Source: Squalus acanthias (taxonomy: Eukaryota). From it: 64,000 bases of DNA. The DNA is taken from NCBI GenBank assembly GCA_030390025.1, contig CM059432.1, positions 33,234,001 to 33,298,000 of the forward strand, read 5' to 3'. A model generated the notes under the pieces. That model saw only the letters and a list, made by a program, of their open reading frames with translations, was not told the DNA's origin and did no database searches. Of this stretch, positions 1 to 64,000 are shown one piece after another (position 1 is the first letter of the stretch; each line of letters starts with the position of its first letter). The translations under genes and the position numbers were made by a program.

Positions 1-1750
1 GACTTGATTAAGCTCTTGTAAGGGTTGCGTGTCTCAGACGGTGCTGGTGCAAGGTTAGGCCTTCGTTGCCTAATACTATTGCTTGCTCTGGTCTCCGGCC
101 AGCCTTATTGCAATAAGCACCTGTGAGTGGTTCGACCCACTCGCCCTTACGGTTCTAACACTGGACTTAGGTGCAGGGAGCAGTAATGCAGAGAAAACTC
201 AAATAGACCCGGTTGAATAGTACAAAATGGAAATCTTTATTGCATAGCGTCCAAAATCATGAAGTGCATGTCATAGGCGCAAATCAACGAGAGTACAAGT
301 ATACATACATTCATAAAGCTTGGTCTATGGAAATGAAGAACACATGGCACATCGTAAAAAGGGGAACACATTATACTTTAACCTTAATAAAACCACCCTC
401 CCTTAACAATACCTACACTACGTCTAGATTTGTAGGATCGGAAAACATGCTCACCACTCGTGTTACTTCGGAGAATTTTAAAGTGAGGCACTCAGCTCGT
501 TTCGCTGCAGCGCCTGACTGTCACGTGTTTGGAAGGGTCTCTGTACCCCACTTGTTTATTTTCGCTGCTATGACAAGCAGGCCAGACTCTGTTGTCATGA
601 AGAACTCGACGGACCTCGGACACAGTTCAAAGAAAAGTCTTCCTGTGCTCGATACAGGTTGTCGGTAGAATTCAATGAAAAGTTCTTTATTTATATTTTC
701 GGGCGCGGTCGGGGTTTACTGACCGTGGCGACACGTGGATTCTTCTCCTTTTCTTCTCGTCTCGTCTCGTCTCTTCGGGCCTCCGGGTCCAGACACCGTT
801 TACCGACACTCGGGATGGTGTACCCTGTTACTTGCCCTTGTCGGGGCGGCTCGTTCCGATTGAGCTCCCAACATTCGAATAACCGACCAGTACGGCTAAA
901 AGTCAAGAGTCAACAAAGTCCAGAGAAACACAAAGTCCAGCTCTAAGGAAGAGCTTCAGCAAGCGATCGAGCGAGTCAAGAGAATAAGAGCCAGCCGGGA
1001 GAATAAGAGACCGATGGACATTTGTTCACTATAGTTATAGTGCTGTGTCCGCTTATCTCCCGCTCAAATCTTAATGTTTGTCCTTTGTGTAATATTGGCG
1101 CTCAAAACTCCCAGCATGGGGCGATTCTTCTCTTTAACGGGTTTCGGTAGCACCTGAAACTGGCCAACTATCCGTTAATGTTTTCCCCATTGTTGACCCA
1201 GCCAGGATGTGTATGAATCGTCTCCCTGACTGGTTTTGGGGCCCCCCAAATACTGACTTAATCACCCGTCAATGTCTCTCTCATTGTAGAGCCGGGGGGG
1301 TATTTGTGTATTGATGTGTCTGGATGGGCCTTCGATTGCCCAGTACAATGGTCCTTGCTATGCATAGGAAAACCGATTCCAGCACTTATATCTTTGCTAT
1401 TGTTCCAAATGCAAACGGGTTGCATCCTGTCTTTATCAGTGTTTACCGAGTATGATCCAATCTTATACTGAATGTTTATTTGACACCATCTTGTCTGCCC
1501 ACTGTGTTTCTGGAAGCTTCTGCCACGATGCGCAGCGGCCATTTTACAGGCTTCTGTGTCCTTTATTATCAGGACAGCATTTCGTTTAATAAAACTGATC
1601 AAACGAATCTGCTTCTCTTAAGTTATTTCGAATCGCGATAATTGCGAAACTTTACACTCTTGGGAAGTCCAGCTGACTCATTTTTCAAGTTTTTGATGTT
1701 GAGAGAGACGGACAAATTTCCTGTCTGCACTTTGACATTAAAAACTTACA
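1..1750 (-). mobile_element. LTR-like element (ERV or Gypsy LTR) running off the left edge of the window
   Basis: CpG-rich block. On the minus strand it starts with TG at about 1750 (or 1737), has a TATA-like tataactata at about 1030-1039 followed by CTCTT-rich short repeats, AATAAA at 236-241 and a structured U5-like region. No gag/pol seen. Confidence 0.5.
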
Positions 1751-2929
1751 GTAGTTCAGAGCCACCAGTCAGCACAGCGCTGTGCACATGTGTAAGTAAA
1801 CACAAGTAGCACTCTTGTTGTTCCTGGTCAGAGAGTGATGAGTTGGCAGTGTTGTTTGGATCTGCTGACCAAGTGTTGCCCTGAGTAGGTTTCAGTCTCA
1901 AACCGGTATCTATAATATAAATGCATTGTTAGCCTGGTGTAATTCCGTGTTCTTCATAACCTGTACACGTAGGGCTAAATGTTGCAACAATAAAATCTGA
2001 CTGGATTAGTAATCCAGAGGCTGGACTCATCAACAGATGAGATGAATGACCACTTTTAGATCAAAATTCCTGCATGATGATTTCTGAGCATATTTGAGTG
2101 ACAGCAAATCAATCACCACAACAAATCTCTTGCCCTAATCATTTTTTCGTCTTTGTCAGCAAGTTTAATAAGGAAGTCTATGATCGTGTAATTGTAAAAT
2201 GGAAATGACTGTCTGATATTAGAGGATGAATGCTTAACTCGTTATTAAGTTCCTCTGCCTGCGACTTTAACTGAGGTTAACCTGTTCATTTAAAATAAAT
2301 TAATACCTCAGTTAAAATAGTGGACAGATGAATATCAAATGCATACACCATTATTGTACAATGATTTCCACCTTTTACTAAGTGCTCCTTAGAAGGGAAA
2401 AGCAACTTTAACTGTTTGTTTCTCAGTCTATCCTTGTTTTATGTTCCTTGGATCATTATTTAAAGAACTCCTTACCTCTCAGTCTATTCTTCATCCAACA
2501 GTCTACAGGCCTGTGAAACCCAAGCTTGGCGCCCCCTGACCACTACTGCCAAATTTATCTAACCTTCTCTTCTACACTTTTCAATCTTGGTGACATCCTG
2601 CACTGTAGGACTTGGACCTTTTAGCCAAAGTTAGAATCACAGAAGGAGTCCATTAGGCCCATCATGCCCGTGTAGGCTGTCTGAAAGAGCTATCGACTTA
2701 GCCCCATTCTCCTGCCTTCTCTCTGTGATCTTTTAAATATTTATTTGCTTCCATTGTAAAATCTCTTATGGATTCTGCTGCTGGAAGACCAGAACCAGGT
2801 TTGGTTTCTGGAGTAGAGATCAGACCAGTGGTATTTTACAGACAGTGATATCACAGTGTGGAGAGTATTTTAAAGAAGTTAAAAGTTCAGTTTAATTTTT
2901 TAGGGGTTTTCCCTCTCCGTCATTTCCAG

Positions 2930-3058
2930 AACCCAGAGACAAAACCCATCACGGATGCACTTGCGACCTTCATAGATCTGGACAAATGGATCCGACAGAC
3001 ATTGGATGTGGCATCTCTGACCAAGACCCTATGGAACTCTCTTGGAAGCAAGTTAACA
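2930..3058 (+). CDS. ALS2CL: ALS2CL exon (1st in window), end of DH-like region
   Basis: ttccag|NPETKPITDALATFIDLDKWIRQTLDVASLTKTLWNSLGSKLT|gtgagt; 129 nt, phase 0-0. Confidence 0.88.
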
Positions 3059-6000
3059 GTGAGTAGGAAGCACATTATACTCCATGCTCTTCTAGTTGTT
3101 ATTACCCCTTCCTTTTCTCCATTGTCTTAATTAAACCAGAAACCGTTAATTCATGCTACTTGAAATGGTTCTAATACTAATACCCAATTCAGAAGTAGGT
3201 GTCAGCCTTGGCTCACCTCTGGAATGAGGCTTGAACCCACAGTTCTAACTCAGACTTGATCACATAATCTAGGCTGACACAGTACTGAGGGAGTACTGCA
3301 CTGTCGGAGGTGCCATCTTACGAATGAGATGTTAAACCAAGGCCCCATCCTCCCTCTCAAGCGGATGTATAAGATCTCATGGCAAGAAGAGCAGGGGACT
3401 TCTCGTGGTGTTCTAGCCAACATTTCTCCTTCAACCAACACCTAAAAAACAGATGATCTTGTCATTTATTTCATTGCTGTGTGTGGGACCTTGCTGTGCG
3501 TGCAAATGACTGCTGTGTTTCCTACATTACAACGTTCCTTGATATATTTAAGAGTGGTAACCTGGTGTAGTTTATTAATACAGTTTAAAATGGGTTTATC
3601 ACAAAAAATAAGCTTTTATAATAAATATCTAGTCCACCACCTGTTAGTAACTTGATTTTAAATAACTGAAAATTACTTTAAAAACTATACAGAACCATTT
3701 GTTCGTTTCATTGGTGTACAGTGGTCAGTTTTAGTAAATGAAATATTTTTTAATATTTAAAAGCTTCTAAAAGATGCCCTTACACTTTAAACAAAAAGCT
3801 TTTTAAGAACCTCCTTGAAGGACCGCAGATGGGCGCATTTAGTGGAAGCCGTCATGCTGATTAATTCGAACTGGGCACGTGGCCAGTTTTGTGGGTGGGG
3901 CCAGCTTCCAGCGCAATGTCTTTTAAACCAGCGCAAAAGATCATGGAAATTCTATTTGCACTGAGCGTAACTTGTGCCCAAAATTCCTCTATCTTTTGCA
4001 CTGGTTTGGGCTATTCTGGGCGACTTGATACCAGCGCAACCTAGCGGAAGCTCTACCCCATGATGTTGCTAGCGTGGCTCTCGACTGATCCAAATGTATG
4101 AAAAACGACAGGTAAATACCAGCTGGCTCATACAGCATCTTCAATCTGGACGTGGTCCAGAGTATTTGCAACGTACATTTCCCCCACCTATTTTAGGAAC
4201 ATAAGAGCAGGAGTAGGTCATTTAGCCCCTCCAGCCTGTTCCACTATTCAATTAGATCATGGCTGATCTGTACCTCAACCCCATTTACCTGCCTTTGCTC
4301 CATATACCTTGATACCCTTACCTAACAAAAATCTATCGATCTCCGTCTTGAAAGCTTCAATTGACCCAGTGTTCACAGGCTTTTGGAGGAGAGTGTTCCA
4401 GATTTCTACTACCCTTTATGTCCTGATTTCCCTGCTAAATGGCCTGGCCATTATGCCCCCTTATTCTGGATTCCCTCACTAGAGAAATTAGTTAGTAATA
4501 TAGGAACAGGAGGCCATTCAGCCCCTCGAGCCTGTTCTGCCATTCAGTGAGATCATGGCTGATCTGTGACCTAACTCCAGATACTCGCCTTTGCCCCATA
4601 TCCCTTAATACCTTTGGTAAACAAAAATCTATCAATCTCAGATTTAAAATGAACAATTGATCTAGCATCAATTGCAGTTTGCGGAAGAGTGTTCCAAACT
4701 TCTACCACCCTTTGTGTGTAGAAGTGTATCCAAATTTCACTCCTGAAAGGTCTGGCTCTAATTTTTAGACTTGCCCCCTAGACCTAGACTCCCCAACCAG
4801 CAGAAATAGTTTCTCTCTATCTACCCTATCTGTTCCCTTAATATCTTGAAAACCCCTTAATCTTCTAAATTCCAGGGAATACAACCTTAATTTGTGTAAT
4901 CTTTCCTCATAATTTAACCCTTGGAGTCCAGGTATCATTCTGGTAAACCTACGCTGCACTCCCTCCAAGGCCAATATATCCTTCCTAAGGTGTGGTGCCC
5001 AGAACTGCTCACAGTACTTCGGGTGTGGTCTAACCAGGGTTTTGTATAGCTGCAGCATAACTTCTACCCCCTTGTATTCTAGTCCTCTAGATATAAAGGC
5101 CAGCATTCCATTAGCTTTTTTGATTATTTTCTGAAACCTGTTCATGACATTTTAATGATCTGTGTACCCGGACCCCCAAGTCTCTTTGGACCTCCACTGT
5201 TTTTAGTCTTTCACCATTTAGAAAGTACCCTATTCTATCTTTTTCAGGTCCAAAGTGGATGACCTCACATTTGCTTACATCGAAATTCATTTGCCACAGT
5301 TTTGCCCATTCACTTAATCTATCAATATCCCTTTGTAATTTTATGCTTTCATCTACACTGCCTACACTGTCGCCTATCTTTGTGTCATCAGCAAATTTGG
5401 ATATATGACTTTCTATGCCATCATGTAAGTCATTAATAAATACTGTGAATAGTTGAGGCCCCAACACAGGTCCCTGCGGGACACCACTAGTCACATCCTG
5501 CCAATTAGAGTACCTGCCCATTATCCCTACTGTCTGTCTTCTGCCACTCAGCCAATTTCATAACCAGGCCAATAATTTGCCTTCAACTGCATGGGCTTCA
5601 ACCTTTGTTAACAGTCTCTTGTGTGGGACTTTAATCAAATGCCTATAAATAACATCCGTAGACATTCCCCTGTCCACTACTTTAGTCACTTCTTCAAAAA
5701 ATTCAATCAGGTTTGTCAAGCATGACCTACCTTTCACAAATCCATGCTGGCTCTCTGACCAACTGAACATTTTCAAGGTATTCAGTCACCCTATCCTTAA
5801 TAATTATAGACTCCCAACAACAGATGTTAGGCTAACTGGTCTATAATTCCCTGGTTTCCCTCTCTTGCTATTCTTAAATAGCAGAGTGAAATGTGCAATT
5901 TTCCAATCTAAAGGGACGGTTCCTGAATTGAGAACTTTGGAAGATTATATATAGGACATCTGAAATGTTATCAACTACTTCCTTTAAAACCCTGGGATGG

Positions 6001-9000
6001 GGATTTGTCACTCTTCAGTGCCATTATTTTCTTCATTACTGTTATTTTGCTTACGATAATTTTATTGAGTCCCTGTCCCTGATTTCAATATTAGTTTCCT
6101 TGGGATTTCTGGCATGCTATCCTCTTCCCCTACTGTAAATATTGACGCAAAGTAATTATTCAACGTGTCCGCCATTTCCTTTTCATTGACAATATTACTG
6201 TTATCAGTTCTCAAGGGGCCAACATTGCTCCTGCCCACCTTTTTCCTAATATAATTGTAAAAATGTCTTTGTGTTGATTTTGATATCCCTTGCAAGTTTA
6301 TTTTATACTCCTTTTTTGTAGATCTTACTATCTGTTATTCTTTATCTACTCTATTGAATCCTATTATCATAAATACCTCAATTCGATCACCCCTCAATCT
6401 TCTATACTTAAGTTAATACAAGCTAAGTCTATGCAACCTGTACTCTTAATTTAACCCTTTAAGCCCTGGTATCTACTGGTGAATCAGCGCTGCACCCCAT
6501 CCAAGGCCAATATATGCTTTCTGAGATGCAGTGCCAAGAGCTGAACGCAGTACTCCAGCCTCCCTATTGTATTTCTACCCTCTTGAGATAAAAGCTGACA
6601 TTCCATTAGCCTTTTTGACTGCTGCTTTACCTCTATTAGTTTTTAGAGATTTATGTACATGAACACCTAAATCTCTTTGCTCCTCCAAAGTTTCAAGTTT
6701 CTCAGAAATTAGAAAGTACTCCAATTTGTCTTTCTTGGATCCAGAGTGGATGACCTCTCATTGAACTCTATTTGTCACAGATTTTCCACTCGCTTAATCT
6801 GTCTTTGTCCCTTTTTAACTGCTCCCATCTTCACCACTTACTGTGCCTCGTAACTTCGTGTCATCTGTAAACTTGAAAATACAATTCTCTTTCTTCATCC
6901 AAGTCATTAATAAATTGATATAGATGGGGAGCACTCTGCTGATGACCCAGGACAGATCCCTGGGGAACACCACTTCACATCCTATCAAAGGATATTCCCT
7001 GTATCTTTACTCTTTGTATCCTACCTCCCAACCAATTTCCAACCCATGTCACAATATTGCCTCCAATTCCATGCCCTTTCCTTTTTGCTAATCTGTTGTG
7101 TGGAAGCGCTCCCCAAACAGACTGGAAGCAATTACTGTAAATCTGGACCCCAAACGATAATATCGCTGGCCCTTCTTAGGAGATTGAAACCCCAAAGAGG
7201 ACTTACTTGACGTTCGTTGGGAACATTTTCTTAGCTGGGGAGCAGTGTGTTGTCCTCAGCATTTCGGATCAGGAACTACAGTGGTAAAATGAGCTAATCC
7301 CTATTCATTTGGATGGCATCCAAGGCTGGGGGCTGAAGCTTTGTTGCAGCTGCCACTTCCCATTCTCTATAATTAGCCTACTCTATCACTGCAACTTTCA
7401 AATAATGCAAATCTTTTTTTTAAAACTCCGGTGAGTTATTTTCTTTCTCTCTAATGCAAAGCAACGTTCCATTCCCTGGTCACAAGGTGACACATGAGCT
7501 GGTCACGGCCTGTGCTATTGGGAGAAACACAATCGAGTTAATGGGTCTTGGGGAAGTGTTTTCGGGGAAGGGGATTGGAGGAAGAGAAACTGGAAGGTGG
7601 CAAATAAGATTCTTTTGGTAATCACTGTCCCCCTTAATGACTAGGAGTTCTGCACCCCCAGCTTTCTCCCCAGAACTGAAATGAGGTCTCTTCAAATACA
7701 TGTCCAATCTTTTTGAAAGTTCCTATGGAATTTGATTCCACTACCCTTTCAGGTAGTGCGTTCCAGATCATAACAACCCTCTGCAAAATAATTTCTCCTA
7801 GTTTTCTCTCTAGTTCTTTTGCCAATTATTTTAAATCTTTGACCTCTGGTTATCAACATACTTGTCATGATGCGGAGATGCCGGTGTTGGACTGGGGTGG
7901 ACAAAATTGAGAGGTCGCACAACACCAGGTTATAGTCCAACAGTTTTATTTGAAATCACAAGCTTTCGGAGCTATCACTCCTTCCTCAGGTGAAGTAAAT
8001 TGGATACAGAATCGCCAGAGCATATATAGATGGAAAAAAAAGCATGTGTACTTTACAATTGCAGACCAATAAATTAAATCATCCTGACTATCTGCCGAGG
8101 TGTGATAAAGTTAATTAAGTCAGCCAGGAAGGTACCACATCAAAAGACATAGCAAGATACAACTGAGACAATGAGGTGTAGTCGCAGGGGTTCCAACGTG
8201 TCAAAAGCTGCCGTCTGTATGTAAAACGAAAAGCTTTAAAAAAAATTTACTTTTTTACTGGGAAAATTTTTACTTTTTTACTGGGAATCAAAAAAGTAAA
8301 TTTTTTTTAAAGCTTTTCGTTTTACATACAGACGGCAGCTTTTGACACGTTGGAACCCCTGCGACTACACCTCATTGTCTCAGTTGTATCTTGCTATGTC
8401 TTTTGATGTGGTACCTTCCTGGCTGACTTAATTAACTTTATCACACCTCGGCAGATAGTCAGGATGATTTAATTTATTGGTCTGCAATTGTAAAGTACAC
8501 ATGCTTTTTTTTCCATCTATATATGCTCTGGCGATTCTGTATCCAATTTACTTCACCTGAGGAAGGAGTGATAGCTCCGAAAGCTTGTGATTTCAAATAA
8601 AACTGTTGGACTATAACCTGGTGTTGTGCGACCTCTCAATTTTATCAACATACTTGCCAGAGGAAACAGTTTCTCGCTACTTGCTCTCTCAAAACCCCTC
8701 ATAATTTTGAATACCTCTTGGGTCTCTCCTTCGCCTTCTCAGCTCTAAGGAGAACAATCCCAGTTTCTCCAATCTCTCCATGTGATTCAAGTTCCTCATC
8801 AAAGTGTAGTTCCCAGAATTGTGCGCACAATACTCCAGCTGAGGCCTAACCAGTGACTTGTAAAGGATTAGCATGACTTCCTTGTTTTTGTATTCAATGC
8901 CCCTATTTACAAAGCAAAGTATCCCATATGCTTTCTTAAATGTCTTGCCAATTTCCCCTGCCACCTTCAAAGATTTGTGAATATGCACCCCCTGGTTCCT

Positions 9001-12000
9001 CTGCTCTTGCACCCGCTCAAAATAGTACCATTTAGATTATATTTATGTTGATTCTCCCAAAGTGCCTAATTTCCGAGTTATCCGCATTAAATTGCATCTG
9101 CCCATTTCACCAGTCTGTCTATGACCTCCTGAAGTCTGCTACTATCCTGCTCACTATTTACTATATTGCCAGGTTTTGTATCATCCACAAACTTCAAAAT
9201 TGTACTCCCTATACCCAAGTCCAGGTCATTTATATATAACAAGAAAAGCAATGGTCCTAATATAGACCCCTGGGGGACCCCGCTGTATATTTCTCTCCCA
9301 TCAGAAGAATATCCGTTCACCACTACTCTCTGCCTCCTATCTCTTAGCCAATTACGTACCCAAGCTACCACTGTCCCTTTAATCCCATGTGCTTCTATTT
9401 TCCGAATAAGTCTGTTATGTGTTACTTTACCAAATGCCTTTTATAAGTCCATATATGTAACATCTAATGCACTACCTACATTCATCAACCCTGTCTGTTA
9501 TTTCATCAAAGAACTCAATCTGGTTAATCAGACGATTTGCCTTTAACACATTTGTACTGGCTGTCCCTTATTAACCCATGCTTCTCCGAGTGAGAATTAA
9601 TTTTGTCCTTGACCTAGGTCTCTAGTAGTTACCCCCCTACAGACGTTGGACTGATTGGTCTGTAGTTACCAGGTTTAACCCTCTCCCCTTTTTTGAATAG
9701 GGGTGTAACATTTGCAGTCCTCTAGCACCACTCCCATATCCAAGGAAGATTGAAAGATTGTGGTCAGAGCTTCTATCTCCACCCTGGCTTCCCTTGGGAA
9801 CTTAGGATGCATTCTATCTGGACTGAGTGACTTGTTAACTTTGAGTGATGCCAACCTATTTAGCACATCCTTTCCATCTATTTTTATCCCATCCAGTATC
9901 TCTACTCCCCCCTCCTCTACTGTGATGCGGAGATGCCGGTGTTGGACTGGGGTGGACAAAAATGAGAAGTCGCACAACACCAGGTTATAGTCCAACAGTT
10001 TTATTTGAAATCACGAGCTTTCGGAGCGCTGCTTTACCTGATGAAGGAGCAGCGCTCCGAAAGCTCGTGATTTCAAATAAAACTGTTGGACTATAACCTG
10101 GTGTTGTGCGACTTCTCCTTTTTCTCCTCTACTGTGATATTAACTTCTTCCTGTTTTGTGAAGACAGATGCAAAGTACTCATTTTGACCCTCTGCCTTCA
10201 CAAGAAGAATTCCTTTTTTGTCCCTAATCAGCCCACCATTCCTTTTTAACTATCCTTTTAATTTTATGTTCGTAAAAGATTTTTGGGTTCCTTTTTATGT
10301 TACCCACTAATCTTTTCTCATACTCTCTCTTTGCCCTTTTGTATCCTTCTTCAATTCACCCCCGCACTCTCTGTATTCTGCCTGGTTTTCGACTATATTC
10401 TGTAGCTGACGTTTGTCATAAACCTCTTTTTTTTGGTTTTATTTTAACCTCTATTTCCTTTGTCATCCAGAGAGCTCTAGCATCATATAGGACCAAACTG
10501 CCTATTGAAGTCTTGTAAAATGTCTGTCTCTGGGGGGAAAATTCAATTCAATGCTAATTAATTGTTGAGCATCAGAAAGTTGCAGGAACTCATGCCAGAA
10601 ACGATATGAGTCAGTAGACAGATTCTGGCAAACTTGTCAGAGGCTCACAGATGCAGTACTCGGTGACCACAAGGTATTAAAACATCGTTTCCCCCTTTTT
10701 GATTTTACACAACCTTCCTATATTTGGACTTGTCAGTATGTCAAGACCCTGTTGATGTGTGTCATACTAATAGTTGGGCAAATTTTTTGGCAAGGAGTGA
10801 CATTTGAGTACTGTGAATTCTGCATTCACACTGCGTGGTGTGATTTGCTGCCCAAATTTTAATTTTCATACCCTGAGGGAACAAAACTGCTGGTCCCAGA
10901 GTGATTGGCAACAGATCACTTGCCCAAACTATACATCTACTATGCATGATACCATGCACTTCCCAATCTACTTATTCTCTAGCTTTACTTGCTGAAGTGT
11001 GCTATATTGTATAGGATCAACTTCCTTATCCATTGCCCCCGGAAACATCCATGCCCTGGGCACAATGGTCAGGAAAAATGGGGCTGACACCCATAACACC
11101 AGGTCTCTGCCCCCTTGACATCACCCGAGAATTTCTAGGTCTACCTGAGGAGGAGGGGAGGTGGGGGCAGGCCAAGCATGGTCTACACTGCAACAGGTGC
11201 AGGCCCGATGGTGACATGTTAATGAGTTGGGTGGGGGTGGATGCTTACAGCCCACCCATCTCATTTCCTGTTCTGTGGCCATGGGGCGTCCCACGCAGCT
11301 GCCTTTAATGGAGAACTCCCTCCCCTTGGACTGGAAACCCCCTTTTTTTCAATTTACCCATTTGATCTTCAGGAGTGTAATCAGACGATAATTGACACCG
11401 AGCCAAAGAAGGAGAAGTTAGGTGAGCTTGACCAAAAGCTTGGTCAAATAGGTAGGTGTTAAGCAGCATCTTGAAGGAGGAGAGAGTGGTGGTGAGGTGA
11501 AGAGGTTTGGGGAGGGATTTGAGAGCTTTGGGCCTAGGTGGCTGAATGCATGGGCACCAATGGTGGGGTGAAGAAAGTGGGAGATTGACGAGGCCAGATT
11601 TGGAGGAACACAGAGGTCTCGGAGGGCTGGAGGAGGTTACAAACATAGGAATGGGTGAAGTCATGGAGGGATTTAAATATGAGGAGAAATTTAAAATCGA
11701 GGCGTTTGTGGACTGGGAGCCTATGTAGATCCGTGAACACGAGTGATGGGTGAGCAGGAATTGGTACGGGTTAGGTTACGGGCAGCAGAGTTTTGGAAGA
11801 CCTCAAGTTGATGGAGGTTGAAAGATGGGAGGCCAGGCAGTGAAGCATTAGAATAATCGATTCTGGGGGTAACAAAAGGCATTGACTTAAAATGCTTCGA
11901 GTTATTTACCCACCTTGGAGCCACCAGGATCAGTGAAACATAACATAGAAACATAGAAGATAGGAGCAGGAGTAGGCCATTTGGCCCCTCTAGCCTGCTC

Positions 12001-15000
12001 CGCCATTCAATGCGATCATGGCTGATCATCCAAATTCAGAACCCTGTCCTCTCCCCATATCCCTTGATCCCTTTAGCCTTAAGAAATATATCCAACTCCT
12101 TCTTGAATATATTTAATGAATTGGCCTCTACTGCCTTCTGTGGTAGAGAATTCCACAGGTTCACCACTCTCTGGGTGAAGAAATTCCTCCTCATTTCTGT
12201 CCTAAATGGCTTACCCCTTATCCTTAGACTGTGACCCCTGGTTCTGGACTCCCCGACCATTGGGAACATCCTTCCTGCATCTAGTCTGTCCAGTCCTTTC
12301 AGAATTTTATAAGTTTCAATGAGATCCCCTCTCATTCTTCTAAACTCCAGCGAGTATAAGCCCAATCAACCCAATCTCTCCTCATACGTCATTCCTGCCA
12401 TCCCAGGTATCAGCCTGGTGAATCTTCGCTGAACTCCTTCCATGGCAAGAACATCCTTCCATGATAAGGTGACCAAAACTGCACACAATACTCAAGATGT
12501 GGTCTCACCAAGGCCCTGTACAACTGCAGCAAGACATCCTTGTTCCTGTACTCAAACCCTCTCGCTACGAAGGCCAACATAACATTTGCCTTCTTAACCG
12601 CCTGCTGCACCTGCATGCTTACCTTCAGCGACTGGTGCACAAGGACACCCAGGTCTCGTTGCACTTCCCCTTCTCCCAATCTATTGCCATTCAGATAATA
12701 ATCTGCCTTCCTGTTTTTGACACCAAAGTGGATAACCTCGCATTTATCCACATTATATTGCATCTGCCATGCTTCTGCCCAATCACCCAACCTGTCCAAA
12801 TCATCCTGGAGTTTCTCAGCATCCTCCTCACAGCACACACGCCCACCCAGCTTTGTGTCGTCTGCAAACTTGGAGATATTACATCTAGTTCCCTTGTCTA
12901 GATCATTAATATATATTGTGAATAGCTGGGGTCCAAGGACCGATCCCTGCGGTACCCCACTAGTCACTGCCTGCCACTCGGAAAAAGACCCGTTTATTCC
13001 AACTCTTTGCTTTCTGTCTGCCAACCAGTTCTCTATCCAAGTCAATACCTTGCCCCCAATCCCATGTGCCTTAACTTTACATGCTAATCTCTTATGCGGG
13101 ACCTTATCGAAAGCCTTTTGAAAGTCCAAATACACCACATCCACTGGTTCTCCCTTATCTATTTTACCAGTTACATCCTCAAAGAATTCCAGTAGATTAG
13201 TCGAGCACGATTTACCTTTTGTAAATCCATGTTGACTTTGTGAGACTGACAGCACAGCGTCTGACTTCATTCCTCGCCCCGTGATGAATGCCTCAGTACC
13301 CGAGGTTCATGGGACCTGTGGAACCGTACCCATAAAAGGTCAAATTCTTCCAGCGAGAAGGGGGAAATGGGGAAAAGCATACTCCGTGATGTACGTGTGG
13401 TGGCATGTTGAGAATGATATGGGATGGATCCTCGTACATTCTTCTGCAGCGTTTGTCTCCACGTTGGCTTACACGCAATTCTTTTCTTTTTAGGACCTCT
13501 TGTTTCTTCCAGAGCGCCGGCTTCGGGAAGACAGTAAAAACATTCCACTTTCCTGCGGAGATGGCAGGCTCTTGCTCTTTGACGACAGCCTGGTGATCAT
13601 TCAGGTAAAGGGCTCTGCATTCAGGGAAATGAGCAGAACATGGTTTCATTTGTCGATCTCGTTTGGTGCTCTGGTTTGGAAATAATGGAATGGAGAGCAC
13701 ACAAATATATGGAATATTGAATACTTGGGAGTGAGTTACAGGCTGGAATCTAATTGAAGGGTACAGATAGTTTCCACTGGAAATCGAGGCTACACAAGAG
13801 GGCAGAATTGGAGGAACGCAAAGGTCTCGGAGGCTTGTAGGGCCAGAGGATGTTACAGAGATAGGGAGGGGCGAGGCCATGGATTTGAACATAAGGATGA
13901 GCATTTTAAAATTGAGGCATTTGTTGACCAGGAGCCAGTGTAGGTCAGCGAGTACAGGGGCGATGCATGAATGGGACTTGGTGCGAGGTAGGATACAGGA
14001 TTTGGATGAGCTGCAGTTTATGGAGGGTGGAAGATAGGTGGTGAGCCAGGAGGTAACAAAAGCTTGGATGAGGTTTTCAGCAGCAGAGGGCTGAGGCAGG
14101 GTCAGAGATGGGCAATATTACAGAGGTGGAAGTAGGCGGTCTTTGTGACGGAGAAGATATGGGTTCGGAAGCTCAGCTCCAGGTCAAATAGGACGCAAGG
14201 TTAAGAACACTCTAGTTCAGTCTCAGACAATGACCAAGGAGGGAGAATGGAATCAGTGGCTAGGGAATGGAGTTTATGGTGGGGGCTGAAGACAATGGCT
14301 TTGGTCTTCCCAATATTTAATTGGGGGAAATTTCTGCTCATCCAGTACTGGATGTCGGGCAAGCAGTCTGACGACACCTCCGCTGCCTGTGTGTTAAGAG
14401 AGGTGATGGGTGTCATCAGTATACACGTGGAACCCGATGTGTATTCAGATAACATTGCCAAAAAGCAGCATGTAGATGTTAAATAGGAGGGCCAAAGTTA
14501 GATCCTTGGAGGACTCCAGAGGAAATGGTGCAGAAGTGGGAGGAGAAGCAATTGGATGAGATTCTCCGGCTACGACTGGATTGAATTGAATGGAACCAAA
14601 CTGAAGGCAATCCGATTCATCTGGACAGTCGAGAGAGGCTTTGGAGGAGGATGGTGTAATGTAGAGAAAAGTGGCAGTCAATTTGTGCACAGCAAAGTTC
14701 CACGAACAGCAAAAAAACAAATTATGTTTGTGATATTGGTTGAAGGATAAATATTGTCTAGGAGACCAAAACTTCCATTCTCAAATAGTACCATGGGATC
14801 TTTTACATCCACCTGAGAGGACAGTAGAGGCCTCAGTTTAGTGTCTCATCTCTCTTAGTCCTGCACTGAAGTATCAGCCTAGATTATATGCTCAAGTGTC
14901 CAGAGAGGGGCTTGACTCACAGCTTTTTGGCTTGGAGGTGGGAGTGCTACCATTGACCCAAGGCTGACAGTACTCAAGTACCGTCCTAGATTATGGGCTC

Positions 15001-18000
15001 AGACACTTCTTTGGCTACTTGGTGCCTCTGGCATTATTTGTTGTGGAATTACTTACTTTACTCTGTTACTTTTTCCTTTCTTTCCCTAGGGTTCTGAAAG
15101 TAACAGCTACAAGCTTGACACGCTGTGGGTGGAAGCAATGGTTGACACGAGCTCTGAAAGGTGAGCAGGAATTATACATCATGTCCAGCATTCTGGGAAC
15201 TTTACCCTTGGTTTACATTAACTTGAATCAGCTCAGCATTCCAAAGACTAGTTGACTTCTATGGTATCCGAGGGTGAAAGTTTCATAATGGGTTTTGGGA
15301 CATTACAAAAAGCTGTCTTGACCCTTTGTATGTACAGTAAAGGTAAACATATAGTATTCAAATTGACATAGAATGGTTACAGCACAGAAGGAAGCCATTC
15401 GGCCCGTCGAGCCCATGCCGGCTCTCTGCAAGAGCACTTCAGCTAGTACCACTCCCCGGCCCTTTCCCCATAGCTCTGCAATTTTTTTTCTTTCAGGTAC
15501 TTATCCAATTCCCTTTTGAAAGCCATGATTGAATCTGCCTCCACCACACTCTCGCGCAGTGCATTCCAGATCCTAACCACTCGCTGTGTAAAAAAGTTTT
15601 CCCTCATGTCGCCTTTGGTTCTTCTGCCAATCACCTTAAATCTGTCCTCTGGTTCTCGACCCTTCCGCCAATGGGAACAGTTTCTCTCTATCTACTCTGT
15701 GTAGACCCCTCATGATTTTGAACACCTCTGTCAAATCTCCTCTCACTCTTCTCTGCTCTAAGGAGAACAACCCCAGCTTCTCCAGCCTATCCACGTAACT
15801 GAAGTCCCTCATCCCTGAAGCATTCCTGTAAATCTTTTCTGCACCATCTCTAAGGCCTTCACATCCTAAAGTGCGGTGCCCAGAATGGGACACAATACTC
15901 CAGTTGAAGCCGAACCAGTGTTTTATAAAGGTTCATCATAACTTACTTGCTTTTGCACTCTATGCCTCTATTCATGAAGCCCAGGATACCGTATGGTTTT
16001 TTTTTAACCGCTTTCTCAACCTGCCCTGCCACCTTCAACGATTTGTACACATACACCCCCAGGTCTCTGTTCATGCACCCCCCTTTAGAATTGTACCCTT
16101 TAGTTTATATTGCCGCCTCTTGTTCTTCACTTTGCACTTTTCTGTGTTAAATTTCATCTGCCACGTGTCCACCCATTCCACCAGCCTGTCTATGTCTTCT
16201 TGAAGTCTATCACTATCCTCCTCACTGTTCACTATACTTCCAAGTTTTGTGTGCATCTACCAGAAGGTCAGAACTACACAAATAACAAAACTTTACGACA
16301 TTTATACTAGCCATGAAGTTGCCTTGGAAACTTGGGTTGATTTTTGGACATTTTCCAGAATACTGTTGCTAGCAGATTCTGGAACAGCTGTCCATTGGTT
16401 ACAAAATGGAATTGTTAACATAAAATGGATCCTTCAATAAAACCCGATTGCAACAATATCATTCTACAAAAAATCATGATATAAATGCTGAATAATTTGT
16501 ATAAACTGAATAAAACTCCCTGGGTCAGGCATCCCATTTTTTTTCTTCATCCTGTGTGGAACTGTCAGCAACATCTCGGCGTGTGTACTCTTGCCAGAAG
16601 ATCGTGGATTCGAGGCCTACTCTAGGACTTGAATTTATAATCTAGCCTGACACAACGCTGCAGTACTGAGGGAGTGTTGTGTAATTGGACATGAAGTAAC
16701 CTTGCAGGACAGGAGGTTACAGCTCTTGGTGAGGCCCCACTGAACAAGTAATACAAGTACCGTTAGTTCCTTGAAGCAATTTATTTGTTAATCATCAGAG
16801 CTAATTGACTTCTGTCATGACATGCCACCGGGTGGAACATCTCACCTGACCATTGAGAGAAGAGATCCCTCTTGTGGGGCCACAAGATTTGCGAAGTGCT
16901 ACTCAATGCAAGGACATTGGAGAACCGCCATCTCCAAAGTAATTGTGGGCTTATCAGAATTTAATTCTGGTGGAATCTTCTGGAAGACCCTGGGAATCGG
17001 GAGTAAATAGAGGGAGTTTTAACTCCTGTACTGCTTGTTTTCTTAAAGCCCTTTGTAATGGAAACTGCTACCACTGAGCCAAAGCTGGCACCTGGCCAAT
17101 TTTAGTCAAAATTCTGGGAATTTCTTCCTAACTCAGTGAGTAAATCATGGTTTTCCACGATGTATCGCTAGGTGAACCTAATTAACCCATAGGCCCTAAA
17201 ATCATTTTCCTCACAAACTTGTCGAGTCCCTTCCTAATCACCATATCAACAAAATGTATTCATATTTTGTTCAGGAATCAATTGAAGATCATTGTCCCAG
17301 AGGAAGAATTTATATTCAACTTGCAAGATTCCCAGGATAAGGTGAGCAAAAAATTTGGAGACTCTCAAGAGTGCAGGGGAAGTGATGGGGCCGGGTCGTC
17401 ACCTCTGATATCTGAATTCCAATGCAGTTCAGACCGATGGACTGCATTGAAATTGACTCCATTCTGGCTGCTGTGGTGTCCTGTGAAATGCATTTTGTCA
17501 GTCTGAATACAATTACTGTTTGGCCTTAAATTACATCTCAAAACTGTCCATAATTGGCTCCAAATTTTCATTTTGATACCCGTGTGGGAAATGAAAGCTC
17601 ACTGGTGATTCTGAGCTTGGAGTGAACACATATTGGAGGAAGACGACTTCTGGTTGCCATGTGTTACTGACAACATGTATACATTAGCTCACTGTTGCCA
17701 CTTCGACACATTTGGTGGAACGCTGGCCTCTGGGTCAGAAGGCCTAAGGTTCAAGCCCCACTCAAGGACTTGAGCACATAATGTAAGCTAGCATTCCAGT
17801 GCAATTATAAAGGAGTGCTTCATTGGTAAAGGTGCTGTGCTTTGGATCAAATGTCAAGCCAAGGCTCTGTCTGCTGGTTTAGTGGACGTTCAAGATCCCA
17901 TGGCACTATTTGAAGAATATCAAGGGGTTCTCCCAGTAATAGAGTCATAGAGTTATACAGCACAGAAGAGGCCCTTCTGCCCATCGTGTCCGCACCGGCC

Positions 18001-21000
18001 ATCAAGCCCTGTCTATTCTAATCCCATTTTCCAGCACTTGCTCCGTAGCCTTGTATGCTATGGCGTTTCAAGTGCTCATCTAAATGCTTCTTGAATGTTG
18101 TGAGGGTTCCTGCCTCTACCACCCTTTCAGGCAGTGAGTTCCAGATTCCAACCACCCTCTGGGTGAAAAAGGTTTTCCTCAAATCCCCTCTAAATCTCCC
18201 GCCCCTTACCTTGAAACTATGCCCCCTGGTTATTGACCCCTCTACTAAGGGGAAAAGTTCCTTTCTATCTCCCCTATCTATGCCCCTCATAATTTTGTAC
18301 ACCCCAATCAGGTCCCCCCTCAGCCTTCTCTGCTCTAAGGAAAACAACCCCAGCCTGTCCAGTCTCTCTTCATAGCTGAAGCACTCCAGCCCAGGTAACA
18401 TCCTGGTGAATCTCCTCTGCACCCTCTCCAATGCAATCACACCCCTCCTATAGTGTGGCGCCCAGAACTGCACACGGTATTCCAGCTGTGGCCTAACTAA
18501 CGTTTTGTACAGCTCCATCATAACCTCCCTGCTCTTATATTCTATGCCTCGGCTAATGAAGGCAAGTATCCCACATGCCTTTTTAACCACCTTATCTACC
18601 TGTCCTGCTGCCTTCAGGGATCTATGTACATGCACACCAAGGTTCCTCTGTCCTTCCTAGGGTCCTACCATTCATTGTTTATTCCCTTGCCTTGTTAGTC
18701 CTCCCATAATGCATCACCTCACACTTTTCAGGGTTAAATTCCATTTACCACTGTTCTGCCCATCTAGCCAACCCGTCTATATCGTCCTGTAGCCTGAGGC
18801 TTCCCTCCTCGCTGTTTACCACTCCACCAATTTTTGTGTCATCTGCGAACTTACTGATCATACCTCCTACATTCATATCTAAATCATTAATGTACACTAC
18901 AAACAGCAAAGGACCCAGCACCAATCCCTGCGGTACACCACTGGACACAGGCTTCCAGTCACAAAAACAACCTTCGACCATCACCCTCTGCCTCCTGCCA
19001 CTAAGCCAATTTTGGATCCAATGTGCCAAATTGCCCTGGATCCCATGGGCTCTTACCTTCTTGACCAGTCTCCCATGCGGGACTTTGTCAAAAGCCTTAC
19101 TGAAGTCCATGTAGACTACATCAACTGCACTACCCTCATCCATACACCTAGTCACCCCCTCGAAAAATTCAATCAAATTGGTTAGACATGATCTTCCCCC
19201 TGACAAAGCCATGCTGACTATCCTTGATTAATCCTTGCCTCTCCGAGTGAAGACTAACTCTGTCCCTCAGAATTTTTTCCAATAATTTCCCTACCACTGA
19301 TGTTAGGTTCACTGGCCTATAATTCCCTGGTTTATCCCTACTACCCTTCTTGAATAATGGTACTACGTTAGCTGTTCTCCAGTCCTCTGGCACCTCCCTT
19401 GTGGCCAGAGAGGTTCTGAAAATTTGTGTCAGTGCCCCTGCAATCTCCTCCCTTGCCTCACACAGCAGCCTGGGATACATCTCGTCTGGGGATTTATCCA
19501 CTTTTAAGCCCGCTAAAACCGCTAGTACCTCCTCCCTCTCTAATTTGTTCAAGTATATCACAATCTCCCTGCCTGATTTCTATGCCTACATCGTCCTTCT
19601 CCACAGTGAACACAGATGCAAAATATTAATTTAAAACCTCACCTACATCTTCCGGCTCTACACACAGATTGCCACTTTGGTCCCTAATGGGCCCTACTCT
19701 TTCCCTGGTTATCCTCTTGCCCTTAATATACTTATAAAACACCTTGGGATTTTCCTTTATTTTGCCCGCCATTGTTTTTTCATGCCCCCTCTTCGCTCTC
19801 CTAATTTCTTTAAGTACCCCCCTGCACTTCCTATACTCCTTTGGGCTTCCACTGTTTTTAGTCCTTTGTATCTGCCAAAAGCCTCCCTTTTTTTCCTAAT
19901 CCATTCTTGTATATCCCTCGACATCCAGGGCTCCCTGGGTTTGTTGGTCCCACCCTTGACCTTTACGGGAACATGTTGGCGTTGTACTCTCTATTTCCTT
20001 TCTGAAAGACTCCCACTGCTCTGATGTGGATTTTCCTACAGTTGCTTATCCCAATCCACTTTGGCCAGATCCTGCCTTATCATATTAAAATCGGCCTTCC
20101 CCCAATTTAGAACCTTTATTTCCGGTCCATCTTTGTCCTTTTCCATGACTACCTTAAATCTCACTGAATTATGGTCACTGTCACCAAAATGCTCTCCTAC
20201 TGACACTTCTACCACTTGCCTGGCTACATTCCCTAGAATTAGGTCCAGTACCGCCCCCTCTCTTGTAGGACTTTCTACATGCTGGCTCAAAAAGCTCTCC
20301 TGGATGCACTTTAAGAATTCCGCACTCTCTAAGCCTTTCACACTCTGACTATCCCAGTTAATATTGGGGAAGTTGAAATCCCTACTATTATTACCCTATT
20401 GTTTCTACACTTCTCTGAGATTTGCCGACATATCTGTTCCTCTATCTCCCCCGACTGTTTGGGGGCCTATAGTACACTCCCAGCAAAGTGCTTGCCCCCT
20501 TTTTGTTTCTAAGTTCTACCCATATGGCCAGCATTCATCTCCCAACCAAAGAGATTAACTGGTCATTTATCTCCTTGTTGTTTGTGGAGTGTTGCTGTGA
20601 TCAAATTGGATACCTACGTAACAACAGTGACTACAGTTCAAAATAGTGCTTTGGGACATTCTGAGGACGAGATTTAAAAAAAAAATTCTTTCTTTTGTTT
20701 GCTATTCTTAGTGAAATCCTAAATTCATTCTTTTGGAAAGAAAGACTTGCATTAATATAGCGCCTTTCATGACCACCGGATGTCCCAAAGCACTTCAGTC
20801 AATGACGTACTTGTTGAAGTGTACTTACTGTTGTAATGCCGGAAAGGCGGCAGCCAATTTCTGCATAGGAAGCTCCCACAAACAGCAATGTGATAATGAC
20901 CAGATAATCTGTTCTTTTAGTGATGTTTTGGTGCACACGTCAAGTTAGTGAGCATAGGAATTCTTCCCAGAATATTAGTCTGAATAGAGGGTGCTTGACC

Positions 21001-24000
21001 CTAAGGCTAATTTTAACACTCTGCCAGGCAGAAAAGGGAGGTAGCGGCAATAAAACTGGACAGTGTATGCCGTGCACGCTTCATCCAGTTGAACCAGGGG
21101 GTGAAGAGTAAGAGGCCCCAAAAAGGTAAGTAATGATTTATTTTTATGGGGCCTGGAGATGTGGCCCCTGGACCTACCTGCCTGTGTGTTGGGTTGTTTT
21201 CCGAGCTACCCAATATAATGCCAGGCCGGAGCGGAGAGCTGCAGCGGGGATGCCCGTTTGGGGCATGCAGCTCACCAGTGCCACGTAAATGCGGCCTGGC
21301 CCCTGAAATGGACCGGGCATCCCGCTAGCAGAATCGGGCATCCAGCCCTCGCACTCTGTTAGCTGGCCGCCCGCCCGACAGTTAAAATCTACCCGTGTGT
21401 CGAATCCAATTTGAAAGTGCTGCACAACACCCATTGTAAAATCTTCTGAACCATATCCATCCTTTGCTTTGATGCACCCAGAATTAACTTAAAATGTGTT
21501 TGTTTCATTTGAAAATGGCGCGAATGTGAGGTGACAGCAGCATATCGTAGCTTTCCATCCAGGACAATTTCTGATACATTCCAGAACACACACGGGGTCA
21601 TTCTTGGCTCAGTGGTAGCACTCTCGCCTCTTTGAGTCAGAAGGTTGCAGATTGAAGCCCCACTCCAGGGACTTGAGCACATATTCTAGGCTTGACACCT
21701 TAGTGTTGTACTGAGGGAGTGCTGCACGGTCGGAGGTGCTGGCTTTTGGATGAGATGTTAAACCGAGGCCCCGTCTGCCCTTTCAGGAGGCTGTAAAAGA
21801 TTTCATGGCACTGTTCGAAGAAGAGCAGGACAGTTCTTCTGGTGCCCTGCCTAACACTTATCTCTCAAGGAACATTACCAAAAGCAGGGTATCTAGTTAT
21901 TTATCTCATTTGCTGTTTTGCGACATTGCTGTATGCCAATTGGCTGCTGTTTGTCTACATTATAACAGTGACTACACTTCAAAAAGTACTTATTTTGCTG
22001 TAAAGCCCGATGGGACATCCTGAGGTTGTGAAAGGTGCAATATAAATGCAAGTTCTTCTCGCATATTCATCCTATCCAACTCTGTTCTTGTGATTCACAG
22101 ATTGTGTGGTTTTGGAAGCTGAACCAAGCCATTCGGCAGCACTTGGATGGCAAGCTGGATTTCCCTTTGTGGGGTGAAGAAGGTGCTGAGAATTCATGCA
22201 ATGTGCCTGCTTATCGTTTTGCTGCCTACACTTTTATCAACAACCCTCGATTTAAGGATGCAGTCTATGAGGGAGACTGGTATTCAGGGAAACCCCACGG
22301 CAGGTTTGTTTGGAGTTTGTTAGCCTTTTCAACAAAGGCCTAACTATAAAGTACCAACATGCTGGAAATTGCTTGGAATGTTTATTGTGGTGCAGTGTGT
22401 TCTGAGCAAAATTAAATTTTGCTGCCTATTGCTGTTTCTTTTACTGACCTATATATGTACAGTGGAACCTTGTTTATATATACTCCCATTAACAGCCTTT
22501 GTATTAAACTGAGTGAAATGGCAGTGGTGAGATAAGTGCAACACACTGCAGAAAGCAGAGAGAGAGGAGCATTGATCAGCTGTAGGGGGATGAGAGAGGA
22601 GCATTGATCAGCTGTAGGGGAGTGAGAGAGGAGAGCATTGATCAGCTGTAGGGGCAGTGAGAGAGGAGAGCATTGATCAGCTGTAGGGGGATGAGAGAGG
22701 AGCATTGATCAGCTGTAGGGGAGTGAGAGAGGAGCATTGATCAGCTGTAGGGGCAGTGAGAGGAGCATTGATCAGCTGTAGGGGGAGTGAGAGAGGAGCA
22801 TTGATCAGCTGTAGGGGGCAGTGAGAGAGGAGCATTGATCAGCTGTAGGGGGAGTGAGAGGAGCATTGATCAGCTGTAGGGGCAGTGAGAGGAGCATTGA
22901 TCAGCTGTAGGGGGCAGTGAGAGGAGCATTGATCAGCTGTAGGGACAGTGAGAGAGGAGCATTGATCAGCTGTAGGGGGAGTGGGAGAGGAGCATTGATC
23001 AGCTGTAGGGGCAGTGAGAGGAGCATTGATCAGCTGTAGGGGGAGTGAGAGGAGCATTGATCAGCTGTAGGGGCAGTGGGAGAGGAGCATTGATCAGCTG
23101 TAGGGGCAGTGGGAGAGGAGCATTGATCAGCTGTAGGGGCAGTGGGAGAGGAGCATTGATCAGCTGTAGGGGCAGTGGGAGAGGAGCATTGATCAGCTGT
23201 AGGGGCAGTGAGAGAGGAGCATTGATCAGCTGTAGGGGCAGTGGGAGAGGAGCATTGATCAGCTGTAGGGGGAGTGGGAGAGGAGCATTGATCAGCTGTA
23301 GGGGGAGTGGGAGAGGAGCATTGATCAGCTGTAGGGGGAGTGGGAGAGGAGCATTGATCAGCTGTAGGGGGCAGTGGGAGAGGAGCATTGATCAGCTGTA
23401 GGGGGAGTGGGAGAGGAGCATTGATCAGCTGTAGGGGGCAGTGAGAGAGGAGCATTGATCAGCTGTAGGGGCAGTGGGAGAGGAGCATTGATCAGCTGTA
23501 GGGGGAGTGAGAGAGGAGCATTGATCAGCTGTAGGGGCAGTGAGAGAGGAGCATTGATCAGCTGTAGGGACAGTGAGAGGAGCATTGATCAGCTGTAGGG
23601 ACAGTGAGAGGAGCATTGATCAGCTGTAGGGGCAGTGGGAGAGGAGCATTGATCAGCTGTAGGGGGAGTGAGAGGAGCATTGATCAGCTGTAGGGGCAGA
23701 GAGAGAGGAGCATTGATCAGCTGTAGGGGCAGTGGGAGAGGAGCATTGATCAGCTGTAGGGGCAGAGAGAGAGGAGCATTGATCAGCTGTAGGGGCAGTG
23801 GGAGAGGAGCATTGATCAGCTGTAGGGGGAGTGAGAGGAGCATTGATCAGCTGTAGGGGCAGTGGGAGAGGAGCATTGATCAGCTGTAGGGGCAGAGAGA
23901 GAGGAGCATTGATCAGCTGTAGGGGCAGAGAGAGAGGAGCATTGATCAGCTGTAGGGGCAGTGGGAGAGGAGCATTGATCAGCTGTAGGGGCAGTGGGAG

Positions 24001-27000
24001 AGGAGCATTGATCAGCTGTAGGGGCAGAGAGAGAGGAGAGATCAGCGGCAGCATTGGTGCTTCTTACATTATGGTTTTCATATTTTGCTTTTCAAATCTT
24101 TTGCCAGCTTATTGCTAACTCAGTCAAAGATCTGAAAAGTTTCTTGGTGGTTAATGGAGATTCCATCCTTTCTGTCTAGCTTTATTATCTCTTGGTTTGT
24201 CCAAGCACACCTAGGCCACTAATTTAAATATCTTGTCAGGTGCAATGCACTTCAGATCACAACATAGGACCAGGAGGAGGCCATTTAGCCCCTCGAGCTT
24301 GTTCCGCCATTCAATGAGATCATGGTTGATCTGCGATCTAACTCCATATATACCCGCCTTTGGCCCATATCCCTTAATAACTTTGGTTAACAAAAATCTA
24401 TCAATCTCAGATTTAAAATTAACAATTGATCTAGCATCAATTGCCGTTTGTGGAAGAGAGTTCCAAAGTTCTACCACCCTTTGTGTGTAGAAGTGTTTCC
24501 AAATTTCACTCCTGAAAGGTCTGGCTCTAATTTTTAGACTATGCCCCCTCGTTCTCGAATCCCCAACCAGCAGAAATAGTTTCTCTCTATCTACCCTATC
24601 TGTTCGCCTTAATATCTTGAAAACTTTGACCAAGTCTTTAACCTTTTAAATTCCAGGGAATACAACCCTAGTTTGTGTAATCCTTCCTTGTATTTTAAAA
24701 ATTGGCGTCCGGGTATCATTCTGGTAAATTTACTTTGCACTCCCTCCAAGCCAATGTATCTTTCCTAATGTGTGGTGCCCAGAATTGCTTGCATTACTCC
24801 ATGTGTGGTCTAACCAGGGCTTTGTATAACTGCAGCATAACTTCTGCCCCCTTGTATTCTAGTCCTCTAGATATAAAAGCTACCATTCCATTAGCCTTTT
24901 TTATTCTCTGTACCTGTTCATCACAAGTTGAAGAACATGTTGAGAACCATCTTAATGGCATGACCAGGTTCAAGTGTTCTCCTGGTTGGATGAAAAACTG
25001 GTCTTTGGAACTGTTTTTAAGCCAGTGCAGACCACATGGATCTTAACTCCAGAACTGACAAGTTTACAAGTTTATTTTTTTATGTTTGCAACAATAGGTT
25101 TTATAAATATGGCTATGGCGTGCAAAAGGAAAGCGGTAACACTAAACTTATACCATTTATTGGTTAGGTAGCAGTTAGAACGTTGTCAAGTCTTGGTTGC
25201 CTGACTTGAGGAAGGATGTCAGTGCCATGGAGCAGGTGCAGAAGATGGAATGCATTGCCTGAAACGGTTGTGGAAACAGATTCAATAGTAACTTCAAAAG
25301 GGAATTGGATATATACTTGAAAAGGAAAACATTTGCAGGGATATCAGGAAAGAGCAGGAGAGTGGGACTAATTGGATAGGTCTTTCCAAGAGCCGGCACA
25401 GGCATGATGAGCTTAATGGTGCTTTCTGTGCTGTAAGATTGAATGAAGAGAAGCGTATTATGATGATGACTCATTTCTGTGATCGGGCCCTTCAGATGAA
25501 GAGCTTTCACTCCCAGGACGTGCAAGTTGGAAAATCGTGGGCCCTCGATCCCTGATGGATGGAAACTCGCGAGGTGTGGACTCACGATTTTCTGACCTGC
25601 GCTGCTTCCCAATGCTGCTCATCACCGGGTGAGCCCGAATGTGGAATTGGCCCCTTCGTTCCTACTTTGCCACCATCTTGAATTTTCTTGGACCAGGGTT
25701 GGCAGTACGTTAATAACCGGTATTTTCATTGCTTTAGTGGAATCATGAAATGGCCGGATGGACGAAATTATGCTGGACATTACGAAGGTGGTCAGGAACA
25801 TGGGTAAGAAAAGCTCTGTGTGAAAATAGTCAAATATAACTTTTCCGATGCAAGGAAATTTGTCATTTCTTTGATCAAGTGTGAAGGGCTTGAAATAACA
25901 ACAGAAAATGCTGGAAACACTTAGCAGGCTAGCAGCATCCGCGGAGAGAGAAACAGGAGAGAGAAACAGAGTTGACATTTCAGGTCTGTGACCCTTTGTC
26001 GGAACTGGAAAAAGTTAGGGATGTAAACGGTTTTAAGCAGGTGCAGAAGCAGGGGAAGGGGAGGAAGGAATAGAAGGGACGCTCTGTGCTGAGCTGGAAG
26101 GCAGGAGAGATTAAGGGGTAAAAATTCACTTGGTTGCGCCACCCGTTAGCGCCTTAAGAGGGCGCTAATGGGGCGCAAAGCCGCTAACGCCCGGGCGCAG
26201 CGATGTTTGCGCCGCTCGAGAACTTAACTTGAGATTGTGCGGCGGCGCTAAAACTTACCGCTGCGACCACCTGCGCGCGCAGATTGTGACGTCATTCCAT
26301 GGTGCAACGCCCTTGGGGCGCCCCGTAGCGGAAATTGAGTGGCGCCCCCTGCCTTACCGCCTGGCGCTTCCAACGACCAGAAGACTGGAACGCTATCAAT
26401 CGCTGTGGGGCTGGGGGGGGCGCTATTTAAAGGGGGCCTCTTCCTGTCTTTTATTGTTGGTGGCATTTCTGAACTACGCATTCTGAGAGAGAGAGGGAGA
26501 GACTTCTGGAGAGATTCAACGTTGTGTGAAGGAGTTTTGGGTACTGAGCAGCACTTTGCAGGTTCATTTTGATTTGCCATTCCTTGTATCGATTTAGCAG
26601 AGACCGTGGGAGCTGCACTCTGAGCTCTTTGCCTGGTGCTCTCCATTGTTCTTTCCAGCACATTTGATGTGCAAGTCTCTCCAGGCCGAGATTCAAGGCA
26701 GCAATGAACAGGATGTGGATGGAAAGCAAGATTAACCATCCCCTTTAAGAACTGGCCCGTGCCATTGTGTGTGTGTTCCATTGCTGACTGACATTACATG
26801 AGCTTCGCCAGCGCTCCGAGTTAGCGCCTCACTGCTCGGCCTTTGCGCCTTAGAGAGGTGTGCAGCGCCTGCTTTAGCGCTCCACTCACCTCCCGGGGCG
26901 GTAAAAGTGAAGTTTCCCGTCAGTGCCGATAATTAGCGCCAGGCGCTAATATTTGCGTCCGGACGATATTTGCGCCCCAAATGGGGCGCGACCTAATTTC

Positions 27001-30000
27001 TACCCCTAAATGTTGCAAATGGGGATGGCAGAATCAACAGCTGCTGCCTGAAAAAATGGGGACTGGGGTTATAGTCTGAAATTGTTGAACTCAAATGTTG
27101 AGTCCAGAAGGCTGTAAAGTTCCTAATCGAAAGATGAGGTGCTGCTCCTCGAGCTTATGTTGAGCTTCATTGGAACAGTGTAAGAGGCTGAGGTCAGAGT
27201 GGGAGTGGAGCGGAGAATTAAAGTGACAAGCGTCCGGAAGCTCGGGGTTACTCTTACGGACTGAACGGAGGTGTTCCGCAAAGCTGTCACCCAATCTGCG
27301 TTTGGTCTCCCCAATGTAGAGGAGACCGTATCGTGAGCAGCAAATACAGTATACTAAATTGCAAGAAGTACAAGTAAATCGCTGTTTCACCTGGAAGGGG
27401 TGTTTAGGGCCCTGGACAGTGGGAAGGGAGGAGGCAAAAGGGCAGGTGTTGCATCTCCTGCACTTGCACGGGAAGATGCCGAGGGGAGGTGATTGAGGAG
27501 TGGACCAGGGTGTTGCGGAGGGAGCGGTCCCTTCGGAATGCTGAAAGGGGAGGGGAGGGGAAGATGTGTTTGGTGGTGGGATCATGTTGGAGGTGGCGGA
27601 AATGGCGGAGGATGATCCGTTGAATGTGGAGGCTGGTGGGGTGAAAGGTGAGGACAAGGGGAACCCTATCGTGGATCTGGGAGGGAGAAGGAGTGAGAGC
27701 AGAAGTGCGGGAAATAGAACGGACATGGTCGAGGGCCATGCCAACCACGGTAGAGGGGAATCCTCGGTTGAGGCAAAAGGAAGATATATCGGAAGCACTG
27801 GTATGGAAGGTGGCATCGTCAGAACAGATGCAGCGGAGACGGAGAAACTGGCAGAATGGAATAGTCCTTACAGGAAGCGGGGTGGGAGGAAGTGTAGTCC
27901 AGGTAGCTGTGGGAGTCGGTGGGCTTGTAGTGGATGTTTGTCGATAGCCAATCGCCAGAAATGGAGACATAGAAGTCAAGGAAGGGAAGGGAAGAGTCGG
28001 AGATGGACCAAGTGAAGGTGAGGGAAGGGTGGAAATTGGAAGCAAAGTGAATGAAATTTTCCAGTTCAGGATGAGAGCAGGAAACTGCACCAATACAGTC
28101 ATCAATGTACTGGAAAAAGAGGTGAGGGAGGGGGACCTGAGTAGGACTGGAACAAAGAATGTTCCACATATCCCACGAAAAGGCAGGCATAGCTGGGGCT
28201 CATGCGGATTCCCATAGCAACACCTTTAATTTGGAGGAAGTGAGTGGAGTCAAAGGAGAAGTTGTTCAATGTGAGAACAAGTTCAGCCAGGTGGAGGTGG
28301 GTGGTGGTGGATGAGGGCTGGTTGGGCCTCTGTTCAAGGAAGAAGCAGAGTGCGCTCAGGCCATCCTGGTGGGAGATGGAAGTGTAGAGGGATTGGACGT
28401 CCATAGTGAAAAGGAGACGTTTGGGGCCAGGAAACTGGAAACTGTTAAAGTGGCGGAGGGCGTCGGAAGAGTCGCAAATGTAGGTGAGAAGAGACTGGAC
28501 AAGGGGAGAAAAAATAAGTCGAGATAGGATGAAATCAGTTCCGTGGGGCAAGAACAAGCTGAAACGATGGGTCTACCGAGCCCTGTTTGTGGATCTTGGG
28601 AAGGAGTTAGAAGTGGGCTGTGCGGGGTTGGGGGAACTGAGGTTGACAGCCATGGAGGGAAGATCTCCAGAGGAGATGAGGTCAGTGACAGTCTTGGAAA
28701 CAATGGCTTGATGTTCGGTAGTGGGGTCATGGTCCAGGGGGAGGTAGGAGGAGGTGTCAGAGAGTTGGCGTTCAGCCTCTGCACGGTAGAGGTTGGTTTG
28801 CCAAACAACAAGCACCACCCTTGGCAGCAGGTTTAATGACAGTGTTGGGGTTGGATCGGAGAGAATGGAGTGCTGCAGTTCAGAGGGAGGTAGGTTGGAG
28901 TGAGTGAGGGGAGCAGACAAATTGAGACGGCCGATGTCACGCCGGCAGTTAGCAATGAAAAGATGTAGAGAGGGTAAGAGACCAGAGGAAGGGGTCCAGG
29001 TAGAACGAGAATTTTGAAAGCGGGAGAAAGGGTCCGCTGTGCAGGGGGAAGACTCCTGGCCAAAGAAGTGGGCACGAAGTCGACGGAAAAAGAGCTCGGC
29101 ATCGTGCCGAGCTCAAAATTCATTGAAGTGGGGGGTGTAAAGGGATGAAGCTCTGGCTTTTGCTGAGGACTGATCGTTCGGGATCAGCGAGGGGAAGGTC
29201 AGAGGGGATCGTGAAAACACGGCAGGGGGTGAGATTGGAAGAAGGGCTTGGCTTAGCTTGGCGAAGTGAATTAAGATGGTCAATTTATTCTTGAGTGGGT
29301 CTAAAATCCAGCTCCCCACCTTTAGAACCCTCTTTAAAAGCTACCTCTTTGACCAAGCTTTTAGTCACCCATCCTAATAACTCCTCCTTTGGCATGGTGT
29401 CAGTTTTGTCTGATTACATTCCTGTGCAGTGTCTTGGGACATTTTTGCTACGTTAAAGGTGCTATATAAATGCAAGTTGTTGCTACTTAAACGACTAAGG
29501 CAGAATTTAGAGGAGCAGCCTCCACACTGAGCAATAGAAAACATTTTGTAAATGGCTCCAAATGAGTCAGCCTCAACGCTGATGGGTTGCTGGAGAGGGC
29601 GGGGAAAAAGTCTTGCATTTATATAGCGCCTTTCACGACCACCGGACATCTGAAAGCACTTTACAGCCAATGGAGTACTTTTGGAGTGTAGTCACTGTTG
29701 TAATGTAAAGAAGCGGGAGTCCGCAGAACAAACGTAAGCTTTCCGCATTCATGCCGCCATCATGGACGTTCTTATACCTCTGCCCTGCAGGCGTCCGAGC
29801 ATAAAGCTGGATAGTCTTGCCCCTTTGTAACGTTCCTTTAGCTGGGGAGCAAGAAAAGGAGCGAGAACAGCATTGAATCCTGGCTTGGTCAGCGTCACAG
29901 ATTTGATCAGAGACATAGCATAGCCACAGGTGGATGGGAGTAGGAGGGGCTCAAGTGGCCCCATCGTAATATTGAGAATACTGCTGATCTATAGGAATAC

Positions 30001-33000
30001 CTGTAACTGTTTGTGCTTTGTTCCAGCTTTGGTGTGTATGTCACTCCTGGAGGGCCAGAGATCTTTGACTGTTATAAGTGTCACTGGAAAAGAGGGAAGA
30101 TGCATGGCTATGGCATCTGTGAGTAAGTACACCCAATCCTTGATTCTGTGCAGCGCTGAGCTCTCAGGCTTTGAAACTAGAGGAGTTGGTTTGGGTGACT
30201 CGGCTCCCAGCAGATTCATGCTATCTGACCTTGATTAACCCATGTATTTCAAAGTATGCACTAATTTTAGCCCCAATTATGGATGCTAAAAGTTTGCCTA
30301 CAACTGACTTTGGACTAACTGGTCTGTCCTTCTCCACCTTCTTGAACAGAGATCTTGCATTGGCTACCTTTTAGTCCACTGGCACAATTGGCATATTCAA
30401 GGAGAAGTAACAAATTGCAGTCAGTCCCTCTACTATCTCCTCTGTCAACCCCAGTGACTTATCCACCATGAGTTCTGCTCATTTTTTTTCCAGAACCCAT
30501 TCTTTTTCTACAGTTATCTCTAAACATTGTTCCACTTTTTTGTGAAGAAATTTTTCCTGGATGTGTTGTTAATTGGCTTAGTTCTAATTTTAAGATTTTA
30601 GAGGAATAATCTTCTGACTTTGCGCTCCCAGCTGACAGTACACCACCTGGAAAGTGTAATTGGAAAATTACCCCTCTTATCCCATTGTTCTGGATTCCTT
30701 AAGCACTCTGTAAATTCACTTTAACTGCTGAATCTCATGATAACTCAGTCCCCTCATCCTGGGTATCATCCTGGCGAGTTGTCATTGGACTCCGTCCAAA
30801 GTCATTCTACCTTTTCCTAAGGTGGAAAACGGAACGCAGTGGGGTAAATTTTCCACCTGCGCTCACTCAGCGCGGAGCCTCATCCGCTAGAAACATAGAT
30901 CAGAAAATTGCATGCCCACAGCTGCGGGAAAAATATGGGCTGCGTGTGCGCATGATTTTCTGATATATGCCCGTGCTGGGTGAGGCTTTGTGCTGGAAGA
31001 GCACCAGCAGAAAATTTACCTTTACTGGGGTGTGACCATTTCCAGGAAGAGTAATGTTGCACCAGTTCAATAGGGGGCACTCTTCTGATATTGGGCGGAG
31101 TTCAGGGGGCTTTAAACTACATTTATTGAATACTGGGCGTGCTTAATGCTGACCCTGCCTGCAAAATTGGAATGTTTACTATTCCCAAGCACTGATTGCG
31201 GTCTGTGCCTCTTCACACGTGATCACTGGAAAGTGGATCTCCTAAAATCCCCCTCTGTTGTGTCTTTGATGGCATGTTCTTCTTCACCTATAACAGCTGG
31301 TTGTTTGTAAAGGCAATACCTGGAGGGAAATCGATCTCTCCAGGGTTGCCTTTGGCTAAGAGGTATGTATGTATACATCGGAGATACAGAAGGAAGGGAG
31401 CTGGTGGCCAGGGTTAAGTCCATAGACCGCAACGTTTTGAGATGGACCTCTGTGGAACCCAAGCATGGATGCAAGAGATTATTAATTGTTAAGTAAAGTT
31501 AAATCTTGATACCTGATTGAATGTGGCCTTCAGTGGTCATTGTACTGTACGATTTGGCTGCCAGGTTGCACTTTTTTCAGACCATCTGACTGGCCAAGGC
31601 ATTTGTTTTATTGCCCTTGCCTCCTGTTATGGATTATCACATTCAGTGGTAAACCATGCACCAGATGCTTCCACTCAACCAATTGTAGGGTGGAGTTACT
31701 AGCCCCAGAGTATTGAGCCATCCCAGCTGGTAGAGGAGGGAGGTTTTTGGGTTGAGGCTGCAGCAAAGGATAAAACTTTAAAATGGGAGCTTGGAGGAAG
31801 GGGCGAACAATTTGTTCAAAATACCCTACCAGCTTACCGATTGGTAACATTACGAGGTACTTATTAAAATGCACATTGGTTCCCAATCTGAGACCGCAAT
31901 AAGCCTTTGATCTTTCCATTACTTCCCAGGAACACTGTGGCACTGTTCCCCTTTACTCCTTGACTGGATTTGGGCATGTTTAATGACCCAGAGTACTGGA
32001 AGGGTTTTCTCTTCCCAACGCAACCCTCCATCTCCCGTTGTTTCCGCTCCTGTCCAGGAGACAGTCATGCTGAGTTACCGTTGTGCAAATGCTGGCAGCT
32101 CTCTGGTGCCTCACACAATTGGCTGTTGTTTAAGAGTAAGCCTAGATGTTGACTGGCAGCAGGTTATTCCATCATGGGGGCCATTTTCAAATGAGCTGCT
32201 CTTAACTTTTCCTGATCTCACACAACTTCTAGCAAGGATCGCTGGATAGCGATCAAGAGCAGGAACCCTGGCTGGGATTCCAAAGCGACCCTCCCCCACC
32301 ACCTCCATTGGTCTGGCTCAGCGAGCTCGGCGTAGACTACAGCTTGAACCTGGGAGCTTCATGGTCTGTTTGATGTAATACCGCGCAGCTCAGTGTGAAA
32401 ACAGTAAATAAAACCAATCTGTTCCTAGGTACGGAAATGGCATGACTTACAAAGGTTACTTCCAAGACAACCAACGGCATGGATTTGGAATTCTACACAG
32501 CTCTAGATTGGAAAATCTTCCCTTTAAGTATGTGGGGCATTGGGAGAACAATAGGAAAACCGGATATGGAGTTTTTGATGACCTTGACAGGTATGAGGCA
32601 ATCTAATCCGTTGTTCTGTATTACAATATTGAGTCATAGGCAGGAAGGGGAAAGACCAACCTACCTCTGCCTTGTTCCTCACAAAACAACTTTATACATC
32701 CACCTCTCTAACTGGCCTCAGTCAACCCAGATTGCTGGGTGAACGTCAACTTTATTTACTGACCGTGAAACTCCCAAATTTAGGTCAGTCTCAACCCATT
32801 TCTTAGATCAAAGTGCAAAACTAGCATTCAGAAACGGACATCTAATTGTCACTTACCGATTAAGAGATGCCTCCTCAAGCTCTAAGCTCCCTTGATAGTT
32901 GAGTGAGATTAGCCACTGACTAGCCGAGCCATGCAGCAGAGGTAGACCTGTGTTCAGTTAACTGACCTCAGTTGGGGTGACAGTAGTTCCTGAGCTAGAT

Positions 33001-36000
33001 GGGTTTGGGGAATCAGTCAGGGTCCCACTGCTGATGGCTATCCTGCGATACTTGCTGGAAGTGGACGCAAGGTCCATGGTGGGTGAGGACAGGATCGGAC
33101 TGCTGTGAGATTCTCTTCCCCCCGCCCCACTGTGGTTCATCTATCCACATTGATTGTCAAGGCTCCTACATGAATAATGGCTACTAGGTTGAGGTAACGG
33201 GACACGTGATGCATGTGGAACATACTCCAGCAGTGAGTCAATGCATTCCAAGGAAGAGAGGACAAACAGATATGTCATTCATTAATAAAGCAACTATCCT
33301 TTTTGGCAGGTCTGCACTTTCTTGAATAATCCTAGGTAGTAGCAGACACTGTCCATAAATTGGCATTGTTGACAGTCTCGCCCAAACCTTGATGTAGAGC
33401 AGGGGCCCCCAATAGTCTTGAACGAAGGTCCACTTGCCTCAGTCATGCTGACATCGGGGACCAGCTCTGTGGGCTTAATTCTTTGGGAACATAAGAACAT
33501 GGAGCAGGAATAGGTCATTTGGCCCCTTGAGCCTGCCCCACCATTCAATAAGATCATGGCTGATCTGATCTTGGCCTAAACTCCACCTTCCCGCCCACTT
33601 CCCATAACCCTTGACTCCCCTGTAGCTCAAATATATGTCTATCTCCGCCTTGAATATATTCAATGACTCCGCCTCCTGTTTTTGCTGTAAATCTATACAC
33701 ACAAAAATCTACACCACAAATAATTGTATTTTATTTGCTTCGTTTTGCATGGAAATTAACCAACTCTATTTCACCTGCTACTCAAGCTGTGATGTTTCAG
33801 GAAATAAGAGCATAGGAACAGGAGTAGGCCATCTAGCCCCTCGGGCCTGTTCTGCAATTCAGTTAGGTCATGGCTTATCTGTATCTCAACTCCCACCTTT
33901 GTTCCCTATTCCTTGACACCTTTGCCCAACAAAAATCTATCAATCTCAATCCTAAAAAACTTCAACTGACCAGCATCCATAGCCTTTTGAGGAGAGTTCC
34001 AGATTTTCACTACCCTTTATGCAACTCCTAAATGGCTCAGCACTAATTTTAAGATCATGCCTCCTTGTTTAGATTCCTCCATCAGAGGAAATAGTTTCCC
34101 TGTATCTAACCTATAGAATCCCTTTATCATTTTGAAAACCTCGATTAGATCACCCCTCCGCTTTCTAAACTTAAGGAAATATAAACCAAGTTTATGCAAC
34201 ATGTCTTCATAACTTTACCCTTTAAGCCCTGGTTTCATTCTGGTGAATCTATGCTGTACCCCCTCCAAAGCCAATGGGCCAGAAATTCGGCCCTCCACGG
34301 GTGAGTACGCGCTGTGTACTCGCCCGTAGACCTAACGAAAGTGCCAGTTTCACGCATGCACTGCGCATGCGCTGGAAACCGGAACTTCCGTTCCCCTGAA
34401 GGAAGAGGTTCAGAGGTCGAACGCGTGCGCAGTAGAGGCAGCGCGCACGCAGCGAACTTCGGTTTTTTTCAGGTTTCTCCGTGAGGGTAAGTATGGAGAA
34501 GCTGCACTTTTAAAAAGGAGGCGCAAGGCCTGTTTTTAACAAGGTAAGTGGTTAATTAATTTCAATGTAAAAAATTTTTCAACAGGTTTATCTTTTTTAC
34601 ATACTTTAAAGAAAGGTAAGTTTATTTTTAGGACCGTTAAAAAGTATAATTAATTTTTTTCAAAAATTAAAATTTTTGTTTAAAGTAGTTAATTTATGTA
34701 ACTTATAGTTATTTTAAAAATGTGATTAAAAAAAAAAATTATTTGAAGTTTAAGTGTGGTTTTGGGGCCGATCTCTATTCATAGATTTGACAGGTCTTCC
34801 TGTCAAATCTATGAATGAAAATGCCCTGCTCCGATTGGCTCTCCATGGCCCACGTGATCCCAGGGGACGCTTCGAACTAACTGCGCCCCTGGGATACGCA
34901 AGCACTGCGCACCGGCAGCTGGAGGAGGCCCAGGAGCCGAAGTCCTTGTGGGCCCGAAGCACAACGGCAGGCGCGGTAGGCAAGTACGCGTGCGATGCTT
35001 GCACCCGCAGGAAGCCGGAAAGCCGAATTTCTGGCCCAATATATCCTTCCTGAGGTGTGGTGCCTGAAACCGAATGCAGTACTCCAGATGGGTCTCACCA
35101 AAACTTTACAACTGAAGCATAACTTCCTCCCCTACTTTGTATTCCAGCCCCTTTGGGATAAAGACCAACATCCCATTAGCCATTTTGCTTACTTTTTGTA
35201 CGTGTGTGCTAGCTTTTACTGACCAATTACCAACCCATGTCACGTGGTTACATCCAATTCCATGTGCTTTCTTGTTTTGCTAATCTCTTGTGTGGAACCT
35301 TGTCAAATGCCTTCTAGAAGTCCATACATACATGTTATAGGCACTCCCTATCCATATGTTCTTTAGTTTTCCTGCAGAATGTCAAGTCAGTGATGTCCAC
35401 AAAGCTCTCCAATCAGCTCTATTCAAGATTAAACATCAACTTTGCTCAGTTGGCAGCACACTTGATTCTGAGTTAGATGGTTGTGGGTACCAACCCTGCT
35501 CTGGACTTGAGTACTGAATCCAGGGCTGACACAATGCAACACTGGAAGAGCGCTTGAAGGGGGGGGGGGGGGTAAACTCAAAACAAATCTGCGGAAACAT
35601 CATTTCAGTGAGCGAGTGGGGAATCTATAGAACAGGCTCCCTCGGGAGATGGTGGAAGCAGGAAGTATTGATTCATTCAAATACAAATTAGATGGATTTC
35701 TTTCAGAAAATAATATTTTGGGATACAATATCTGAGATATGAAATATGGTAAGTGTAGTATGTTTGAGGGAAACAGATGACTTTGAACATATGATTCGCA
35801 AAATTCTCCGCCACTGGGGGTTTTCCTCATCTCCTGTCTGGGTCTGTTGTAGACTAATTGATGGAGATCGATTGCCATGATTAGTCAACAATTCCATTCT
35901 CGTATCATGTGACTACTGAGATGGTAGAAGGCAAACGAGATGGACCTTGGTCTTTTTTGTCTGGCAATTCCTATGTTCATATGGTGTTTGTGGGACCTTG

Positions 36001-39000
36001 CTGTGGAAGCATTGGCTGCATATTTACCTATGTAACAGCAGCTACACTTCAAAAGCAATTAATAGTCACAAAGCACTTTGAGACATCCTGAAAATGTGAC
36101 ATGCAGTACATAAATATGTTTTTATTTTCAAGTTACTGCAGTCAACTTTTGGCCCACCCATGCTGCTCTTTCCTTTCTGGCTGGCCAATCGTGATTTCTG
36201 GTCATGAGCAGAAGTGATTATCCAGCAGAAGTGGAAGCGCTCCTTGGGATTCCAGTTGCAAAGAGAGTTTTGCTTTGCATCTAACCTGTTCTGTACAAGA
36301 TGGGGAAGTGTTTGGTCAATGTAGAGGGAGATTTACTCTCTCTCTAGCCCATGTTATACCTGACGAGAGTGATTGGGACATGCAGAGGGAATTTTACTCT
36401 TCATCTAACCTGTACCTGAACCCAGCGAGTCAGTTCAGGAGAAGAGAGGAGAAAACTGGGGCAGAAGGGAAGAAGTGTACAGCAGTAAATGTTTGTTCAA
36501 ATAACATATTTGCTTATCCCTACTTGATGAGGCTTTGCTCTATTTTTCTGACTTTAGCTAAAAAATTAACTTAAAAAAAATTCTACGGTTATATACAGAG
36601 GAGAGAGGTACGTTGGAACATGGCTGGAAGACAGCAAGCATGGGAATGGCATCGTTATCACACAGTCAGGACTCTGCTATGAGGGCAACTTCCAAAACAA
36701 CAAGATAGTGGTGAGTAGCAAGTAGTCAGTCTGCTGACCCGATATAGCACAGAACATCAGCCTTCCCTTCTCTCTCTTGTTACATTAAACCGAGGCCCTG
36801 TCTGCCCTCTCAGGTGGATGTAAAATATCCAACAGTGCTTTTTGAAGAAGAGCAGGGGAGTTCTCCCTGGTGTTCTGGCCAACATATATCCCTCAACCAA
36901 CATCACGAAAATAGATTATCTGGTCGTTATCAAATTACTGTGCGCAAATTGACTGTTGCATTTCCTACATTTAAATGAGGTGACAACTTCATAGAGTGCC
37001 TGAGCAGTGCTCCAGTTGGCCAGCGGCCGTTTGGAACGGGCACTGAAGGGGAGGCCACTTAAACTTTCATAAATAAATCAGGCAACTCTGCCTTTAGACC
37101 CCCAGCAACCCTGGCCTGATGCCCCCTCCCTGTGCATAGAAAGTGCCCAGCATTTGCTGCTGGCACTCCATAATGCCAAGATCAGATGGAATTAATGACA
37201 CCTTCATTTAACCTGTGCTATTCCTGACCTGGAAATACTTATACAATCAACAGGGTTCTGGAACAATTCTGTCAGAGGATGATTCCGCCTATGAAGGAGA
37301 GTTCACAGAAGAGCTGGTTCTAACTGGAAAGGTATGAGCTTTGGTCTCCATGCTGTAAACAGGATGCTTAATTGTATATTGAATAATAAGATGTACCAGG
37401 GCTGGAATCTAATTGAAAGGTTCAAGTGGTTTATGTATAGGGCAGGTTTTCTGAGCTAGCACACCTTGTGCAAAACTTTGTGCCTTGGAAACACATACCA
37501 GGAATTTGGGTGCCGACGTCATTGTGCTCTGAGATTTTCAATCAATTAACGGAAACTTGTGCCAGCGATGCTGGCCTCCGCTCTCTAATTCCTGATAGGC
37601 ACTCGCATTGTGTGAAGCTGTGCACCGAGTGTTAATTCGTAAAACACACCAGATAGAATAAGGATTCAGATGGTTTATATATAGAACAATGGATACCTGG
37701 GAGTGAGTTACAGGCTGGAATCTAATTGAGGGGTTTAGATGGTTTATGTACACAATAACTTGCATTTATATAGCACCTATAACATAGCAAAACATCCCAA
37801 GACGCTTCCCAGAAGCAATTATCAAACAAAATTTGATACTGAGCCACATGAGATATTAGGACAGGTGACAAAAAGCTTGGTTTTAAGAAGCGCCTTAAAG
37901 GAGGTGAGCGAGCCGGAGAGGTTTAGGGGGGAATTCCAGAGCTTTGGGCCTAGGCAGCTGAAGGCACGGCCGCCAATGGAGAAGCGATTAAAATCGGGGA
38001 TACTCAAAAGGCCAGAATTGTAGGAACGCAGAGATCTCGGAGTGTTGTAGGGCTGGAGGAGTTTAAAGGTGGATGTGGGGGGTGGGGGGGGCCACCGAGG
38101 GATTTGAAATTAAGGATGATCATTTTAAAATTGAAGCGTTGCCGTACCAGGAGCCAATGTAGGTCAGCGAGCACAGGGAGGATGGGTGAACGGGTTTTGG
38201 TATCAGTTAGGATATGGGCAGCAGAGTTTTGGATGAGCTTAAGTTTACAAGGTGGGTGGCCAGCCAGGAGTGAGAAATCAGCTGGAATTCATTTAGATCA
38301 GTGTTTGATCTGAGGTGACAGTTATTGTCAGTGCAGATGTTGGCCACTTTGCAACTTGTGCCATAAATAAAAGATGATATTCTTGTTGTGTATATGGACT
38401 TTCAAAAGGCGTTTGATAAAGTAGCACTTACTAGGCTTGTTAGTAAATTTGAAGCCCATGGGATAAAAGGGGCAGTAGCAGCATGGATACAAAATTGGCT
38501 AAGGGATAGAAAACAGAGTTGTGGTGAATGGCTGTTTTTTGGACTGAAGGGAGGTATACAGTGGAGTTCCCCAAGGTTCAGCACTAGAACCACTGCTGTT
38601 TTTGATGTACATTAATGACTTGGACTTGGGGGTGCAGGGCACAATTTCAAAATTTGCAGATGACAGGAAACTTGTAAGTGTAGTAAACAGTGAAGAAGAC
38701 AGTAGTAGACTTAAAGAAGACATAGACAGGCTGGTGGAATGGGCGGACAATTGGCAGAGAAGTGTGAGGTGATACATTTTGGTCGGAAGAATGAGGAGAG
38801 ACCATACACACTAAATGGTACAAATTTAAAGGAGGTGCAAGAACAGAGAGACCTGGGGGTGCTTGTGCACAAATCTTTGAAGATGGCAGGACAGGTTAAC
38901 AAAGCAGCTAATAAAGCATACGGGATCCTGGGATTTATAATTAAAGGCATCGAGTACAAAAGGCAGGAAGTTATGCTAAACCTATATAAAACACTAGTTC

Positions 39001-42000
39001 GGCCCCAGCTGGAGTATTGTGTCCAATTCTGGGCATCGCACTTTAGGAAGGACGTGAAGGCTTTGGAGAGGGTACAGAAGAGATTTACTAGAATGGTTCC
39101 AGGGATGAGGGATTACAGTTATGTGGATAGACTAGAGAAGGCTAAGAGGAGATTTGAGAGAGGTGTTTAGATAGAGTAAATAAAGAGAAACTGTTTCCAA
39201 TGGCTGAAGGGTCGATTACCAGAGGACACAGATTTAAGTTTTTTTTTAAATTTGTTTATGGGATCAGGGCATCGCTGGCAATGCTAGCATTTATTGCCCA
39301 TCAACTAGTTGCCCTTGAGCAGGTGGTGGTGAGCCGTCTTCTTGAACTGCTGCAGTCCGTGTGGTGAAGGTACTCCCACAGTGCTGTTCGGTAGGGAATT
39401 CCAGGATTTTGACCCAGCGATGATGAAGGATCGGCGATATATTTCTAAGTCAGGATGGTGTGTGACTTGGAGGGGTGGTGTTCCCATGTGCCTGCTACCC
39501 TTGTCCTTCTAGGTGAAAGAGGTCGCGGGTTTGGGAGGTGCTGCCGAAGAAGCCTTGGCGAGTTGCTGCAGTGCATCTTGTAGATGGTACACACTGCAGC
39601 CACGGTACGCCAGTGGTGGAGGGAGTGAATGTTTAAGGTGGTGGATGGGGTGCCAATCAAGCGGGCTGCTTTGTCCTGGATGGTGTCGAGCTTCTTGATT
39701 GTTGTTGGAGCTGCACTCATCCAGGCAAGTGGAGAGTATTCCATCACACTCCTGACTTGTGCCTTGTAGGTGGTGGAAAGGCTTTGGGGAGTCAGGAGGT
39801 GAGACACTCGCCGCAGAATACCTAGCCTCTGACCTGCTCTTGTTGCCACAGTATTTATGATTGGCAAAAGAACCAGAGGCAACATGAGGAAAAAATTTTT
39901 ATGCAATGAGTGGTTAGGATTTGGAATGCACTGCCTGATAGGGTGGTGGATACAGATTCAATAGTACCCTTTAAAAGGAAATTGGATAAATACTTGAAGG
40001 AGAAAAAATTGTAGGGGTATGGGAAAAGAGCAGGGGAGTGGGACTGACCAGATTGCTCTTTGCAGATTCGATGGGCCGAATGGCCTCCTTCTGTGCTGTA
40101 CTATTTTATGATTCTATAAAGCGTTACTGTGGCTTTATAAAGTGACCATCTGCAGCTGATCATGAAGTTCTATGCCCAGCATTTGTATTTTTATAAAGAA
40201 GCCTAGTTCAAAGGCTGTGTTCCAGAGTGCTGCAGGCCACAAGCATTGAGACGGGTATGAAAGAAAGAAGCAGTAATTAGCTGACATCAAACTTGGGTTT
40301 TAAAAGCCTGTAGCTTGTAGGAGGCAGGAAGATTGAGGGAGGCGAGGCATTCCATAACTTTGAAGAATTTGAGTAGGAAACAGTGAAATGAGCCATCATT
40401 ACAACACTGTGTTACCCTGTTGGAGAGCTTATGATAATTGTATTTTGCAATAACACAGGCACAAAGATTGCAATATCTCTCCTACAGGAGTACAGACTTC
40501 AATTGAGCAGAATGAATCACTAAATACGGCAAACAGGGTCATCAAGCTACCATATTTGGTTCTCAACTTTTGTGGGGGGTTTGAAGAAAGGTAGCCATTA
40601 ATGTAGGGGAGAGAAAGCGAGCCACTGATTTTGTGGGGGGATGTGTAAGAGAAAGGTAGCCACTGCTGTAACTCCTGCAGATTGGTGAAAGCCCCTGGAG
40701 AAATGGCATAACCAGCTGAAAGGGCCGTTTACACCATTGCTCTGGGGGCTCCGCTGGTCTCCCACTAAAGTTATGGTGGGAGATCGAGAGAAGTCCTATG
40801 GCATTTCTAGGCCTATATGTAAATACACTAATCTGTGATTGTTGTGTTTCAGGGAAAGCTCACCTTTAACAATGGATATATCATCGAGGGATTGTTCAGC
40901 AACAAGTGGGGAAGTGGCTTGAGGGCCAATGGGATATTCTCCAAACCCACCGAAGAGTTAAACCCTTTGATCACCAGCAAACTGTGAGTGTGAATTGTCC
41001 AAGCCTATAACGCAGTGACAAACTTCCATAGCTTGTAAGTGGCAGAATCAACTTGATGAAATTCCCTTTATATTGAAGGAAGAGAGAAAGGATAGCCACT
41101 GATTGGGGGGGCAGAAGAGTGAAATAGCGTACAAAAGCAAGGAAGATATGCTAAACCTTTATAAAACACTGCTTAGGCCCTAGCTGAAGTATTGTGGCCA
41201 AACCTGGGCACCACACTTTCAGAAGGATGTCAAGGCATTCGAGAGGGTAGAGAGGAGATTTACTCGAATGGTACTAGGAATTAAGGTCTTCAGTTGCGTG
41301 GAGAAATTAGAGAAACTATGGTTGTTTTCCTTAGAGCAGCAAAGGTTAAGGGGAAATTTGATAAAGGTGTTCAGAATCATCAAGTGGTTTGATACACTAA
41401 ATAAGGAGAAACTGTTTCCAGTGGCAGAATGGTCGATAACCAGAGGACACAGATTTAAGGTAATTGGTAAAAGAACCGGATGCGACATGAGAGAATAAAA
41501 ATTTACGCAGCAAGTTATGATCTGGAATGCACTGCCTGAAAGGGTGGTGGAAACAGATTCAATAATAACTTTCAAAAAGGAATTGGATAAATACTTGAAA
41601 GGGGAATATTTGCAGGGCTATGGGGAAAGAGCAGGGGAGTGGGACTAATTTGATTGCTCTTTCAAAGAGCCGGCACAGGCATGATGGCAGAATGGCCTTC
41701 TGTGCTGTATGATTCTATGAATGTATTTTTTATGCAAGTGAAAGGAACATCAGTCCTGTTGGAAAACAAATTCTCCCCATCTCTCATGAAGGTGCTGACT
41801 CTTGCTGTTACAGGTTGCACAGGCACTGGGCATCCTCAGTAACTTGCTCAATTACCACTCCATGTGAGAGTGCAGACAGTTAGTGTTCACCTCACTTGCT
41901 GCCCCCAGCCAAGTGGGCCAGTTCTCTATTGGGGAGCCTCAGAAAGGTGTGTACTTTTTAAGGCATTTGGGTCTCCATTTTCCATCAAGAAAGCTCAGTA

Positions 42001-45000
42001 AGCATACGGGATACCAAGACCAGACAACAAATGTAAATGTTGGAGTGGCACGTGGAGGTCACTTTCCTGATGGTACAGATTTTAGTCTGGTCTGAATAAA
42101 GTGGAATGCTCAAAATTTTTGAGCCCATGGGCTATTTATTCGGAAAATAAGAACAGGAGTAGGCAATTCAGCCCCTTGAGCCTGTTCTGCCATTCAATTA
42201 GATCATGCCTGATCTATAGCCTTAAATCCATTTTACCCACTGTTGCTCCATAAATCCTTGATAAGAACATAAGACTTAGGAGCAGGAGTAGGTCATTTTG
42301 GCCCCTCGAGCCTGCTCCGCCATTCAATAAGATCATGGCTGATCTGACCTTGGCCTCAACTCCACTTCCCTGCCCGCTGCCCATAACCCTTGACTCCCTT
42401 ACCCTTCAAAAATCTGTCTATCTCCACCTTAAATATATTCAATGACCCAGCCTCCACTGCTCTCTGGGGAAGAGAATTCCAAAGATTCACGACCCTCTGA
42501 GAAGAAATTCCTCTTCATTTCCGTTTTAAATGGGTGCCCCCTTATTCTGAAATTATGCCCCTTAGTTCTAGATTCCCTCACAAGGGGAAACATCCTCTCT
42601 GCATCTACCCTGTCAAGGCCCTTCAGAATCTTATGTTTCAATAAGATCCCCTCTCATTCTTCTAAACTTCAATGAGTATAGGCTCAACCTTTCTTCATAA
42701 GACAACCCATTCATCTCTGGAATCAACCTTGTAAGCCTTCTCTGAACTGCCTCCAATGCAAGTATATCCTTCCTTAAATAAGGAGACCAAAACTGTACGC
42801 AGTACTCCAGGTGTGGTCTCACCAACGCCCTGTACAGTTGTAACAGGACTTCCCTACTTTTATACTCCATTCCCTTTGCAATAAAGGCCAACACTCCATT
42901 TGCCTTCTTAATTACTTGCTGTACCTGCATGCTAACTTTTTGTGATTCATGTACAAGGACCCCCAGATCCCTCTGTACCTCAGCATTTTGTAATCTCTCC
43001 CCATTTAAATAATAATTTGCTTTTTTATTTTTCCTACCAAAGTGGATAACCTCGCATTTTCCCACATTATACTCCATCTGCCAGATTCCTGCCCACTCAC
43101 TTAGCCTATCTACATCCCTTTGGAGATTCTTTGCGTCCTCCACACAATTTGCTTTCCTACCTATCTTTGTATCATCAGCAAATTTGGCTACATTACACTC
43201 GGTCCTTTCATCCAAGTCATTAATATAGATTGTAAATAGTTGAAGGCCCCAGCGGCACCCCACTAGTTACAGTTTGCCAACCTGAAAATGACCCATTTAT
43301 CTCGACTCTGTTTTCTGTTAGTTAGCCAATCCTCTATCCATGCTAATATATTACCCTCAACCCTGTGAGCTCTTATCTTGTGTAGTAACCTTTTATGTGG
43401 CACCTTATCGAATGCCTTCTGGAAATCCAAATACATGACATCTACTGGTTCCCCTTTATCCACCCTGCTTGTTACATCCTCAAAGAACTCCAGCAAATTT
43501 GTCAAACATGATTTCCCTTTCATAAAACCATGCTGACTCTGCTTGACTATATTATGATTTTCTAAAAATCTACCACTTCCCTAATGATGGACTCCAACAT
43601 TTTCCCAATGACAGATGTTAGGCTAACTGGTTGATAGTTGCCTGGTTTCTGTCTCCTTCCTTTCTTAAATAGGGGCGTTACATTTGCGGTTTTCCAGTCC
43701 GCTGGGACCTCTCCAGAATCCAGGGAATTTTGGTAGATTACAACTAATGCATCCACTATCTCTGCAGCCACCTCTTAAGACTCTAGGATGCAGGCCATTG
43801 GGTCCAGGGGACTTGTCCATCTTTAGTCCCATTAGTTTGCCTAGTACTTTCTCTCTAGTGATTGTTTTAAGTTTCCCCCCCGCCCCCCCCCCCGAATTGC
43901 CCCTTGATTATCCATTATTGGAATGATTTTAGTGTCTTCTACCGTGAAGACCGATACAAAATATTTGTTCAAAGTCTCCGCCATTTCCCTGTTTCCCATT
44001 ATTAATTCCCCAGACTCTTCCTCTAGGGGACCAACATTTACTTTAGCTACTCTCTTCCTTTTTATATACCTGTAGAAGCTCTTGCTGTCTGTTTAAATAT
44101 TTCTTGCTAGCTTACTCTCATAAGCTATCTTCTCTCTCTCGATCATTTTTTTAGTTGTCCTTTGCTGATTTTTAAAAAATTCCCAATCCTCTGGCCTTCC
44201 ACTATTCTTCGCAACATTGTATGCTTTTGTTTTCAATTTGATACCATCCTTAACTTCCTTAGTTAGCCACGGATGGTTCATCCTTCTCTTAGTCTTTCTT
44301 TCTCTCTGGAATATATCTTTGCTGAGAGTTATGAAATATCTCCTTAAATGTTTGCCACTGCTTTTCTACAGTCTTACCCTGTAATATATTTACCAAGTCT
44401 GCCTTCATACCTTTATAATTACCTTTATTTAAGTTCAGGACACTAGTTTGAGACCTAGCTTTCTCACCCTCAAACTGAATTTGAAATTCTGCCATGCTAT
44501 GATCACTCTTCCCAAGAGATCCTTCATTAATCCAGCCTCATTACACATTACCAGATCTAAAATAGTCTTCTCCCTGGTTGGTTCCACAATGTATTGTTAC
44601 AAGAAACCATCCCGTATACACGCTTAAGAACTCTTCCTCAAGCCTACCTTTGCCAATTTGCTTTGTCCAATCAATATGAAGATTAAAATCTCCCATGATT
44701 ATAGCCGTACCTTTCTTACAAGCCTCTATTATTTCTTGATTTATACTCTGTCCTACAGTGTGGCTACTGTTTGGGGGCCTGTAGACCACCCCCACCAGTG
44801 ACTTCTTACCCTTATTATTTCTTATCTCCACCCAAACTGATTCTACGTCTTGATCTTCTAGGCCAATATCATTTCTCATTACTGCACTGATCTCATCCCT
44901 TATTAACAGAACTACACCACCTCCTTTTCCTTTCTGCCTATCCTTACGAAATGGCAAATACCCCTGAATATTCAGTTCCCAGCCTTGGTCACCTTGCAAC

Positions 45001-48000
45001 CACGTCTCTGTAATGGCTATCAGATCATAATGCGGAGATGCCGGTGTTGGACTGGGGTGGACAAAATTGAGATCATACCCATTTATTTCTATTTGTGCTG
45101 TCAATTCATCTATCTTGTTACGAATGCTGCATGCGTTCAGATATAGAGCTTTTAATTTTGTCTTTTTACCATTTTTCCCTACTCTGGCCCCTCTTTCTGA
45201 TGCACTCTTGTGTGTATACACTCTGTCCCTTCCTGTCACACTCTGGTTATCATTACCCCTATCGCTACCCTGCACTTTTGCCTTCTCATTTTTCTTTGAC
45301 TTTTTAAATTTCCGCTCAGCGTATCCCTCCCCCCTTCACTATTTAGTTTACAGCCCTATCTATTTGATTCACCAGGACACTGGTCCCAGCCTGGTTAAAA
45401 TGAAGCCTGTCCCGATGGAACAGCCCCCTCTTATCTCAGTACTGGTGCCAGTGCCCCAAGAATCTAAACCCATTTCTCCCACACCAGTCTTTGAGCCACT
45501 CATTCATTTCTCTGATCTTATTTACCCTATGCCAATTTTCACGTGGCTCAGGTAGTAATCCAGAGATTATTACCTTTGTGGTTCTGCTTTTTAATTTAGC
45601 CCCTAGCTGCTCATACTCCCTCAGCAGAACCTCTTTCTTTGTCCTACCTATGTCGTTAGTACCTACATGGACCACGACAACTGGATATTTCCCCTCCCAC
45701 TCTAAGTTCCTCTCCAGCCCAGAGGAGATGTCCTTTACCCTGGCACCGGGCAGGCAACACAGCCTTCGGGACTCACGCTCTTGGCTGCAGAGAACAGTGT
45801 CTATCTGTAACTATTCTGTCCCCTACCACTACCACATTTCTTTTTGCTCCCACCACTTGAATGGCTCCCTGTACCACGGTGCTTTGGTCAGTTTGCTCAT
45901 CCTCAATGCAGTCCCTGCTCTCGCCCACACAGAGAGCAAGAATCTCGTAACTGTTGGACAAGAGCAAGGGCTGAGGCTCCTCCACCACTACCTCCTGGGT
46001 CCCCATACCTGCCTCGCTTGTAGTCACACCCACCTGTTCCTGACCACGGACCAAATTTGAATTAATTAATCTAAGGGGTGTGACTGCCTCCTGGAACACA
46101 GCGTCCAGGTAACTCTCCCCCTCCCTGATGTGTCCAGTGTTTGAAGCTCGGACTCCAGCTCATCAACACGGAGCTGAAGCTCCTCAAGCAACCAACACTT
46201 ACTGCAAATGTGGTTGCCGTCGACCTCAATGGTGTCCATCAGCTCCCACATGTTGCAGCAGTAACACATCGCCTGCCCTGCCATTTCTAAGGTATTTAAT
46301 TAATTGTTTAAGTTTTGGACGTTTCGTTTTTAATCCCGGCTCTTAATTTAAACCAATGCCCAAGAAAAGGCGAGAAATACTGAACAACCAATCGCTTCCC
46401 TGCTTTCCTGTGATGTCACTCCTTGTTTTTTGTTCTTGAAATTGCCGGTTCCCTCACAGGTCGGTCCGCTCCCACTGCTGCTCCCAATAGCTCGGTCTGG
46501 GCCTCGAGCCTCGGGCTTTATTTACTCGCTCCGCTTTCACCGGTTCCCTCACAGGTCGGTCCGCTCCCGCTGCTGCTCCCAATAGCTCGGTCTGGGCCTC
46601 GAGCCTCGGGCTTTATTTACTCGCTCCGCTTTCACCGGTTCCCTCACAGGTCGGTCCGCTCCCACTGCTGCTCCCAATAGCTCGGTCTGGGCCTCGAGCC
46701 TCGGGCTTTATTTACTCGCTCCGCTTTCACCGGTTCCCTCACAGGTCGGTCCGCTCCCGCTGCTGCTCCCAATAGCTCGGTCTGGGCCTCGAGCCTCGGG
46801 CTTTATTTACTCGCTCCGCTTTCACCGGTTCCCTCACAGGTCGGTCCGCTCCCAATAGCTCGGTCTGGGCCTCGAGCCTCGGGCTTTATTTACTCGCTCC
46901 GCTTTCACCGGTTCCCTCACAGGTCGGTCTGCTCCCACTGCTGCTCCCAATAGCTCGGTCTGGGCCTCGAGCCTCGGGCTTTATTTACTCTCTCCGCTTT
47001 CACCGGTTCCCTCACAGGTCGGTCCGCTCCCACTGCTGCTCCCAGTGATACCCTTGCCTAACAAAAATCTATTGTTTACAGTCTTGTCACGAAGCTTCGG
47101 GTCTTACCACAGAGCTTTGGGAGCCACACACAATTTAAATCCGTGTTCCTATTTGTTTATATGTATCTCAAATTTATGAAACTAACAGTTCTGATTTACA
47201 ATTTATCTATCAAAGAGGTAACAGCACTAAGAACTGCCTTTCCCAAACTTCCAGGTCCACAACACTCAAACGGGACAAGCCAGTGAGCAAGTAATATAAG
47301 CCCAAATTGGTCCGGTGTCCAGGCCATATTTCTAGGATTTCCAGGGTCTGGGAGCCAAACGTGGCTAATGGGCCTCAGTTTGGACACCCGTCGTCTAGGA
47401 TAAGCAGCTACTTTCTAATGATCTTCAGGAAATCACAGCCAGTAAATGGTCATTTTGTCTACAACGGTTCTACTGGTCTCCTGCAGTTGCTCCAGCAGAC
47501 CGATGGAATCCTCTGGGAAATGGCGTAAATAGCTATTTTAGAAAGAAAGCAACCTCATGATGTTCTAAAGCGCTTTACAGCCAATGAAGTACTTTTGAAA
47601 TGTAGTCACTGTTGTCACAACAGCAGCCAATTTGCGCACAACAAGGTCGGCATACAGCAATGTTTTAATGATGTTGGTTGAAGGATAAGTATTGGCCAGA
47701 ACACGGGAGAACTCACCTGCTCCTCTTCCCATGGCATTATTTCAATCTTATACGTCCACATAAGTGGGCAGATGGGACCTTGGTTTAACGTCGCATCTGA
47801 AAGACGGCACCATCGTCAGTGCAGAACTCCCTCTGTACTGGTACTGATGCTGTTTTACACTATTTCTCTTGAGATGCTACCATCTTCCTGCCAGAGTTAC
47901 GGTGGGAGATGGGTAGAACAACCATGGAACTTCAAGGTCAACATACAAACTAGAAGCAACTTTAGTATTAGGATATTTCATGTGGCAATTCATTTCTATT

Positions 48001-51000
48001 CTAGGCAACTGGGCAGCCACATAACCCCAGCAAAAGATCGATGGCAGGGGATCTATGATCAGTTTAGGGATTTCCTTAACTCTGGCTCTGAAGAGACATC
48101 AGTAGAGTCCTTCCTCGGGTTTTACTCTGCAAACAGTAGGGAACGGCGGAAAAATCGGAAGAACAGGGCGACCACCACAGAAATGGAAACAGCCATGGAA
48201 CATTTCACAGAAGATCCTCTAGATTTTCTGTCTTGCGATGGGTAAGACTCTATTTCCCCCTTCCCCCAATACTTTTCTCCCCTCCTTTCCTGAAGGTGCT
48301 TGGGTATGGTTCTACAACAAGCAGCCTACCTCTGTTACCTTAATATCTGGCTAGGTAGTGAGTGTCGGTAGGGTATTTAACTATGGAGCACATCACAGCT
48401 AAGCCTGATCCTAACGCTGTATTTTTCAGCAGAGGTCAATGGACAATGGTCAGGAGTGACTGATTTTCCCCTCCCAAAGGGCACTGAGGCCAATTTTGGC
48501 GCCCTCATCGCAGCTCTGACTAAGACCTGCACAGACGGAGGATTGACCCTCCTAGTTTGAATGATTCAACATCATTTTATTTTATTGATGAAGTTTTCTA
48601 GTAATTATAACTTACTTACCCTTTCCTTTGTAAAATTGACAGAGCTTTTAGCTGGGAGACCAGGTAAAATGAAATAATTATTTGTTCCTCCACTTCATGA
48701 AAGGTTTGCAGGCAGCAGTTTAGATCATCCAGGTCTCCCTATCTCAATAGATCTCCCCCACCATCCCAGCCAAGCTTGGTATCTTGGGTCTTCTCATTGC
48801 CAGATACCCTCGCTAGCTGAGAGGGTAGACGGGCAACCTCCTCTCAGTCTCCAAATCTACTCTGAAACTTGCTGCTGGGAAACACATGGGAATGGGCAAG
48901 TAATTATTCTGCCTCTAATTGTCCTCATCCTGCCTAGCTGGTTTTTGCTTGCTATGATTGGAAAGGATTGTGGGCTTGCAGCATAGTGCTTTGGACCATC
49001 TTGCACTGTCATATGGGCCAATTAGGCTCTCTTCAACTCTGAAGAACAGAGGCCATGAGAAGAAAATTACCTCATGGATATGCCAAAGAAGCAACTTTGA
49101 GGGGTTCTTAATTAAGATAATGAAGGTAATTGGCAACGGTCAAATAGTTCATCATGGCAAAAGGTCATATATTTTCACTACGGCAGGGACATAAATTAAA
49201 ACTGAGGAAGTTAACAATAAGCAAAGTTGATCAGAATCAAACTATAATGAGAGTTGTGAAATAAATTGTTTGGGAGAGTCATTGAAGTGAATAGTGCAGG
49301 TGGGTTCAAGAAACATGCTGATGTCCTAACAAGCAATACTCTCTTTTAAATTAATTCTCGGGATGTGGGCATCAGTGGCAAGGCTGGTACAACTAAATGG
49401 CTTGCCGGGTCACTTCAGAGGGCATTAAAGAGTCAACCACGTTGGTGTGGGACTGGCGTCACATATAGGCCAGACTGGGTAAGGACGGGAGGTTTCCTTC
49501 CCTAAAGAACATTAGTGAACCAGCTGGGTTTTTTACTACAATCCAACAGCTTCATGGTCACATTTGCTGATACCAGCTTTTTATTTCCAGATTTATTTTT
49601 ATTAACTGAATTCAAATTCTCAAACTGTCATGGTTTGAACTCAAATTCTCTGGATTACTAGGCCAGTAACATAGCCACTACAATACCTGGGACAACCTTC
49701 ACAGCTAGCTCACATTGGCCGCCTTTGATACCTGTATGAGGAATTCCCAAAATGGAACATTTATTTAAGAACATAAGAAGTAAGAGCAGGAGTAGGCCAT
49801 ACGGCCCCTCAAGTCTGCTCCGTAAGATCATGGCTGATCATTGACCTCAACTCTACTTTCCCGCCCGATCTCCATATCCCTTGATTTCCCTAGAGTCCAA
49901 AAATCTATCTATCTCGGCCTTGAATATACTCAATGACTCAGCATTCACAGCCCTCCGGGGCAGAGAATTCCAAAAATTCACAACCCTCTGAGTGAAGAAA
50001 TTCCTCCTCATCTCGGTCTTAAATGGCCTACCCCTTATCCTGAGACTATGCCCCCTAGTTCTAGACACTCCAGCCAGAGGAAACAACCTCTCAGCATCTA
50101 CCCTGTCAATCCCCTTCAGAATCTTGCATGTTTCAATGAGATCACACCTCATTCTTCTAAACTCCAGAGAGTATAGGCCCATTCTACACAATCTCTCATC
50201 AGAGGACAGCCCTCTCATCCCAGCATTCTCGGCAAAGTATCCATAAGTTGGTTAGTAGAAATAATGGGCTCTGGGGATGTAAATCAGATGACCTGACTTT
50301 ATATTCTAAACTACAGATACTGAGTCCAAGGGTGTCACTGGCTGAAAAATCCTAGGGCACTACCCTAGCTTAAATTGAATTTAAGGATATATTGTGGCTG
50401 TCAAATCAGGAGTGTCACGAATTGGGCACATTGACCTCTGGGCCAAATTCTCCCAACTACACTCCCACCGAGTTAGACTCCATGTTGGGAGTGGAGTCCT
50501 GCAATTTTAGGGCTTTAATATTCACATTTTAAAATTGGAAAGGCAATGGATTCTCATGTCTGTCATTCTCAGAACCCATAGACCCTTAGGAAACCCGTGA
50601 ACCCAAGAAGACCAGGTGTAGCATGGACCCTTGGGTCCCTGTGGAGATCAGGTGTACTTACAAGCTGCATGCTACTGAGCAGAGCAAACTTAGAACACAA
50701 GAAACAATTGTAAATAAACAGGATAAGCAGATGAATGTTGATCATGAATGAGTTGAGAATAGCAAAATTCATTTCACTTTGTACGTAACGCGAGATATAA
50801 GAGAGATAGACTTTAATCCCATCAGTCTAGGTTGGATTCTGACAGAGGTGAGAGGGCCATGACCTGAGTAAAGGTCATCAGTTCTCACCTCTCCCACGCA
50901 CAGGCATTTTTAAAAAATCAATTATTTTCCCCTCTTCTAGTCCAAATGGTACCGCCTCTGAGAAACTCGCACCAAATCAGTGTAACTTGGCTGAGGGACA

Positions 51001-54000
51001 ACAGTTGAAGGAGTACCTGAGTAAGGTAATGCATGGAGACTTATCTGGCAAATTATGTAATCAAAAAAAGAACCAACTTGCATTTATATAGCATCTTTCA
51101 CGATGAAGTGCTTTTTTTGACGTGTAGTCACTGTTGTAATGTAAGAAATGCAGCAGTCAATTTGCAAACAGCAAGGTCTCAGAAACAACAAGGTGATAAT
51201 GACCAGATAATCTTTTTTAGTGATGTTGGTTGAGGGATAAATATTGGCCTGGATACCATGAGAACTCCCCTGCTCTTCAAATAGTGCTGCAGGATCTTTT
51301 ATGTTCACTTGAGGGGGCAGAAGGGACTTTGTTTAATGTCTCATCCGAAAGACGGCACCTCCAACATTCTCAGTACTGCACTGAATTGTCTCTGGAGTTG
51401 GAGCTACATATTGCCATTTTCAGGGACCTGTTGTCTCAGCCAGGGCATAGGACCACATAGCACAATAGAATCTTCCAGCACAGAAGGAGGTTATTGGGCC
51501 CATTGTGCCTTTGCCGGCTCTTTGAAAGAGTTATCCAATTAGTTTCTCCTTATTTACTCTATTAAAACCCTTCATAATTTTCAACACCATTATTAAATCT
51601 CCCCTTAACCTACACTCTTTTTGAACAATCCCGGCTTCTCTAGCTCTCCATATAACTGAAGTCCATCATCCCTGGTATCGTTCTAATAAATCTCTGCATC
51701 CTCTCAAAAGCCTTGACATCCTTCCTAAAGGGTGGTGCCCAGACTTGGACACCATACTCCAGCTGAGGACTAACCTGTGATTTGTAAAGGTTTAGCATAA
51801 CTTCCCTTACTTTGGTACTCTAGGCCTCTATTTATAAGGCCAAAGATCCCGTATGCAATTTTTTTAACCGCTTTATCACTTGTCCTGCTACCTTCAAAGA
51901 TTATCTTGAAAGTGAGCAAGAAAAGCAGAAATAGAGAAGAAAACGCGTTTAAAAAAGGATTTTCTCTTTGATTTCTGCTCTAGGCCTTTGAGTCTTCCCA
52001 TCATCCTCTAGGGAAACTACTCCAGACACTGATAATGATTTTTCAGAGTACGTTTTCTGGAATTGGTATGTACAAACGGTTACTCTCAATGGCACAGCAG
52101 GAAGTCATGTCCCATGCCAAGAAGCTCTTCGAGCTGGCCAGGTCAGTGTTAAACTTCCTACACTTTTTTTCTGGACTAAGGTGTTAATCCTTCTCCAGTA
52201 ACCGTTGTGTATGAGTTGGTGGATGGAAGGGAGGGAGGAGGCTTCATGGATCATTATTTAAAGTTCCTCTGATAGCTCAGAGGGTAAATGGAATAACCAG
52301 TGTGCTATTGAGGCACGTAGACTAGAAACATCCTGGGTTTAATCCCTGGTCTGTTAGTGGGCTTTAGCCAAGCAACCATGAAGGGTTCTCTGAGGTCCTG
52401 AGTTTGGTGTTACTGAGGGTTGGGGGGTGCAGCAAGAAATCAGGGCACATGGTCCTAATTGTTAGCCAGTGACTTCTGCTGGAAAATACATACGGCGAGG
52501 GTGCTGGATCTCCTTTAGGGAGAGATCCCCCAATGTTTTTTCCCTACATTTTCTCTCCTGATTGTGATCACTCGTGCTGGATACGGTTCCATGGCGTGCC
52601 ATTGAACCTTCAATGCCCAACTCAAAACTATTCTCTAAGTGACAGGAAATAACATTGCGTATGAAACAGAGCATGACCTAGGGAATATGCTCCTGTGCTC
52701 ATTCAATGAGCTACATATTAGGCTTCGATAAGGTACCCCATAGTAGACTCATGACTAAGGTCAGAGCATGTGGAGTTAGGAGACAAGTAGCAGAATGGAT
52801 AGCAAGCTGGCTACAAAACAGAAAAGAGAGATTAGGGATTAAGGGTATCTACTAAGACAGGCAAAAGGTGGGAAATGGCATTCCAGAGGGATTGGTGCTG
52901 GGACCATAGTTGTTCACAATTTACGTTCGCGATCTGGACTTGGGAATCGGAAGTTCAATTTCAGAATTTGCAGATGACGCCAAATTGGAGGGTATAATTA
53001 ATACTGAGGAAGAATGTGACAAAATACAAGACTACGTTAATGAACTTGCAGAATGGTTGTGTAATTGGCAAAAAGTGTGCGGTGTTGCATTTTGCTAGGA
53101 AGAATAAGGAGGCCACATACTGCTTGGATAATAAGAGTCTAAATGAGGTAGAAGAGCAAAGGCATCTATGAGTACAGATACATAAATCACTAAAAATAGT
53201 GACGCAAGTTAATATGGTCAGAAAAAAGCAAACCAAAGCACTGGAGTTCATTTCTAGAGGGATAGAATTGAAAAGCAAAGAAGTTATGTAAAATTTGTAT
53301 AGAACTTTGGTTAGACCACACTTGGAGTACCGTGAACAGTTTTAGTCTCCATATTACAAAAAGGTTATAGAGGCACTGGAGAAGGTGCAAAAAGGATTCA
53401 CAAGGACCTTGCCAGAACTGAGAGAATATACTTAATAAGAAGGGCTGAACAGACTGGGGCTTTTTTGTCTAGAAAGGGGAAGGCTGAGGGGTGACATGAT
53501 AGAGGTATTTAAGATTATGAAAGGGTAGATGTAAAGAAAATGTTTCTACTTGTGGTGGAATCCAAAACTAGAGGTCATAAATATAAGATAATCACTAAGA
53601 AATCAGGAGAAACTTCTTTACCCAGAGCGTGGTAAGAATGTGGAACTTGCTACCACAAGGAGTAGTTGAGGCGAATAGCGCAGATGCAGTTAAGGGGAAG
53701 CTAGATAAACACAGAAGGGAGAAAGGAATAAAATGATATGCTGATAGTTAGATGAAGTAGGGTGGAGGAGGCTCGTGTGGAGCATAAATGCTGGCACAGA
53801 CCAGTTTGGTCGAATGTCCTGTTTCTGTGCTATAGACTCTGTAACTCTATGATAGACACATGGATCTGAACTATTGGCTTGGCCGAAGGAGATCTTGGTG
53901 TGCATTTTTATTAATTGTTTTCCAGGTATTTCTTGCCCAAGTCACTGGAGAAAGAATTTTCTTCCACTGAAGATACAATCAGGTAAACAAGATTTTAACT

Positions 54001-57000
54001 TTGTCTTTAATTGGTAAACCAATTGGATGGGGAGATAAAGGCCAACATTCTACCTGCCTTTTTCTTCCTGCCTACTAGCACAGACCGGAGTGTAAATTCT
54101 CTTTAATTTTAACAAACAGCTAGCAAAATTGTGTGCACTACTCCCAGCAAGAAAGAATCTGATAAATACCCAAAGACAGCATCTAACTGCCTCTTGAATG
54201 ATTCCAGAGTTTTTGCTTCCACTGCCCGTGCCAAATATTAATCACTCTGTGAAGATGTGCTTCATGACATTAGTCTTGAACTTGCATCATATATACAAGT
54301 TTGTGACGCGATCTATGTATTAAAGAAATAAAGCCGATATTGTTTTGCAACTTGAAGGGTTAATTCTCGTCATTAATAGTTTAATGTATGGGCAGATTCT
54401 GAGAAAGGATGCCATTTCTATTTACTGTTGTCTATTTTCGTGCCTGTAGAGATGACATCAATGCTTACACGGTGACTATTCCCCTGATCTTGCCACGGTT
54501 CTACCCTGATCTCTTCATGCTGTATATGTTGTACCACGAGGCAGAGGATTCACTGTACTGGAAGGGAATACTGCACCTGGAGCTCCTTTCTGACACCAAG
54601 CTCCTGGAGTTCCTAGAGGTACAAAAGTAAGTGTGGACTACTCTCAGTTATCCTTTGCCTGAGGTACTAAATTAAGTTATCTTGGGTAAGAAAGAACTTG
54701 CATTTATATAGCACCTTTCACGACCTCAGGATGTCCTAAAATGCTTCACAGCCAAGTACTTTGAAGTGTAGTTATTGTTGTAATGTTGGGAAACATGGCA
54801 GCCAATTTGCGCACAGTAAGGCCCCACAAATGGCAGCCAATTTGCACACAGCAAGGCCCCACAAACAGCAATGAGTTAAATGATCAGTCTGGTTATGAGG
54901 ATGAATCTTGCCAAACTCCTGACATACCTAGAGCAAGTCAGAAGCTAGATATTCTGTGGCTCATCTGACTCCCCAAGCTATAAGGCACAAATCAGGAGTG
55001 TGATGGAGTACTCTCCACTTGGCTAGAAGTGTACAGCTGTAAAAACACTCGAAGCTCAACACCATCCAGGGCAAAGCAGTCTGCTTTATTGGCACTTTAC
55101 CCACTAGCCTAAGCATCCACTCCCTCCATTGTGCCTGCAGTGTGTACTATCTACAGGATGCACTGCAGCAACTCGCCAAGGCTTCTTCGACAGCACCTCT
55201 CAATCCCGCGACCTCCAGCACCCAAAAAGACAAGGTCAGCAGGTGCATAGGAATGCCACCACCTCCAAATTCCTCTCTAAGTCGCACACCATCTTGACTT
55301 TGATATGTATTGCTGTTCCTCACATTATCGCTAAGTCAAAATCCTGGAACTCCCTACCTAACAGCATTGTGGGAGCACCTTTACCACATGGACTGCAGTG
55401 GTTCAAGAAGGCGGCCCACCACCATCTTCGAGGGAAACTAGGGATGGGCAATAATTGCCGGCCTTGCCAGCAATGCTCACATCTCAATAATGGATAAAAG
55501 TAACTAAAAAAATAATGATCTTGTCCTGTATATCTTCATGATTGTGCTCTCATATAATTCGCAGGGATCTGTGGCCTCTTCAAGACCTCCATCTGACAAA
55601 CAACCAGGTTAGAATGCAACATTGTCCTTTTATCCCTCAGAACTGGGTTTGCGAGAGGATTGGGTGCAAGTGTTCCAATAAGTTTGGGTCAGTCTCGATC
55701 TTGTTCCTGCTGACTGCAGATCTGCAGCATACAAATACCCACTTCATCTCATTCATAGAGGCCACAAGGATGGCTGGTGTGGGAAATGGAAATGTCACAC
55801 CGGTGCAGTACATTGAGTTGTAGTCAGTATGAGTTTAAATCACGCTGGGGCTGATATTCAGATGTAGCGCACATCTAGTCTGCAATGGGCAGATTGATCT
55901 CGCTGCATGCACACTGGAACTCACGGTCGGGCCTCATTTTAATGTGATTGGCGGCTCGCTGATCAGGGTGTGGAGAGGCAGGAAATCTGGTGGCTCCTTC
56001 ACGAAGTTGAGCCGGAAGTCGGCGCTTTAAGGGGGGGTTGTGGGTGGGGGGGTTTGCATTCATGCTCCTCCTGGCCCCACAAAGATCAGTGCCACAGTTT
56101 GTTTCAGAGTGACCTGTAGCAATCCCTTTAAGGATCGTTAGTCCGGCCGCTTAATGCGCAGTTTGACTGAGCAGATGCACACGTTCTGCCCAGTGAAATA
56201 CAAAAATTGTATTGGGGTCCTACAACCAGCATAGGACCCTGATGAGGCTTCTGCCTTAGGCTTTGCCTAGGCAAAGGTTTCAAATGCGTAGTTAAACGCC
56301 CATGGTCAACAAATGAGGTAAGAGACAGTATCAAGCTAAAAGAAAAGGCTTGCACAAATGCAAGCAAAAGTGGAAATCCAGCAGACTTGGAGAGCTATAA
56401 AAAGCAACAAAGGGATACAAAGAAAGTAATAAAATATGCAACAAGATAATATGCAAAAAAACTTGCAAGGGATATTCAAGCTAACAGCAAAAGTTTTTAA
56501 ATTAATATATTAAGAGAAATAGAGTGGTAAAGGGCAATGTAGGCCTATTAAAGACAGATGCAGTTGAGACTATAATGGATAATAAGGCAGACTTGTTAAA
56601 TGAATACCAGCAGTACAAATGAACCTACAAATAAGTCAAGGGGAGGAGCATAGTTGATTTAATATAAGTAGCAAAATGGTAATGGAGAAAATAATGGGAC
56701 TGAAGATGAACAAATCTCCAGGACCTGATGGTCTCCACCCTATGGCATTAAAAGAAATAGGTGAGGAAATTGCAAATGCATTAGTCATAATTTTCCAAAG
56801 CGCTCTAGGTTCAGCAATTGTGCCTTTTGGATTGGAAAATTGCAAATGTCGCTCCATTATTTTAGAAGGGAGGGAGAGAGAAACCAGTTAACCTGTCAGT
56901 TTAACATCAGTTGTGGGGAAGTTACTAGAACCTATCAGAGATGGAGTGACTGATCAGAGAGTCAGCATGAATTTGTGATGGGTAGGTCATGTCTGACTAA

Positions 57001-60000
57001 TCTAGTTGAATTTTTTGAGGTCACCAGCATGGCGGATAGGGGAGTATCTATTGATGTCTAGAAGAAGGCATTCAATAAGGTTCCGCACAATTAGCAAAAA
57101 TGAGAGCATGTGGAATTGGAGGTAATCTTGTGATATGGGTTGGTAATTGGTTGAGATAAAGGGTTCGTTCTCTGATTGGCGGGATGCGACAAGTGGCATT
57201 ACCCAGCGATGTGATCGGGGGCCACAGCTCTTCACCATATATATTAATGATTCAGATGTAGGAATAAAAAGTTGTATACCAAAGCTTGTAGATAAGAGAA
57301 TACGTTAAGAGGAACAGTAAGTTGTGTAGGTGGGAGTAGGAAGTTACAGAGACCAATTGAGTGGGCAAATTATGGCAGATGACGTTCAATGTGGGGAACT
57401 GAGAGGTCATCCACTTTGAATCTGAGACACGGAATAATTTCTTAATAGTGACAGACTAGGAGCAGCAAAGGTGTCCATGCAGACATCAGTAAAAGCTAGT
57501 ACACAGGTACAAAAAGTAATCAAGGCTAATGGAATGTTATCCTTTATCGCAAGGGGACTGAAATACAAAGGGGAGGAAGTTATGCTTCAGTTGTACAGAG
57601 CCTTGGCTAGACCCCATCTAGAGCACTGCATTCAGTTTCAGGCACCGAACATGAGGAAAGATGTATTGGCCTTGGAATGGGTACAGTGCATATTTACCAC
57701 AATGATACTAGGGCTTTTCAGTTTCAGGCACCGAACATGAGGAAAGATGTATTGGCCTTGGAATGGGTACAGTGCATATTTACCACAATGATACTAGGGC
57801 TTAAAAGGTTAAATTATGAGCAGGTTGTATAAACTTGGCTTGTATTCCCTTGAGTTGAGAAGGTTGATGGATGATCTAATGGAGGTATTTAAAATTATTA
57901 AGGAATTTAATATTTTGTGATTTGTTTTTAATTCGGGAGAGTTGACAACCCTGTGGCGATGAGTGAAGCTGAGAGGCAATTTGGGAGCCTCCCCATATCC
58001 TTCAAACTGTCACCTTCCCACACAGAGGATTTTGTATGACAGCAGCTGGGATTGTAATGGTGGATCAACAGTTCATGTTTGTGCAACACTAAGGCTGGAA
58101 AATCTTGTGTTTTGTATACAGAGAATCTCCATTGTGAAAGATGTCTGCTTCACTTCCGCCATCTTGTGTTTCCAAAAGATAAGGTGAGCACTGAGAAGGG
58201 GACTGCTGGTTTTATTGAACGGGCGTGTCAGTGAAAGGACAGTATTGAAGTGATACCATGATGTGTAGCACCAACCTTTTCAGAGAAACATCTTTTCATA
58301 CCTATAGTAACACAGGCCTTTGCGTCATGATGTTCCTTCGAGACTACCCAGTTCATCACAGTATTGATGTACCATCTCCTTTAATACTCAAAGCACTGAC
58401 CCCTGAGAGTTACCATCTCCTTTAACACTCGTGGCACTAAACCCCTAGAATTGCTATCCCTTTAACGGTTGTCACCTGAGAATTGAACATAAACAAAGCT
58501 TCATAACCTCATAAGAAATAGGTGCAGGACTCGGCCATATGGCCCCTCGATCCTGTAGTTTTGACAAATGTAAACCTCTCTCTGCAGTACTACGGCAGAC
58601 CCTCAGGATAAGCTGGACACCATCATGAAAACCTATCATGAGATTGAGAGCACGGTGACCCGAGTGCTAGAGAGGGAGTACAACCTTCCCATGGATGACC
58701 TGCTGCCTCTGCTGGTTTACGTGGTTTCCAGGGCAAGGTAAGAGGCAGAAGTTTCATATTTTTCTGATGGGCTGAACGAGTCATAACACCTGGGATGTGT
58801 TTTGAAAAGAAGGCACTGCTTTGGAAAACCATTGACTAGTGAGCATAATTTCTTACAAATTAGGACGTTACCCCTTTAGGAATGTAGGATCAAACACATG
58901 AGCATTAACAAGTTAGATGCTGTGATGGGATTGGGGGGGGGTCCTTTTTTTTCTGATGGGCTCAATGGCCTTTCCCATTAATGTCCAACTGCTTGTAAAA
59001 TGATTCCTGGACTTTTGCCACCATTCCCGTACCTAGAAGTTCATTCCATCTGTTGATCACTGGTGAGTAACATCCTATCAGTTTGAAGTTTGCCTTACAC
59101 CAATTTCAGCCTGTGTACCTTGTCCCATTTCCACACTTAAATTGGAAATAATGTCCCAGAATAAACTTTTCTATACCGTTTACTATCCTATAGACCTACC
59201 TCTGCAGTTGCCTCCTCCGCTGCTCTGGGAGTGTTTGATGGGGCAGTGTAGAGGGAACCTTACTCTGTATCTAAATCCTGCTGTACCTGACCTAGGAATG
59301 CTTAATCAGTGTCTAATCCATGTTTGAACTAACCTGGGATTGTTTTAGCACGCACAGAAGATGGTGTTTTGCTGAAATACATTTTCATGCATTGCCATCA
59401 CCCAGCACTATTGCAAAACAAAAATGACTCAGATTTAACTTTCATTTTCTCTTCACTATAGAATCCTGCACCTGGGTGCAGAACTCCACTTAATACGAGA
59501 CATGATGGATCCTTCCACTGAGGGCGGGATGAATGACTTCCTGCTTACTGCTCTTGACGTGAGTTAATATAGAAGGCACAGCCTATGTAGTAGCAGCAAT
59601 CCTTTCTGGTAGCACAAAGATAAGTGGAATTGGTCAGGGGTTTCGAAGTGAAGTTGAAAAGTGCCCCAAATGAAACAAAGGGTAACCTACTCTTGGTGTA
59701 CAATTTAAGCATTTAATCCCACCATGGCAGTTTGAGAATTTGAATTCAGTTTCATTAAAAAGCTGGTATTGACCATGAAGCTGTCGGATTGTTGTAAAAA
59801 TGCAACTGATTCACCAATGCCCTTTAAGGAAGTAAGCCTGCCGTCCTTGGCCTATATGTGACTCCAGCAATGCGGTTGACTCTTACTTCTCTCAAAGGTG
59901 GCCTGGCATGACACTCAGTAGCAACTAGGGATGGGCAATAAATTCTGTCCTTGCCAGCGAGAATGAATAAAAAAAAAAAATCCACACTTTGTTCAAAAAG

Positions 60001-61569
60001 CAAAACAGCAGTTTGAGATAGGGGTGGGAATTGAGAGAAAGATTTGTATTTATATATTGTCTCAAACATTCCAAAGTTATCTATATTACTTTGAAATGCA
60101 GTTACTGTTGTTATGTAGGCAAACGTGGCTGCTATTTTACACACCAGGTCCCACAAATATCAATGAGGTGAATGACCAGTTAATGTGTTTTTGGTTGAGG
60201 GATGAAAGTTTTCCAGGAGAAATCGCTGCTCTTTAATGTCTATCTGAACAGCCAGACAGGATCCCTGTTTAATATCTTGTGCAAAAGATAGATTTCTGAC
60301 AATGCAGGACTCCCTCAGTACAGCACCTGTTTTTGGTTGAGGGAGAAGTGTTAACAACCCCCTACTCTTTTTTCAAGTCAGGCCATGGAATCCACCTGAA
60401 CAAGTTTAACGTCTCATCTGAAAGACGGCACCTGTGACAATGCAGCACTGTCTCAGTACTGCACTGAAATGTTGGCCTACATTATGTGCTCAGGTTGGAG
60501 CGTGAGACTTGAACCCACTCAGGCAAAAGTGAGCCATGTTAATATCAGAATGTGATCTAAGTACACATATTGAGGGCTGTAAAGACAAAACTGTTTGCTA
60601 ATATCCAATTTCTCAGCTCCAGTCTCGCTCTAGGGCTTGAGTAGATAATGTAGACTAACAGTCCAATTCGATGCAGAGGGTGTACTGCGTTATCAGAAGA
60701 GCTATCCTCTGGAATAGATATTAAACCAATGTCCCAACCACCTGTTTGTATGATTCAGAAAGACATTAAAGATCCCATGGCATGATTAGAAAAGCAATGA
60801 GTTTTGCATGCTTCTGGCCACCGTTCTTCCATCAACGAACACCACCAATAATAACTGATTAACTGATCATTCATTTTGTTCCTTTTTATTGGCTCTTGCT
60901 ACACTCAAAATGGCTGCCACATTTATTTGTCTGCAAATAAATAGTCACTACATTTTAAAGTAATTAATTGTATGTGAATTAAAAAAAAGACTTGCATTTA
61001 TATAAAGCCTTTCACGACCTCAGGATGTCCCAATGTATGTTTTTAAAGTGTAATCGCTTGTAATGTAGAAAAAGTAGCAGCCAATTTGCACTCAGCAAGG
61101 TCCCATAAACAGCAATGAGATAAATGACCAGATCAACTGTTGGTGTTGGTTGAGGGTTAAATGTTGGCTAGGACATGGGGGGGAACACACTGCTCTTCGA
61201 ACAGTGCCATGGGATTTTTACATCCACCTGAGAGGGCATATGGGGCCGCGGTTTGACAGCACCGCCAACAGTGCAACACTCCTTCAGTACTGCACTGAAG
61301 TGCCAGCCTAGATTATGTGTTCAAGTCTCTGGAGTGGGACTTGAACCCATGATCTTCTGATTCAGAGGCGAGAGTGTTATCACTGAGCGAAGGCTAAGCT
61401 TGGGGACATTTCTCTGGGGTACTGTATAAAAGCAATTTTATTTAAAATGAGTAGCTGTTGCTCTAAGCTGATACAGACAATCTTCTTGCTACATCATCTC
61501 ATTTCGTTACAGTCTTGCTACCAGCACATTCAGAAAGAGGAAATACGGTCTAGGAGTTTGCCTAAATAA
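2930..61569 (+). CDS. ALS2CL: ALS2 C-terminal-like protein, 5'-partial spliced gene; 21 coding exons in window, 2349 nt = 782 aa + stop (DH end, PH, MORN repeats, VPS9)
   Basis: All 21 exons have AG/GT boundaries with compatible phases and join without internal stops. The translation is collinear with vertebrate ALS2CL as recalled ([72 protein letters not shown]). Confidence 0.93.
3200..3535 (+). mobile_element. tRNA-derived DeuSINE (SacSINE1-like)
   Basis: Contains ggaggtgccatcttacgaatgagatgttaaaccaaggcccc (Deu-like core); collinear with the 21597-22058 copy. Confidence 0.75.
4195..7105 (-). mobile_element. Two nested 5'-truncated CR1 LINEs (inner about 4495-6340 inside an older copy)
   Basis: Minus-strand RT fragments (SGVPQGPVLGPQLF, KFADDTK, LVRPH); two CR1 3' tails at about 4195 and 4495. 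Confidence 0.88.
7956..7993 (-). ncRNA. Minimal type I hammerhead ribozyme motif (inverted copy)
   Basis: Exact reverse complement of 8553-8590. Confidence 0.8.
8553..8590 (+). ncRNA. Minimal type I hammerhead ribozyme motif (Penelope type)
   Basis: TCAC-CTGAGGA-aGGAGtgatagCTCC-GAAA-GC-TT-GTGA: helix I TCAC/GTGA, CUGANGA core, helix II, GAAA, palindromic AGCT helix III, UH site. Confidence 0.8.
9927..10123 (-). mobile_element. Short Penelope-type palindromic element of the same family
   Basis: 15-bp TSD ctcctctactgtgat (9912-9926, 10124-10138); arms 9958-10033 and 10048-10123 with one mismatch; same tail as the 7865 copy. Confidence 0.85.
10034..10070 (+). ncRNA. Minimal type I hammerhead ribozyme motif
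   Basis: TTAC-CTGATGA-aGGAGCagcGCTCC-GAAA-GC-TC-GTGA: canonical CUGAUGA core and UC cleavage site. Confidence 0.82.
11375..11880 (-). mobile_element. L2 LINE 3' fragment
   Basis: Minus-strand peptides FVTPRIDYSNASLPGLP, FQNSAARNLT, LHRLPVHKRLDFK, typical of the L2 ORF2 C-terminus. Confidence 0.82.
11937..13240 (-). mobile_element. Young 5'-truncated CR1 LINE
   Basis: Nearly uninterrupted RT ORF 12410-13270 (YLDFQKAFDKVPH, SGVPQGSVLGP, KFADDTK); ttctatgt-type tail. Confidence 0.93.
13494..13604 (+). CDS. ALS2CL: ALS2CL exon 2 in window, PH domain start
   Basis: ttttag|[37 protein letters not shown]|gtaaag; 111 nt. Confidence 0.92.
13785..14620 (-). mobile_element. L2 LINE fragment
   Basis: QYWMSRNFPQLNIGKTKAIVFSP (ORF 14201-14461); overlaps the 11375 copy in L2 coordinates, so it is a separate insertion. 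Confidence 0.8.
14655..14970 (-). mobile_element. DeuSINE (SacSINE1-like)
   Basis: Reverse complement is collinear with the 21597-22058 copy, including the tRNA-like head. Confidence 0.7.
15090..15160 (+). CDS. ALS2CL: ALS2CL exon 3 in window, PH domain
   Basis: ccctag|GSESNSYKLDTLWVEAMVDTSSE(R)|gtgagc; 71 nt, phase 0-2. Confidence 0.87.
15365..16250 (-). mobile_element. CR1 LINE 3' fragment
   Basis: FFTQRVVRIWNAL, LGLFSLEQRR, RLQEDIDRLVEW peptides plus CR1 tail. Confidence 0.88.
17275..17341 (+). CDS. ALS2CL: ALS2CL exon 4 in window, PH domain
   Basis: gttcag|NQLKIIVPEEEFIFNLQDSQDK|gtgagc; 67 nt, phase 2-0. Confidence 0.9.
17938..20527 (-). mobile_element. CR1 LINE (EN end to 3' tail), inserted into a DeuSINE (about 17700-17937 and 20528-20670)
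   Basis: ORF2 pieces 18018-20341 (PTREGAVLDLILGN, GDSDHN, YMDFSKAFDKVPH); the SINE sequence resumes on the far side. Confidence 0.92.
21597..22058 (+). mobile_element. Near full-length tRNA-derived DeuSINE (SacSINE1-like)
   Basis: A-box ggctcagtggtag and B-box-like head, Deu-like core ggatgagatgttaaaccgaggccccgtc, L2-type tail aatataaatgcaagtt. Confidence 0.8.
22101..22303 (+). CDS. ALS2CL: ALS2CL exon 5 in window, PH end and first MORN repeat
   Basis: tcacag|IVWFWKLNQAIRQHLDGKLDFPLWG...[15 protein letters not shown]|gtttgt; 203 nt. Confidence 0.93.
22558..24046. repeat. Minisatellite, about 33-bp unit (31-34), about 45 copies
   Basis: Unit gggagaggagcattgatcagctgtaggggcagt read directly. 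Confidence 0.97.
24258..24925 (-). mobile_element. CR1 LINE 3' fragment
   Basis: ORF 24211-24633 (HFYTQRVVELWNSLP); same subfamily as the 4495-5100 segment. Confidence 0.87.
25738..25803 (+). CDS. ALS2CL: ALS2CL exon 6 in window, MORN
   Basis: ctttag|GIMKWPDGRNYAGHYEGGQEHG|gtaaga; 66 nt, phase 2-2. Confidence 0.93.
25891..29255 (-). mobile_element. Decayed Penelope-like element (RT + GIY-YIG endonuclease + 3' pseudo-LTR), split by a MITE
   Basis: RT motifs RPIVS, FTMDVQSLYTSI, KGVAMG..MSPSYACLF, YIDD; GIY-YIG NLVYCICCSRYGLLYIGETKRRL...HFN...GLN; frameshifted. Confidence 0.92.
26115..27006. mobile_element. Non-autonomous PIF/Harbinger-type DNA transposon (MITE)
   Basis: Imperfect TIRs GGGGTAAAAATT / AATTTCTACCCC; TAA duplicated at 26112-26114 and 27007-27009; GC/CpG-rich subtermini. 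Confidence 0.75.
29320..29485 (+). mobile_element. L2 LINE 3' tail
   Basis: ctacctctttgaccaagctttt...gctatataaatgcaagttgttg, matching the L2 copies at 11375 and 37755. Confidence 0.72.
30027..30122 (+). CDS. ALS2CL: ALS2CL exon 7 in window, MORN
   Basis: ttccag|[32 protein letters not shown]|gtaagt; 96 nt. Confidence 0.93.
32429..32590 (+). CDS. ALS2CL: ALS2CL exon 8 in window, MORN
   Basis: tcctag|YGNGMTYKGYFQDNQRHGFGILHSS...YVGHWENNRKTGYGVFDDLDR|gtatga; 162 nt. Confidence 0.93.
32885..33262 (+). mobile_element. Old tRNA-derived SINE, AmnSINE2-like (related copies about 31990-32395 -, 48265-48565 -, 52262-52520 +)
   Basis: Shared blocks aatcagtcagggtcccactgctgatggctatcc / gctggaag / gtgaggacaggatcgg in four copies; family name from recalled consensus. 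Confidence 0.55.
33800..35350 (-). mobile_element. Decayed CR1 3' fragment split by a MITE
   Basis: LGLYFLKFRKRRGDLIEVFK peptide; CR1 sequence resumes at 35038. Confidence 0.8.
34276..35037. mobile_element. Non-autonomous DNA transposon (MITE), Harbinger-like
   Basis: Perfect 16-bp TIR GGGCCAGAAATTCGGC; 3-bp TSD AAT (34273-34275, 35038-35040); AT-rich centre. Confidence 0.85.
36599..36710 (+). CDS. ALS2CL: ALS2CL exon 9 in window, MORN
   Basis: atacag|GERYVGTWLEDSKHGNGIVITQSGLCYEGNFQNNKIV|gtgagt; 112 nt. Confidence 0.93.
37254..37331 (+). CDS. ALS2CL: ALS2CL exon 10 in window, MORN
   Basis: caacag|GSGTILSEDDSAYEGEFTEELVLTGK|gtatga; 78 nt, phase 0-0. Confidence 0.93.
37755..38270 (-). mobile_element. 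L2 LINE 3' fragment
   Basis: IGGRAFSCLGPKLWNSP...FKALLKTKLF peptide and L2 tail. Confidence 0.83.
38385..40095 (+). mobile_element. CR1 LINE 3' half, interrupted by another LINE
   Basis: YMDFQKAFDKV, LVRPQLEYCVQFW; CR1 resumes at about 39858. Confidence 0.88.
39238..39857 (-). mobile_element. Non-LTR retrotransposon 3' fragment (RTEX or CR1/Jockey group, distinct from the flanking CR1)
   Basis: YKAQVRSVMEYSPLAW...LDTIQDKAARLIG...SLHHWRTVAAVCTIYKMH; second copy at 54935-55495 (+). Confidence 0.75.
40853..40983 (+). CDS. ALS2CL: ALS2CL exon 11 in window, last MORN
   Basis: tttcag|GKLTFNNGYIIEGLFSNKWGSGLRANGIFSKPTEELNPLITSKL|gtgagt; 131 nt. Confidence 0.92.
41125..41720 (+). mobile_element. 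CR1 LINE 3' fragment
   Basis: LEKLWLFSLEQQRLRGNLIKVF peptide and gattctatg tail. Confidence 0.85.
45030..45069 (-). mobile_element. 40-nt tail-only Penelope-type insertion
   Basis: Matches the tail at about 7870-7909; flanked by the 8-bp TSD agatcata (45022-45029, 45070-45077). Confidence 0.85.
46445..47043 (-). repeat. Tandem 95-bp monomer array forming the CR1 5' end (6 units plus a partial)
   Basis: Units start at 46445, 46540, 46635, 46730, 46825 (12-bp deletion), 46908 and 47003. Confidence 0.93.
48005..48241 (+). CDS. ALS2CL: ALS2CL exon 12 in window
   Basis: ttctag|QLGSHITPAKDRWQGIYDQFRDFLNSG...PLDFLSCDG|gtaaga; 237 nt, phase 2-2. Confidence 0.9.
49345..49690 (-). mobile_element. 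tRNA-derived SINE with Meta-like core (second copy about 59700-59978 +)
   Basis: Reverse strand ggttcactaatgttctttagggaaggaaacctcccgtccttacccagtctggcctatatgtgac; family name from recalled consensus. Confidence 0.6.
49765..50222 (-). mobile_element. CR1 LINE 3' fragment
   Basis: ORF 49853-50218 is the CR1 ORF2 C-terminus. Confidence 0.9.
50941..51025 (+). CDS. ALS2CL: ALS2CL exon 13 in window
   Basis: ttctag|PNGTASEKLAPNQCNLAEGQQLKEYLSK|gtaatg; 85 nt, phase 2-0; divergent but restores the frame. Confidence 0.82.
51070..51400 (-). mobile_element. DeuSINE (SacSINE1-like)
   Basis: Reverse complement of the 21597 family, directly after exon 13. Confidence 0.72.
51455..51900 (-). mobile_element. 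CR1 LINE 3' fragment
   Basis: Collinear with the 15365-16250 copy. Confidence 0.78.
51984..52141 (+). CDS. ALS2CL: ALS2CL exon 14 in window
   Basis: ctctag|AFESSHHPLGKLLQTLIMIFQSTFSGIG...AQQEVMSHAKKLFELAR|gtcagt; 158 nt. Confidence 0.92.
52720..53850 (+). mobile_element. Decayed CR1 LINE
   Basis: EFADDAKL peptide, gttagaccacacttggagtac, CR1-type tail. Confidence 0.8.
53926..53982 (+). CDS. ALS2CL: ALS2CL exon 15 in window
   Basis: ttccag|YFLPKSLEKEFSSTEDTIR|gtaaac; 57 nt, phase 2-2. Confidence 0.8.
54450..54626 (+). CDS. ALS2CL: ALS2CL exon 16 in window
   Basis: ctgtag|DDINAYTVTIPLILPRFYPDLFMLYMLYHEAEDSLYWKG...DTKLLEFLEVQK|gtaagt; 177 nt. Confidence 0.93.
54935..55495 (+). mobile_element. 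Non-LTR retrotransposon 3' fragment, same family as 39238-39857
   Basis: SKSWNSLPNSIVGAP.PHGLQWFKKAAHHHL peptide and shared tail. Confidence 0.72.
55565..55607 (+). CDS. ALS2CL: ALS2CL exon 17 in window
   Basis: tcgcag|DLWPLQDLHLTNNQ|gttaga; 43 nt, phase 2-0. Confidence 0.9.
56290..57910 (+). mobile_element. Old, heavily decayed CR1 LINE ORF2
   Basis: KSPGPDGLHPMALKE, LYRALARPHLEHC peptides. Confidence 0.8.
57631..57802. repeat. Perfect 86-bp tandem duplication
   Basis: 57631-57716 equals 57717-57802. Confidence 0.9.
58122..58183 (+). CDS. ALS2CL: ALS2CL exon 18 in window, VPS9 start
   Basis: atacag|RISIVKDVCFTSAILCFQKIS|gtgagc; 62 nt. Confidence 0.91.
58588..58737 (+). CDS. ALS2CL: ALS2CL exon 19 in window, VPS9 core
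   Basis: ctgcag|[50 protein letters not shown]|gtaaga; 150 nt; VPS9 xDDLLP motif. Confidence 0.94.
59462..59558 (+). CDS. ALS2CL: ALS2CL exon 20 in window, VPS9
   Basis: ctatag|[32 protein letters not shown]|gtgagt; 97 nt. Confidence 0.94.
60030..61400. mobile_element. Cluster of DeuSINE copies (minus, minus, plus about 60610-60980, minus about 60985-61400)
   Basis: Each segment is collinear with the 21597-22058 family. Confidence 0.72.
61513..61569 (+). CDS. ALS2CL: ALS2CL terminal coding exon
   Basis: ttacag|[18 protein letters not shown]; TAA at 61567-61569. Confidence 0.92.
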   Translation, partial: [18 protein letters not shown]

Positions 61570-62052
61570 TGTCTGACGCCACAAAGGGAATGCAAGACGA
61601 ACAACACTACAAAAAACATTGAACATCGAGAACATTGGATGTACTTACAAAATACAATTGCAGGAGAGCAGGTCCTCCACCAGCCCTTCATACGATGTGC
61701 AAATAGTAGTAGGCAGAATCTGACCTCCTGATGGAAGGTCCCTCAAACTTAAAGTTTCACTTCAAGTGGCCTCTGCTCAACAGCAGAAAAGACTTACAGT
61801 TGCGCAAAATGTATTGCAAGTATGAGATGGGGATAGGTTACCAAAAAAAAGACTGGTTCGATGATGGGAAAAAGTGAGGCAATAATTGATTCAAAAATGC
61901 CAACATTAAAGTCTTCCCCTTTATTTTCGGAAGAAAGTGACTGTGTCTGTAACTATTCTGAATTCAAGCATCAGCTCCAGGGCTCCTCACCCTGGAAGAG
62001 GAGTGTTATTTCATCTATAGGCAATAAATACCAGCGATGTCAACCTCCTGAG

Positions 62053-62068
62053 AATAAATAAAATAAAA
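62053..62068 (+). terminator. Candidate polyadenylation signal cluster for ALS2CL
   Basis: Overlapping AATAAA hexamers about 490 nt after the stop. Other AATAAA sites exist further downstream, so the real 3' end is uncertain. Confidence 0.35.
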
Positions 62069-62849
62069 GAACCCAGGGCGCTGTCTTCTGGCCGAGAGTG
62101 CAATTCATAGGCTGCAGTATAAATTGGGTGCTGCTACTTGCAAACGACGTGGTGCACTATAACTGCAACATAATCCTGCATAGCACTGAAGCCCATCCAC
62201 TCATGATGTACTGAAATCTTTGTATAAATCAAACAAAGTTTACAAAGTGGAGTTATACCGTCATTGAAATGGGCTTGAGGATCGAGTTGAAGACCATGGA
62301 GTTCAGATGAAGATCAAAAACCTTTCAATGTTTGCAGTTGTGATTTTTATGATGTCGTCCAAACCCATCAGTTGAGTTGTAGTCCTGTTCAGTTGCCTCT
62401 GGAAATGGCTGAAGGGGATTGTGTTGTAGTTGCTGTATATCTTGTCAATTTTTCTATGCTAGCTGCACTATGGAAGGATAGTGGAGGCTTCAGCAAAGGT
62501 GATGGGGGCATAAGTATAGGGAGATATTCTGTTCTGATCTAATCAAGATAGCCAGTGTTCCTCTTTATTCTTGGGAATCCTAGGTGAATGGCCAAGGCCA
62601 ATGCTGCAGGAGATCAATCAAATTGAAGAATAGGAGAGAAGATGAGACAAATCTCAGGCTTTAAAAGGCTGTAGCTTGTGGGAGGAAGAAAAAACTAAAG
62701 GAGGTAAGAAGTTCTGGGAAAGAATGAGTTGGAGTGAGATGTTGCAATGGCTCTTCTAGTTATACGAATTTGTAATAGAGAAGCTTAAACTCTAGAGCGA
62801 AAAAGGTTATAGAGTAAACTGAGATTAGTTCGACGTCAGGGGATAGGAT

Positions 62850-63032
62850 GGGATATGTTAGGGGGAATTAAATACGTGGGGTTACGGGGGTAGGGTGGGA
62901 TATGTGTACTGTGGGGATTAGGGCAGGGACAGGGTACTGGATTTGGATGATCAGCCATGATCGTATTGAATGGCGGAGCAGGCTCGACGGGCCGAATGGC
63001 CTACTCCTGCTCCTAGATTCTATGTTTCTATG
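62850..63032 (+). mobile_element. Short CR1-tailed retroposon fragment
   Basis: gatcagccatgatcgtattgaatggcggagcaggctcgacgggccgaatggcctactcctgctcc plus ttctatgt tail, as in the CR1 3' ends elsewhere. Confidence 0.7.
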
Positions 63033-63816
63033 TCAGTCTTGGTCAGGCTGTAGGATGAAAGAACATAAATTATTGAAATAAATTTAAAATGGGTCTGGGG
63101 GAAGTCTCTACGGCAATCAGGCATTCAAGATAATTGGATCCCAGGCTGGCTTAGAGCACTGGAGGGGCTGGCAGGACGAGCCCTACAGATTGGATGGTCG
63201 TTCCTCATCCTTTTGTCATGTGCTGTTGGCCTTGAGCCTTCACCTAGTTTTTGCAACTTAAACAAAGGTGAGTTTATACTGTTGGAAGTCAAAAATCTAT
63301 ATCTCAGCACTTTGTATAAACTAATTTCCCCCTAACAACTATTGCAATACTAAATTTGTACAATGTTTGGAATATTGTGTAAATAGTGTTCCACAGAGTT
63401 GCACACTCATTCAAAGCTGGGGTGAAACTGAAAAGCCTGTTGATTTGCTCTTCTCATTCCTGCAATTTCACTTCAAAGAAATCTACAAGCCACTCTAATG
63501 TTACAGATCATTAGTTGGGAAAGCTCAGTCACCTTACTGTGAGGTATGCATCTGCCTGCAATTGGAACAAACGAGGCTCAAGGAATTAACAAATGAAAAA
63601 ATTTGTATATTATGCTTTTGTAACCAAATATTTTAATGTTTATAGGTATGACAGATTATATTATCTTGAAATAAATGTTTGCACTTTTAGCCTGGTTTGT
63701 CCTCCTATATTTAAACAGTACATCACTTGGACGGTGCTGGAATTCTCTTCCTTTAAGCAAGAAAATAAATTGGAGAAAATGTATCTTGATTCTTGTTAAC
63801 TGCTCCATGACTCTCT

Positions 63817-64000
63817 TAGGGTTGCCAACTGTGGTTCGATGTATTCTTGGAGGTTTCATCATGTGATCTCACGCCTCTAATTGCCTTGTCCCCACACTCC
63901 CACCATTGGTCACCCAACACTTCCTTGCGCCGCACCGCCTTCCCATACCAACTGAATAGAACCTTTGTTACTTGAATGGATGATTCTTGACTGTCAAACA
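63817..64000 (+). mobile_element. Possible hAT (Blackjack-like) MITE left end
   Basis: Starts with TAGGGTTGCCAAC, a terminus typical of this group; the other end is not in the window. Confidence 0.4.

Follow-up and report, generated by a model that had tools for sequence, protein, structure and literature searches.

The ALS2CL Locus and the Interrupted LINE

The window (the whole 64-kb stretch of shark DNA that was analyzed) carries the ALS2CL locus. An open frame at 2849-3031 has nine protein matches; all of these (9/9) are named ALS2 C-terminal-like and come from cartilaginous fishes. MORN and VPS9 domains are found further along the + strand. One ALS2CL exon is located at 2927..3058 (+ strand, 93% identity over 44 aa to P0003). 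The next exon match downstream is at about 13494..13643 (+ strand, 74% identity over 50 aa to the same protein), its boundaries being approximate. The element that is the subject of this report (7850-8656) has exon matches on either side. Judged by these protein matches, its position inside an ALS2CL intron, already assigned by the first-pass annotation, is confirmed. The ALS2CL introns also contain tandem repeat arrays, detected by self-BLAST at 22555-24046, 46445-47044 and 57631-57802, with offsets of about 32, 95 and 86 nt, respectively.

Contigs from reads were used for comparison. The stretch or part of it is contained in 20/24 listed runs (nine studies, several organisms), and four runs were aligned to 7560-8325. 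The contigs were aligned at 88% likeness, and only one of the two arms of the element could be covered. Rows X19-X24, which contain a small share of the stretch, were left out.

The element interrupts an old LINE relic (7690..9455, - strand), which we take to be of the CR1 type from its motifs. The relic has a match to Pfam RVT_1 at 9087-9437 (E 1.6e-13). Three other copies of this LINE in the window match both flanks and run on uninterrupted, without the element. Contigs of the host LINE go from 7852 into sequence resembling the right flank in 4/4 aligned runs. Elsewhere, host-LINE copies seem to bear the element at several positions within about 65 nt (7774-7838, contigs). This spread suggests a favoured AT-rich region with no single fixed site.

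A Palindrome with a One-Sided Tail

The left arm (7903..8256, - strand) and the right arm (8290..8643, + strand) are exact reverse complements over 354/354 nt. The pairing can be extended to 360 nt at 99% identity, with mismatches at 7899 and 7902, both outside the 354-nt arms. Among the three inverted pairs in the 64-kb window (at least 40 nt, arms no more than 300 nt apart), this is the longest. The element is enclosed by a target site duplication (TSD) of 15 nt, the left unit (7850..7864) being identical to the right one (8642..8656), which overlaps the right arm by 2 nt. Arms and TSD had been read in the same way by the first-pass annotation, which had also reported a tail on one side and a 33-nt spacer with a duplication. 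The tail is indeed unpaired and present on the left only, with a length of 38 nt (7865..7902, - strand) rather than about 37 nt. It lies outside the arms, represents the 3' end of the element's sense strand and is common to two further copies in the window (copies 2 and 3, see below). An ATG is found at 7868-7866, at the tail end on the element's sense strand. Copy 1 (7850-8656) codes for no ORF with reverse transcriptase (RT) and GIY-YIG.

The unpaired centre (8257-8289) has 33 nt. A 23-nt tandem duplication (8240-8262 and 8263-8285, 91% identity) has its second unit there. Base 8290 is common to both head-to-head copies. The left arm is the paired part of a longer, tailed and 5'-truncated copy, and the right arm is a shorter, tail-less and likewise 5'-truncated copy.

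The palindrome at 7850-8656 is real. An assembly or library artefact in the form of a fold-back chimera would be in line with the perfect identity of the arms; moreover, no contig listed for the four runs (7560-8325) bridges the locus's own junctions, and only one arm was coverable. However, the inversion stops at the TSD and does not include the tail, and one and the same LINE runs on in both flanks. Copy 2 follows the same plan with different alleles, and a contig from run X1 has an opposite-strand joint elsewhere. An artefact is therefore hardly credible.

Further Copies in the Window

Copy 2 (9923..10123) is located in the same intron. It has the same tail, short head-to-head arms and a TSD of 15 nt (9912-9926 and 10124-10138). 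Its tailed arm extends to 10033 and stops inside helix II of a hammerhead motif; its tail-less arm is 14 nt longer and contains one whole motif (10034-10070, + strand). Copy 2 folds inside the hammerhead and, therefore, has the whole motif on one strand only. Copy 1 has the reverse asymmetry, with the tailed arm being 33 nt longer. The tail-less arms of both copies end on the identical base, and wherever copies 1 and 2 differ in their alleles, the two arms within each copy agree. When compared with contigs from reads, copy 1 has minority alleles at 7907, 7913 and 8194, and these are present in both arms.

Copy 3 (45030..45069, - strand) consists of the tail and a few bases only (40 nt, 47/48 identity to the tail). 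It ends a few bases past the proximal terminus (see below) and is enclosed by a TSD of 8 nt (45022-45029 and 45070-45077). It may represent an early stop, or its hairpin may have been lost by deletion. The tail ends of copies 2 and 3 have up to 4-5 nt in common with their target sites. Additional BLAST matches at 18285-18309 and 60921-60936 (E 0.07 and 0.86) are treated as chance.

Arm length varies among the three copies (354 nt, about 75 nt, none), as does the length of the TSD (15, 15 and 8 nt in 3/3 copies). The fold point also varies, being at 8256/8290 in copy 1, inside the hammerhead in copy 2 and at 8018/8075 in a contig from run X1, which changes strand there. This opposite-strand joint is another fold-back copy. 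A DNA transposon of the foldback or MITE type with 354-bp terminal inverted repeats was considered because long perfect inverted repeats are enclosed by a TSD. Such an assignment, which we regard as extremely improbable, is at odds with the 38-nt tail between TSD and arm on one side only, with the variation in arm and TSD lengths and with the presence of a hammerhead motif. The element was not assigned to this class, given its one-sided tail and a TSD of non-fixed length.

An Abundant Repeat Family with Two Termini

The sequence belongs to a very abundant repeat family. Summed depth is 9.5-20 in the unique flank and about 4-11e5 over the arm body including the centre (run X1); the centre itself has about 4.6-4.9e5. 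It rises to 3.6-5.3e6 (X1) over the terminal 110 nt, about 3-10 times that of the arm body. Such summed depths do not represent a copy number. This difference in depth shows that one end is common to several upstream sequences.

Contigs pass through the centre to 8290 and continue with concordant letters (five in X1, one in X16). The X16 contig, which is from another organism, has 221 nt matched with two other letters and three gaps and runs on for at least 115 nt beyond 8290 in the upstream direction. Therefore, the presumed spacer and its 23-nt duplication are family sequence: the feature reported earlier is present, but it is not a separate spacer. The left copy is just 33 nt longer, and 8257..8290 (- strand) is its unpaired 5' end, as indicated by depth and by the read-through contigs. 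The 30 loose letters beyond 8290, inspected by eye on the sense strand, have one open frame with a stop at 8290-8288. In these letters, the sole difference between X1 and X16 is silent in that frame. This is a weak hint at an ORF ending at 8290-8288.

Many unrelated flanks join the element at 7866-7867 in X5 and X6 (53 and 61 contigs in X5, with an agreement of 0.37-0.39, among the best 21 of 728 loose ends). From host-LINE sequence, 8/13 joints enter the element, two at 7864-7868 and six at 7901-7909, the sides being short (20-26 nt). Because these joints cluster in two places, the family has two termini: a distal one, at which the tail ends, and a proximal one, at which the tail-less arms end.

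Several variants were observed in single runs. One X5 contig (depth 102, side 20 nt) joins 7943 to 8091, skipping 147 nt including the entire hammerhead; this is possibly an internally deleted subfamily without ribozyme. An X1 contig (depth 88) reaches 7899 and goes back to 7868, with 15 other letters in between, possibly representing tandem tails. The exchange T>C at 8222, which is A>G on the element's sense strand, is found only in X6, a run which is RNA by guess (597/6491 depth, 19 contigs), and is absent from three DNA runs. It could be due to editing or could be an allele. Indels at 8033 and 8237 are likewise confined to X6.

Might the copy at 7850-8656 have been truncated from a separate non-autonomous and non-coding family (SINE- or retrozyme-like) that makes use of Penelope proteins? 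The greater depth of the terminal 110 nt fits this proposal, as do the stops in the hammerhead-to-tail frame, which are found in copies 1 and 2, and the internally deleted variant with the 7943-8091 joint. In addition, excerpts of 10.64898/2026.07.22.740005 propose retrozymes as derivatives of Penelope-like elements (PLEs). However, retrozymes are tandem direct repeats, while the shark copies are head-to-head, and the sequence upstream of 8290 runs on in X16 as described. Fold points vary, so that the hairpin is not the mobile unit. Overall, such a family is unlikely. The first-pass annotation had suggested a distinct family of non-coding fold-back elements; this is not borne out, because the fold point differs among copies and the spacer is family sequence.

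Hammerhead Motifs and Predicted RNA Folding

The element was also reported to have a hammerhead ribozyme on each strand. We made a minimal-hammerhead descriptor for this analysis, comprising core, helix II, GAAA, UH and a 4-bp helix I. It has three matches in the 64-kb window (+8557, -7989 and +10038) and none in 200/200 dinucleotide shuffles. The motif in the left arm is located at 7956..7993 (- strand, match -7989), with a predicted cut after 7960, and that in the right arm at 8553..8590 (+ strand), with a predicted cut after 8586. The right-arm motif consists of a 4-bp helix I, the core, one extra base, a 5-bp helix II, GAAA, a palindromic AGCU and U at position 17. All characters of a minimal type I hammerhead are found (core CUGANGA and GAAA, UH, helix II, helix I and the palindromic 15.2-16.2 positions). 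Core position 7, a free position, is occupied by G in copy 1, by U in copy 2 and by C in a loose-end variant. Helix II is kept among the hammerhead variants, and the loops differ. Position 17 is U in copy 1 and C in copy 2, with U being the least favoured base at this position.

The motif sequence is thus present in each arm, but other analyses do not lend it support as a ribozyme. In Rfam, there is no match to a hammerhead family at E<=5 over 7000-9500, nor at E<=10 over 8500-8645. Below-threshold matches of the microRNA type are caused by the hairpin itself and were rejected, as were one weak lncRNA and one weak snoRNA match. Shuffled sequences fold as well as the hammerhead motifs do (z -1.24 and 0.01). 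When the right arm is folded alone, helix II is predicted with a probability of 0.95-0.98 and helix I with 0.02.

For a + strand transcript of 7800-8720, the predicted mean probability of arm pairing is 0.997, and that of helices I and II is 0.0. The 354-bp duplex in the ALS2CL pre-mRNA, proposed earlier, is thus also predicted here. Both hammerheads are predicted to be fully sequestered in read-through RNA by the pairing of the arms, so the motifs reported on each strand would be unable to fold there. The duplex would form because transcription of either strand yields the antisense arm first and the sense hammerhead after it. In addition, the available text of PMC4209133 reports that a dimer is needed for cleavage by minimal hammerheads and that a single motif did not cleave. 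With the arms paired, the antisense arm made first and one sense motif set against the published need for a dimer, self-cleavage at this locus would be unlikely.

Origin of the Insertion

We consider it very probable that the two identical head-to-head partial copies of this abundant repeat are one insertion of a Penelope-like retroelement. The element has inverted pseudo-LTRs, variable 5' truncation, a one-sided 38-nt tail, two 3' termini and a TSD of variable length. The Penelope-type architecture recognized by the first-pass annotation (inverted arms, one-sided tail) is borne out. Against this assignment stand the lack of a linked RT or GIY-YIG ORF and of an Rfam hammerhead match. Because no RT/GIY-YIG partner was found in metagenome, prokaryote-genome and viral contigs or among longer proteins, membership among Penelope-like elements is based on structure. 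The tail pattern has 0 matches in metagenome, prokaryote-genome and viral contigs. For the translated terminal frame, metagenome contigs contain no relative; longer proteins do not either, the latter being weak evidence.

For the route by which two copies came to lie head-to-head, we tentatively favour a double target-primed insertion, which we rate at somewhat below an even chance. A protein dimer would use a distal and a proximal start on one RNA, and the products would be end-joined. In this process, the RT/GIY-YIG protein of an autonomous element would cut the target with a 15-nt stagger. One end would prime reverse transcription at the distal start site (7865), which would give rise to the tail, and the other end would prime at 7903, the proximal site located 38 nt inwards, without giving rise to a tail. 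Both cDNAs would stop early (426 and 354 nt) and would be joined via a 1-nt microhomology. The product would be a dead copy devoid of a long ORF. When transcribed, the ALS2CL pre-mRNA would form a 354-bp duplex with the hammerheads silenced by arm pairing. One and the same reaction would yield copies with long arms, with short arms or with the tail alone. This proposal has a parallel in the anole element covered by PMC11167929 (in the sections available), for which cleavage and extension of both target strands are shown. Its protein is predicted to dimerize, and its tail is delimited by two adjacent start sites of reverse transcription.

The same Penelope element might instead have acquired its second arm by fold-back of one tail-primed cDNA or by self-priming on an antisense template. 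This differs from double priming in the route only, and we consider it rather unlikely. It readily explains the perfect arm identity and the private alleles shared by both arms, and the 23-nt duplication in the centre would offer an alternative pairing register. Self-priming on an antisense template has been proposed for rotifer Penelopes in the part of PMC3846280 that is available, which also counts against two primings. Later gene conversion could also account for the arm identity. However, the extra 14 nt in the tail-less arm of copy 2 cannot be supplied by copying of a tailed cDNA, although copy 1 is explained. The head-to-head centres have an overlap of 1-2 nt, to be compared with the palindromes of 15-38 nt described in the excerpts of PMC3846280, and the one fixed end base of the tail-less arms is left unexplained by fold-back. 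That the tail-less arm exceeds the tailed one in copy 2 and falls short of it in copy 1 fits two separate primings better than simple fold-back. The two-priming step is based on two informative copies. A stem is predicted around the proximal start site, with no advantage over shuffles (z -0.48 and -1.40).

The 0 differences in 354 nt bound the divergence of the arms at less than about 0.85% (rule of three), and the TSD units are identical. Sequence with 98% likeness is present in another organism. Calling the insertion young is reasonable, with the restriction that the arms of a palindrome can be homogenised.

As an object, the insertion is ordinary for Penelope-like elements. Its use lies in the evidence it provides on how inverted repeats and one-sided tails are formed, with three copies in one window having two fixed ends and arm asymmetry in both directions. 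If double priming is true, the abundant shark copies would settle the origin of Penelope inverted repeats and tails, and introns would be seeded with long, perfect dsRNA in which the element's own ribozyme is switched off. Should many transcribed introns in sharks contain such perfect hairpins, these would amount to a large supply of long dsRNA on which editing or small-RNA pathways could act.

Comparison with Known Systems

In the titles and abstracts of the literature, no description of this shark repeat family was encountered; most subscription papers were beyond reach and may describe it. The element is likely a tidy example of an arrangement that has already been described and not a new kind of element. 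Excerpts of PMC8557442 present inverted 5'-truncated copies together with a 30-40-bp tail at one end as standard for Penelope-like elements. According to the available part of PMC2377424, Penelope copies in D. virilis carry a 34-bp repeat where the ORF starts, and their inverted repeats vary in size. PMC4350176, as far as its accessible text goes, reports PLEs in all species studied.

The shark element resembles units of endonuclease-bearing PLEs (Craig et al. 2021, PMC8557442; Arkhipova et al. 2013, PMC3846280; both available in part) in its 5' truncation, its inverted head-to-head neighbour and a tail of 30-40 nt at one end. TSD length is variable in the shark copies as well as in rotifer PLEs, with 8-10 bp in the rotifer cases described and 15 nt in copy 1. 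Unlike the units covered in these excerpts, the shark element has no ORF between its arms. Also, its centres have 33 and 14 unpaired nt with an overlap of 1-2 nt, whereas long palindromes are described for rotifer PLEs.

Compared with the hammerheads of metazoan PLEs (Cervera and De la Pena 2014, PMC4209133, from its accessible text), the shark motif shares a 4-bp helix I, the conserved core, an extra base before helix II, a G-C closing pair, the palindromic 15.2-16.2 positions and the absence of helix III. That paper describes pairs of minimal hammerheads on opposite strands at a distance of 100-700 bp, and the core starts in the shark element are 568 nt apart on opposite strands. Helix II has 5 bp in the shark motif but 6-8 bp in the Schistosoma and Drosophila cases given there. 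Position 17, which is U in copy 1, is a further difference from these hammerheads. Sharks go unmentioned in the accessible text.

PAc, a Poseidon-type PLE of Anolis carolinensis (Frangieh et al. 2024, PMC11167929, in the sections available), has two adjacent termini that delimit a tail downstream of the hammerhead and an AT-rich target, as does the shark element. From the predicted cut to the distal end, the distance is about 92-95 nt in the shark element and 85-92 nt for the PAc site given. The ORF of PAc starts at stem II, whereas the shark frame has a stop there and an ATG at the tail end.

Animal non-LTR retrozymes (10.64898/2026.07.22.740005, known from excerpts) are also non-coding, carry a type I hammerhead and are kin to the pLTRs of PLEs; they are reported from the one chondrichthyan sampled. 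They are, however, organized as tandem direct repeats with at least two hammerheads on the same strand. The shark element has no tandem and one motif per strand, and its copies are head-to-head, so that it was not assigned to the non-LTR retrozymes.
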